Source of the DNA: Patellaria atrata CBS 101060
Taxonomy: Eukaryota
Assembly: GCA_010093705.1 (NCBI GenBank)
Contig: MU006090.1
Span: 434,001 to 498,000 of the forward strand
DNA length: 64,000 nucleotides
Reading direction: 5' to 3'
A program made the translations under genes and the position numbers. Shown here in pieces: positions 1 to 64,000 of this stretch (positions are counted from its first letter, which is position 1; each line of letters begins with the position of its first letter). Under the pieces are notes generated by a model, which was given only the letters and a program-made list of their open reading frames with translations, had not been told where the DNA came from and searched no databases.

Positions 1-1461
1 CTCCTCGAGTATGATCAACCAGGTAGATACGTGCTCGAGATTGGCGTGAAAAGAAGAATCGACTCGAGACCCCCCTCTTTGGGATACTTTGTGTTTGGAA
101 GCTCGGTGCTTCACGAAGTCGGTAGGCTTTTTCTTAAGTATGAATGTCAGGATATCCACAAATACACACCCGAGCGCATATACGTCGGCCTGTTTAGAAG
201 CTACAAAGGAATTTGGGCTTGTTTCGGCGTTGTAAAGTGGTGATGTCTTGTCGAATCCGAAATCGAACCCAGCATTAGCCAAGCTTGACATGTTAACAAC
301 GCTCCCAAGGCTATTTATCTTAGGCCTAAACTGCTTGCGAGATGATGCGCTTGATATAGATTGTCCCGAAGATCCTTTGCTGCTAACGGAACTTTGACGC
401 GAGGTGGTACCTTCTTTGCGAGCGTCCGGGGTGGAACCCATTGTTGGAGTTGGGATGTGTGCCTCCGGTGCTCCATAATTATAGGTTTCAGTAGGGTCGG
501 ATTTCTTGTCACGTTGAAAAGATTGCAGGCTGCCGATATCACTGAAAGCGATATTGTTTTGCTTGTCAATTATAATATTCGAAGGTCGGATGGCGGAATG
601 CGACAAACCATGTCGATGTAAGGCAGCTACAGCATCTGCAAGGCAATGCAACCAATTCAATAAGAGAGGATGTCTATCTCCCTTGGGTACTCTTTGCAAT
701 TGCATAGGATTGCGATGATCTATGTATGATCTTAGAGTATGTTCTCCAACGAATGGAGTCAAGAAGTATCCCGTTCCTTTCGTGGTATAAGATGCCCAGA
801 CAGAAGCAACGTGTTCATGGCGAAAGAGCTTCGAGGTCTCGATATCTTGCAGGAATCGGTTGAGACTCGTCGTATCGGTCTCAACGTCTCCTATATTGAC
901 TTTTCTCCGAACAAATATCTCGTCCGCCCGGCGAGGGAGATGTACTCTTGACCATTTCTGTAGGTAGACTGCGGGTGGTAACTTTTGGACCATTTCAAGT
1001 GGAATGACTTCGTTAGGGCCATATTCGATGTGAACCCCTTCTCGAAGCTCTCGTAGTAGGTAGGTGAACTGCGTCATGTAAAACTTTTGGTTTAGCTGCT
1101 CGTCGTTCTCATATGACAGCGCAAGCGTTTCGACTGTTTCCAAGGGAACTGGTAGGTCATCATCGTCAAATGAGTCGTCGATTACGCCAAATATCTGCTC
1201 GGGTACTCCACACTCCACGAGTGTCAGAAACAAACGCTTTGCTCTTTCCAGAATCCAGTCCAGGTACGTATCGTCTGTAAGGCCAGAGCCGAATCCTAAG
1301 GGTCTGTGAAGTAGTCTTCTTTCATCCGGACGTAGCCTGCTTGAAATGAACTCCGGTGTCACCTTCGCGTCGATTCGTTCCTGGGTCCACCAGACTTGTT
1401 GAATAGCTGTGTGCGGTGTTACCAAAGAGTGCCCAGCATAGCCATATATGAATGCATTCAT
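1..1461 (-). CDS. Protein kinase-fold protein, probable pseudokinase; 3' end lies beyond the left edge of the window
   Basis: My translation of the minus strand is open from ATG 1461 (alternative in-frame ATG 1509) to base 1: MNAFIYGYAGH...QVWWTQERIDAKVT...PLGFGSGLTDDTYLDWILERAKRLFL...FRHEHVASVWASY...LLNWLHCLADAVAALHRHGLSHSAIRPSNIIID...IAFSDIGS...YNYGAPE...KQADVYALGCVFVDIL. Kinase subdomains VIa-IX are recognisable. The ORF track misses it because there is no stop codon in the window. Confidence 0.88.
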   Translation of the reverse strand, partial: MNAFIYGYAGHSLVTPHTAIQQVWWTQERIDAKVTPEFISSRLRPDERRLLHRPLGFGSGLTDDTYLDWILERAKRLFLTLVECGVPEQIFGVIDDSFDDDDLPVPLETVETLALSYENDEQLNQKFYMTQFTYLLRELREGVHIEYGPNEVIPLEMVQKLPPAVYLQKWSRVHLPRRADEIFVRRKVNIGDVETDTTSLNRFLQDIETSKLFRHEHVASVWASYTTKGTGYFLTPFVGEHTLRSYIDHRNPMQLQRVPKGDRHPLLLNWLHCLADAVAALHRHGLSHSAIRPSNIIIDKQNNIAFSDIGSLQSFQRDKKSDPTETYNYGAPEAHIPTPTMGSTPDARKEGTTSRQSSVSSKGSSGQSISSASSRKQFRPKINSLGSVVNMSSLANAGFDFGFDKTSPLYNAETSPNSFVASKQADVYALGCVFVDILTFILKKKPTDFVKHRASKHKVSQRGGSRVDSSFHANLEHVSTWLIILEE

Positions 1462-2069
1462 GGCTATGGTGTTAGGGGTAATGACGTTAGTCAAGGTTCG
1501 GGAGCCCATGTTGTCGAACACCCGGCCTAAGAGCCTTCGCCAGGAAATTTTGATGCAGTCGAGTGAGACAATTTGACTCACGACGATCATCAAGGAGGAT
1601 GATGGTGCTTGTTAAAGTGGTATGAATCCGTTCAAGGCCATATCCGTTCTCATCCATGCGTCTGCTGTGCTTCTAAGGTAGGTCGTAAAAAGCTCTATGG
1701 GGACAGTTTCGGGTCGTATTTCAGTAGAAAGAGTCAACCATTCAACCCTACCTGCATCTTCACTCTTAAGGTGACCCCACGGCTGGGTTCCCGGTGTCTG
1801 ATAGAGGTCCATAGTGGCAAGCAACAAACGGACCGGGGCTGAGAGGGTGCAAGAGCCAAATACTATACAGGAAGCGGTTGAATTGGCTTAGAGGTAACCC
1901 GAACCCAATATGTGGGCTTTCCGTATACGGTAAGATTTCGCTGGTGGCAGACGTTTTGGAAGCATCCTCGAATAAGATCAATCCAAAGGTACTTAAGCAT
2001 GTGGCACGGAAAGGCCCGCCGATGAGACCTAAGAGATCATATTCATGATTGGAGGATGTATTGCGTGCT

Positions 2070-2096
2070 CTTAGACCTCTTAGACCTCTTAGACCT
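2070..2096. repeat. Short tandem repeat (CTTAGACCT)x3
   Basis: Three exact 9-nt copies read directly. Confidence 0.85.
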
Positions 2097-3971
2097 CCAC
2101 GTAGATTAGCGACTGGGATAAATGTAGTCATTAGGGCTCTCTGGGTCAGCCCAGGTCCGTTGGTTGGATATTTCTATTTCTTTGCAGACTGACTGCAGTT
2201 GCCCCAATCCTTCTTGTGAAACGTGAACAAATTTTCCCCCCTTACAGAGTGCGTTATGATGATATCCGGCAGATGCATTTTCGTCCATGAGCTTAGGAAA
2301 TATTGAAAAGAAAGAAATGACTGTGAAGGTAACCTACGCTCGAGATCTACAGTACAAAGGTAAGGGAACGCAAGGAATCCACAGATGACTGAAAGATCGG
2401 GCGGAGACGCCCTGTGCGACATATTTCGGAGAGCCGGCGATGCCGAAAAGGGAAGGTCAAAGTACTGGAGGTACCATCTCACCCACCTCAGTTGCACCAA
2501 AGACGATATCAGAGAAGCACTCCCACCTTCAACTGCATACACTTTGAGAGTTCGCATTCGTATTTGTCGCTTCCGAGATACTGGATGACATTCAAATGAT
2601 GACCATACGAGCCGTGCCCTTAAAACACCTCGGTCCTTTTCCCACGTTTCCACATGCAAGTATACAGATCCTTTCTTTTTGACTTATGTACGCAAACTCG
2701 TCCGGTACGTCGAAGATGCCTCTCATCAAGGTGTTTCTCTCATAAGTCGAATCTTCCTTTGAATAATCGACGACGCCTCAAGTCTCATGATATTTGCCGG
2801 ATATTAATTGCATGTGAGAACACGCCGCGGCACAACGGCTCTTACCGTCTTGTAAGGTGTTGTCCTGTACACTGTAGAGTAAGACATCACCCAGCCGTCG
2901 CGTGGTCGTATTTATCTCTTTGATGAAATCTGACATATTACCTTGTTGGGATAATCGTAGTTGGTCGATACTGCTACCGTACCGTAAACTGTGCAGTAAA
3001 CAACACTTTGTACATTTGAAATGCTGACCTGGCATGCAGTCAAGGGAGCCGAGTAGGCGGGTGTAACGAATATAACATCTACTCTGCCTGCAGCCTGGAG
3101 CGACCCAAATAGTTGGGATTTGAGACGAGACCTATCCTTGCGTAGTAATAAAACCAAACTACTTGCTCCATATGTAAGGTATTATTGAGTGGCACCTGTT
3201 CTATTCGTGGACGCTTGATCGACCGGTATCACATAAGAAAGCCGAGTCTAAAACACTTAAAGCCAGTAAGAGTGTTGAGGTATCTGGTACACGTTCTATA
3301 ATTGAGAAGGGGTACAGTTTCATCGTCAACGAGTAAACCCCGTCAAAGAGTTGCTCATGATGAAGCAAACAATAACGTACCCACTAGGTAAATAAGTGAC
3401 ATAAAAAATAGGATGAGCAGTGCGTAGGTATGGACTCTTGGTGAGAACCTCTGGCCCAGAATAGAACGAGCACCAGTCGTATCACACAGTTTATGTGATA
3501 TGGGGGTCACGTAAGATGTAGAACTCAGAATGTATTGTCACACGGTCCTATATAACATTAATCCAACCCCCCAAATACATCGCACCGATCCCACCGAATG
3601 AGACCGACGAGCGTAATCCGAGCTTTCCCAGCTGGACACATGCACGCAATGGAAGAATCAATCCCGAAAAAGAACGCCAGATTCCTTGTGCCAAACCTCG
3701 AGATCCGCACAAAAGAAATCTATATGCAAAAAGGTCCACTCATGATGACCCACAGAGCATATACAGAGAATGCGGGTCTACGTTTTCCCCACCTAGATTA
3801 TTTACTCATTGATTGTCGTACTTCCATCTCTCTTATCTCCCCCCCGGACAATCCGAGTCCCCTAAAGGAAGAGTTCGAATCAGTGGGGGAGGATGATCAT
3901 CATCCACGATAAGCGGCAGGGGAATGTGACCTTGGCCGCCCATACATATCGATGATCTCCTCCGCCCCATG

Positions 3972-6318
3972 TCAATGGCCATCATATCCCGCACCTCTCT
4001 GCCACGGGCTAGAGTTGTTCTGTTGCCTGAAACGATCGCTTCGGTTACTAGCCGCATATCCAGCGCTGGGAACTGGGCTTGCTGTGTTGCTACGTGGATT
4101 GCCGTAGCCTGGTGGGGCATGACGGTTGTCAGAGCCGGTACCTGGGAAGAATGGAACAGATGGATCAACGGGACTGCGAGGTGGGTCGCGATATGGTGAG
4201 GCACTAGGAGCCGGAGGGTTCAAGCCACTTTCAGCCGACTTGGGGAATTGAGTATCGCGTGCGACACTTCCGGATGAGAAAGAGTCGTCATCCTCGTCTA
4301 AGGCTTTGCGTTGACCATAACCTTCTTTACCCTCACCACGAGCAGTTGCACCTAGCGCGTCCAGTTCTGTGGTAAGCTGAGTTTGTGACTTGATGAAAGA
4401 GCCACGGTCATCACGCATAGGCTGGTAACGGGTATCAGGGTTCTTTGAGAAGATTGCGTATCCTGACGAAATGAGAACCATGAGAAGCAAGATCAACGCA
4501 AATGCGGCATTGTAGATGAAGAAGATGACTCCCATGACACCATTTACGATTCCCTAGGCAAGTTAGCGCTGATTCGACCATAGCAGTAAATAAAGCTTAC
4601 CGGTTGATTGAAAACATTCGAGAATACGAGCAAAAAGATGGCGCTCAAGAAATTGATCGCAGAGATTGCGATGTTGAAACCATTCGTCTTCTTATCCATG
4701 TAGGGTCTCATGATCGACAGTGAAATTAGGAAACCAGCCTCGATGATGACGAGTGCAACGGCTTGGGCAACACCGCTCGATTGAGCAAGACCGATGAACA
4801 TACCCTTGACCAAGACGTAGATCAAGCAGGGGACGATATAGTAGTATGCACTGGCTTTGAATTGGACATAGAGGAAGCCCCATTTGTTTAACGAAACCGG
4901 ATCCGAATAGAGGATATAAGCGGGATTCTTGTGCATGGCGATGGAACGCTGAGCGATTCTGATGACTTTGGAGGATGCCCAACCAAGGATGCCGATCATG
5001 CAAACGAGAGTGAAAATGGCAAGAACAACTTCGGCGGCGGAATCTCTGCGAGTAAGCTCATAGAAGCAAAGAACAACCATTTGAGGAAAACCAATGAGGA
5101 CGATACGGAACATGATGCCTTTGAGTACGGTCTTCCATCCATTGCGAAAATCAGAGAACTTGTCGGATTTCATCTTTCCAGCCTTCGATAGCGCTTCACA
5201 GGCATATTTGAAAACGATAACGCCGAGGACGACTAGAAGCACGAATATAACGAAGAAGATATACCCAGTCATGAAGATGTTTGTCGATTCAATCCTCGCA
5301 CGGAAAGCGACACGCTCAATACCATGGACTGTGATAGTCTTGCTAGTTTCGGCTTGAGTCACCTGGTTGTTTGAGCGAGCCGCAATATCGACATAAGCTC
5401 GTTTAAGTAGTCTGTGCATGACTTCCAATGAGCGTTTCTGAACCTGAACGGAGGTGGTCGCGAGACTGGACAGAAGTGTTGCAGGTTTTCCACCAGTAGC
5501 ACGTTGATACCATGTCGCAAGCTTTTGTAGGAACGAGACCCTGATGAGCCCCATGCTCCATTGGAAATTCTGTGTCCAGGATCCAGCAACGGGAGGTAGG
5601 TCAACAGCGGCCATTCCGAGGAAAGCTTGAGCCTGGAAATAACCAAACAAAGACATAGCATTTGCAGCAACATGAGCGGCAGTGTTAGTGTGTCCAAGTC
5701 CGGAAGTGATGGCGGACGCTAGGAGACCCAGGCCAGCAATAACGGCGGTTACCCATCCGACGGCTTTTTGGTAGACAGTGTTTCCATTGGAGAGCTCGGC
5801 TTCGACGCAAGCAAGAGCCTTGCCTTCTGTGTCATTGATATACACACGAACTCTTCCGTCGAGATCGGGAATTGTGTATGCCACCCCTAGATAATGTAAG
5901 TATGAATGAACCATGTTGGCACCGTGGTAGAAACCCTACCTGGAATTTGCTTGACGGTATCCGCATCTAGAACAGCGTTTGACTCTATGTTAATTGTGCC
6001 AGTGTTCATAGGGCAGAGACCTGCTAGATCTTCCGAGTCGCATGGATCGATGGTCTGTTTGAAGGCTTGGTATCCGTAAACAAAGGCCTGGAGATCTGCT
6101 GTAACTTTACCGGAAATTTCCGACACACCGACAATCTCGAATGTCAAGGTATTATTGTCCGGTGTAAAGACGACATTGAATAGGGTTGCTGAGAAACTGG
6201 AGTTTTTTTGGCAAGGATTCAGCGATCGGGACTCTATCAGTCGGATGGCGGATGTGAATGGGAGGAGGGTCAATAAGGCTGCGATGAGAATCGACAGGGT
6301 CGACTGTGAGTATCGCAT
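3972..6318 (-). CDS. FLC/TRP-family (flavin carrier/Pkd2-like) membrane protein with N-terminal ML-like domain; 3 exons (6318-5940, 5886-4601, 4553-3972)
   Basis: Signal peptide, then SLNPCQKNSSFSATLFNVVFTP, IPGVAYTIPDLD, YFQAQAFLGMAAVDLPP..SWTQNFQWSMG, WGFLYVQFKASAYY and several transmembrane helices. GT-AG introns 5887-5939 and 4554-4600 restore the frame. Confidence 0.92.
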
Positions 6319-7119
6319 ATTGTATGAAAGAAATTCAATGTATTATTATATTGCAACTGGGCCCGCTGGAGTAGAAGGTGACTCCAGGAGTACTCGGGAT
6401 GAGTACGATCAATGCGGGAGGCACCAAAACAAAGGTCGTGGACGGGAAACGATCGTAACGACGGGTCGTGATATTAAATTATTGTAAATCGGTCGTTAAG
6501 TTGGAAACGATGGAATTGATGAACGAGTGATGCTTGTGTGAGTTGTTGGATTGAAGAAGCTGGAGAAGAAGAGTGTAGGTGTTATTGATGCTGCGACGTT
6601 CCCCTTGGAAAACCGGGCAGAAGCAGGTTAGCGGGAGGCGAAAAGGCGATGATGTAGCGGCTAGTTAGGGAGGTATGTCTGGAACGATCGTGTTAAACCT
6701 GCGATGTAGCGGTACCGTCCAGCTCGCCGCCTACAAAGCAGATTTGTTGAATAAGGTGAGGTTTGAGGATAAGAAGCGCGAAAGGTGACCAGAGGAGTTT
6801 AGGTTTTGTTCAAGTGAGGAGTCGAAGGAAGAGAAAGAGTCGCTTTGGGCAGGAGAGATTGAGGTTCGTGATGAGACAGCCGGTCAACCAGTGAGAAGAG
6901 GACCAGCTGCCAGGGGAACGTCAAGGGGATGAATTTGCGCCCAGAGCTTTTACTGAGCTCAGCCTCCCTCGTCCTCACGCGGTGCTGTACCGAAAAGGGG
7001 CCCTTCTAACTGAATATGGTCGCGCGCCTACGTAAAAACTTCCTGATGGCTTCATGAATCTTTTGACACGCAACGTCGCCAAAGTCATGTACGGTACGGA
7101 GTAGGAGTTTATCACTTGT

Positions 7120-7154
7120 TCATCATCATCATCATCATCATTTTCATCTTCATC
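7120..7154. repeat. (TCA)n/(CAT)n microsatellite
   Basis: tcatcatcatcatcatcatcattttcatcttcatc read directly. Confidence 0.8.
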
Positions 7155-7860
7155 GAACTTCACTCCTTCTCATGGTGCGCAACTCACTTTCATTATCAAC
7201 CTGGGTTTTATCGATTTCTTGGTTTCGAATTTGAAGAGAAAGGACCGATATGCAAAACTGCGAATGCGACACGGCCATCCGAAGTTGTCAAAAAACCACC
7301 GCCAGCCGGCCAGCCATCCACATCCACACACCCACAGGTCCCAAGTTCACAACCGCTGTTTCGTATATCTGAACTTACACATCCAGCTTAATACAACAGT
7401 ACTCAGCCCTAGATATTTGGTCTCTTTGCACTACATACGAAGTACTTGCTACCCTCAAAGAATTCAGGATCGTTAAACTTCATAGCCAAAATAAATAGGC
7501 ACAACCTTAACTCTAACAAGATCTCTGATCTCCATTCTCTCCGAGCCAAGAACAGACTCTTCGGTACTCCGAAACGTATTCTTTTCTATATTCTCAATCA
7601 TTATACAATGATCGACCACTCTCCGCTTCTTATCCGTCAGGTACCGACGCATTCTCCGCTCTCGCCCTCTCCACAAAACGTTTCTGCGACGCGCGTTTTG
7701 TCTTGGATTCATCGCGCTCGGCTACGATGAGAACCCAGCGGTTTCATACCCTATCTTCTCCTCTTACTAAGCTAAGTTAAAGATCTTTGGTTAAGCGTGC
7801 GCCGACGAATCTATAACGTCAAAGTAATTTCTCTTTTTTGTGTTCAATTTTCATGGAATC

Positions 7861-7950
7861 TCATCTCGTCATTCAAATCTTCATCTCGTCATTCAAATCT
7901 TCATCTCGTCATTCAAATCTTCATCTCGTTATTCAAACCTTCATCTCGTC
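7861..7950. repeat. 20-nt minisatellite TCATCTCGTCATTCAAATCT, about 4.5 copies
   Basis: Three exact copies (7861-7920), one copy with 2 mismatches, and a half copy. Confidence 0.92.
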
Positions 7951-9886
7951 TTTAACTTCCTTTACAGCGTTTTGTCATTTCCATCATGAATCAGAGCGCC
8001 AAGACAGGAAGTAAGACATCCGGTACTAGCGCATGACTGCTCTTTCCATCGAGAACGCCAAGAAAAGGCCTGATTCAGGACGAAACCGAAACGACACCGA
8101 CACTCGGCAATCCGGGAACTTTTTGGATGTTATAATGGGTTGGGTTTCGTACCGAATGCCGATACGAAGGCTGAAGTATGTTGTTTGTTTTCGATGATGT
8201 TTCCCATAGCAATACACTCTGAGAAGACTCTCTCCAATCGTTTCGATTACCTTTATCAGTGGATCTCAATATTTTAACCGGACACACTTGAAATCTACAA
8301 GATTCCTTGCTTTGGTCAGTTGTAAAAGCACCCCTGTACGGACCAAGCCTTTTTGATAGAGACGTACCGAGTATAACACGGAAGTGTCCCTTCCCCAGTC
8401 GCGGTCAGCATTCCTTGGCCACTTTGCGCTTGCACATAGCTCCAAGTGGACTGTGGAATCGATGGTCTTAATTATTCTCTGTAGTCTGTACGGTCTGGGC
8501 CTACCTATGGTTGGGTACCTTTTGTACGTTTTTTGCTTTGCTGTACAGAGGAGTCGGAGATGATTGGAGCGAGAGCATGTAATAACGCTGTCAATATTAC
8601 AGGTGCTATAATTGTACGGTAATGTCTTCATTTGCCGAGGGAAGATTCCCAGGATGCCGGTAATACTGTACGAATATGCTGCTGTAAAAAATAACATAGA
8701 TTCGACACACATGGTCGGCCGTACGCCCGTTCCTAGTACAAAGATTCTCGCTTCTGCTGCGTTTGGTAAAGATGTGCTGTTTGAAAATTTCCTCATGGGT
8801 TATCTGCATTATTGAAGTCAAACACTTCTAGACTTCGATTCTCCTAATACGTTGGTTCTCCCAATATTTTGAATCTCCTGAAGACCTCTCCTCTCTTAAT
8901 ACTTCAATTCTTGTTTAAATCTCGATTCATCTTTAAACCTCAATTCTCCTAAGACAAGCTCTACTTCTCTAAAGCTCCCAAGCCTTCTAAGTCCCAAAGC
9001 CCGCCCCTCCCGAAACCTCGAATCTCCCGCACTCTCGAGCGTCCGAACCCTGACCTCTCATCACCTCAACTCCCAAATACCAAGCTTACACCTATCCCAT
9101 TTCTCCTTACCTATCAAAAAACATCTACACCCTTTCCAACCAAAAGAAAATATACCGCCCATATTCCCCTTTTATCACGCTAACCTCACCACCGCCACCC
9201 CTTCTTCATCTCCCATCCGTCCCCCCTTCCTCACTCTCCCCACCATCCCATCCCCAACGGACTGTACACCGCACATCGTCCGCACATCCACCCCATCACT
9301 CAAGCACCGTACCATCCCGCCATCCTCTCTGAAAACAGGAGAGGAAAATATCGTCTGCGATCTCTCCCTCGTCCCCCCTAAAGAAAGAGAGGAGCGGCTA
9401 CACCCACCCGCTCCTCTTTCACTACCAGATACGGAGACATGGGCTCGGGATTAGCTGTGGACTGCCCAGGAACTACATCGACCGGGATCAAGTCGGCATC
9501 CTCACGCGCCAGAGAGGAAAGTTTTCGCTGCTGTGGAGACTGGGAGATGAGGGGGAAGATAAGTTCGGATAGGTGGTTGATCGCCAGTAGTCGCTCTGGA
9601 AAAGGGGGATATACTGAAATAAATAGTCCGAATTTTCAGGGTTGATAGTATCATCTTTGTAAGGTAGGTAATAAGTTTCTATTCCATTCCGGCGGGATGG
9701 GGGAGGGGTGAGCAGTAGGGAGATCTGTTCAAAGGGAAGGGGGGAGACAACGCGGAGCTGTTTAAGGGAAAGCGTACTCTATGGAATATAGAACAGCAGC
9801 ACATGCGGACACAGGGGGTTAGTATTAAGGTGTGGAACATCCATGGGAATGAGGTGGGTTTGACGGTGGATTGTAAATAGAGGTTA

Positions 9887-9889
9887 TTT

Positions 9890-9921
<32 letters not shown>

Positions 9922-9935
9922 GGGGAGAGGGGGTT
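9887..9935. repeat. T13-G21 homopolymer junction followed by further G runs
   Basis: Poly-T 9887-9899, poly-G 9900-9920, then aggggagaggggg. Confidence 0.85.
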
Positions 9936-10999
9936 GCGTAGTCAACGACGGTGATGGAGAATGTATGTACTCGTAAGAAAGGTTGGGAAGGACGAGGGGG
10001 TTTGATAGTAGTTGTGTGATATTGCTATTTTGATGATAGTCCGAAAATCTTCGATTCTAGGAGCAATTGGTGACTACTGTGTCCAGTACTTCATAAGTCG
10101 CGAAATTTCACATCCAGATAGACCGCGCACCATGCCTATAAAGAGTTAAAGGGCCATAAACATATTTTTGAAGCTCTTAAGTAAAATCACACCTCAAACT
10201 CACTACATCTACGTCCACCACAAACGTTCGGTTGAGATAATCTAAGCGTGGAGATCTGCACCCTCATGCATGATGTCAACTAGCTGATCGGCACCGAGAG
10301 CCGTGTTCTTAGCTTCTCATTATTCATTAAAGATTTCGAACAAATGCCAAAATACGTTCATATGCGGGAAAACAGTAGATGCCACCAGTGCTAATAAAAT
10401 ATCGCTAGTTTCTATCCAACACCTCACCCCTAGAAACCACGAAACCATCCCCACGCAAGCTGTCAACGTGGACAGCACGATAAATCCACGATGAATCCAC
10501 AGAACAAAACCAATCCCAAGATCAAATATAGAAAATTGACATAGAAAAAAACCATACAAATAGAAATGACCCTACCTACCCCTCACAAAAGCAAAAATAG
10601 CCCACAATTCGACTTTCCTCCCCCAATCCAATCAACCCCCTTGGCACATCCCCTCCGAACGCTCAGCGTCCATATAACGATATAAAACCCCCTCCCCTCC
10701 ACCTCCCTCGTTGGCCCACGTTATTAAACCCACGTTCTAGCACGAGTATTTAATCTGCAAACGGCCGGGTAATTCTTCAGACCCCTGCTCCCAATCCCAG
10801 CATCGAGTAAATCTCGTTATTCGTAAAACGGACGCCGAGGCCTGGCTCTTGGAACCGGATAGTAGTGATGTAGGCAATAACCTAACATACACTTCTACAG
10901 TGTGATAAATATACACCTACCACCCTCCCCGGCCATCATGCCCGAACCTCTATCACTGAAGCAAAATCATTTGTTTCAAAACTCTTCACATCCGTCGCA

Positions 11000-13115
11000 A
11001 TGGCTCCACTCCTCAGTCTCATTTCTCAGGCCCTCGCACTCGCCGCACTAGTTCGGGGAGCGGCATCAACCAGCCTCTCAGACTCGTGGCGAGACGCGGA
11101 TGTAGGACAGAGCGGGTACGTCGGGGGCGGGCACGGCTTAGATCCCGCGGTGGTAGACAGCGCTCAATTCAAAGAGCTGTGGGCGAGTCATTTCGGGAAG
11201 ACTGAGAAGGTACAGTGCATCATAATGATCTCCCCCAATCTCACATATCGACTCGCTGCACACTTTGGCGCAGACCTCGAGCGTCTTAGTGTGAGATTGA
11301 AGTGTTTATGGATCTGACCTTCCTCAGCATTATGCTAAACCCCTAGTCTACACGCTCTCTGCGGGCCAACAAGTCCTCTTCTTAGCTTCGACGGCGAATA
11401 TAATCAGGACGATAGATGCAAAGACGGGGGAGCTGTTGAACTATCGGCAGGTTGCGGAGCCATTTCCGCTTGCTGAGGTCTATTGCACAGGCATTGCGGA
11501 GTGGGTGCACCAAACCACACTAGGGTGCATATACTGAGTTTGTACAGTACGCTGGGGATCATGGGAACCCCGGTAATCGATCCCGAGACCGACATTGCGT
11601 ACTTCTACGCGAAATCGTATATCCCGTGAGTAAGATCTCTCTCGCAAGGCTTATCGTGCGCTGATGCGAGTAGGAACTATCGGATTGAGGGGGAGACTGG
11701 GATCTTGAACGGGGTCTACTACTTCTATGCTGTTCATCTAGATACTTTGGACGATGTAGAGGGTTTCCCTATACTGGTCGACGGCGTACCAGCGGATAAC
11801 GATAAACGGAAATATTTCATCGGTGGCACAATTCTGAACCGGCCGTCGTTGACGCAGATCGGAGATGTCGTATATGCTGGATTTGGAAGTATTTGTGACC
11901 AGTTCAACTATAGTAAGTGACAGCAGGGACGACTTGGTAGAAGCTTGAAGCTGACAATGAAAGCCGGTACTGTGTTGGCGGTCAACGTTAAGGAAAAGAA
12001 GGTACGTCTGGACTCCCATGAACTAATATCTCCGGTAACAAGTAATTCACTAATTTGATGTTACTTAGCTTGTCAACAACTTCGTCACGCAAGCAGGTCT
12101 AGATTCAGCTTTCACGCTTGACTGGACGATGTTCCACGCGGGCGGTGGAGCAGGCATTTGGCAAAGTGGAATGGGTCTAAGTAGTGATGGTAAAAGCCTT
12201 TACTTCGTCGTAGTAAGTGCAAGATCATAATCACAGGATCAAGCTCCCCCGCTCCTGAGGTTATAATGGCTGAGTTCAATTATAGGATAATGGAGACTGG
12301 CCAGGCAACGTCACAGAGCAAACTGCTCCCGTAGCAGGTGGCACAGAGCTAGATGTATTGAGTGAAATGGCAGTCAGACTAGAGGTCGGAGAAGATGGTT
12401 TTCTCGAGGTCGTAGATCACTTCCAACCCTTCGATTTCCAGAACGATGAGGGGATGGATCTAGGTAGGTCATCCTATGAGTCTAACTCTGAGTTCATACT
12501 AATATAGGATAAGGTTCTGGAGGAATTTCTCTCCTAGATCCAGAGGTCTTCCACGGTGGAGATATCGAGCGAATGGCTCTCGTAGCGGGTAAGAGCGGGA
12601 AGATCTATGTTCTAGATGCCGACAACCTAGGAGGTTTCCGCCAAGGACCCAACGAGACTGACGGCGTTGTCCAAATCATCGACTCGGATGGCGAAGGTAG
12701 ACAGAATGGTGCTGTATATGGAGGTCTCGGCTCCTATCCTTTGGACGGGGGTTACGTCTACTCTGCCGGTGTCGGTCAGCCTATAAAAGCATACAAACTC
12801 ATCACCAGCGAGTACGGGACACCACATTTCGAAGTAGCTGGAAAGTCAGTTGAGGTCTCACAAGATACGCTTGGAAACGGTATTCCGACTGTAACGTCCT
12901 TTGGAGATGCGGAGGGATCTGGAATAGTTTGGTTAACCGCGCCTTTAGCTGGACTTCAAGCCTGGCATGCGATTCCAGACGAGGATGGAATGTTGAAGAC
13001 TATCAACCTTCCACGCATTGATGGGTCGATAAAGTTTTCACGACCGACTTTCGGAGACGGCAGGGTATACGTCTTCGATTCGAAGGGAGTCCTGCATTGT
13101 TTAGGTAGCAACTGA
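11000..13115 (+). CDS. Secreted quinoprotein/PQQ-like beta-propeller protein, like the N-terminal region of fungal WSC-domain proteins but without WSC domains; about 8 exons
   Basis: Signal peptide MAPLLSLISQALALAALVRG. Spliced sequence reads HYAKPLVYT..RTIDAKTG, GIMGTPVIDPETDIAYFYAKSYIPNYR, NGVYYFYAVHLDTL, YFIGGTILNRPSL, GGAGIWQSGMGLSSDG, DLGSGGISLLDP, AGKSGKIYVLDADNLGG, KFSRPTFGDGRVYV. First intron 11210-11327; further GT-AG introns follow. Confidence 0.82.
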
Positions 13116-16100
13116 TATCGAGCGAATCAAGATGTCTGTGAGACAGCTGTACATACCTAACTGTAACGACTATAATAAGCACAAGATCGTATCTCTAGTG
13201 AAAATTGTGATCTCTCAGATTTTATCTACTGTGGTTGTGGGTCTGTACACCGTCTGGGTATCACGAACCACCGCATCTCTACAGTCATCCCTAAACCTGC
13301 AGAAGAGTAGCATATACGTAAAAGCAAGATACCGACGTACGATGTTCGATACACATTACATTAGTCTTACGATCTCCAAGTAGCCATATCGAGCCAGGGA
13401 TGCATTCTGGTTTCCTGTATTTTGGTGTATGCTGTACCTACCCCAGTAGAGCAGTCCAAGCTTGTTCTATCAGCCACACAGTTCACAAATCCCCTTGTTC
13501 CATGTCCGTTGCCGTTTCGTGTAACAGTTCCCGTGACGTTGAGCGGACGGAAGAGACGGCAGACCGGTGCAGTGGGGTCTAGGCGGGGTCCCAGCGTCTG
13601 AAAATCACCAACAGACCCATGCTGAGAGAGCAAAAGTACCCAGAGTGATAAGAAGTCGGAAAGGTTAAGATGATTGTCAAAGTGGAAGCAGACAGAAAGG
13701 AGTACGAGTGACCTACTTACGTAATCGAAAGTCAGCATGATAATAGCAAATGTAAGACAAATAAAGGATTGAGAAGCGCTGAACAACAACCTTGACGAGG
13801 AATCATGTAATGGTGTCGTACTTCTAGGAAAGCATGACACATGAATGTAATGCAGCTTGATAATGATAGTTTTCGTAAATAGTAACTGTAAGGAGGTTGG
13901 ATCGTATGACATATGAAAGCTGAAGGTATGAAACTGAGTGATTACACCCCATTACTGTGAGATATGCGAGGGTTACTGAGAGAGATCTGGGATGTGTGTA
14001 TTCAAGTCGACATGCAAGGAACACGTCACTGGACGGCCCGTGTTTGGTTCTCTGGTCCGGGGGATGTCTTACATGTAAAGTCGTCGATCTGCTCAAGGTA
14101 TAGGTTCCCTGAGATCCGGTCATTGATGCAGGTAGGATCTTGTGTTTGGCGGGGTTGGTTTCAAGGCGTCATGCGCATAGTTCTTCTGATGTCCCTTCTC
14201 TTAGGTTAGCCGTAGAGAGTCCAATTAGTACGAAGGATATTCGAACATTCAGTATATGTCCCGTAGTAACAAGAAGTCGATTAGCGGAAGTAGGAGGATA
14301 TGTCTACCTCACTGAGTGAGATCTTCCATGACATGTACAGTGACACTACCTATCCCACAAAGCCTCTCACCGCTCTTTCTCAAAATCGTAAACTTCGTCG
14401 AACATGTTGTAGAATCCGACTTGATCACTATCCGTTAATGCCGTCTTTAGATTGCATACATAGCATGGATATGGCCTTGAACGCCGCTTGTAGATTGTTG
14501 AAATTGGTATCCTCTCTTCCACCGCCACACATAGAGGAGCAGCCCTATCGAGTTGCCGTGTCCGTGAAAGCGACTTGGAAATCACCTCCTCGTCTTACCA
14601 TAGAAGGAGCTCAAATTCTGCACCACATAAGCCATAGTAAAACGCCAAAGATTGGGTGCGGTAAACATTACAGCTCGATACCGGAAGAAGCCGTGGAGAC
14701 GTGGGTAGTGAATCGGAGAGGAGTAATCATGATAAGTATCCTCCACCTTGCTATCGGTCGTCGAACAGTTTGGATGATAAGAGAAGTGGCCATTAAGAAG
14801 AACTTATTTCTTTTTCCGATTGAAGCATGAAACATATTGTTCATCAGAGAGGGGTGGGGCCGAAGACGGAAGGCTGTGGTCGATGGTAAGGGTTGATGAT
14901 GACATGATTTGAAGGAGACTAAGAGAGCAGTAAGTGTGTGTGGGTGGAAAACGCGTCGAGATGATTATCTGATAGGTATCCTTGTTCGGAAGTGTTGGGC
15001 GTCTATTATGCAAGAGAGAGAGACTGAGACTGAGAGAGAGTGTGAGCCAGACAGGAGCTTTGATCTAAAATCTACGTCCGTACTCCGTAATTGATCTTCC
15101 ATGATCCTAGCGGCCATCGAAATAGCCAAGGGCGTTCCCGGCTTGCATGTGCCTTGCATTAGCGGTTTTAGCCAACTGACCTCACTTCAATTTCTTCAAT
15201 CTTTCTTTTCTTTTCTCAATTATTATGCCGTCTAGATGAGGGAACAGAAAAAGTAATGACGCCGTAAGGTATGCATCCACATTTATACCGTGTGGTTGTT
15301 GAAGGAAAATATATATGGAAGTTGCTTTTTGTTTCAGGGATGAGGACTTCGGTTCGGCCCGACCGATCTAAGCCGAAGACGTAGGGGTTTGGTTCTTACT
15401 CGAAGATGACGCAGATGCCGTGGGGCTAGTAGGACTGCTTATAGACGTTATTGCAGTTGATTCTCGACAATCACCTAGAACGAATATAAGTATTAGATCA
15501 GAGTTGCAAGCCGTTGTGAATCGGGGGGACTCACCACATAACTCGTCAAGCCTGTACTCTCTTTATCCCAAAACTCAGCTATCTAGAGGTGCAATAAATC
15601 GGGCAGAGAGACCTACATCGCAACGACATTTGCAGGACATCTCTTGTGAGTCTCCTGGTATTTGACACACCATGCTCGTACCGTGTATCTTAGATGGGAA
15701 CAGCGGTAGACAACTTTCGTGTAATCGCACATCGTTCAGAGAGGTACGATTGGATTGAATGACGCAAACTGCTTAAAGTGATGTTCAGGTATAAAGGAAT
15801 CAAGAGTAAGGTAGTGGAAATTGATTGTCAATACAGGGACAAAGACGAAAGCGATCTACAGTGTCTGTATCAGAGACGCTGGTGCTCGAGGCCTCTCCAT
15901 AAGTACTTCCACACCTCCAGGGATATACCTCCCAAACTCGGTGTTTAACCCTCACTACAGCGAGTTGGCGGACGGAACGGATCGTCCTGCTCTAGACCAT
16001 ATAACGCATCAGCGGAAGCTCCTGCCAAATCCATTGCTGGATCGATGCCAGGAAGAAACAAAAGGGAACACAACAAGCTTATGCCGTGTATCGCTTTGGC

Positions 16101-19100
16101 CGTTTCGGTCACCAATGGTTGATATGAGTAAGGGTGCATGATATCAGAAAAGGAAAGGAAGAGGAAGGGGAAGTTTGACCTTGATGCGCGCGGATCTTCC
16201 TCCTAGGATCGCTCCCGTGCACAGGTCAAGTAACGGTATGGACCGGTATAAGGAAATTACTAGTTTTGTACGTCAGGTGTGACACGTTTTTTAAGTGGAA
16301 GAAATGGTTGACCGGAACGTTCAACTGTTGGACGGATAATATCCTAATATTAATTGGACGTTTGTAATATTGCCCCAAATGCTGGCAAAAAAACCTCTAC
16401 AGCCCACGGAAACGTCGGTTGAAGAACATCCTTCTGGCTCCTCGTAAGTCGCTAAATCGCTGAGCCCACATGTTTCACGAGCCGCATGACGACAGGTTAT
16501 GCCATTAGTCCCGTGCATGATTTGCTGAACGAAGTGGCCTGCCGTTTCGACAAGCTATCGCGTGGTCTCCTGACTCTGGCAGCAGACCAAGGCAGATTCG
16601 TTTTCCTTGATTTTTCCTGTGGAGGAACATCTGTGAACATAGGGTGAGAATCTCAACTCATCGGATCCCACGCGCACCCCACATCTCACCCATCAAGCAT
16701 TATCGAGCAAAATCCACAGTGGAGGCGACCGTGATGAAACACTAAGGTGAAAGCTCAGAGGCCAAGGTGTAGAAAGGAATTTCCAGCCGCGTTCTGGCGT
16801 CAGCCTGGCAACTCCCACTGCTTGGGACCGGGACGGTTTCACCAATGATAAGGAACGGTCCGGTACCGAAGGATGATTAGGGCTTGTTTTTGGGTCGTTT
16901 CCGATATCCCGTACCATGATACTACCTCAACGATAGCCTATATTTTAAGAACATGTTTTTTATATTAGGCCGTCTATGTACGGGATGCCCGTTGTTGCGT
17001 GGTAGCAAGGAAGAACCGTAGAGCTAGAATGGAACTACGCGAGGAGCTTGGAAGCTTTGGCGTTCGCTCGGTTCAAGAAATACAATCTGCATCCCACCAG
17101 GGCGACCACCCATAATTCTAATTTCCACATGGCTGTTAGATATCGCTCTTTCAAAGCTCAGCATGCTGAGAGCTGGAGACCTTTTTGTTAAAATCTCTCT
17201 GCAAAGATTGGGGATGTTATATCTGCCTGATACTCATTTCCCGCTGGAGCTGCGAATGTTCGATAAGGCGACGGGGTTTTCACGTCATCTTCTCAGGCCT
17301 CAGGTACAGCACGACCTCATCATCGGGCCGCCATCGTCAAGCTGAGGAGAGAAAAGCGGAGGCGGTCAGACTGGGTCTTCTTCCTTTTCCAACCATAGAC
17401 CCGCTGTGGCCGATCGTTCACCCGCTCTCTTCGCCCCAAGCGCCGGACCATCACCCTTTTGGAGAAGCTGGAGCGATACCTGCTGTATTGACCAATATTA
17501 TTTGACCAGTTTCTGTCATGCTGTAAGTGGTGATGAAAGAGCACTGTATGTTGAGCTCCTGAGCTGTCTGTCATTATGTCAATTGAACAATAGATGAGAG
17601 CTAACTGAGAAATAGACGCAATATTACCTACACCGTACTATGAGATCATCAAGATCTTACAGTTTTCTTAGTTGCAGACTTTGCAAGAACGGAGAAACCC
17701 ATGTAGGTCTGTACTGTAACTATCATTCCCCAGAAAACGTTTGGCAGTACTGACCCCCAATCACCAAAGCGGGGGCTTATTGTGTCTCGGTGGCTTGGGC
17801 CATCGACTCAAGATATGGTGTGTGAAATCTTTATGAGCATTCTGAAGTAAGGTTTGCAGGTGCCACACTGCCCTTCCATCGTTTACGATAATAACTTGTA
17901 CAGTAAGATGAGTGAAGAAAGAGCGTCCCCTTTATCTCATCGTTGCATATGTTGGATCCCAGCCCAATTTTTTAGAGCAGCCTGAAACCATGTTGCGACC
18001 CTGTCGCCCAACCTAGTACTTATATTGAGGTTTTGAGACATCATGGGTAGGAAGCGAATCGTCTAATGATGGTACTGGCATCGTCTTAGAGGATTCGTCG
18101 CAAGACTTCCCTAACATGACTTTTTCAGGGCATCTGATAAGGGAGAAGGTCGTGCCGTTTCTGACTCCGGAAACTCTTCCAGTGGTTGAATGTTGGCGGC
18201 GCTCCCAGGAGACTGGTTCAATGAAGTTTTCGAACAGCCTATATGTACTCTCAGGTAATACAGCTCAATAAGATGTCGCGAGTCGTTCGCCATTTTGCCC
18301 GAGCCTCGAGACAAATAAAATTGTTTGCAGATTCTGATCTTTATCGTCGATGATCGTTGTAAGGTAAGATGAAGTAGCCGAGAGACCAATGGGATTTGTC
18401 CCTCTGATTATCAGTATAAGCTTATTAGTCTGTTCTAATGTCTCTGCCTTATTATGACGGCAGACATAACGCACGAAAGCCCTATTACCAAAATAAACAG
18501 ATTGTGATTGGTCAGTTTTGCTTTAATCTGTGATGGAAAGGAGGCTTGATCCCAGTGTGAAAGGATCATATGCGATGAAAAGGGGAAAAGAATTGCAATT
18601 GACAAATCATCTGCTGACTACTCGCGACATTTTTAAAATAAAAGATAGTATGCCATCTCGAAACGCGTGTTCTGATATTGTTTACTTGTTACTATGTTCC
18701 GCGGCGTAGTGTTTAAACAGCACAGACAAGGTACTTCTTGAACATCATCCGTGATCTCACCGGTATTTGAATGGTATAAACTGAGATCCAATGGAAAGGG
18801 GTCTGAGATGATTGATCAGCATCGACATTGTTGAATCCTCAAACCGAACGAATCCCCTTGATGGTGCTAGAAAGGAACTGAAAGAAATGAAGCATGCTCT
18901 CAACGGTACAACAAGAGATGAAGCAGAAGGAGGATGGAGGATTCCCAGATACTACGTTGAACAGACAGGACTATAGTGAGACGTGACCCAGCACTATGCA
19001 TCCAGCTCGGAGCATGAGCTGTCGGAGAACAGAACAGTCATGCCAGACCTTCACCTGCCACATCATTGCAGCAGAAGTTGAAGTTTAGAACTGTTTGTAA

Positions 19101-19124
19101 TAAGAGATCTCACGATCTGGGAGG

Positions 19125-20857
19125 TCACGAATCGTCACCGTTAATATCATCCGTATCTAGCCAGCCTCGACACATTTGAACGGCTCGACCCCATTTCTTA
19201 AACATCTTGTCGCCCTCTGCTTTCAAAACGTTCGGTTCAAATACTGTACGACCTTTCTGGTTAATCTCTTTCAGTTCATCGAATTCTTTCCAGATGTTCA
19301 TAGCAAAGCCAGCGGCTATTGCTGCTCCTAAAGCGGTCGTTTCTCGCATAGCAGGCCTGTCGACGGGGATGCCGATAATATTTGCTTGGGTCTATACGTG
19401 GTGGCAATGTCAACCAAAATTCTCACCGAGAAACTCGAAAAAAAGCAGGTTCCATTGAAAGCCGACTTACCTGCATACATAGATCAGAGTTAGTCATACC
19501 GCCGTCCACAGCAAGGGATTCGAGTTTGTGGCCACTGTCTGCTTCCATCGCATCTAAGATTGCTCTGGTTTGATAACAGGTTGCCTCCAGAGTTGCCCTC
19601 GCGATGTGGCCCCGCTCAGTGAATTGAGTAATTCCAAATATTGTACCTTCCGCGTCGTCAATCCAATAGGGAGCGAATAAGCCACTAAATGCAGTGACGA
19701 AATAGCACCCTCCATTATCATTAACCGTGCCTGCAAGTTCGCTGATCTGGTGAGATTCAGAAGCGAAGCCTAAGTTGTTAGTCAAAAACTTAACGCCGCT
19801 GCCTGCTACGGCAATGCTACCCTCGAGGGCATATACGGGTTTTCGTTGACCACCAAAGTCATATGCGACTGTAGCGAGCAAGCCATGAGTGGATACTACA
19901 GGTTTCTCTCCCACATTGTACAGTAGAAAGCATCCGGTTCCGTAGGTATTCTTTGCGCTACCAGGTGTGAAACCTTGCTGACCGACCAAAGCAGCGGATT
20001 GATCTCCTAAACAACCTGCAATTCTTACGCCTTTCAGTATACCCGATGCGATTTCTCCATACGCGTTAGAGGATGATCCAGGAACAATTTTGGGAAGACG
20101 GATTTTGTTCTTATCGATTTCGAAAAAGTCGAGTAATGTGTCATCGTACTGGAGTTTATCGAGGTTCATGAACATCGTTCGTGACGCGTTTGTGGAATCT
20201 GTCACATATAAATCTTTTGCTTTTCCACCATTTAGATGGTATAGTAACCAAGTATCGACGGTCCCAAATGCCAAACGGCCTTCCTCGTAAGCCTTCTTAA
20301 CGGAATCGACGTGTCGAAGCAACCACATAAGCTTGACAGATGAAGGGTACGTGGATAATGGTAGGCCGCATAGCTTTTGTAACTGATCAGCTCCTTTTCT
20401 TTCCTTGAGCTCTCTTACTAGTTTATGTGTTCGAGTGTCTGGCCACGCGATGGCATTATGAAGTGGCTCGCCAGTTTCTGTGTCCCACACAACTGTTGTT
20501 TCCCGTTGGGTTGTAAGTCCGATTGTCTTGAGATCTGACAACTCGTGGCCCTGATCCAGATATTCCTTGGTAGCTTTCTCAATACATTCAGTAACGGAAC
20601 TGACGAGCTCGTTTGCATCATGCTCGTGCCACCTACATATTGACTGTCAGTTAGGGGAAAATACCTCGTGATGGAGGGGACATTCACCCTGATTTAGGAT
20701 ATTTCTGATCGAACTCGATTTGGTGTTGGGCTATGATGCTTCCAATGCCGTCAAAAATGAGAAAACGCGAGCTTGTTGTACCGCAATCAACAGCTCCAAT
20801 GAAAAACTTCTTGAGTTTCTTCTCATCTAGATGAACCTGGGATCCTTCGTCCGCCAT
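19125..20857 (-). CDS. GUT1: Glycerol kinase (FGGY family); exons 20857-20688, 20632-19471, 19391-19125
   Basis: Motifs [80 protein letters not shown] introns 20633-20687 and 19392-19470. Confidence 0.95.
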
Positions 20858-21723
20858 CGGTACCTGTCTTCGCTGAAGGAAGTATTGTTTAAGCGTCTAT
20901 TATATTCAGTGAGATAGCTTATATTCGTGAAAACCATCCGCTCTCTAGTACACGGATGAGGATGGTACTGTACTCAGGTGTGACGATAGACTGCAGATGG
21001 ATGAAGACCGAGCGCTATACGGACAGGTGCTTCAGCTACGACTTAGAATCTCGTGAGATTATATGTGCAACTGAGGAATGATTTCTTACTTAGGTTGACC
21101 TCTTTGCAAGTTCAGTTCGCATATCGTTTGAATGCTATGGTGGGGTGTAGCTGGGCAGCGGGGATGCAGGCCATTTGTCGTCATTGTACCTTTCCTAACA
21201 GTAACAATGGGGAACCGTGTGGCTGTCTGGAGAAGTTGGTGCTGATCACCGTGGAACCAAAAGTGCTTCTGTCGTTCGTTCGTTTGCATGCGGAAATTCT
21301 TCCGTGCCGTGAATTTAGTAAATATTGTAGGACAGGAATAGGAATCCCAGAAGAATGACGATCGATCCTCGGGGCATATGCTCAAAAAAAAAAAGTTAAA
21401 GATTCAATGCTGATGCTTCTTTCATCACGCCGATAATGTTGACATAGAAGTAGGACTTCTATAGACCATTGTTACACTATTCGTAGAGCATTGAGTGAAA
21501 GGTTGTTTTATGAACATCAGAGTAAGATTCCTATTGAATAGTGACGATGCAACAATGTAAAGTAAGCCCTGCTCTCCGGAAATAAGTTGTAAAAAGGGAC
21601 AAAGTCTTCCCGAAACAGACATTGATATCTCACAGTAGCCTAAAACGATCAGCGACAACTCTCGAGATGTAGTAGGATTCGCATATTTCTCCTAAAAATT
21701 ACTTCCACCATCATGGATGACCC

Positions 21724-23086
21724 TCACTCCTTTCCGTCACCATCGTCACCTTTCTTCTCATCCTTTCCATCACCATCCTCACTTTCATCCTCTTCCTTCT
21801 TATCCTCATCATCGCTCTTATCCTTTTCCTTCTCACCCCCATCAGCGCTTTCGTGCTCCTCCTTTCCATCGCTATCCTCACTGTCCTTCTCCTCCTTTCC
21901 TTCGTCTTCATCTTGAACTTCTTCCTCATCGGCTCCAGTGGCCCCTTTGGCGCGCGACTCTAGTTGTCTCTTGGCATCAATCGCCTCCTCCGCTTCTCCA
22001 AGTTCCTCCGTTGCAATATCCCCCTTGAACCGCACAGCTCTTTCGTTCATATTTGGTACAGTTTTGTTATCATAGGAAATTTCACCCCTTCCAATCAAGC
22101 TGAGAATGATACTGGCCCCAACGATAAGAGTGAGTACGAAACGGTAAGTTCCATACCAACCTGGGGTCCAACCGCGTACAGTTGCTCGAGTGTCTGCGTA
22201 ATAAAGAAAATTAAACGCAAAGAACTGGGCGATAAGCGCTGTCGTGGCGGGAAGAAGTAGAGTCGGCCACGCAACAGCTGGTGCTACCACTCCTATCATG
22301 AACCTCTTGTAACCATGGGTGCCTCCGTAACTAGCAAACTCCAATCCCCAGTGTATTGCTCCTAGAAAAGATAGGATCTACCACATTTTAGCTTGTATAC
22401 TCTTTTGATCCAATGTGCTCCACTAACCACAGCCCCATAGCCTATCTGGAGTGGTTCGAGGATGCTGAGTAGGTATTCCGCGGTTTCCTGCGTCATGAAG
22501 TAACCAGTCCCATGGGTAACGTTGGAATTTATCTCAGTCGCAAGGTAAACAGTAGATAAGGACGTGCCTAGATATGGTAGGACGCCGGCTAAGCCGATAT
22601 AAAACGTCTCTCGTGGCACATCCTTCAAGCTAAACGTGTCTTTGACAGTTTCCTAGGTCAACAATCAATTAGACTCGCGGGGAAGCTTCAAAATGAATGA
22701 CAATTTGATCTTACGATCTCTCCCCTGATGCCCTTCATGGTATTCGTGTCATTCTTCGAATTTGGCTCGGCCACTTCGCCAAAGACAGGATGGGTGCTGG
22801 ATGTACTTGACACTAGCTCCGGATGCGGTTCTAGAGGCTTTTTACTCAATTCCTTTTCTTCTTTTATATTTGGTTTATCCCAAGTCTGTGCTTGCCGTCG
22901 AAGAATGGTTGTGATAGGCTTTCTAGTAGCAAATGTGATTTGCTGCGGACGTCTAGAGCTCCATGTGCAGAGCTGTGACGCTCGTTGCGCTCCTGATAGA
23001 GGGGCTATGAAGGCATGTCGTGATGCTTGAGATGGTCTATTGTTTAAGGATCGGAGTAACGCTCGGGATGCTTCAGAGCGAAACAT
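21724..23086 (-). CDS. DUF3429-family mitochondrial inner-membrane protein with acidic low-complexity tail; exons 23086-22715, 22652-22428, 22377-21724
   Basis: Arg/Ser-rich mitochondrial-type presequence; GLAGVLPY, IGYGAVILSFLGAIHWGLEF, GWTPGWYGTYRFVLT. Introns 22653-22714 and 22378-22427. Confidence 0.85.
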
Positions 23087-24156
23087 GGTCGCAGGGTTGA
23101 GCGTGTATAGTTCGAAGCTATGAGGGTATCAAGATCCAACGAATGCCAGGCGCCCAATTGGAACGACAGTCACTACCAGTAGGAGTTACCGTCGCTACGT
23201 AGCTTCAATCGCAGGCGAGGAGTGATAGTATGTACAAAGAGATGTTGGTTTGCAAGCTTGTGGTCGAGTTTTGAGGTTCGGAAGCTGGCGTCCACGGCAT
23301 GCTTGATCTGGGAGGCAGTGGGAGCTCCTCAGGGGTGCACAGACCATGAATACAATGTTTGTACGTCACAGCCCGGTTATACAATGCGCTTATCGGGCCG
23401 GAATGGAGAACCTGGGCGGACATGCGGAGTGACCAAGCAAACAAACAGTGCAAACATTACATAAAGTCATAATGGAACTGTACTGAGGTGTACCTACACG
23501 TGCTACAGTACCTTAACAGACTCCTCGGCTCTTACCTTCTTGTGAGGTAGATTAAAAGATTACACAGCATGAATTTAATGAACATTAATGTCGACAGCGA
23601 TATCAGGGATAGAAAAGAGAAAGGTACTGATAGCAAAAGAAGACCTGAGCTGAGGCATGTGTTATTGACTCATCACTACTTTACCGGACCTTATGAGATA
23701 GGCAGACACGGCTTGTGGAAGGGTGCGTCAAACTGCATGGAATATCAAAAATTACAGACCTGTGCTCCCTAAGCACCTATCAAAGATGGCATATGCTAGG
23801 GAGTATCTTTTGAACTTCCTACACTTTCTCTGAATTCTATGAAAATAACTCGAAACGTACAAAGTATAGAGGAAGAGATGTCGCTTTGGTGGAATGGAAG
23901 AGTTGAAACGGAAGCGCGGGGCTGGAGCTGTGGCTGGAGCATTGACCAAACCTAATTCGGTTGTGGAAGCACGGATACCACGTCTTCTAAGCGGGGCAAA
24001 ACATCTCACAACTTCCATAGAAGAAATGGTGAGAATATCGAGAAATGCAACGAATGAACTGGATTCTACATCGTAAAATGGTTTCTCAAAGGCGGAAGTA
24101 TGCAGTGTATTCCTGAAAGTACTAGTAAAAGTTTGCCCGAAAATTTTAACGGTTTG

Positions 24157-24214
24157 GGAAGGTCCTGGAAGCCTGTGGTTGCTGAGAGGTCAACCTAATG
24201 GAAACTTCTCGAAG
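24157..24214 (+). promoter_or_regulatory. Heat-shock elements upstream of Hsp70
   Basis: Perfect three-unit nGAAnnTTCnnGAAn (gGAAacTTCtcGAAg, 24200-24214) and an imperfect one (gGAAggTCCtgGAAg, 24157-24171), 240-300 nt upstream of the ATG. TATA-like CATAAA at 24271. Confidence 0.8.
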
Positions 24215-24453
24215 AATCTAAACAGTGATTCATTTTTTTGCACACACAGCACGGCCCCACGTAGAAAGCTCATAAAGTCCGTCCGCTGCCTCTCTCTCTG
24301 CTTTCCTCCTACATCTGAAAATTCTTTGGTAAACAGTAATCCAACACTACTGTAACGATCTAACGACCTTTTCCTTTCCTACCTACCGAAAGTTCTTCTA
24401 ATTTCCCACCTCATACTACCAACCTACCCACCGAACACACAACCACAACAAAC

Positions 24454-26406
24454 ATGACGGCAATTGGTATTGATTTGGGTACCACATACTCATGTGTGGG
24501 TATCTTTAGGGATGACCGAATTGAAATCATTGCCAATGACCAGGGCAACCGGACCACACCCTCGTTCGTCGCCTTCACAGATACTGAACGTCTCATCGGT
24601 GACTCTGCGAAGAATCAAGTCGCTATGAACCCAATCAACACAGTCTTCGATGCGAAGCGTCTGATCGGTCGGAAGTTCGCGGATGCTGAAGTGCAAGCAG
24701 ATATGAAGCACTTCCCGTTCAAGGTTGTCGACAAGGGCGGCAAGCCAGTCATCGAGGTTGAGTTCAAGGGAGAGACCAAGAACTTCACACCCGAGGAGAT
24801 CTCATCAATGGTTCTTACCAAGATGAGGGAAACTGCAGAATCATACCTTGGTGGCACCGTTAACAACGCTGTCATCACCGTTCCAGCATACTTCAACGAC
24901 TCTCAACGTCAAGCTACCAAAGACGCCGGTCTCATTGCAGGTCTTAACGTCCTTCGTATCATCAACGAACCTACCGCTGCTGCTATCGCTTACGGTCTTG
25001 ATAAGAAGACTACTGGCGAACGCAATGTGCTCATCTTCGATCTCGGTGGTGGTACTTTCGATGTCTCCCTTTTGACCATTGAGGAAGGTATTTTCGAGGT
25101 CAAGTCCACCGCTGGTGATACTCATCTTGGTGGTGAAGACTTCGACAACCGTCTTGTAAACCACTTCGTCAACGAATTCAAGCGCAAGCACAAGAAGGAT
25201 CTCACAACCAACGCTCGTGCTCTCCGTCGTCTCCGCACTGCTTGCGAACGTGCTAAGCGCACCCTTTCCTCATCCGCTCAAACATCCATTGAGATCGACT
25301 CCCTCTATGAAGGTATCGATTTCTACACATCCATCACCCGTGCTCGTTTTGAGGAGCTCTGCCAGGATCTCTTCCGTTCCACTATGGAACCCGTCGAGCG
25401 TGTCCTTCGTGATGCAAAGATCGACAAGGCATCAGTCCACGAGATCGTCCTCGTCGGTGGCTCTACCCGTATTCCCAAGATCCAAAAGATGGTCTCCGAC
25501 TTCTTCAACGGCAAGGAACCCAACAAGTCCATCAATCCCGACGAGGCTGTTGCATACGGTGCTGCTGTCCAAGCTGCTATCCTCAGCGGTGATACCAGCT
25601 CCAAGTCCACCAATGAGATTCTTCTACTCGACGTTTCGCCGCTTTCCCTCGGTATCGAAACTGCTGGTGGTGTCATGACCGCCCTCATTAAGCGCAACAC
25701 TACCATTCCTACCAAGAAGTCAGAGGTCTTCTCCACATTCTCCGACAACCAACCAGGTGTGCTCATTCAAGTCTTCGAAGGTGAGCGTGCCCGCACCAAG
25801 GACAACAACCTGCTTGGTAAGTTCGAGCTTACCGGTATTCCCCCTGCACCACGTGGTGTTCCACAAATTGAAGTCACCTTCGATGTTGACGCCAATGGTA
25901 TCATGAACGTCTCAGCTCTTGAGAAGGGTACCGGCAAGACGAACAAGATTGTTATTACTAACGACAAGGGTCGTCTATCCAAGGAGGAGATCGAGCGCAT
26001 GTTAGCTGAGGCTGAGAAGTACAAGGCTGAAGATGAGGCCGAAGCATCAAGAATCTCCGCCAAGAACGCTCTTGAGAGCTACGCCTACTCACTCCGCAAC
26101 ACTCTCTCCGACTCCAAGGTTGATGAGAAGCTCGATGCTGGTGATAAGGAGAAACTCAAGACTGAGATCGACAAGACTGTCTCATGGCTTGACGACAACC
26201 AGACTGCCACCAAGGATGAGTATGAAGACCAACAGAAGGCTCTCGAGGCTGTTGCCAACCCCATCATGATGAAGTTCTACGGTGCCGGTGGTGAGGGTGG
26301 TATGCCCGGCGGTATGCCCGGCGGTGGCTTCCCTGGTGCCGGTGGTCCAGGTGGCGCTCCCGGTGCTGGTCATGATGACGGTCCGACCGTTGAGGAGGTC
26401 GACTAA
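24454..26406 (+). CDS. HSP70: Cytosolic Hsp70 (SSA type), intronless
   Basis: [38 protein letters not shown] repeats and C-terminal GPTVEEVD; strong codon bias. Confidence 0.99.
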
Positions 26407-27013
26407 GCGACTTACAGCTTGTTGTTTCTTAGGGTTTCTTCTAGCATAGATTCCAAGTTCTGATGTGCGATTGGGCGGGATTGGAGTTCTGATGGTTTCA
26501 ACTGTAGAGGCCGGCTTCTGTTTTCTTGCGATGTTGCATCTGATTTTTCACTGCCTACCATTGGGAATGGCTTTTACGAATCATGATAAAATGGTGGATT
26601 CATGGGTTGCATGTAATTAAAAGCTCCGGAAGAGAGCGGTGCAATGCGAATTTCAAGTTCAAAATAATCTTTGTGCGTTGCGTGAGTAACTTTGTTATTG
26701 TCGATTGATTGAAAGAAACAACCGAAGGAACTCATGGATTGGTTGATTGATCGTTCGCATTGATGTAGTCTTGAGCAATATCTTAGGGATAAATCGTACA
26801 AGTACCCTACATCGTCCCCTAAGTTTGAAGTTCTAAATTGGTATATACAATCCACTGTATCAACTTTATACATCCCTGTTCGATTCTGATCCATACTGCA
26901 CACACAGACGATGTGCTTACGACCTTGATCATGAACGATTCCTACCCTTATCTTAGGGCGTTAAAGACCACATTGGCTCTCATACTATTCCAAATTTCAC
27001 ATCTCCAACACCA

Positions 27014-27790
27014 TCACCTAAGCTCCCCTTTATCCATCTGCTCCATCACCGTCATGACATCCTCCACAGTCCGTTCCCCCAAGCCCTCCCTCCCTAAAGC
27101 CTCCCTAACCGCGCCCGTACCCTCCGCCCCAACCTCCTTAACCACCCTCCCCACCACCACCCCATCTAGATCCGGATCCCTCGCAAAAGCGCCCTCCATC
27201 CTCTCCCGTCTCGGCTCCCATACATCCTCGCTCGTGGCCCCCATCCTCATCCTCGCGGCCTTCTTCCGGTAATGGTCTCGTATCAGTGCCGCCTTTTCGT
27301 GCTCCGGGAGCGACTTAGTCCGCATGCAGAACCAGAAGTCGGACCAGTGCTCCGAGCAGGAGCGAAAGGAGCCGTGCCGGTAGACGGAAGCGAATTGGCC
27401 GCCGAGGGATTGGCAGTGGTAAGCGTTGTCGAAGAGGTTGCGGCAGGAGAGGGTGGTGGGGTAGAGGGACGATTCGTAGGCGGGGTTCGTGGTGGAGGAG
27501 GATGGGGAGAGGAGAGAGGTTTTGATGTCGGAGGCGGATGTGAGACCGGTTCGGGAGGAGGCTTTGGGGGATTTGGAGGGCGTGGTTAGAGAGTCGAGGA
27601 AGGCTTGGAGTTCGGCGTCGGCGATTTCGTCGCGGGTGAGGGGTTTGCTTGAGGGAGCAGGTGGGGGAGTGGGTTTGTCGTTCACATCGTGGGTGTAGGA
27701 AGGGATCTCGGATGGGATCGGTTGCGGTTCTGAGGGAGAGGAGGAGTTTTGAGTGGGAGTTTGGGGGTCGGAGGACCACCACCATCCCAT
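27014..27790 (-). CDS. EMI1: EMI1/DUF3128-like twin CX9C protein
   Basis: MGWWW start; CRNLFDNAYHC and CSEHWSDFWFC (twin CX9C); SLGGQF..VYRHG; SEDVW. Confidence 0.82.
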   Translation of the reverse strand: MGWWWSSDPQTPTQNSSSPSEPQPIPSEIPSYTHDVNDKPTPPPAPSSKPLTRDEIADAELQAFLDSLTTPSKSPKASSRTGLTSASDIKTSLLSPSSSTTNPAYESSLYPTTLSCRNLFDNAYHCQSLGGQFASVYRHGSFRSCSEHWSDFWFCMRTKSLPEHEKAALIRDHYRKKAARMRMGATSEDVWEPRRERMEGAFARDPDLDGVVVGRVVKEVGAEGTGAVREALGREGLGERTVEDVMTVMEQMDKGELR

Positions 27791-28553
27791 GGCTAAGGTT
27801 TAGGAAGTTTCGGATATCTGAAGTGCGAGTTGAAAGGGAGATAACTGTTGCTAAAATGGATGTACTCTGAATGTGCTGGAGATGGGAACTGACGAGACGG
27901 GAATATTTCAGCGCTACCGCCTAACTGCTCTTCACAAATTTCACTTCCACCACCTCACATAAAAGAAAATGATGCCGCACATCAATCCTTAAGAATTCTA
28001 AAGGAGATTCTAGATAACTATATCAATTTCATCTTTTATTAGCCGTCAAGTAAGGACCAAAACAAATCTTGCCCTTTCAATCGACAAATTTACAAGGATT
28101 ATTTATGCCAAGATTTCGTTCATAGCTGTCACCTACAGGTCAACCTCTAGTCGAGGGATGCGGGTTGGTTGCGTCACATCCTGCACGTTTTTCTTTTCCA
28201 GTTGATCGTCATCTCCTTCTCGTCTCAACACGTCTTCCTACAATCCTCTGTTGCCTTACACCTTCGACACGTGAGATATTTTGATTTCCTACTTCCTTAA
28301 AGTCTCTCCCTAGCACTTTAACATTCTTATTTGCTTAAACTCTCCCTAACAGCATAGCGTGGCATGTGGGGTTGTGTTTGGCCTTTCCTTACCCTTGCAG
28401 GATCCTTCCCCTCCTCGAAGATACCCATATGACGATTTACAGTTGAGTTTTACGAACTGATGATACACTCCACCGAACCTTGACCTCTATACCCACCGAC
28501 CTAACCTCATCACCTACCTATCCAGACCAGGATAACGGTTACATTCCGCCACT

Positions 28554-31500
28554 ATGCTCGAGGGACTCGTTGCAAACCTGCTGAACAGGTTCTTGGGCAT
28601 GTATGTCCAGAACTTTGACCCAAAGCAGCTCAACGTTGGCATATGGTCGGGAGATGTTAAACTTCGAAACCTAGAGCTGCGAAGGGAGGCACTTGACCAG
28701 CTCAAACTCCCCTTGAACGTCGTTCATGGCCATCTTGGCAGCCTCACAATGTCAATACCGTGGTCAAATTTACGCGGCAAACCAGTAAGAGTAAATATTG
28801 AAGATGTGTTTCTCCTAGCTGCGCCTAAAGAAGATGCAGAATATAATGCAGAAGAAGAGGAGAAGAGGGCGCATAACCTAAAGATGGAGAAGCTCGATAG
28901 TGCAGAGCTTTTGAAAGAGAGGAATACTGAAGGTATGAGCATGGAAGAACAAAAGAAGAACCAGAGCTTCGTCGCAAGCTTGACCGCTGCAATCGTGGAC
29001 AATGTTCAAGTCAGTGTAAAGAACATTCACATCCGATATGAGGACTCGATATCAGATCCGGGTCACCCATTCTCCTTAGGTTTTACGCTTGAGGAGTTCA
29101 GTGCTGTAAGTACAGATGAGAACTGGAAACCTACGTTCATCCAGGGTGGTGCGCAATCCTCCCACAAACTTGCTACGTTAGGTTCCCTTGCCGTGTATTG
29201 GAACACAGATACGAAGCTCCTTGGGACTGGCAAAGGGACGCAGTCTAGAGACCATCAGGGCGTAGACCGGTCTGAGTTCATTGATAAACTAAAGAGCATG
29301 ATTGCTCGAGGTGACTCCTCCGAGGAAGCAGCTAAACATCAGTTCGTCCTCAAGCCCGTTAGCGGCCGAGCGGGGCTCGAGATGGATAAGACTGGAAAAG
29401 CCGATCGGCCTAAGGTCAAGGCTCGGTTGTTATTTGATGAACTTGGTTTCATCATTGACGAAGATCAGTATCGGGATGCTCTCATGCTGATCGACCTCTT
29501 CCATTACTTCATCCGCCACCAGGAGTACAAGAAATTTCAACCTAAGTCAAGACCTACAGAGGATCCACGGGCTTGGCTACAGTTTGCAGGAACGGCTGTT
29601 TTAGAAAGGATCCACGATCGTAACAAGATATGGAGCTGGGCCTACTTCAAAGAACGACGCGATGACCGCATTGCCTATATTAGTCTCTTCAAGAAGAAGA
29701 AGAAAGACGAGAAGCTAACACCAGAAGAATTAGAGCAACTGGATAAGTTAGAACGTAAACTAACCTATGAAGATCTACGCTTCTGGCGATCGCTCGCAAG
29801 AAACCAACTTCGAAAGGAGAACGTTGGCGTCATCAAGAAGCAAGAGCCACAGAAGCAGACGTGGTCCCAATGGGTTTGGGGTGGCGGCAAGAAGCAAGAG
29901 CAGCAGCACACAGAAGACGACAGCCAAATGTCTGAACAACAGCGCAAAGAACTGTACAATGCTATTGACTGGGACGAGAAGAAGACCCTTGCCGAGGCTA
30001 TTGATATGCCCAAGGAATATGTAAAGATGCAAGTGGAGATGAGCCTTCGAACAGGTGGGTTTACTCTAAAGCGTGATCCGCATGGTAAGGGTACAGAAAT
30101 TCTTCGACTCCTATTCGATTCGTTCAGTACGAAGGTTTTCCAGAGAACAGATTCAATGTTAGCGGAAGTGAGTCTTGATGGCATGAGGTTGTACGATGGG
30201 ACTACTGAGGGTAATCTATTCCCTCAGATTATCACCATCAAGGATGCCCGGCCGGTCTCTGACGAAAATCGCATCGAGGAACTCAACGATGATGAGACTC
30301 CAAAACAGCTAGATGGTGCGACGAATGACGAAAATGAGGAGCCATTTTTCCAACTCTCGTTCGAGAATAACCCCCTAGATGGCAGTGCGGATACAGCATT
30401 GACTATGAAGCTGAAAGCAATGGAAATCGTTTATAACCCGAAGTTCCTAGTAGAAGTCGCAAAATTCTTCAAGCCACCGGAAAGACATATGGAATCTATT
30501 GCTGCTTTGATGGAAACTGCAGGCGAAACTGTAGAGGATATTCGAAAACAGACCCGTGCGGGTTTGGAATTTGCACTTGAAGAGCATAAGACCATAAACG
30601 CTCAGCTTGATCTGCAAGCTCCTCTTATCATCGTTCCTGATTCTGTAACAGAGAAGAGCAGTATTTGCCTGATAGTGGACGCTGGCCACATAAGTGTTAG
30701 CAGCGAACTGGTCGACAAGGATACTATGAAGAACATTCAGTCGAAACAGAAGCAACAGTACACAGAGCAAGACTTCAAACGACTCGAGAGCCTTATGTAT
30801 GACAAGTTCCTGTTGAAGCTAGATTCCACTCAGGTCCTAATCGGCAATTCTATCGAAGAGACCAGAGCTCAACTGGAAGATAAATCCTCCAAGCAGAACC
30901 TTCATCTCATTGACCGTATCAATATGGACTTCACAGTGGAAATATGTATCGTACCTAAAGGTACTGATCTCACCAAGTTCAAGGTTGTTGGTAATCTGCC
31001 TGTATTGCATGCGTCAGTCTCAGACTCAAAGTACAAGAAGCTCATGAAACTTATCGATGTTGCAATACCGAAGTTCGATAAGGATGAGAAAGAGACGAAG
31101 GAAATAGCTTATGGCGCCTCTGGACCATCTAATTTCAAACCAACTAAGAGCCAAGATGACCCCATAGGTAGACAGCGAGGCAAATCTTTCCAGTTTTCCG
31201 CACAAGATCATGAGCTTGTCATGGAAGAAGATAGCGATGACACCAAAAGCGATGATTATAAAAAGGCATCTCAGCCCAAGCAGAAACCAGATGTCAACCT
31301 CCGTCAACGGAATTTCGAGTTCAAATTTACCGCAGACAAACTACTTGGGTCGTTATACAAGTCTGACCCTGAAGGCAAGAAAGAAGATGAGCTTCTTGTT
31401 GAGCTCGTTGCTGAGCGATTTGGTCTCGACTTCTATCAGGAGCCTTTCAATATGGTTGCTGAAGTTCGACTTAGCTCTCTAGCAGTTGAGGACCATGTAG

Positions 31501-34500
31501 ATGAAGACCCCTTACCAGAATTCAAAAACCTCATTTCTTCAGAGGATACTGATGGCACATCTCAAAAGGACTTATTCTCACTCGAATTTGTCAAGGTCAA
31601 CAAAGATTCGCCTGAATTCATGACTAAATATGAGGGTATTGGGACCAACCTTGACGTCTCTGTATCTACCATCAATGTAATCGTAACAAGGAAGACTCTG
31701 CTCACCCTTCTTGACTTTGTCCTTCTGACTTTCACCAATTCTGAAACTCAGCAGCAACAGAAGCAGATTGAATCAAAATCCAAGGACGAGAATGATACTA
31801 CAGAAGTAGCTCCGCCGCCAACCCAGGATCCGGATAAGATCAGGATCAAAACGAATCTTAAGAGAATCGCTATTATTCTTAATAATGACGGAATTCGCCT
31901 TGCAACTTTGAGTTTGAACACGGCAGATGTTGCGGTTTTTGTGATGGGCCCCACCTTAAGAGTTGGTGCCAGATTAGGCAATCTCTCCTTGATCGATGAT
32001 GTGAATCAAGGTGTATCTGAGGAATCATCCCTACGGCAACTTCTTGCGATCGAAGGAGATGAGCTTGGAGACTTCAAATATGAGACCTACGATCCGCAGT
32101 CGGATGTATATCCCGGTTACGATACTTCTATATACCTGCGCGCAGCCTCTATCAAAGTAAATTTTATCACTGAACCGTTCAGGAAGATTATGGAGTTCGG
32201 TGTAAAGTTCGGTAAGATGCAAGCTATTTTCAACGCTGCTCGCCAGGCTGCGGCAAACCAAGCGAACCAGATACAGCAAAGGGCGAACAAGATGCACTTT
32301 GATATCCTAGTGAATACCCCAATCGTGGTGTTCCCCCGCATGGTCATTAGCGATAAGCCGGGTCGGGACCTGCTCACTGCTTACTTAGGAGAGATATACG
32401 CGAAGAATGAGTTCGTTGCGTTGGACGATTCGGAGCAGTCTGACATTGCCAACAAGATCATCGCTGGTATCAGGAACGTCCGGATGACCTCGAATCTACA
32501 TTATGAAGACGATAAATCGGAGGTGCTGGAGCTCATTGATAAAGTTGACATTGATTTCAAGATTACCATGGTTGATCACAAAGTAGAGTACAAACGCCCT
32601 GATCTGGAGATTGAAGGTTCAATGTCAGACATCCATCTGAGAATCACACAAGAGCAGATGCAGTTCGGACTAGAACTAGCTAGGTCCATCCCTGCGGCTT
32701 TTGCCATACAGGCAGACGAGGATGTCCAAGAAGATGTAGAACAAGAGCTGCCTGAATCTGTGGTAGAGCCAGCGAAAGAAGTCTCGGATGAAGAGAGCAT
32801 TGCCGAAGCTGAGGTGACCACCACGAGTCAGAACCCAGAACTAGGCGTAGGTGAGGAAAAGTGGACCAAGCTAGACCTAGTCTTCAAAGTGGGCTCCATC
32901 GGACTGGAACTGATCAAGGCAAAGGAAGACCAACCAGTTGGGGACCTTGAAGCTGCCAGCTTATCCAAATTCGCCCTCAACCAGACCAGCGTGAAGCTTC
33001 GCATGATCAGTGACGGTGCTCTAGAGTCTGAAGTCCTAATACAATCTTTCACTATCAAAGACAGCAGGACTCATGAAACGAACAAGTTCAGGAAGATCAT
33101 GTCTTTGATAAACAATGATGTTAAACAGCAGTTCATGGCTAGCGTTTCAATTTCTGGTAGTAAAGAGAGGAACCTCGTTGCCATTTTAACGATTGACAGT
33201 CCTAGAATTATCCTCGCTTTAGATTATTTGTTCGCTATCCAGCAGTTCGTCACTTCTGGCCTTGCTGTAGAAGAGCCTTTGGTGATCGAGGATGAGACTG
33301 AAGACGACGCTCTAACAGATCCGGATACTGCGAGTACTCATTCCAATACTGTTGCTAAGGTCACTGAAGACACAGATGAGAAACCAGTTGAAAACTCCGG
33401 CATGAGTATATCATTCCGCGTCAATGTGGTTGATGCACAGATCATTCTCATCGCAAATCCTGCCATCACTAACTCTGAGGCCATAGTATTGGGTACTAAA
33501 CAGGTGCTCGTTACCAAACAGCAAGCAATGACACTTCAAGTTGACAAAGTTGGGATGTTCCTTTGCCGAATGGATCATTTCGAGACGAATAGACTTCGTA
33601 TCCTGGATGATTTCAGCATTCAGACATCACTCGACATTCGCAACCAGGGCAAGGACTCTTCTCTCACAAGCATAAACGTTAATATTGAGCCGCTTGTGCT
33701 ACGCCTTTCGCTGAGAGATATCCTACTTGCAATGCAGATCTTCAATCGTGCCTCCGCAATGAACAGTGATGATAATAAACAACTCAAGGATCAGGAGCCC
33801 GAAAAGTTGAAGCAGATCAAGGGAACATCTAAAGTACCTACAAAACAGAGAGGAACGTCAACCGCACGGAAGTCCGCGAAGTCGATCAGAACTAAGAACA
33901 CTTCCACACGTAATCAAAGCACGGCAGTGGATCATCCCGGCTCTACTACGCTCAAGCGTGAGGAGATGAAAATTCAGCTTGAGGGTATCCGTGTGGTTCT
34001 TATTGGTGATCTTCACGAACTTCCAATTTTAGACTGGAGCGTGAAGGAATTCGATATTGACGTTCGGGATTGGTCTGGAGCAATGACTGCTGACACCAAT
34101 ATTGATACATTCTTCAATGTCTACAATTTCTCGAAGTCCGCATGGGAGCCACTCGTTGAACCTTGGCAATTAGGTTTCCACTTGTCTAAAGAGCAACACC
34201 CTGAGAGGATGTCTGTGGATCTGTACTCACGGAAAGCTCTAGAACTCACACTCACCTCTGCTACGATTGCCTTGGCGTCAAAATCCGCCCAGTTCCTATC
34301 CACTGATGAAGATATTCTATCGAAACCTCGAGGCACGGATGCTCCGTATAGAGTGCGAAATTATACTGGGTTCGACATTGATATTTGGGCAGCAGAGACT
34401 CGTAATGATGATGATGGTGCTGCCGCCAAGCTCACAGATGGAGAAGAAGCTCCCTGGCGATTTGAAGACCCTTCCACCACTAGAGAAACTCTTTCACCTG

Positions 34501-37500
34501 AGGGAGCAAGCGGCATTGTGGGGATTAGATTGCAGGGTAGTGGCTTTGACAGTGTTGAGAGAATACCTGTCACTCGTGAGGGAGAGGTCCTCTACGACCT
34601 GCGTCCACGCCAAGACAAAGTACTGCATCGCTTGTTGGTTGAAGTTACGCTTGGAGGTGATAATGTGAAGTACATCACTTTCCGCTCACCTCTACTTGTC
34701 GAGAATAAGACCCAGATACCAGTTGAGATTGGTGTTTTCAGCCCAGAGGAAGGGCATCTTCTCAAGATCGAAAAGATAGCACCAGGCGACGCGAGACCTG
34801 CACCAGTTGGTGCTGCTTTTATGCACTCGCTTATTGTCCGCCCAGATCAAGGTTTTGGATACACTTGGTCTGATCAAAGGCTGTTCTGGAAAGATTTGCT
34901 GAAAAAGCCTACGAGGACTATCATGTGCCGTGGCGAACAGGATCAACAGGCCCCTCCGTTCTACTTCCAAATGCATGCCGCTTTCGACAAGAAGAACTCA
35001 TTGACAGGGCAAGAGAACCCATTATCTCCTACCAGATATAGCTAACTATCTACTAGTGTTTACCCCTATATGCGCATACGTCTACATGCTCCGATTGAGG
35101 TGCAGAATCTACTTCCCTTCGATTTCAAGTACAGGATCTACGACGAGGACACGAAAAAGGACTGGACGAACTTCTTGCGCAAAGGAGGCGTCAGTCCCGT
35201 TCATGTAGTTGAGCTATCTCATCTTCTCTTATTGAGCGTAGATCTCCAGGATACTCCATTCAAGCCAAGCAAGTTCGCCGTCGTCAATTCAAATGACCGC
35301 GACAATTTCAAAAGAGAACGGACGCTGGAGATCAAAGATGACCAGGATCTCGCCTTGCGACTAAAGCTCCACTTCTTGTAAGTTTATCTCTGCTTATATA
35401 ATTCATCTTAGGCGCATACTAACAGATACAGGAATATACCCGATAGTGGCGGTGCGTTCAAGGTCACTGTTTATAGTCCCTATGTCGTCTTAAATCGAAC
35501 TGGAATAGAACTGGACGTTCGAAGTAAACAGTTCCTTGGCTCTACTAAAGCGGCCGCGGGTCAAAGTGTATTTGGAGGTCACGGTGACACCCGGAAACCA
35601 CTACCCTTTATGTTCAATTTTCCCACCGATGATCGCAAGAATCGTGCTCTTATCAAAGTTGGGGATTCGGGTTGGAGCAAACCGCAGAGCTTAGATGCCC
35701 TCGGAAGCAACTATGATGTCACGCTACCTTCATCATCAGGTCGATCTGAGATGCATATTGGTGTGACGGTCGATGAGGGAGAGGGCAAGTATAAACTGAC
35801 CAAAGTTGTCACGATCGCACCTAGATTCGTGGTTAAGAATAAACTCGGCGAGGAGATCAATATTCGGGAACCAGGATCTAGTGAAGTTATGTCACTAAAG
35901 AATGGCGATTTGCTGCCTTTAAGGTTTTTGAAGCAGAGCTCTGGACATCAACAGATATGTCTATGTTTCCCCGGCATGAACAACCAATGGTCCTCGCCAT
36001 TCAACATTTCTAATGTTGGCCCCCTTCATGTTAAACTTTCGAAAGCTGGCCAACGCCAAAAACTCGTGCGGGTCGACATTCTCATGGAAGATGCTACGCT
36101 TTTCATACATTGCAGCATTGAAACGAAGCATTGGCCCTTCTCGATGCGTAACGAAAGCGACACGGAATTCGTCTTTTTCCAAACAAACCCTAACCTAGAC
36201 GAAGACGAGGAGGACAGAACCTCTGGTTGGCGACCGATCAGGTATAGACTTCCGCCTCGGAGTATAATGCCGTACGCTTGGGATTATCCAGCCGCAAAGA
36301 GTAAAGAGGTGGTGTTAGTGGCCAACAACAAGGAGAGACACGTCAAACTGGCAGAAATCGGCAATCTGATACCAATGAAGCTACCACCAGTCCAAGGGGG
36401 ATCGCGTCAAAAAATCATTGACCTTAACGTAGTTGCTGATGGACCAACGCAGACTCTCGTTCTATCGAACTACAAGCCGTCTAAGAGTATCTACAAACAG
36501 AAATCTCCATCGAGAGCATCCGCATCTTCTTCCACTGTCTTTGAGGTTAAGGAGCAAGATATGGACACGACATTCCAAGCGCAGATCCGGTTTGCAGGCA
36601 TTGGGCTATCTCTAATCAACAGGCAGCTGAAGGAACTGATATACCTCACATTACGGGATATTGAGTTTAAATATAGCGACTCCCCATTATATCAGACCGT
36701 GAATGCGTCAATAAAATGGATACAAATCGACAACCAGCTCTATGGAGGCATCTTCCCGATTATTTTCTACCCTAGTGTTGTCCCCAAAACCGGTAAACAA
36801 TTGGAGGCTCATCCTATATTCAAAGCGATGGTGACCAGGGTCAAAGACGACTCATACGGAGTCCTTTACATCAAATACTTCACTTTCCTAATGCAACAGA
36901 TGACCATAGAGATCGACGAAGATTTCATATTTGCGTTGCTTGACTTTACCAAAGTACCCGGCGCCTCATGGTCAGAAGAGGTGGAAGGCAAGCTTTGGGA
37001 TGAGGAGCTCGATATTCCCGAACCTAAACAGGAACAATCCAGTCAAGATATCTACTTCGAGACTCTGCATCTTCAACCTATGCAGTTCGATCTCTCATTC
37101 GTCCGTACCGAGCGTATCAATGCCGAAGATACCATGACTATCCACAATCCATTCATGTTTGCCGTTAACGTGTTGACAATGTCCATCGGTAATGTGAACG
37201 ATGCGCCAATCAAATACAACGCTCTGGTACTCGAGAATGCTCGCGTCTCCATGAATGCGCTCTTGGCCAGCATAAAGAGCCATTACGTGCAAGAGTCCGT
37301 GAACCAAATACATGTCATCATCGGATCTGCCGACTTCCTCGGTAACCCAGTTGGTCTCTTCAACAACATCAGCTCCGGCGTCGCAGACATCTTCTACGAA
37401 CCCTACCAAGGTCTCGTCACCGAAAGACCCCAAGATCTCGGTCTCGGCATCGCAAAGGGTGCCTCCTCTTTTGTCAAGAAATCCGTTTTCGGCTTCTCAG

Positions 37501-38261
37501 ACTCTATGGCTAAGTTCACCGGCTCAATGTCCAAGGGCCTCGCCGCTGCCACCATGGACAAGGAGTTCCAGAACAAGCGTCGTATGAACCGCGCTCGCAA
37601 CCGGCCTAAACATGCTCTTTACGGCATCACATCCGGCGGCAACGCCTTCGCAGAGAGTTTAGCCAGCGGTATCGGCGGATTAGCTCGCCATCCACTCCAA
37701 GGTGCTGAAAAGGAGGGTGCCGCCGGCTTCGTCAAGGGAGTCGGTAAGGGTCTCCTAGGTATCCCGACCAAAGCAGCAATCGGCGCCTTCGACCTCGCAT
37801 CCAACATGGCCGAGGGCGTCCGCAACACCACGACCGTCTTCGACCAAGAAGGCCTCGATCGCGTCCGTCTAACGCGCTTCATCGGCCAAGACGGCGTCGT
37901 GCGCCCTTACTCGCAACGCGAGGCGCTCGGGCAGTTCTGGCTCAAGACCCTCGACTCTGGCAAGCACTTCGACGAGGAGTACATCGCGCACCTGGAGCTG
38001 CAGGGGAAAGACATGCTGATCCTGCTGACGTATAATAGTATCTTGCTGGTTAAGACGAAGAGGCTGCAGACGGAGTGGGAGGTCAAGCTCAAGGATATAC
38101 AGACGATCAGTAAGGAGCGTACGGGACTGAGTGTCGTGTTGAAAGGGGGTGTAAATGGCCCGTTCGTTCCCGTTGCGGATGAGCAGAGTAGGAATTGGTT
38201 TTATAGGCAGGTTGCTGTGGCTGTTAATGCGTTTAATGAGAGGTGGAGTGCTAAGGGGTGA
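28554..38261 (+). CDS. VPS13: VPS13 bridge-like lipid transfer protein; exons 28554-35008, 35057-35377, 35432-38261
   Basis: Chorein N-terminus MLEGLVANLLNRFLGMYV..QLNVGIWSGDV..IPWSNL; VAB/SHR repeats; WIQIDNQLYGG; GSADFLGNPVGLF; C-terminal ATG2_C/PH-like region. Two short introns restore the frame (VYPYMRIRL; LHFLNIPDSGGAFKV). Confidence 0.97.
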
Positions 38262-38654
38262 TTTTGGGATGGAAGGTTTGGGTAATTATGGGGGAGTGGG
38301 GCCGGAATGATATATGATTATGACTTTCTTCTTTCTTGTATATCTTTCTTAAGGGCGGGTTATTCTTCCCTTGTAGCATTGATGACGGCGGCAGATTGAT
38401 ATCATATATGTTGCATTCGTGTTATTACCGGAATCACAGCTTGCCGCATCACCTCGGATAAAGTGACTCGGATTCTAAGGAGTACGCTCTATTCCATGCA
38501 CCTGAATCATAGCATAGCCATCCCCACTTGTTTCAACCGTATTGTACAAGTATACCGGGTAGCCCTTCCCAACACCTCATCCTCACAACTCGTCAAGTCG
38601 ACTATTCTCGTGTCAACAAAAAACCCCTTTCCCCAGAACAAACCGAACCCCCAA

Positions 38655-39632
38655 TCACCGCCCCCCAACAAAACCCTCAAAAAGCCCCTGTCCCAACGTC
38701 CTCCTCCCCTCCCCCTCCCCCTCCCCCTCCCCCGCACCAGCAGCCTCCCCCTCCAACCGCCTCCTCAACCCATCAAACCCCTCCCGTCCCGCCTTCTTCT
38801 CGCCCACAACCCAACCCGGGACCCGCCATCCAGAACCCGGTAGCGCATCGTTGCGGAACGCAGACCCAACAGTCCAGCCCACAGCGGCCGTGAGGAGGGA
38901 GCCCGGGACCTGCGAGAGCGCGAGTTGCAGCGCGGGGAGGTATGTTAGAGTTTTGGAGGTTAGGAGGAGGGGCGTCGTTAGGGGGTTTGGGGGACTGTTG
39001 GGATTATGGGGGTTAGGGTTTGAGATTGAGGTTGGGTTTGAGGTTGAGAGGGCAACCCGGTATTTGTACACGTGCGGGATCGCGGCGTGGTATTGAGCCA
39101 GCAGGGCGAAGAGGAGGGGTGTTGGGCCCCCTGGGAGGTGGTTCGCGTGGGTGAAGGTTAGGGGGCGCAGGAGGAGGGTTAGGAGGAGGGGGGGCAGGAG
39201 GGTCGTGTAGGGGAGGGTGGAGAGGAGGAAAGACTGTGTGGGTTGGTTAACTGGAGTTTGAGGGGCGATGGGAGGAGAGAGGAAAGGGGGAAATGGGACG
39301 TACGGCGAACTTGCGCGTGCCCCAGAGCCGCTCAATGGTGCGGAGGTGGTAGAATGTCAGCGTGGCGAAGAGGACTTCCGTCGAGTTGGTGTAGCATGCC
39401 TATCCCCCGGATATCTTTGTCAGCTCTGGATAATCGAAAGCATGAGGGTTTGTGGAGTGCGCACCTGCCATGTGAATATTCGCCAGAACTGTCCCCATGG
39501 CCATAGGTGCGGGTCGACTTGCAGGTGGAGGTAGTACTTCGTGTCCGTAACGCTGGCGATGAGGGCGGAGACGACGACGTAAAAGACGATGAATTTGGAG
39601 ACGGGCGCGCTGGTGAAGCCGGAGGTGATCAT
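38655..39632 (-). CDS. DSC2: Dsc2/Ucp14-like rhomboid pseudoprotease (DSC E3 ligase subunit); exons 39632-39465, 39399-39304, 39233-38655
   Basis: Spliced sequence [82 protein letters not shown]. Canonical introns 39400-39464 and 39234-39303. Confidence 0.82.
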
Positions 39633-40005
39633 GGTGGGTTGCGAGGAGGAGGCATTGTTTCGTTTGTTTTTAATGGTTTGGAGATGGGAGGATTTCGGTT
39701 ACGTAGCTTTTCGAGTTGGAGGGGATCAGATGTCAAAGCTTTTGTTTACGAAGAATAGAATTATAGTGTATAAGTTAGGGAGAGAATTATAGATGGTACT
39801 GTGCTTCCTGATCGTAATTTACTTTTGATTCTATAGTTTTAATCTCTCGGACCTTGACTTTTGAGTAGATTTCATAAACCGCTTTTACCCCCAGATCAAT
39901 TCCAGTTCTAAGCCATCTCCGATATCTTGTAAAGCAATCAATTGACTTCTCATTCATAATAGCGTGTCCTTTCCATTTCCTTTCAGATTAGCATCGTGAC
40001 CTACC

Positions 40006-41415
40006 TCAGAAATCCTCAATCCTCGTTCCAATCTCCCTCTCATCCGCCAATTTCACCAGTTCCACACCAACCGTAACATCCATCAGCCCCAACCCGACAC
40101 TCTTATAAATCACATTCCCCCTCTGCAACCAATCTCTCAATCCGCTCATCCCATCCTCATCCTCGTCCTTATTATTTAACTCCACACCCCCCTCATCTCC
40201 CTCCATTTTCCCTCTTTTCCTACTCTCCGCATCCCTCTTCAACATAACCAGCTCCCCTAACTCCACCACCTCCCTCCCCGTCAATCCCGCCTGAATCACT
40301 TCCCCGGCCTCCCGCATACAAGCTTCCACAGAATCAACGATCACAGCACCACCGCGTTTGGCGTGCTTATGGAAATGCATATGGCCGTGCTCAGGCGCGA
40401 CGGCTTGCCGCAAGATATCCGGGTGCAACTCCACCATGTGCGGTTTATACGAGCCGATAGCAGCAATATAGCGGCCTTTCTTTCTGCCTTCTGCGCTCAT
40501 CAAATAGGACGCCGGGAACAGCGGCTCCGTGCTTGGGACTGTGCAGAATATCACGCTTGCAGCGCGTACATAATGCTTCAGCAGTCTATCGTACTCCCCA
40601 TGAGCCGGCGTTAGGATCTCTATCTTCGGTTTCGGGATGTGCGATGGGAGTGTATTGAGCAAATTCATCATCATGGCTTTCGCGGTGCCGAAAGAGCGAT
40701 TGATCACGTTGACGTGGTGGACATCTGCCCCGCGCAGGAGGAGTGCGAGCCGGATGTGCCAGTAGGCTTGCTTGCCAGCGCCGAAGATGGTGATGTCGTG
40801 CACAGATTTACGTTTTGTGAAGAGCATGCTGCTGGCGAGGGCGGTGCGGAAGGCGGTGATCTCGGAAGCATTGAGGAGAGCACGGGGATTACCGGATTCG
40901 TCCAGGAGAGTAATGACACCCCGTGGGGTTGTGGAAGAAGGTTTGGGATCCGCAGGAGGGTGGGTGTTCACAGTTGTTTGAGAGGACGCGGGGGTTTTTG
41001 AGGAGTGCGAGGAGCGAGTGTAGATGGAAGAGGAAGTAGTCCCTGAGATACTTGGACTAGGATGATGGTCTGAGGATGAGATTGAGAGCGAAGACAGCGA
41101 ATGAGATGCTGGTGAAACATGCTGTCCGGATGAATTCCCCTTAGAGTCATCCGGTTCAGTAAGTGTAACTATCTTCACTCCTAATCCAAGGGTACCACTC
41201 GCCGGCATAAAAAGCGTGGTTTGGCCATCATTGCGCTTTAAAGCCGTTCGCTGGGGCTGGTATGATGCAGAGCAAGAGTTTTCGTCCGCTTCTGTAGCTG
41301 TAGAGTAGAAATGCAAAGCGTCGGAGAGTGACAACTGTAAATCTAGAATATCATCTCTGGTCAATTGATCGAGGATATCTTGGACATTGGAGTCGGAGAG
41401 GACCGTGAGGGGCAT
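40006..41415 (-). CDS. Ornithine cyclodeaminase/mu-crystallin family protein (PrnX-like)
   Basis: TTLFMPAS, GVKIVT, ITAFRTALAS, IFGAGKQAYWH, AIGSYKPHMVEL, IYKSVGLGLMD. Confidence 0.9.
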   Translation of the reverse strand: MPLTVLSDSNVQDILDQLTRDDILDLQLSLSDALHFYSTATEADENSCSASYQPQRTALKRNDGQTTLFMPASGTLGLGVKIVTLTEPDDSKGNSSGQHVSPASHSLSSLSISSSDHHPSPSISGTTSSSIYTRSSHSSKTPASSQTTVNTHPPADPKPSSTTPRGVITLLDESGNPRALLNASEITAFRTALASSMLFTKRKSVHDITIFGAGKQAYWHIRLALLLRGADVHHVNVINRSFGTAKAMMMNLLNTLPSHIPKPKIEILTPAHGEYDRLLKHYVRAASVIFCTVPSTEPLFPASYLMSAEGRKKGRYIAAIGSYKPHMVELHPDILRQAVAPEHGHMHFHKHAKRGGAVIVDSVEACMREAGEVIQAGLTGREVVELGELVMLKRDAESRKRGKMEGDEGGVELNNKDEDEDGMSGLRDWLQRGNVIYKSVGLGLMDVTVGVELVKLADEREIGTRIEDF

Positions 41416-42046
41416 CTTTCTACCTTATGTGGTATGACGTGCGCGGGGTTCTCCTTCTTTGATGGCACAATTCGAATTTCAAAGGTTCGACACTGAAGGA
41501 ATAGGTGTAACAAGATTTCTAGGTTCAAGGTGTTAGCAGAAACTTGTACTTTATATCCTTTCTTTTCTCCGACTTATCCAAGTCCCGGGGTTTAGCTAAT
41601 GATGTGCCTGAATCTCGGGATTAATAAACAGTTCATACGACTATCACCCAACCTAAGGGCTCCATGCTTCGACCTTTAGACTACTTGGCACTCTCGTGGA
41701 GTCTACCATAGGTTCTCTATTTAGCATTTGGCCTGGAGATATCAGAGACAACGGAGTTATCTAGCGAACTCTAAAGTGCTGTACTGTACTGTACGTATCA
41801 GAGGTTGATTTGACTTCATTGCTACTTTTGGTACAGTACAAATTTCCGTTATGTTTAGAGAAAGTTGAACTAACGAGTAAACTAACATATTTGTACTTAG
41901 GGCGATGATAGGGGTATCATGTAGTAAAAGATTATACTAGAGTTAAGTCTTATGCCGTGATTCCATTTGCGAATCAGGTCAGTAACTCCACGGAAATGCT
42001 CAGATGACCACAACCCTATGAGGCACTGGATATGAACCTCTCTGAA

Positions 42047-43634
42047 CTATGCTGTATGAGGCTTTTGACCGTAAACAAAATACCTTTCAAAAATTAGCAA
42101 GATGGCATAATAATGTTCGCGTCATTGAACTTACGCCCACTGATATGCTAATAAACTTTTGGTTTTGATGGCATTTCTCATCCTTGCGCAGTAAACTTCA
42201 ATCTCTTCTGGTTTCCACTATCCAAATGTCAGCTATTTGAAATCATCCCATCTGGAGGCGTTCCCACTCCAAGTTTGTTGTGAAAACGTCTGGAGCAGAA
42301 ATCCTGGATGCCAGCATCAAGACGCTGTTGATTCCAAAAGCCAATTTCCTGTAGGCTTTTGTTCTTGGCCCATTTTCCAATCGGCCAGGCCACTCTCCGC
42401 ATCGTTACGTTAACAAAGCCAGCTTCTTCCATCCATTCTTTTAGGTATGGGCCAATGTTAAATGTCATTCCAGACTAGCTTCGTCAGCTTAGAATAAACC
42501 CGGATTACGAATATATACAAACCTTCTCCCCCGCATCTAGCATGAGTCTTCCCCACTGGGTATAGCAGTGCTCCTGCGGGAGATCAATATGGTCGGATGT
42601 AAAGAATAAACTTGGCTCGGCTTGATCAAACCACCCGCCGGGCTTAAGTGCTCTAATATCGCATTAGAGTTCATTCGAACTAGATATAGATTTGAGAAGT
42701 TACTTGAGAGCTTTCTTGTATAATTCTACCCAGTCAGGACATGACCCAAGTAATTCTCGAGCATGTATGAGATCGAATTTGTTCTCATCCAGCCAGTCGA
42801 GATTATAATCGTCAATTTCGAATATTGCATTGGGCGGAGTCCAGGTAGGTTGAATTGGAGACAACTCTATTCCTTTCACTTGTGCATTTGGATACTGTTC
42901 AGCCACATCCCTAAAGGGGAGTAAGTAATTTGAGAAGAAAATGATAGTGGACTTTCGCATAGAGTGAACAGAACAGGTCCCGTGATAAGAGGAGACTCAC
43001 ATTGCCCATATCCCGGTTCCACATCCAAGGTCAAGAATACGCTATTGATACTATCAGCGATTGCTTTACGATTAAAGATAAGATTCTTATATTACTTGGG
43101 GATTCTCCACAGGAGCAAGGAAGAGCTTGTTATCTAGGGTTACGAGCCAAAGATGATGACTTAAGTGAAGAGGATCAGTCAACCCGAATCATTGTGGACA
43201 AGAAAGGATGTATGTAGTACCTCAAGTCTTGCTGATCTTGAGCTCGAGCATCGTTTGGGCCCCAGTGCTCTGTCGAACCTATAACATGGAATCAGCTATA
43301 CGCACATTGATAATCTTAAGCTGTCATACCGTATGCGTGATATGTTCTACCATTCTCCTCTCTATACTTTGTAATGACTGATGCTAACGAAGTCGTCTCA
43401 GTGACATTTCCTGGAGTAGGATCATATGCCGAATCTGCGTCGTCGGTGTTATGTACGTCGGATTGCACTTCTGGCCCGATAGAATCCTGGACATATCAGT
43501 TGGCCATTGTGGATAAAGACGGGTACATAGCGAACCTCTACCGTCTGTAAAGGTGGTGGAACATCACCACTCAGATGTTGCGGCGGGCTCGATCTAGTTG
43601 GAGATACGGAGGGTACACGAGCTGATTCATCCAT
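42047..43634 (-). CDS. SAM-dependent methyltransferase, LaeA-like family; multi-exon
   Basis: Spliced segments TTSLASVITKYREENGRTYHAY, HWGPNDARAQDQQDL, ILDLGCGTGIWA, VKGIELSPIQPTWTPPNAIFEIDD, FDLIHARELLG, LKPGGWFDQAE, MEEAGFVNV..WPIGKW, YFVYGQKP; stop TAG at 42047-42049. Confidence 0.88.
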
Positions 43635-44023
43635 ACAGTCACGGGAAATGATATCAAAGGGATAGTCCCGGCTTCAAAGTCATATATGAGCTAGGTAACT
43701 GGGCCTAGATCTGGATATACAACGTGGTTTGTAAGTAACAGAGCTCAGAGAAGCTGAGAATAGCTTTAGAACAGCTCTTTAAGATATGGAAGGATGCGGA
43801 TGCGGGCAGAAGGAATCGGCAGTATCTGCCCCGTGTTGCTGTGAAAGAAACAAGATAAAGGCCACATCGATCTGGCTCGAGGATCGCTCCGACTGCGAAT
43901 GAGGTGTTTACGGGCCGTGAGGAATTGGGAGCTTATGCGGTTATTGACCTTAGTTAGGTATGGGATGAGAACTTGAGAAGTAAAATATGTAAGTTTGTGG
44001 GGGTTACACCTGTGCTGCCCTGG

Positions 44024-44084
44024 GCGTGGATGCACCGCCGATGCGCGTGAATGCACCGTCGATGCGCGTGGATGTGCAACCGAT
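44024..44084. repeat. 21-nt direct repeat GCGTG(G/A)ATGCACCG(C/T)CGATGC, about 3 copies, in a divergent promoter
   Basis: Copies start at 44024, 44045 and 44066 (the third is degenerate). Confidence 0.8.
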
Positions 44085-44319
44085 ATGTAACTTGCCGAAT
44101 CAATTCTGTAAGCATAAGGGTTAGACCCTAAGTTTCCAACTAGATATAGTTAGAGAAGTTAGAATGGATTTCTAAGCTCTGAAGGCCTGCAAAATGCATA
44201 TTGAGCATGCTAGTACTTTTCCATACCAATACGGTCCCACAGGACTTGCATTGCATTCGACTGAAGATATGGATGCTCCCCCCCCCTCTATCTCCTCCGG
44301 AGGCACAGCAATAGTAAAA

Positions 44320-45854
44320 ATGGCAACAGCAACTACCGAACACGAATTGAGCGTAATAATTGCTGGAGCCGGTGAGTATTTTGAGCATTTTCCTAGAGAC
44401 TCACACGGACTGAGCTTGAGGTAGGCTCGACCGGTCTGCTTGTTGCTCAAGTCCTGAAGAAGGTAACTCAGAGAATTACAAATCGGGAAATCCCAACGCA
44501 AGTCACAGTTGAAATAGCTGTTGACCATCACTATAGGTGGGCATTGCATGCACAGTCTACGAAGCGGATCCTACTCCAACTCATCGACCAAGAGACTGGA
44601 ACTTCGGCATATATTGGGCTCAGGTATGCTAGTTCTCTAAGTCACAGGAAGCTCGTTGATGAGAGAGGCAGTCTCCTCTGGGCAATTGTTTGCCACAGGA
44701 ATTGAATGACCAATTGACAGCCTGTCAAGTCGATATCCATACGCCAGCAGCTGACGACATTTTACCTGTACTAAATGGTAAGACTGGCGAGGTGCTCAAA
44801 GAGGTAGCAGCACCCTTCAATTTACGTCTGCAGAGGCGCAAATTCATTCAATTGCTCGGAACGGGAATTGATATCCAGGTCATTTCGCTCCTCTTAAACT
44901 GACGATTTCCCTGTTAACTTTTGCATAGTACGGTAAACGTCTAGTAGGGGTTGAGAGCGGAAATGGAATCGCGAAGGCAAAGTTCGAAGACGGCTCAGAA
45001 CACACAGCGAACCTTTTGATCGGTGCCGAGGGTGCCCATTCTGTGGTTCGAAATTTCCTGTGTGGACCAGAAAAGGGAGCTCTCAAAGAATCCCCTTTGG
45101 TAGCAAATGCAACAATCTGCAGGCTTCCAGCTGAGAATGCTTTGGCCATACGAAAATTACATCATAGATCAACCATATGGTTTCACCCAAATAACTCATT
45201 CACCTGGTTCGGCGGTTAGGAAATCCGTTCGCCCTAGTACCGCAACATCTGACAAGCCTATAGTCCATAATGCTTACGAGAGAGATAACCCGGAGGATTG
45301 GGAGTTCATGTTCCTTCAATCGTGGAAAGAGGAAGACTCAACTCCTCTTAGTCAAACCAAAATCCTCCAAGATATGAAAACAAGAGCTGATGACTTTGCC
45401 GACCCTTACAAGTCTTGTGTCTATGCGATTGCTGAGGGAACCAAATGCTGGCGTAGTCGACTGAAGTACTGGCCAACGGAGCCTTGGGATAATCTTAACG
45501 GGACCGTAACATTAGCAGGGGATGCAGCTCACCCCATGACTTTCCGTAAGTCTCTACATTTCCATTTAGCAAGTTTATGAAGTAACGCCGTAAGCAGATC
45601 GTGGGCAAGGTCTTAACAACGCTATAAGTGATGCGGCATCTTTTCTTTCAAGATTGGAGGCGATGCCGGCCAGAACACCTGAAGCGCTTGCTACTGCAGT
45701 AAAAGGATATGAGGAGGAAATGTGGGTACGCGGTAGAGAAGCGGTACTTGGGTCGAACGAGAATAGCCTGGCGATTCACGACTGGTCCCAGTTACAGAAG
45801 TCACCGCTCTTCACGTCCGGTCTTAAGCAAAAGATAGCTAGAGAGGAAGACTAG
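44320..45854 (+). CDS. FAD-dependent monooxygenase (class A flavoprotein hydroxylase); multi-exon
   Basis: Spliced VIIAGAGSTGLLVAQ (GxGxxG), TVYEADP..RPRDWNFGIYW, LLIGAEGAHSVVR, VTLAGDAAHPMTF-RGQGLNNAISDA. An alternative upstream ATG lies at 44269. Confidence 0.9.
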
Positions 45855-46215
45855 AAGACTTGAATTGCACACTGTACAATCTTAGAATGATGAATTTATG
45901 AATAATACTGTACCTCTTTGATGTAGAAACTAGAAAAGGTACTTTCGTACTTCATTAAGACCTTGAGTCTATTGACGCATCACAGACGCGATCAAGAACA
46001 AAGTGGGAACTTAATCGTACTGAAATCTCTGGAGTTGAGAGAACGATAAACTTTGGTTGTCGTTCTTTTATACATTTTGGGTCTAAAGATTAGCTCAGTC
46101 AACCGGTTCCGGTCCAGGCCTTGGCAGATGATACGTCGTGTTTTGAAGTTTGTTTGTCACCTTGATACATTTCATGCTTCATATCAATATGTGAGAACCC
46201 CATCCGCCTGCCAGT

Positions 46216-47520
46216 ATGCGCTATCCCCGTATTCTTTTCCGCATCTGGTACAGCACTACATATACGGTCCTTTTTATTATCCTCCTCGGATTAACCGCCG
46301 TTGCTCCAACCGATCATGTTTATCAAGCATTTCGCAGAAAGGAGCTCGAGAACATCTTCATTGTCGCTGGCGTTTATATTCTAACAATCGTAATTGCGAT
46401 ATTCATCTATGCAAGCCGGCTTTATACCAACCGTATCGTTCTCGCGGCCATCCCGAAGAGCTATATTCCGATTGAGCCAGGAGAGGTGGGCAAGAACGTT
46501 AGGCGTATAATCGTCAAGAACTTGAAAAGGAGCGCAACAATAGCTTGGGATTCGCGACCACGGGATACTAAACCAGAGTTGGGGGCAGCTGGGGGGACTA
46601 ACCCGCCGACTAGGGAGAATAGCGGTCCTCTGAACTTCCGGAAGCGTAGCCAATTCTTCGAGACAACCGTTATACCTATTGATCCAGATTCACCCCCTTG
46701 GGGTCACATTGCGCATCCGGGATGGTCATCCCCTAGTCTTGAAGACTTGCCAAACCTGCAGTTCCGGCCTATTATAATGGAACTACCCAACCTAATCGAA
46801 GCGAAAGCCGTATCATTGGCACCACCCAATCCTATCTTTGAGACTCTTCGCCCAGAACTACAAGATATTGAACCTACACCCGACGCAAGGATTGTGGAAC
46901 TACTCCAGCGTTCTATCACAACGGGCCTGCGCGAGTATTTGGCGCAATTGAGCTCAGTAGGTCTCATCAATCCACCGCATCTGGGAGCGCAGTTCCTCGC
47001 GGAGTATGAATATGCGCGTTTCTCCACATTCCCACTCACAGAGGAACAATTTAGAAGCTTAATGGCGGTGTTCGCTCGAATTTTAAGCGGAATGGTTGAA
47101 CTGGATCCGGAATTTGTGGACCAGGTACAGTCTGCTGGAATAGATTCGGAGGAAACGAGTATTGTCCCTTTATCGGTGTCGTCTAGATCTTCAAACTCCA
47201 ATGGTTCAGCGATTCGTTATAGAACCCCAACGTTGGCTTCCGTACACTTTGAGACGCGAACTCAACCGCACAACCTTCATCGAAGTCAAAGTGGGCCTTC
47301 AGGACTCAGGACGCCGAGCAGTCAGCGGACGCCGATTCCACGGACGCCTTCTATGATATCCCTAGGCTCTGTAAAGCGACATCCTTCGGCACATTCTACT
47401 TCGTCTGGTCTTGCGAGTTCCTCATCCTCATCCCTACGGTCCGCCCAAAGCGTCATCAGACTCACACCAAATCCCAGACCTGGTGATCTACCTTATCAGT
47501 TCGACTTTAGCGGGAGCTAA
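46216..47520 (+). CDS. DLT1: DLT1-like (defect at low temperature) membrane protein
   Basis: Two N-terminal transmembrane helices (FRIWYSTTY...), YASRLYTNR..LAAIPKSYIPI, WGHIAHPGW, FLAEYEYARFS..LTEEQFRSLM, Ser-rich tail. Confidence 0.75.
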   Translation: MRYPRILFRIWYSTTYTVLFIILLGLTAVAPTDHVYQAFRRKELENIFIVAGVYILTIVIAIFIYASRLYTNRIVLAAIPKSYIPIEPGEVGKNVRRIIVKNLKRSATIAWDSRPRDTKPELGAAGGTNPPTRENSGPLNFRKRSQFFETTVIPIDPDSPPWGHIAHPGWSSPSLEDLPNLQFRPIIMELPNLIEAKAVSLAPPNPIFETLRPELQDIEPTPDARIVELLQRSITTGLREYLAQLSSVGLINPPHLGAQFLAEYEYARFSTFPLTEEQFRSLMAVFARILSGMVELDPEFVDQVQSAGIDSEETSIVPLSVSSRSSNSNGSAIRYRTPTLASVHFETRTQPHNLHRSQSGPSGLRTPSSQRTPIPRTPSMISLGSVKRHPSAHSTSSGLASSSSSSLRSAQSVIRLTPNPRPGDLPYQFDFSGS

Positions 47521-47748
47521 AAAGAGCATTTCAGTATGATATATCATGCATCTATACTTGTATTCATTCATATGCTCTCTATGTGGTGATACAGCACCTT
47601 CGTAAGCCAACCGGTGCGATTATATACTACCATTGGCTCAATACCGACGACCCCCAACATGTGGAGTCTGCGAGTTCGAGTCTTCGTTTACCTCAGGAAT
47701 TTGAGGTTTAGATGAGACGATCGTAGGGACTAATACTCATCGCAGACA

Positions 47749-48972
47749 TCACCAACTGACCAACCGCTTCCCCCGATCAAATCCTCCCCGTAACTGCCAC
47801 TCCGGCTTCACCACCTTGCCCTGCAGCACGGTATACCTAACAATATTCTCACAATCCTCCGGCCTTATCCTCGCGAGCCAGATACATTGCGATGCCTCTA
47901 TATTGACTTCCTGGTCCTTCTCCGCACCGCCATCGTCTACAGCGCCAGCGCTGCCCGCCCTCCGATATACCATCATGTTGGCGGAAAACTTGTGGCCACC
48001 TACGTGGCTTATAAAATATATACCAACGCCACCGGGCCGCTCGTCGTGGAGATCGCGGTACAGGCCTAGGGGCCGCAGGTGCCGTTCGAGTTCGCGGCGT
48101 AGGAGGGGTGCGGACTGTCCGCATCGGGCGTCACGGGTCTTTTGGCTGCATAAGAGGATGAGATAGTTATGGGGACATGGGCGGGATCTAATCTTTAGGG
48201 CTTGTGGTATAGATGAAGACTCTTCTGGGAGGTCCTTCGAACCATTCACGGATGGTTCAGAGGCGGAAGGTGGAGCTTGTGTATGAAGAGGGGTGGTATT
48301 CGTGGGAGCGTTATTAATGTACGTTCTTATGAGCTCGGGTACGTTGGAAGGAGTGATGTTGTCGAATAGAGTGAAAGCAGGTAGAAGGAGAACTGTAGAT
48401 GGAGGCGCAGAGCCGTCTTCTGCTTCATGTGCGTTATCTGGCAATGGCATGTTCGATGCCGAGAGCATGAGTTTCTATCATACCCATCCGCATCAGTCAG
48501 CTTCTCGAGCAATACAAAAATCCAAGCAACCTCTCAAATTGCATCCGACTCACCCCATTCTTCGGTTTTTCCGCCTTCTCTACCGCTTCCATGATACTTC
48601 CCTTCTCATCTGCATCACGTAATCATTAGCCCCTTTTCTTCCCAACTCTCCGTCTGCTACCCACTACTCGATCATATATAAAATAGAACCTCACTCACCA
48701 GCAACATCCCTCACCCAGTCCGTCTTCCCCGTCGCAACCACCAAATGCGTTGCCCACCCATTCACATGTCCATAAAGCTTCTCATCCACATCTATACTAA
48801 ACTTCGCCGGATATTTGATCGTGCACGTCGCGCAGTCGTATTCACATTCTTCTCCATCAACCTCTTTCTTCGTCGGTGGGAATAGAGAAGTGGCTGTAGG
48901 AGCTTTGAAAAAGCCTTCGTGGGCAGAGGGCGGTTTGAGCGACCAGAAGAGGTTTGTTAAAGTCGCGGCCAT
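47749..48972 (-). CDS. APD1: Sucrase/ferredoxin-like (Apd1/Aim32 family) thioredoxin-like 2Fe-2S protein; exons 48972-48699, 48609-48554, 48474-47749
   Basis: CEYDCATC, HLVVATGKTDWVRDV, LLCSQKTRDARCG, ISHVGGHKFSAN (C-x8-C plus HxGGH ligand motif). Canonical introns. An alternative ATG lies at 49026. Confidence 0.88.
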
Positions 48973-49453
48973 TTTTTTGTGAGGACGGAAGTAGGAGGAG
49001 GCGTTTTGGGAGTTTTTGGGGGACATGGTGAGATGATGGGATGGGGATCTGATTAGATAATTTTGAGGCGGAAGAGTTCCGGACGTGTTGTGGGTGCGGG
49101 GGAGTTCGGAATCGCTAGGATTGGTAAGGTGTGGTTGGCTGGGCGATTGCTTGATTTTGAGATGAGAACGGGTGGAGAAAACAGGAGACTGAAGATATGC
49201 GAAAGAAGAAGCTTCGGCTGATATTTATATGCGAGAGTTTCTCAATTACTCCCTTCGGGACGGTCCACTAGTATTGCACCGAAGACACGTAGTAAAACAT
49301 CAACTCCGAGCTTTAATCCGAGGGCGGCCTTGAAGAATCCAGTGAAAGATTCTGGAGACGTAGAGAGGGAGGACGTCTCTATTGTAGATAATAGCCCTCA
49401 GGGGTCGAATCAACGATCAGATAAAAGTTTTTGTTCCAACTCACCTGAAAGTT

Positions 49454-49459
49454 ACGCGT
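49454..49459. promoter_or_regulatory. Possible MluI cell-cycle box (ACGCGT) upstream of the OB-fold gene
   Basis: ACGCGT about 115 nt upstream of ATG 49573. A single hexamer, so it could be chance. Confidence 0.35.
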
Positions 49460-49572
49460 CATCGGTATTATTCATTCCTCGATGAGTCGGTTTTAATTAT
49501 CCTGAAAGAGCAAGGTCGGCGATAGAGCGGTGTCAATAGCAAACCGCATAGGGACTACCTAATACAGTAAGG

Positions 49573-50718
49573 ATGAGGACCGAGTATCAAAGATCTGGAG
49601 ACAAAGGGAACATCATTCTCTTCACTGGCGCACCCAGTTCTCAGGACCTGGATTGGAGCAAGGATAAGCTACTCAACCACATCATACCATCACTAGAGAA
49701 GTACATTGGCAGCAAAGAAAATGAGCTACTTCAAACCGTCTCATCCAGTAATGGCCAGGCGAACTCTTCTCTCACCTCTTCCTTCGAGCGAAGTCCCAAA
49801 TGGCGCTCCATGTATATCCACCCTAAACGTCTCCTAACCGAGCTCTCCCAATTCAGCAGCACAACCAGTACCAAACCTTCCATACCCTCGAGCAACACCA
49901 GTTTCCAAAACCTCGCAAAGCGGCTCAAACACTACGACAATGGATCTTACCCTTCAGACACAGATACCAGTTCCCCACCCCTCTCCTCCCCAGACTCCCC
50001 AGAGCCCGATTCCACCTACCTCGAAGCCTCCTTCCTCCTCCACGAGAGTAGCGTCTCCCCCACCGCGCTAGAAGAACCCGAACACTCCCTCCTAGACGAC
50101 ACAACCTTCCTCTCCACACACCCACCCTCACCATCCCAACCCCTCCCCTTGCCCCAAATCACAGACCTCGCTCACCTCCCTTCCCCCCAAACCCTCAAAC
50201 CCAACTCCCACCCCCTCTACCGCAGACCCTACAACCTCCTCACCGCCGTCCTGTCCATCTCCCCAATTCGCGGTATCACACTCCGCAACGGACGCACGAT
50301 GGACCTGCAGACGCTCCTTGTGATGGACGATACGAAAGCCCCGTTTAACGTCGCGTTCTGGCTCTTACCTCCCTCTCTTCCTGGTCCAGCCCATCACGTC
50401 CCTAGATCTGTGATAGGGTTTAAAGAGCAGCAGTTGAGAGACGCACTGGAGGAGGTGAGGAGGGGCGATGTGCTGTTGCTTACGAATGTGGTGTTGACGG
50501 TTTGGGAGGGGAGGGTGGAGGGACAGAGTTGGCGGGGGAGGACGGGGATTAGGATTTTAGAGGGGCGTGGGAGGGTTGGTGTGGGAGGAAAGGGGAAATT
50601 GGAGAGGGTTAGGGAGGCGGTGAGGAGGTATTTGCCTTTTGATGGTGGGTATGGGGGGAGAAGAGGGAAGAAGGGGAGGGGTTTGCTGGAGGATGACTTG
50701 CCGATGGATACGCAGTAA
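49573..50718 (+). CDS. OB-fold nucleic-acid-binding protein, SHLD2 (FAM35A) OB1-like
   Basis: Intact 381-aa ORF. N-terminal IILFTGAP..LDW..PKWRSMY, Ser/Pro-rich linker, then an OB-fold pattern YNLLTAVLSI..ITLR..LQTLLVMDDT..FNVAFW..VRRGDVLLLTNVVLTVWEGRVEGQS; ends LPMDTQ. Confidence 0.72.
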   Translation: MRTEYQRSGDKGNIILFTGAPSSQDLDWSKDKLLNHIIPSLEKYIGSKENELLQTVSSSNGQANSSLTSSFERSPKWRSMYIHPKRLLTELSQFSSTTSTKPSIPSSNTSFQNLAKRLKHYDNGSYPSDTDTSSPPLSSPDSPEPDSTYLEASFLLHESSVSPTALEEPEHSLLDDTTFLSTHPPSPSQPLPLPQITDLAHLPSPQTLKPNSHPLYRRPYNLLTAVLSISPIRGITLRNGRTMDLQTLLVMDDTKAPFNVAFWLLPPSLPGPAHHVPRSVIGFKEQQLRDALEEVRRGDVLLLTNVVLTVWEGRVEGQSWRGRTGIRILEGRGRVGVGGKGKLERVREAVRRYLPFDGGYGGRRGKKGRGLLEDDLPMDTQ

Positions 50719-51020
50719 GGGAGTCGAATGGCTTCTGAAAATTAGTGGATCGGATGTTCAAGTGAAGGACCTTTGGGTTCGGGATATATACCCTTCAGAG
50801 GTTAGTAGCCGTGAGATTCGCAGCGGTGTAGTATGGGATTTTCGGTATCATTCTTATACCTGCACGTATTGATTCTGGGTAGTGCCTTATTTATTTCCAT
50901 TTATTGATGTTAAGATACATGATGCTGGACTTGCATGATCCAGTTAGTCCAATTCTTCATCTATCATAATCATGACTCATCAGTCCTCTACCGTCACCAT
51001 TCCCTACTGAGTTGAACAGT

Positions 51021-52134
51021 CTACAATACTGTTCCAAAACCAAATGTAGTCTTGATACTCCTGACATAATACTCTCCCCAGTTCCTCTTCGTTACCTCTT
51101 CTTGTCCAACTGGCACGCCCTGCCAGTCGACCCTCATAACGGTAACCGCATCCTGGTCGTTCTGATCGAACTTGATATCAAGCGTCGAGTAGTGTCCCTG
51201 CGGCCATTGTGCGAGTCTCCACTTCTGCACGACTCTCGTCGGTGCCTCGAGCGTGGTATACTCACCTGAGATGTTACCTCCGAACAGTTCAAACTTTCCA
51301 CCTTGCTTAGCGCCCTCGAAGAGTTTCGGAGCTGAACGTGTAAAAGCTGCAATGCGCTGGGGATCGGTGAAGGTCTGGAAGAGCTGTTCAGCGGTCGTGC
51401 GAAATTCCTCCTGATCGGTAACGCTAGTGACGTTCACCTTAGGGCCCGTAGAGCTACTCTGAGTAGTACCTGATGATGCTGTATTGAATGACTTCGAGAT
51501 AGAGGTGTTTGAGGCATATTTTGGAGTCGAGAAGCCACTGGATGGGTTGGAGCCGGGTGCGTGCTGAATGTCCTTTCCATGCTCGGCGATGAGGGCAGGC
51601 GCCAAAGTCTTCAGCTGAGCACGGACTTGTGGCACGATCTTCGAGCGAACGAGTTCTTTGACGGGTTGTTTAGCTGCAGCGTCCGAGTACACATCTATGT
51701 CAAACTATAGAAGATAATGTCAGTTTGCCGACTCCCGGGAGCGGACGGGTGGTGCGCAACTAAGGGAACATACAACGTACTCGTCTTCCTCCGTGTCGTG
51801 AGCGACCTCTGGAATTGTGATCGTGCCACTAACTTCCTCGCCCTCCTTGTTCTTGCCTAACGCGAAATTAGAATGAGAATTGATGCGATGCCGAGTTACA
51901 GTATGACTTACCAACATATTCTAGCTGGACCTTAACGTCAAAGAGCGTGATAACTTTGCCCTTCCTCTGGCTCACGTCTACATCACCATCCATACTAAGA
52001 ACTTTCTCGACCTTTGCTGACACATCCCCGTCCTCGGCTGAGATTTTGGTGAGGTTCAATTCGAGATACTCCTTAGCCCAAGGAGCAACATCCTTGTTGA
52101 CCCAGTGCCAATTGTTAGGATTATGCAAAACCAT
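51021..52134 (-). CDS. AHA1: Aha1, activator of Hsp90 ATPase; exons 52134-51912, 51856-51774, 51704-51021
   Basis: MVLHNPNNWHWVNKD (NxNNWHW), SQRKGKVITLFD, IPEVAHD, START-like C-terminal domain FELFGGNISG..VQKWRL..W, YYVRSIKTTFGFG. Confidence 0.96.
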
Positions 52135-52505
52135 CTTGCAAAACCGCCCTCGAAAAAGCACGTATGTGAAAGGGTTATGTTCGGTGATTGCCTGGGGGTC
52201 ACTATTTCGACAACTGGGTCAGAATTAACTGTATGTACGTACGTAACTAAGAGAGTAGCATTGATTGAGTAGAATCAGAGTAGACGGACTATTGTCCTTG
52301 CAAGCTAATCCTCATTAAAGAGTACAAGTCTTCAGACTGGTGCCAGCTGTGATCTCATCATGCGAGTCCATATGGGTAGATGCAGAACGGAAGGGAGAAC
52401 CTACCTTGGTAACTAAGCTCAAATCACTGTCGTCGAGGATTAATCTTCTGCTGGATCTGGGAGAGGCAGAGCGAAATAAGAACCCGCCTTGAAGTTGAGC
52501 GGTTT

Positions 52506-52530
52506 TGAACGGATTAGAAACTGATGGAAG
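52506..52530. promoter_or_regulatory. Candidate step-type heat-shock element upstream of AHA1
   Basis: GAA at 52507, 52517 and 52527 (GAA-N7-GAA-N7-GAA). Confidence 0.45.
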
Positions 52531-55085
52531 CAGAGAATCGGAGCCTGTGACCGAAGAATTATTCTCTCGGAGCTTCAGCTCGCCAAGATGTTCGCTCCAA
52601 ACCCCCCATGGCCCTCTAAACTCGGCTTTCCACCTCCACTATGACAACTCTTTTTCTATTACCGGATAGTGCCTGTTCCTAAACTCCATCATGGGTTTGT
52701 GCAATGCAGGCCTCGAGGACGGACTGTGTGTCTCGAACCGAGAAGTCTTACCGTTTCTTCCCTTGCTAAAGCGCAGTAACCCCGAACTCAACCAGCCCAC
52801 AGTCCCAAGCCACCAGTGAAGAGGGATAGATGGAATACCTAGGATGAGCTTCAAAGCGAGCACGTAGGAATGTGTGGTAAAGGAATAATGGTATGATGGA
52901 GGCTCTACAACTATCTGGAGTAATTGAATACCAAACATCCAACGGGGCATCACTTGAAAGCATCACAACCCTTCAAGTGTCTCCACTTGACGATATAGGC
53001 CCGATACCGATACCTAATAGAGCAGCTCATGCGCCTGTATAGCAATACGGGCGCTGGAGATCCATTAGGCACTCATCTCCCATGTCCTTTAGGCAATTCC
53101 GCCTATGTTGTAAGTCTATCAAATTACGGAACCATCCTCTTCTCCTGATATGGACTGCAGAAATGAAATACCATGGGAACCAATAACCGCATTGATCGGA
53201 CATCATTGCGTTAATTTAACATATAGCATAGTAAAGAAATAATCTGTCCTCAAAGAAGAGGGTGCTTCGAGTGATCGATGAGTCTCGAATATAGATCGGA
53301 CGAACACCTGTAACGCCGGACTCCATACCATCCACAGCGTCTTACTAGTCTCCGTCTACTATTATCTGCAGTATTGAGAGTTGGACAGAACTAGTAGCGT
53401 AAATTCAGTCTTACGTCCCCATGTCCCCACGGGCTGGTGGAGCATATTCCACACCATTTATAGTAATCCCTCAGTCTCACCGGAGTGTCAATCTTTATCT
53501 CTTATGATTCCATACGCTATGCACTAGTGATTTTTAGAAGGACAAGACTAGTGTAGAAATAACAATGAAATGGGGTTGCTTGTAGAGTACGTGTAGTGAA
53601 GTAGTCTTTGGAGCTTTTGGGTGTTTTATCATCTAATCCCTATCTCTCTATCTCATATGCTCCGCTGCTACACATTGTGATTATGCTCCTTAATCTTTTA
53701 GTTCTCCTTGCTCTTTGACTACCCGATATAGTCAATCAGTCTTCTGTTCTCAGTTCGTTTTCCCAGTCTTTCCAAGTCCCTCTCTCCTTCAGGGGCTTAT
53801 CATTTGTTTCTCCTGACTCAATAGCTTTTGTGGTTTCCGATTCTCTTTCTCATTTATCGTCTTGCTTTGGACTACGTCACTCTAATAGTGCACTTTTCCG
53901 TTATAATCCGCCAATAATTTGGCCAAGCAGCCCTTAAGATTCCTAGCTATTGCATGTTTGCTTCTCTTATCCCCCATCTGTCCCTCAGTCCTCCAGAGCA
54001 TACTGAGTGTGGTAGGAATGAAATATCAGCCCTGGGTCTTTACTATGTCCATGCAAATGGTTTCCTACGCTCTATTATCATTGAGAACAGTATCATGGCA
54101 CAGGGATCCGGATTTTAATCCTATTATCATTACTCGTCCCGCTTCTGCACCTATGTCTGTAAGCTCTTTCTATTTTTTATGGACCTGGTGTATCGTCCCT
54201 CCTTATTTTGGGTCTGGTACGCAGTCTTGTAGCCCCGATGTACGTATTCGAACGGTTGTCTCTCTTCATGTTCCAGTTTCCTTCCGATCCCTTGTCAACT
54301 AGATGTTCCGTACCAGATAAGGGCTGAAAGCAGACGACGATCCAATCCTTCTAGCCTTAAAAAGCGACGTTGGCATCGGTTAAGGGTAGAAAGGGAACAT
54401 ATATCTCGTATAATCGAAAGCTAATACCGGATCCAATTTTGCTCGTTCTGTTATGTATACCAGTCCGCAGCTAGTTCAGTTAGGCAGGAAATTAATCTCT
54501 TATAGCCGTATGGTCTGTACTCGTCTTTTTCAGTTCCCTCTTCTGTGTTATCAATACCCACGTCTGAGCTCAGTTCGTTATTCTTTGGTTTTGGCTCCAA
54601 GGAAGGTAAAACACCATAGAGTCGATATGAAGTTTCAATCCGATTTAACAAATATGTGAGCAATCACATTTTCAACCCGGGTCTAGAAAACTAGGTATTA
54701 TAAAGAGTTGTGATTGTATGATGAGGTCTATCTGTTTGGCTCGGGGGTTTGGGTTGTTTCTGATCTACCACCTCACTTCAAATTTTCTACACGCACACTC
54801 ACCTCTACATAACATAAATTACATCCAGTTACGTAACTTAAACGTATGTAAATGATTTCATTTCTGCATCTCCCCTTACTCGCAATTTGTCAATCTCTCC
54901 GACAATCACACGTTCACCTTCTGGTTTACTTCTTGGCCAGAGTGCTCCTCGGCCTGCAGCCAGGCGACGGAGATTGCATTCTTTTCAACTCACCAATTGA
55001 CTGCCTCATATCCACCGTTCCTTCCCTGATTGCAGATTGCAGACAAATGTAATCGACAAGCTGACTATGTCATGATTCTCCTAGT

Positions 55086-57477
55086 ATGTCGTCTGGAACA
55101 GGCATTGAGAGCTCAGTTCGTCTCCAGCCATCAATAGCATTAACTGCCACCGATGACCCCGGCCTTACAGACCATACCGTCCGACGAATTATTGTCCAAC
55201 ACAACGAACTACAAGTAAAGACGGTACGTTGTCGAGGTCAGAAGCCTACCCTAAAGCCAACAAAGGAGCTTGTCAACGAACACCTCTTGTACCTAAGACA
55301 AGCCGATTCCAATACTAGCGTAATGAACGAAGTGAATCTTTTGGAAGCAGCGTATTCAGCTTCAATTAAACGCTTAAATACATTAGCGAAGCTCTCCATC
55401 AGCGACCTCAAGATCGGGAGCCATCATACAGGAGGCGTTCTTATCGGAAAGAACCTCGTAGATGCTTCAAATGGTGCAACGAGACGAACAATTATTCAAG
55501 ATAGCTGTGGAGATGCTATTAGGCTGCATCTTTGCAATTATGGTCCTAAGGGGCCTCACGACCCGAGACTGATCCTGAAGGACACCATAATCGCCATAAA
55601 GGACCCGTATTACATATTCATCACTAAAGACAAAGCTGCTGTAAAAGTAGATCACCCGTCCAATCTTATAGTTCTTCCTGCATTTGGTCATCATGTTCCT
55701 TCTATATGGAAAAAGGACCTCTCTGCGGATCCTACGGAGATGAATGCCATCGCGGATTCTTTCGACAATGAAGTACCTAAAGATTCTCGCACTATAGGCC
55801 GTCTCTATGACTTGTTTGATTGGTAAATGGACTGGATCTCCCAGTTTCTTAACCTACATGTGCTAGCATAACTCAATAGGTGTAAGGCACGACTACTAAA
55901 TAAGTTATCGTCGTATACGAGAAAATACAGATTCTACGTACGCTCGCAGAGTACTACCTGTATTCCAACCGATTTGAAGACTCCTTGCGGGAAACCAGCA
56001 TTATGTTTGAAGAAATGAAGAAACTGCCTAAAGCTAACGTATCACACAAACCAGACCCTCACCTGCAAGCCCACATCGCCGCATATAGAGCTAGACAGTA
56101 CGAGCAATGCTTAAGATATATGAACGCGTCTCTATAGGAAATAGAAGGCGCGAATGACAAGAAGATGAACGAGTTGAGGGTTGAATTACTACAAAACCTT
56201 ATGCTTGTAGAAGAACGGAGGAATGAGACTCGTGGTAAATTCAACTTCTACCGCCATTTTCTTACGATAAAGAAGAATGGAAGGGTTCATTTCGCCGATT
56301 ATTTCGAAGCTGTCGGGGCTAAAATGACAGTAACCCCTTGCGAAACTCTTCTTTTCAGTAAGAGACCATATAATGCAGGCGAGCGGATTCTGGTAGACGG
56401 TGCTGGCAAGACATGTACAACGTATAATTCTAATGGAGCTTCTACAATTGAAGGTCCGCGCGCCTTGCTATATATTCAAATAGCGCGCGAGTTATCTCGC
56501 ACTCCATCCTTGGCAACAGATTACTTCAAACTGTACAACAGAGGTATTACCAGGGCACACGGCGTTGGAAGTATTGTGGATGGAACCCCGGTCACTGATA
56601 TGTAAGCATTTTCTTCTATAACATATTCGCGTTGATTACTAACTGTGATGTAGCTTCTTAGTCCAGACCATTGCGGAGCACAACAGCCATTTCTTCCCCG
56701 AACGGGCTCTGCTCTTCAACGAGATTAATACTCCCGGAACGAGCACCTCCGCCGGACTATGGATAAAAGCATCATATATCGACCATTCTTGTGTTTCTAA
56801 TTGCTCCCGCAGCTTTCTTAGCGACATGCTCATTGTCCGTACCGTGAAGCCTATTGCCATAAACGAGGCGATGACGTTTTCGTATATCAATCCCCTTCAA
56901 AGCTACCAAGGCCGTCACCGAGATCTCCGACAATGGAATATCTCTTGTACGTGTAGACTATGTAAGTACGAGGGGTCCCTTCCATCAGCAGTTCTAGATC
57001 GTCTTGAAGCCCTCGCGGGAGAACTAGAGGATCTCATGAACCGAACACCCAACGTACGAGTAGGAGACCAGACCATAAAGAAGGTGAAATCATGTCTCCA
57101 GAAACTTCAAAGCGCATACGATCCTGACCTAGGTCTCCCTTGTCCCATAGCCGTCAAGGGGCCTCTGGCTCACCAGAAAGCTCTGGGACCAGGATGAACT
57201 TGTGGGCGCGATGACGGCCGCTGTAGCGACGGCTGACTGTTGCGGGTTAGGATTCTATGGAGTCAATGGGAAGGGGTCCGGGATTGCGGGTGAGCATATG
57301 ATTGTTCTCCCTGGGCTCCTAATTGCGCTAAGATATGCCTGTATGGCATTCGAATTTTTCGGGATGGACAAGGTGTTGATGCGTGTGCGACCCTTAATCC
57401 CTCCTCTCTTCGAGGCTGTACGCGGCTATCCAATTCAAGACGATACGCGGGCCTACTGGGAGGGCAGGGTGGCGTAG
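55086..57477 (+). pseudogene. Disrupted TPR + SET-domain gene (fungal TPR/SET family)
   Basis: N-terminal ISDLKIGSHHTG..IIQDSCGDAIRLHLCN..IAIKDPYY..VKVDHPSNL; TPR-like helices; SET/post-SET GLWIKASYIDHSCVSNCSRSFLSDMLIVRT..FSY..WNISCTCRLC. Introns 55823-55879 and 56602-56653. Apparent frameshifts near 55915 and 57175, and an in-frame TAG at 56135. Confidence 0.72.
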
Positions 57478-59113
57478 GTAGGTGAGTAGAATGATTGGAT
57501 GGGGAGGGCTGGTGGTATCATATGAGGTGTATCAAGGCAATCGCTCCGAAAAGTTATACTTCGACTTCATGTCGGAAAAGGTCTTCATAATGAATAGTTA
57601 TAGGCTATTATGCCTATAGTAGCGTGTAATCAGACGAATTCTCCACTCAAATGCACTCCTCAACAGCGTCTTATTTGTGATCTCACGTATGCCCATACTT
57701 GGATTCCTGAGTTTTGGGTAATGGAACCAAATCCATCGGGCAACTTCATGGTGGTTTATCGTACTGATCTTGCTGATACTCTAGCCGTATGGGCCTTTCC
57801 AAATCAAACGATTAATACAGACAATTCATGTCTGTACTACTCCTACAGCCTAGTATTTTCTGCTCCCCAAGGGGGAAGCGTCTGAGGGTGTCATAGACTA
57901 CTAGGAATATCATTCATCCCTCACTAGATTTATTATCTTTTGCGACTATTGTAAATAACCGTATTTACTTTGCGCCTGGGTTTCGTTTTCGCTATATCAT
58001 GATACATATTCTTCGATCACTGTAAGGTATGCTTTCTGCACGCAGTATGGTGTAATCATCCCATCTGATTCTTGAGGAAAATTTCTGGACTTTACAGTTA
58101 ACTCGGAGTTATAGTCACTCTTATTAGCGTACAGTAAGATATCAACGTCGTACTAAGAGAAAGGTGTACATATTGCGTTGCAGAGATATTAAGGTTTGAA
58201 TACTAGTCTCATTCAGTCAGGTGGATTCCGAATGGTAAGCGAGCTCACGTGCAGTTTCTGTTAGCGCTAATTTCTCCTTGTTTCTCACCCAAATCTGCAA
58301 CCCTCACAACCTACCTTCTACTCTGAGTATCGAAGAGTGTGGTAGAATGCTACTCCTAGGTGCACCTCCGAGCTAAAGACTCCCGTTACTTATGCAGTGC
58401 TGGCTGTATACTCCAGTGCCCTGGACTTTCTCCCAGGAACAGAAGGGACACAAACTTGAAGAAGTCATTCTCCCCTTGCCCAAAAGCCAGACCACTCAGG
58501 CGTCCAGTCTGTAAACTTTTTTTATCAGAACACTTCTCTCGATTCGGTTTGCGGGTAGATGGTTCGCTCTTATCTACCGATGAGAACGATATAATGTGTA
58601 TAGTAGTACATGGTACAGGCGATCAATACCTATTTGCGAGTCGGATGGTATCTGCACTGCTCGTGGCTTTATGCTAGGTGGGCCGTGCGCGGTTAATATA
58701 CACAAAGAGGCAACGTATCTGGAATGCGGAGTTAATCTAAACTCATGCCTAGCAAAGAGATCGCAAGCAGTCTTCAATCAATCTGAGTCTACATATAGCA
58801 GATTTTCCGTATCATCACTTTAGGTTACACCTCTCTGGGCTCAACTGACGCAACCCCCCTTCAGAGTGGCATGTAGGACCGTGGCTCCAGTTCATAATGC
58901 CTATTATGACTGTCACTCCAATATAGCCCCGCCAACCTCTCACTTTTTAGTCTTGATGGTTTTCCTCTTGTAGATGTATTTTCTTTCTTTTCAATTTGGC
59001 CCTAATTTTCTTTCAGTATCGCAGTTCTCTGAGTTTAGGGACCCAATGCGACAGTTTCTTCTCCTTTCCAGGACCGTGTGGAGGTAGTATAGATACTATC
59101 TCCAATGAATCAT

Positions 59114-60757
59114 ATGGGTAAAATATGTGGTGCTCTTCGTTTCAGCGCTCTTTGGGCCATCGTCGGAAGTTTGTAACTTGTGGTTGCTCTGTGTTGCAAT
59201 ACCTGCTAACCTTCATCAAGCTCTTAATGCGAAAGCGAGTCCTTTGGACGGCGTTTCTTGGAATTCAACAAACGTAGCGTCTTCTTCCGTGGTCTCCGAA
59301 TCTAACGACCGAGATATCATGTCCATCTTTGATTTTGAATCTGCTAGCGCGGAAGCAACACAGCTAATGTCTATCTTCGGTTTCGATTCTGAACCATCCG
59401 CCAGCGTAGAAGCGACACAGACCATGTCTATCTTTGAGCTGCATTCTGGACTATCGGCTAGTACTCAAGTTACGACCGCTTTCACTTCTACTATCCTTTT
59501 ACATGAGACAGCCTCCCTACAAGTTGGCTCAGTTCCAGGATTGGATACTAGCTCAGATGCAGTACTAGCGGACATAACTTCATTCATCCCCTCTTCGGTG
59601 CAAGATACAGGTAGAGCTGTGCATCATCCACGATATGGGCGTTTGCTGACTCTAATGCCATAGTGTCAAGCGCTTCTCCAAAAGCTGTATCGTCCCCAAA
59701 TCCTTCTCTATTGACGCCCGAATCAGAAGGCGCAAGTGGAACACTCAGCGTATCGTATATCAGCAGCAGTATCGATTCGGCTACCATCGGTGCCATTCTA
59801 GCGCAATCATTACTACCTGCGGAGCTTGTAGAATCGTCTATTCTCGAACCGACCGCCCCAGTTTTCAGTTTGATACCCACAGTTAATGAAATACTAGCAC
59901 CTATCGCCACCAGTTTATCTTTCTCACAATACTCGTTAGAGGAGATGGAAGCACCGACCACCACAGATGCTATCGAACTTGCTGTAACATCCGTAACACA
60001 AGACATACAATCAGCTGTAATTACCCCCGCGGCTGAATTACCAATCCCTCAACCCTCATCCGGTGTAACTGTAGACTTAAGTCGTTTCTTACTACCGGGC
60101 GATACTTTTTCTATATTCTCTCAAACAATCGACGTTGGAGAAGTTTCTTTCACTCTCGAGGAATCCACGATACCCTTGGTGGAAGATGCCCCGCTAGAAA
60201 TCGCTGCCGAATCTTCCGACAGTTCTTCATCAACATTGACTGGTAACCTCGCATCTGTCCTCCCCGACGGTTCAGCAATAGTAATTACCGACGAGTCTAC
60301 AAACACACCTGTCACGATCAAGGGCGCCCTGGTCCGAACCGCCGGTCATAGGACCAACGCCGATCGGACCTTAGTGACTCTGAATGGCACACCCCTACCG
60401 CTAGCTATTGGTGACGAAGCAACAGTGGTAGTTTGGGCATCTGATGGCTCGTTCTCCACCGCAGTAGGAGAAGTGATTGCGTTTGTAAGCGGCGGAGGTG
60501 CGGTTGTCGTTGCGAGTGAGGATGGTACACCAGCAACCACGACCGGTTTAGTTATTGGTGTCCCTACTTCGACAGCTTCACCAGAACCTGGAGTGGTGAC
60601 TCCTACGGCGGCGATCACTTTGACGCCATCGAGTGAAATACCAGTTGCTCCGTACCCTACAGTGCAAATGGGGGTTGGCAGTCGCATTGTTTTGCCGTTG
60701 AATCACGGGTTAGTAGCACTTGTTGGGTTTTGGATGGGGCTTCTAGTGATGGTGTGA
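59114..60757 (+). CDS. Secreted Ser/Thr-rich, probably GPI-anchored cell-surface protein; exons 59114-59168, 59221-59610, 59664-60757
   Basis: Removing intron 59169-59220 (GTTTGT..GCTAAC..AG) gives the signal peptide MGKICGALRFSALWAIVGTLNAKA-SPL. Intron 59611-59663 joins the two ORFs. S/T/A/E-rich body; C-terminal GVGSR + hydrophobic tail LVALVGFWMGLLVMV. Confidence 0.78.
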
Positions 60758-61308
60758 ATGACTCATGATGCATTGGCATGGCGTTGTGGTGATATAATAG
60801 TTGCCTAGAGAGCGAAATGAATGATTGTTTGTGCTTCTGATCGTACCTTCCACTACCTGATGCACAATGTGTGGTCTCAACGCGATATTTCTATTCGTTT
60901 GCACAATTAATTGATACCAAATGCGCTCAGCATAATAAACATTGTGTCATCAGACCTGGTTTCCTTTTACTCTAAAAACGATACGTGAAAACAATTATGT
61001 CACGTGGTTCATCCGGAACTTGCCAAATGCCGGAGCTCCTCCGAACTTTGTTCCACCTCACGCTTCACCTCAACCCCAGAACATCGCAACTAGAGTTCCA
61101 TCAACCTGCGCAACGCGAGAAACAGTTTCTAAGTATAGAGAAAAGCTCAAAATGGAGTAGTTTGGTATCCAGATCATCTAACAGTTTGCAAAGAGGAGTA
61201 GCGATGATTTCATTAATGATTTTTTATATTGCTATCTAACTTTTATATCTATGAAATGCAGCAGACGATTCATTAATCAAACCAGCAATCTACCAATTCT
61301 TCAGAGGG

Positions 61309-61527
61309 ACCAAGCAGCCAATCTAGGGTCCATGAATTAAGAAAATAGAATAGGAAATGGAGAACAAACTCTATCAACACCGAGCAACCAATCTAGGGTC
61401 CTGGGGGTATTTTGTAAAAGGAAATGGGAAAGATAAATTCATAACTCCAATCAATGCCATGGGGTAGTCCGCCGCGCTATGCAAAGAAAAACGATTCAAT
61501 CAGGACCGAGCAACCAATCTAGGGTCC
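61309..61527. repeat. Three spaced 23-nt direct repeats ACC(A/G)AGCA(G/A)CCAATCTAGGGTCC within a degenerate A-rich repeat region
   Basis: Copies at 61309-61331, 61379-61401 and 61505-61527; a degenerate fourth copy near 61572. Confidence 0.85.
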
Positions 61528-61878
61528 GTGAAAGAAGATGTGAAAGCAAATAAGAAGTGCAATCCTAAAGAGACCTAAAGCAACTAATATAGACACAAGG
61601 AAATGTTTTTTAGGAGAGGGAAGACAACCCCAATATTCCAATCCAAGCCAAAGAAATCCACCCCGCTAGGCAAAAGGAAAAACAAACCTAGGGAATTGAT
61701 ACCAAAACAAACCAGTCCAGCCTAAGAATCATACAGTAATGAAGAGCAAACATGAAACAGATGAAGCAGGGAAACACATAAGAGGAGTGCTGGGACAATA
61801 TTTAAGAGGAATGAAATAAGGGTTCGATCGATATTCGCTCTTGATCTTTCGAATCAACCCAGCCTTGTGCGCAGTAGA

Positions 61879-63435
61879 TCATCCATCTGAATCCGAATTC
61901 GACATCACCACGTCTCCGGTTTCGACTTCCATAGGTTCAAAAGCTTCGAAACATAGCGAAGTTTCGGCGGGAAGGGGGGGAACGTCCCTCATTGTGAGAT
62001 CAAGAAATGGAATTTTATCACATGGGAATGGATAATCACGTGGATGAGCCCGCTTTCCCTTTCTTGCAGCAGTCAACAACTTGCGTTGACGAGTCTTAAA
62101 AGCTGGGGATTTGCGCTCCAGACGGGCCTGATAAAGGATCCTCTGAGCTAGGCTTGACCCCCGGTCGTTTGGTTTACGGCGCTTGTAGCTTCTCATCACC
62201 GGGCTTTGACAATCTTCATCGTCGAAATTCAATATCGATATGTTACGCTTGAAGGGGCCATGCACTATCAATGGAGATTGGATTACACCCTCCATCTCAT
62301 CAAGGTTTTCGTTTGTTGACCTTTCGTCAAGAAGCTCACCGAACACATATACAGGCGGAGCGTTTATATGACTCAAAGTTTGTCTTTGATCATCCAGTGC
62401 GTGAGGCCTGTCGCTTGCGTTTGAGATAATCTGAGCAAACCTTTGGTGAGCGATACGAACAGGGTGATGGTTCTCATCACTATAGATAGTGCTACTCTGG
62501 GGTGCCTGTAGCTTTTCCCTGTTGATGGCCAGTGCTTGATTTTCATCCTCGTGGACAATGCTTCTCTGGGGTGTCCGTGGCTCTTCCCTGTTGATGGCCG
62601 GTGTCTGGTTTTCTTCTAGAGTCATTGACCTCGACTGTCCGTATTCATTCTCACAGGATTCGACGATGTCATTCTCTCCAGGGATTGGTGAGTTATCGGT
62701 GGAGTTGTCGACATAAACCATGACGTTATTTGTGACTGGGGTTGTCGGACCATGGCTAACTGGAGAAGCTGGTCTATCATCATTAGTAAGATCAACGACT
62801 TCGATGGCGACGCTGTTTATGATGAGATGCTCTGGCTTCGCGTTGACCTTTCGTTCGAATCTCACGACAGCTTCTGCGGCTGGACTACCTTCCACTTCGA
62901 CGAACGTGTCATCTTGATATATTTCTGGCGTCTTGTCTTGGCCAAAACGTTCCATTGCCTTACGGAAGTTCAAGTCGTCGGCCTGTGTATCGGCAGCCTC
63001 CGAGTTGCGTGCCCTCTCTTCAGTTCCTTCGACCTGTTGCCGCATGGGTGTCGACTCATTCTGGAAAACCGGCGAGTTGGGCGGTAAGCAAGACCGGAGG
63101 TATCGATTTTCCTCCTCCAAATATTTGATCTTACCATCTTGCGCGCAGAGCTTGTCGTTGGCGTCGATCAACATCTTGCGTTGATCCTCGATATGTTTCA
63201 TCCACCCTGCATACTCGTTTGGTATGGCGGTGGAGGCTGGAAGGGCTTTAGGAGAGGTACTAGCGTAGAGACGATTGAGGGTTTCGATTAGATAGGGATC
63301 TTCAATTCGAGCTGGTTCATGTTAGTTGATCTTGTCATCAAGTGGAAACTTTGCAAGAGTCTTACGAGGGGTGTTGATGTTATTATTCGCACCAGGAGTG
63401 GGGCTTCTACTGTTCTTCTTTCCTTGGCTGCTCAT
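61879..63435 (-). CDS. Hypothetical (orphan-like) protein with coiled coil, internal 23-aa repeat and basic NLS-like segment; exons 63435-63366, 63311-61879
   Basis: ATG in ACAAAATG context at 63435. A 54-nt intron 63312-63365 (GTAAGA..CTAAC..CAG) removes an in-frame TAA and joins the long ORF. Coiled-coil-like KHIEDQRKMLIDANDKLCAQDGKIKYLEEENRYLRS; YKRRKP. Confidence 0.65.
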
Positions 63436-63659
63436 TTTGTCGTGTTTTGTGATGGTGGGAGAATTGGATGTGTGAAGATGGGATATGTGGGACGACGGTC
63501 TATTGTGGGAAGGCGGTCGACGTAAGAAAGAGGTTGATGCGGGAAGGCGATTGATGTGAGAAGATGTCTAATGTGGGAGGGTGTGAGGTATGTGAGTACT
63601 TCTTAAGTTTTTAAGAAGTTGAATATATCGAAGAGTTCTGCCAAGAGGAAGATTGCTTT

Positions 63660-64000
63660 CAAGGACTTAGACAATGTTAGATGGATATCAAGTATGGCGA
63701 GGATGAGTGAGGGGTATTACCAAAAGAGCTTGGAGATTAGATGAGGTTCAACTCTGCAATACTTTGGTATTGATGATGGTATTGTTGATGTTGATGTCAC
63801 GATGCTTAAGATTTGACTATCAAGAACCTATGCGATGTCAGATAGGTGTCAGGTTTGAAGATGTCGACTGATTGGTATTACCAAAAGAGCTTAGGATAGA
63901 TGGGGTTGAGGGACGCAATACCCGGGATTGACAATGATATCTTTGATGATGGTTGATGATGGGTGTATCAATGATATTAAGAAGAAGGACAATGTCACTG
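63660..64000. repeat. Degenerate tandem duplication with period about 161 nt, running toward the window edge
   Basis: GGTATTACCAAAAGAGCTT at 63713 and 63874, with similar flanks (ATGT.AGAT.G upstream; GCAATAC and TTGATG downstream). Confidence 0.7.

Follow-up and report, generated by a model that had tools for sequence, protein, structure and literature searches.

The open reading frame at 49573..50718 on the forward strand of the analysed window, a 64-kb stretch of Patellaria atrata DNA, raises the question of whether filamentous fungi possess a counterpart of the Shieldin subunit SHLD2 (FAM35A). The original prediction had read its translation as a SHLD2-like, Rev7-linked module, noting that Shieldin is usually assigned to vertebrates or metazoans. 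The literature that we found describes the complex as vertebrate-only, and the accessible text of a 2024 preprint holds that, besides Rev7, no subunit of Shieldin can be detected beyond the vertebrates and that new handles are needed for tracing the fungal Shieldin-like pathway past basidiomycetes.

The gene and its fungal family

The frame runs from an ATG to a TAA stop, which is included in the coordinates, is open with the standard code and encodes an intron-less protein of 381 amino acids, termed P0001. Homologues align over residues ~11–381, many of the phmmer matches extending from about residue 12 to the carboxy-terminus, so that the family bears out the start, the stop and the absence of introns from the model. 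The motifs on which the original prediction was built are all present in the translation where it had placed them, with IILFTGAP at residues 14–21 (nt 49612–49635), PKWRSMYI at residues 75–82, and the OB strings YNLLTAVLSI (220–229), ITLR, LQTLLVMDDT (245–254), VAFW (260–263), VRRGDVLLLTNVVL (296–309), WEG and QS. An ACGCGT site resembling an MluI box (49454..49459, no strand assigned) lies 114–119 nt upstream of the ATG, within a 546-nt divergent promoter shared with a Suc_Fer-like gene. This site had been put forward as a sign of S-phase or repair expression. Its position was correct, but the window holds six such sites where 7.6 would be expected, and at least six occur in 79 of 100 shuffles, so the site is not beyond chance and we rejected it as an expression signal. 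No HORMA gene was found among the 28 larger open reading frames of the window.

P0001 is a real gene and a member of a large, uncharacterised filamentous-fungal family. A phmmer search with P0001 against 1.84 billion representatives yielded 438 proteins at E ≤ 1e-3, including 155 at E ≤ 1e-10, and a further search that started from the OB region of the member P0090 gave 539 of 690 candidates. Word-index searches using the whole of P0001 or a 119-row alignment as query returned only the query itself or four proteins, probably because the low-complexity linker swamps the candidate list. The named members represent five or six Pezizomycotina classes, and a look-alike cluster in the ESM Atlas stems from Basidiomycota; we place the family throughout Pezizomycotina and probably throughout Dikarya. 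Its proteins comprise ~330–440 residues. P0001 is a divergent member, with a mean OB identity to the family of 0.34 compared to ~0.46 for typical members, and with deviations at seven positions (217, 219, 247, 251, 307, 320 and 349) on which 90% or more of the members agree. One apparent homologue, P0002 (2683 residues, phmmer E 6.7e-43), turned out to be an artefact of ~40 identical 51-residue tandem repeats, each weakly matching residues 302–331, and was excluded from every family alignment.

Conserved linear motifs and the SHLD2 amino terminus

Outside the OB fold, four short motifs stand out in a 149-row family alignment. The first, at 49612..49674 (+, residues 14–34), has the consensus [RK]-[VIC]-I-[FLI]-[LF]-[TA]-G-A-P-x4-L-[DN]-W-x4-L-L, where G19 is found in 141 rows, A20 in 131, P21 in 142, L26 in 125, W28 in 119 and L33 in 129. 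The second, at 49795..49818 (+, residues 75–82), reads P-x-W-R-[SA]-[LIV]-P-L, with W77 in 143/149 and R78 in 140/149 rows. Counting non-gap rows only, the key positions are nearly invariant (G19 141/142, P21 142/142, W77 143/144, R78 140/144). The original prediction had staked its reading on the conservation of the FxGAP and WR motifs among fungal orthologues; both amino-terminal motifs are kept across the family, so that the reading stands on this point. The third motif lies in the linker at 50017..50052 (+, residues 149–160; consensus F-[LY]-E-H-S-[FL]-A-x-H-E-S-S; F149 124, E151 114, S153 139, A155 115 and S160 117 of 149) and coincides with a helix modelled at residues 145–158 in P0001 and at 105–125 in P0090. 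The fourth, L-P-x-D-T-Q at 50698..50715 (+, residues 376–381), closes the protein; its family consensus LPPDTQ sits at the carboxy-terminus or a few residues from the end across the family (L376 124, P377 142, D379 135, T380 132 and Q381 118 of 149), and [DE]T[QP] occurs within the last 25 residues of 125/148 and 113/115 proteins. Confidence in monomer models is low for these segments, with pLDDT values of ~60 at residues 11–20, ~85 at residues 21–40 and ~51 for the second motif. The four motifs would be docking sites for partners.

The layout that had been described for the fungal protein, short amino-terminal motifs followed by a disordered linker and one carboxy-terminal OB fold of the ssDNA type, is borne out by the models, and vertebrate SHLD2 likewise combines a strand motif at its extreme amino terminus, a long disordered linker and a carboxy-terminal ssDNA-type OB. 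We take the amino terminus of human SHLD2 to read VHIFWGAP...PWKKIQLLY. These strings fit the residue numbers in the accessible part of the structural report by Liang et al. (2020), where Val7, Ile9, Phe10 and Trp11 of a first strand and Lys37, Ile39, Leu41 and Tyr43 of a second contact O-REV7 and SHLD3 (PMC7181697). The hydrophobic strand and the W-basic strand of the fungal protein parallel these contact residues as far as that source lists them (PMC7181697). The two proteins also differ in several respects. The fungal protein has one OB fold compared to three in SHLD2, with neither a second OB nor SHLD2_C, and P0001 is 381 residues long as opposed to the ~900-residue Atlas clusters. The spacing from G-A-P to W-R has a median of 46 residues in the fungal family and is ~21 in human SHLD2, as estimated from the available residue numbers (PMC7181697) together with the assumed string, and in the fungal protein one additional residue separates the hydrophobic strand from G-A-P. 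Furthermore, the mid-linker helix motif and the carboxy-terminal LPPDTQ are not tied to SHLD2 in the literature that we found.

The OB fold and its relatives

An AlphaFold2 model of P0001 built with the 149-row alignment contains exactly one confident OB fold (~190–355), and a model of P0090 likewise contains one. The domain, encoded at 50155..50646 (+, residues 195–358), comprises the fold with a short amino-terminal lead-in and a carboxy-terminal helix. Strands were modelled at 220–229, 233–236, 242–251 and 258–264, followed by a helix at 280–294, strands at 300–311, 314–318 and 325–329, and a helix at 340–353. The barrel is five-stranded and has a helix inserted between strands 3 and 4, as in solved ssDNA-binding OB domains. 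Of 16 ten-residue blocks spanning residues 191–350, nine had a mean pLDDT of at least 90, the lowest values being 63 (271–280) and 71 (211–220), whereas the Ser/Pro-rich middle of the protein (~45–190) is of low confidence except for the mid-linker helix. All 149 rows of the family alignment share D252 and W263. Searching PDB sequences with the family profile returned nothing beyond Sulfolobus SSB, at E 0.003, and an RPA-related protein from archaea. The GD[ED]T and F-R-G blocks of the profile align to the Sulfolobus chain, F-R-G falling onto Phe79, to which position 311 of the family, aromatic in all 149 rows (F 109, W 24, Y 16), also aligns. In Sulfolobus SSB, Phe79 stacks on bases, and so does the Trp that follows the GDET block. 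The predicted carboxy-terminal domain is an OB fold of the ssDNA-binding class; from the fold, the invariant W263 and the aromatic residue aligned to Phe79, we infer that it binds ssDNA.

Within this class the family shows a weak preference for the first OB fold of SHLD2. SHLD2_OB1 (PF21669) was the best Pfam match of P0001 and its sole hit at E ≤ 0.01 (E 1.4e-4), although the match stays below threshold (22 bits against a cutoff of 26) and is partial, covering profile positions 19–68 of 138; PF22779 and PF15793 gave no match in P0001 at E ≤ 10. Among 128 members scanned singly, SHLD2_OB1 is the only Pfam family to exceed its own cutoff in any protein, namely in P0074 from Eremomyces, which has the best value of the family (E 1.5e-6, 28.4 bits against 26); two further members showed weak matches. 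In every member for which its coverage is given, the match spans strands 1–3 only or is very weak. In the two nearest ESM Atlas clusters, PF21669 is annotated for 19% of 114 and 26% of 70 members, with no other family listed, and among Atlas predicted structures compared with residues 195–358 the vertebrate SHLD2 OB1 was the best match outside the family (TM 0.70). Solved structures speak differently, with RPA, archaeal SSB and POT1 as the best and equally good matches to the P0001 OB and no SHLD2 chain among the matches listed. Likewise, PDB sequence searches with full-length P0001, its first 90 residues or the family profile recovered no SHLD2 chain at E ≤ 10. Specific affinity for SHLD2 is weak: the top Pfam hit and the best predicted-structure neighbour speak for it, whereas the sub-cutoff, partial match, the division of weak hits among several families and the solved structures speak against it.

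The same data make it quite possible, if short of probable, that the family is an independent ssDNA-binding factor derived from RPA or SSB, with a function in repair, replication or meiotic recombination akin to that of hSSB1/SOSS-B or MEIOB. The motifs of the family would then bind a partner other than Rev7, and the likeness to SHLD2 would reduce to OB similarity at the level of the clan and a short motif arisen by chance. The PDB profile hits to Sulfolobus SSB and an archaeal RPA-related protein point this way, as do the weak Pfam matches of 119 members, which at E ≤ 1 fall on Ssb-like_OB (21), REPA_OB_2 (20), SHLD2_OB1 (14) and OB_MEIOB_N (7), and at E ≤ 0.01 on Ssb-like_OB (3), REPA_OB_2 (5) and SHLD2_OB1 (4). 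The top ten Foldseek matches among solved structures are RPA and SSB proteins, including Pyrococcus RPA (1.4e-6), Sulfolobus SSB (1.9e-6), human RPA70 (2e-5) and hSSB1 (6e-5). In the Atlas comparison MEIOB (TM 0.66 and 0.64) comes within 0.04 TM of SHLD2, followed by archaeal RPA-type entries (0.59–0.64) and an Ssb-like entry (0.59), and the amino-terminal resemblance to SHLD2 extends over ~8 plus 3 residues, without statistical support. On the other side, the Ssb-like, RPA and MEIOB families never exceeded their Pfam cutoffs in the 128 singly scanned members (best REPA_OB_2 21.7 against 27, Ssb-like_OB 19.1 against 24, OB_MEIOB_N 14.9 against 27), whereas SHLD2_OB1 did so once, and the nearest Atlas clusters name PF21669 alone. 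In comparison with the DNA-binding domains of RPA70, archaeal RPA, crenarchaeal SSB and hSSB1, the fungal OB is carboxy-terminal and is accompanied neither by other RPA domains nor by a zinc ribbon, and we know of no counterpart of the family's linear motifs in these proteins. hSSB1 carries its OB fold at the amino terminus and MEIOB contains three of them, so that neither layout suits the family better than that of SHLD2.

It appears unlikely that the family serves filamentous fungi as an accessory ssDNA-binding protein of telomere ends or of the CST/POT1 type. Such a role would account for the UniRef label 'Telomeric single stranded DNA binding POT1/Cdc13 domain-containing protein' on the members from Zymoseptoria and Pyricularia, and for POT1 and POT1PC clusters scoring 0.81–0.86 in the Atlas feature search, where scores below 0.9 are leads only. 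However, POT1 (PF02765) and POT1PC (PF16686) are absent from the P0001 hits at E ≤ 10 and from the 25 families listed of the 28 matched by 119 members at E ≤ 1, Foldseek placed POT1, CST and Teb1 ~100-fold weaker than RPA and SSB, and POT1 is not among the Atlas predicted-structure entries listed. Compared with POT1 OB1 and ciliate TEBP alpha, the fungal protein has a single OB, with neither a second OB nor a TPP1/Tpz1-binding region. That the frame is spurious or decaying and without function is highly improbable, since despite the unusual divergence of the P0001 copy and its seven changed near-invariant positions, the intact frame keeps the family start and stop, all four linear motifs, D252 and W263, and has hundreds of orthologues.

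A putative Rev7-linked ssDNA binder

We regard the P0001 family as a plausible, if tentative, lead towards an ssDNA binder of Shieldin-like type in fungi, with a putative link to Rev7. In its most likely specific form, P0001 would correspond to vertebrate SHLD2 in a minimal version with one OB fold. The strand bearing G-A-P and the strand bearing W-R would join the HORMA protein Rev7, with a second adaptor probably taking part, and the ssDNA-binding module would thereby be tethered to resected DNA ends, where it may limit resection and favour end joining. The carboxy-terminal D-T-Q might serve as a phosphorylation site of the Tel1/Mec1 type or as a docking site. That the protein binds ssDNA, is tethered to Rev7 and acts at breaks is in each case what we infer. 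A stronger version appears rather doubtful to us, namely that a true SHLD2 orthologue of minimal, single-OB form exists in filamentous ascomycetes and basidiomycetes and docks on Rev7 via the I-F-L-T-G-A-P and P-x-W-R strands, that Shieldin is older than the split of fungi and animals and was lost in model yeasts, and that this protein is part of the reason for the predominance of end joining in the break repair of filamentous fungi.

A Shieldin-like NHEJ pathway associated with Rev7, Rif1 and Rev3 is described for Cryptococcus in the accessible text of a preprint (10.1101/2024.10.22.619677). There, Njf1 of Cryptococcus neoformans (CNAG_00817) co-purifies with these three proteins; it has 650 residues and no predicted domain, is listed as restricted to Tremellomycetes, and contacts Rev7 in a manner described as SHLD3-like (10.1101/2024.10.22.619677). 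To the extent of this text, Njf1 resembles P0001 in being a fungal protein proposed for a Shieldin-like pathway; it stands outside the P0001 family and would be a candidate type of partner, not a relative. Six proteins checked from the Njf1/Rev7 purification, five from Zeocin ranks 1–49 and one from untreated ranks 13–58, contained no OB fold and instead WD40, Marvel, GINS, TPR, xylose-isomerase-like and SH3 domains. Among 39 of the 47 Cryptococcus entries with an OB fold (IPR012340), the only hypothetical protein consisting of an OB alone was CNAG_01749, which has 141 residues and does not belong to the P0001 family. PF21669, Shieldin, SHLD2 and POT1 are absent from the Cryptococcus domain table.

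With its SHLD2-type first-OB signal and its SHLD2-like amino-terminal layout, this small, widespread and unstudied family of candidate ssDNA binders offers a handle for tracing the Shieldin-like pathway. If tethering to Rev7 holds true, the end-protection machinery would date from before the split of fungi and animals, and it could be studied in a simple genetic system. The family could also become a new target, next to Ku and ligase 4, for raising gene-targeting efficiency in filamentous fungi. Should it not bind Rev7, it would still be a conserved, unnamed and predicted ssDNA-binding factor with four conserved candidate docking motifs.

Open reading frame, neighbours and family

The uninterrupted open reading frame at 49573–50718 (+) runs from ATG to TAA and encodes a protein of 381 aa (P0001, the window protein, whose residue numbers are used throughout). 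The sequence strings on which the original prediction of a fungal protein resembling the Shieldin subunit SHLD2 was built were each recovered at their places in its translation: IILFTGAP at nt 49612–49635 (residues 14–21), PKWRSMYI at residues 75–82 and the strings of the OB domain between residues 220 and 319, all on the + strand. An ACGCGT hexamer, proposed to fit S-phase or repair expression, is indeed located at 49454–49459, 114–119 nt 5' of the ATG, but carries no evidential weight, as the window contains six copies versus 7.6 expected, a count equalled or passed in 79 of 100 shuffles of the window.

The neighbours are ordinary housekeeping genes, with a divergent Suc_Fer-like gene upstream, a minus-strand gene for an Aha1-type Hsp90 co-chaperone downstream, and VPS13, mitochondrial-type Hsp70 and FGGY kinase among the more distant genes. 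No HORMA gene was found among the window's 28 larger open frames. The gene for the VPS13-type lipid-transfer protein (28536–38258, +) consists of two long open frames, 28536–35042 and 35412–38258, and the gap between them is most likely an intron. Further long open frames of 253–480 aa had no Pfam match at E ≤ 1e-4 (46195–47517, 55065–55823 and 59615–60754 on the plus strand; 61882–63321 on the minus strand).

A phmmer search with the window protein against 1.84 billion representative proteins yielded 438 matches at E ≤ 1e-3, 155 of them at ≤ 1e-10. The matched protein P0002 (2683 aa) was rejected as a false positive consisting of ~40 identical 51-aa tandem repeats, where the E-value of 6.7e-43 arises solely from the summation of many weak matches to residues 302–331; this type of repeat artefact could misdirect automated family building. 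The family alignment A1 hence comprises the query and the 148 other listed matches (149 rows, P0002 excluded), and the median family length is 372 aa, the 5th and 95th percentiles being 332 and 438 aa. When the OB domain of P0090, a typical member, served as the seed of a further search, 539 of 690 candidates matched at E ≤ 1e-3, and none of the 120 matches listed carried a precomputed Pfam domain. Members were found in Zymoseptoria, Cenococcum, Elsinoe, Myriangium, Eremomyces, Bogoriella, Acidomyces and Aaosphaeria, which we take to be Dothideomycetes, in Ophiocordyceps, Pyricularia and Sodiomyces, presumably Sordariomycetes, as well as in Cirrosporium; many Helotiales (Leotiomycetes) and lichen-forming Lecanoromycetes and Candelariomycetes are, by our assignment, further members. 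The ESM Atlas neighbours of the window protein are an Ascomycota cluster (114 members, 0.97) and a Basidiomycota cluster (70 members, 0.96), and the family probably extends to basidiomycetes. Databases carry the family as hypothetical proteins with a minority tagged automatically as SHLD2_OB1 (PF21669, the Pfam profile of the first OB fold of SHLD2), and named members are called 'hypothetical', 'nucleic acid-binding' or, for two UniRef entries, 'POT1/Cdc13 domain-containing'.

Conserved layout and linear motifs

The layout observed in A1 is fixed and comprises motif 1, motif 2, a linker helix, the OB domain, a C-terminal helix and a tail. Motif 1 lies within the first ~20 residues ([RK]-[VIC]-I-[FLI]-[LF]-[TA]-G-A-P, then x4-L-[DN]-W-x4-L-L), with G19 present in 141 and P21 in all of 142 non-gap rows. 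Motif 2 (P-x-W-R-[SA]-[LIV]-P-L; of 144 rows, 143 have W77 and 140 have R78) follows the G-A-P at a median spacing of 46 residues across the family. The Ser/Pro-rich linker harbours the conserved helix F-[LY]-E-H-S-x-A-x-H-E-S-S (50017–50052, residues 149–160; S153 in 139 of 149 rows), which may be a third partner-binding element. In the OB domain, D252 and W263 are the same in every one of the 149 rows, and the C-terminal helix reads K-x2-R-V-R-x-W-V-x2-F-V. The near-invariant tail L-P-P-D-T-Q (50698–50715, residues 376–381; P377 in 142, D379 in 135, T380 in 132 and Q381 in 118 of 149 rows) is at or near the C-terminus, usually forming the final residues of the protein, and a Tel1/Mec1-type kinase could act on the acidic-T-Q of this tail, which could alternatively be a docking peptide. 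This tail was absent from the original description. In two samples of 148 and 115 proteins, 92 and 62, respectively, carried the strict motif 1 pattern, and 81 and 61 carried all three sequence patterns jointly; truncated gene models and variants are among the proteins without a match.

Fold of the OB domain and its comparison with SHLD2

The AlphaFold2 model of the window protein calculated with A1 (mean pLDDT 69.9) contains one OB barrel and a subsequent helix (residues ~190–355). Nine of the 16 ten-residue blocks between 191 and 350 reached a mean pLDDT of at least 90, the lowest values being 63 (271–280) and 71 (211–220). Modelling P0090 with an alignment of 117 rows gave a concordant result (mean pLDDT 74.8). 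The G-A-P strand (pLDDT ~60 and 58–77 in the two models), the W-R motif (~50) and the tail exhibited low to middling confidence and no assigned secondary structure in both models, a profile suggesting motifs that would fold on a partner, and the short segment directly after the G-A-P (77–86) may pack on the OB domain.

At E ≤ 0.001, Foldseek retrieved 45 PDB matches, the strongest being Pyrococcus RPA (1.4e-6), Sulfolobus SSB (1.9e-6), human RPA70 (2e-5) and hSSB1 (6e-5), with values near 2e-4 for POT1, CST and Teb1. Among 48,161 representative chains, VIA-align placed Oxytricha TEBP alpha (12.3), RPA70 (11.8) and archaeal RPA (11.7) on top, followed by Ustilago RPA (11.6), Teb1 (11.4) and S. 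pombe Pot1 (11.3). Thus, the domain as modelled is an OB fold of the ssDNA-binding class, no one family being singled out by the solved structures; no SHLD2 chain was among the solved-structure matches listed. The family profile matched Sulfolobus SSB at E 0.003, aligning the GD[ED]T and F-R-G blocks, and the family aromatic at position 311 aligned with Phe79 of the SSB chain; this Phe79 and the Trp after the GDET block presumably stack on bases.

SHLD2_OB1 was the sole Pfam match of the window protein at E ≤ 0.01 (E 1.4e-4) and gave the best E-value in the whole family, on the Eremomyces protein P0074 (1.5e-6; 28.4 bits, cutoff 26). In 128 members scanned singly, the respective cutoffs were reached by none of REPA_OB_2 (best 21.7, cutoff 27), Ssb-like_OB (19.1, cutoff 24) and OB_MEIOB_N (best 14.9, cutoff 27), and the two nearest ESM Atlas clusters carry PF21669 on 19% and 26% of their members with no second family listed. 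For residues 195–358 the best non-family predicted structure was the OB1 part of a vertebrate SHLD2 (TM 0.70), by small margins over MEIOB (0.66 and 0.64) and archaeal RPA-type structures (0.59–0.64), with an Ssb-like one at 0.59. An RPA/SSB-derived factor with another partner, its SHLD2 likeness being clan-level plus chance, is a possible if somewhat doubtful reading of these data. All reasonably scoring SHLD2_OB1 matches are confined to profile positions ~19–70 of 138, and 119 members scanned at E ≤ 1 matched Ssb-like_OB 21, REPA_OB_2 20, SHLD2_OB1 14 and OB_MEIOB_N 7 times (3, 5 and 4 for the first three at E ≤ 0.01). The match on the window protein lies under the Pfam cutoff, the three-OB architecture of SHLD2 is lacking, and the family is not established as SHLD2 proper. 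A telomere or CST-type accessory protein is unlikely.

The window protein is a divergent member, with a mean OB identity to the family of 0.34 versus ~0.46 for typical members, and its closest listed homologue is from Zymoseptoria (34% identical, E 3e-25). It departs from the family at seven positions where 90% or more of the rows agree (217, 219, 247, 251, 307, 320 and 349), the last being the Trp of the C-terminal helix in the family and Ala here. That such divergence reflects a dead ORF is highly improbable, since the four linear motifs, D252 and W263 have all been retained.

N-terminal parallel to SHLD2 and the literature on Shieldin in fungi

SHLD2(1–52) engages open REV7 and SHLD3 via two strands, according to Liang et al. 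(2020, PMC7181697), comprising Val7, Ile9, Phe10 and Trp11 in strand 1 and Lys37, Ile39, Leu41 and Tyr43 in strand 2. The human N-terminal strings given in the original prediction agree with these residue numbers, making the comparison with the fungal family a fair one. Both exhibit an extreme N-terminal hydrophobic strand, then G-A-P, then a W-basic strand, and in the fungal family the hydrophobic G-A-P strand and the W-R element are both nearly invariant, whereas one extra residue precedes its G-A-P and the motif spacing is about twofold. Sequence searches of the PDB found no SHLD2 chain at E ≤ 10, and the parallel is suggestive, without statistical backing.

Among the papers listed on SHLD2 or shieldin in connection with fungi, orthologs, OB folds and Aspergillus, none was found to describe an SHLD2-like protein in fungi, and we found nothing in print on the single-OB family itself. 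Published studies consider Shieldin to be missing from yeast or restrict their analysis of it to vertebrates (Badugu et al. 2024, PMC11616998; Findlay et al. 2018, PMC6138439), and a Cryptococcus knockout-atlas preprint (10.1101/2024.10.22.619677) gives its subunits besides Rev7 as undetectable outside vertebrates. The same preprint describes Njf1, which is required for end joining, co-purifies with Rev7, Rif1 and Rev3 in a single-replicate purification, and has a predicted Rev7 contact likened to that of SHLD3. As its supplement lists Njf1 as a domain-free protein of 650 aa found in Tremellomycetes only, it is ruled out as a member of the single-OB family; no Cryptococcus member was identified in the rows examined of the preprint's tables.

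The best-supported mechanism is that of an ssDNA-binding adaptor, where the OB domain is predicted to bind single strands and the linear motifs would link it to partners. Read most specifically, and in keeping with all data, the protein would be a minimal SHLD2 counterpart with one OB fold that docks on Rev7, a reading that we favour tentatively. A Dikarya-wide SHLD2-like protein would surprise specialists, and such a fungal family would let the origin of Shieldin be tested directly.
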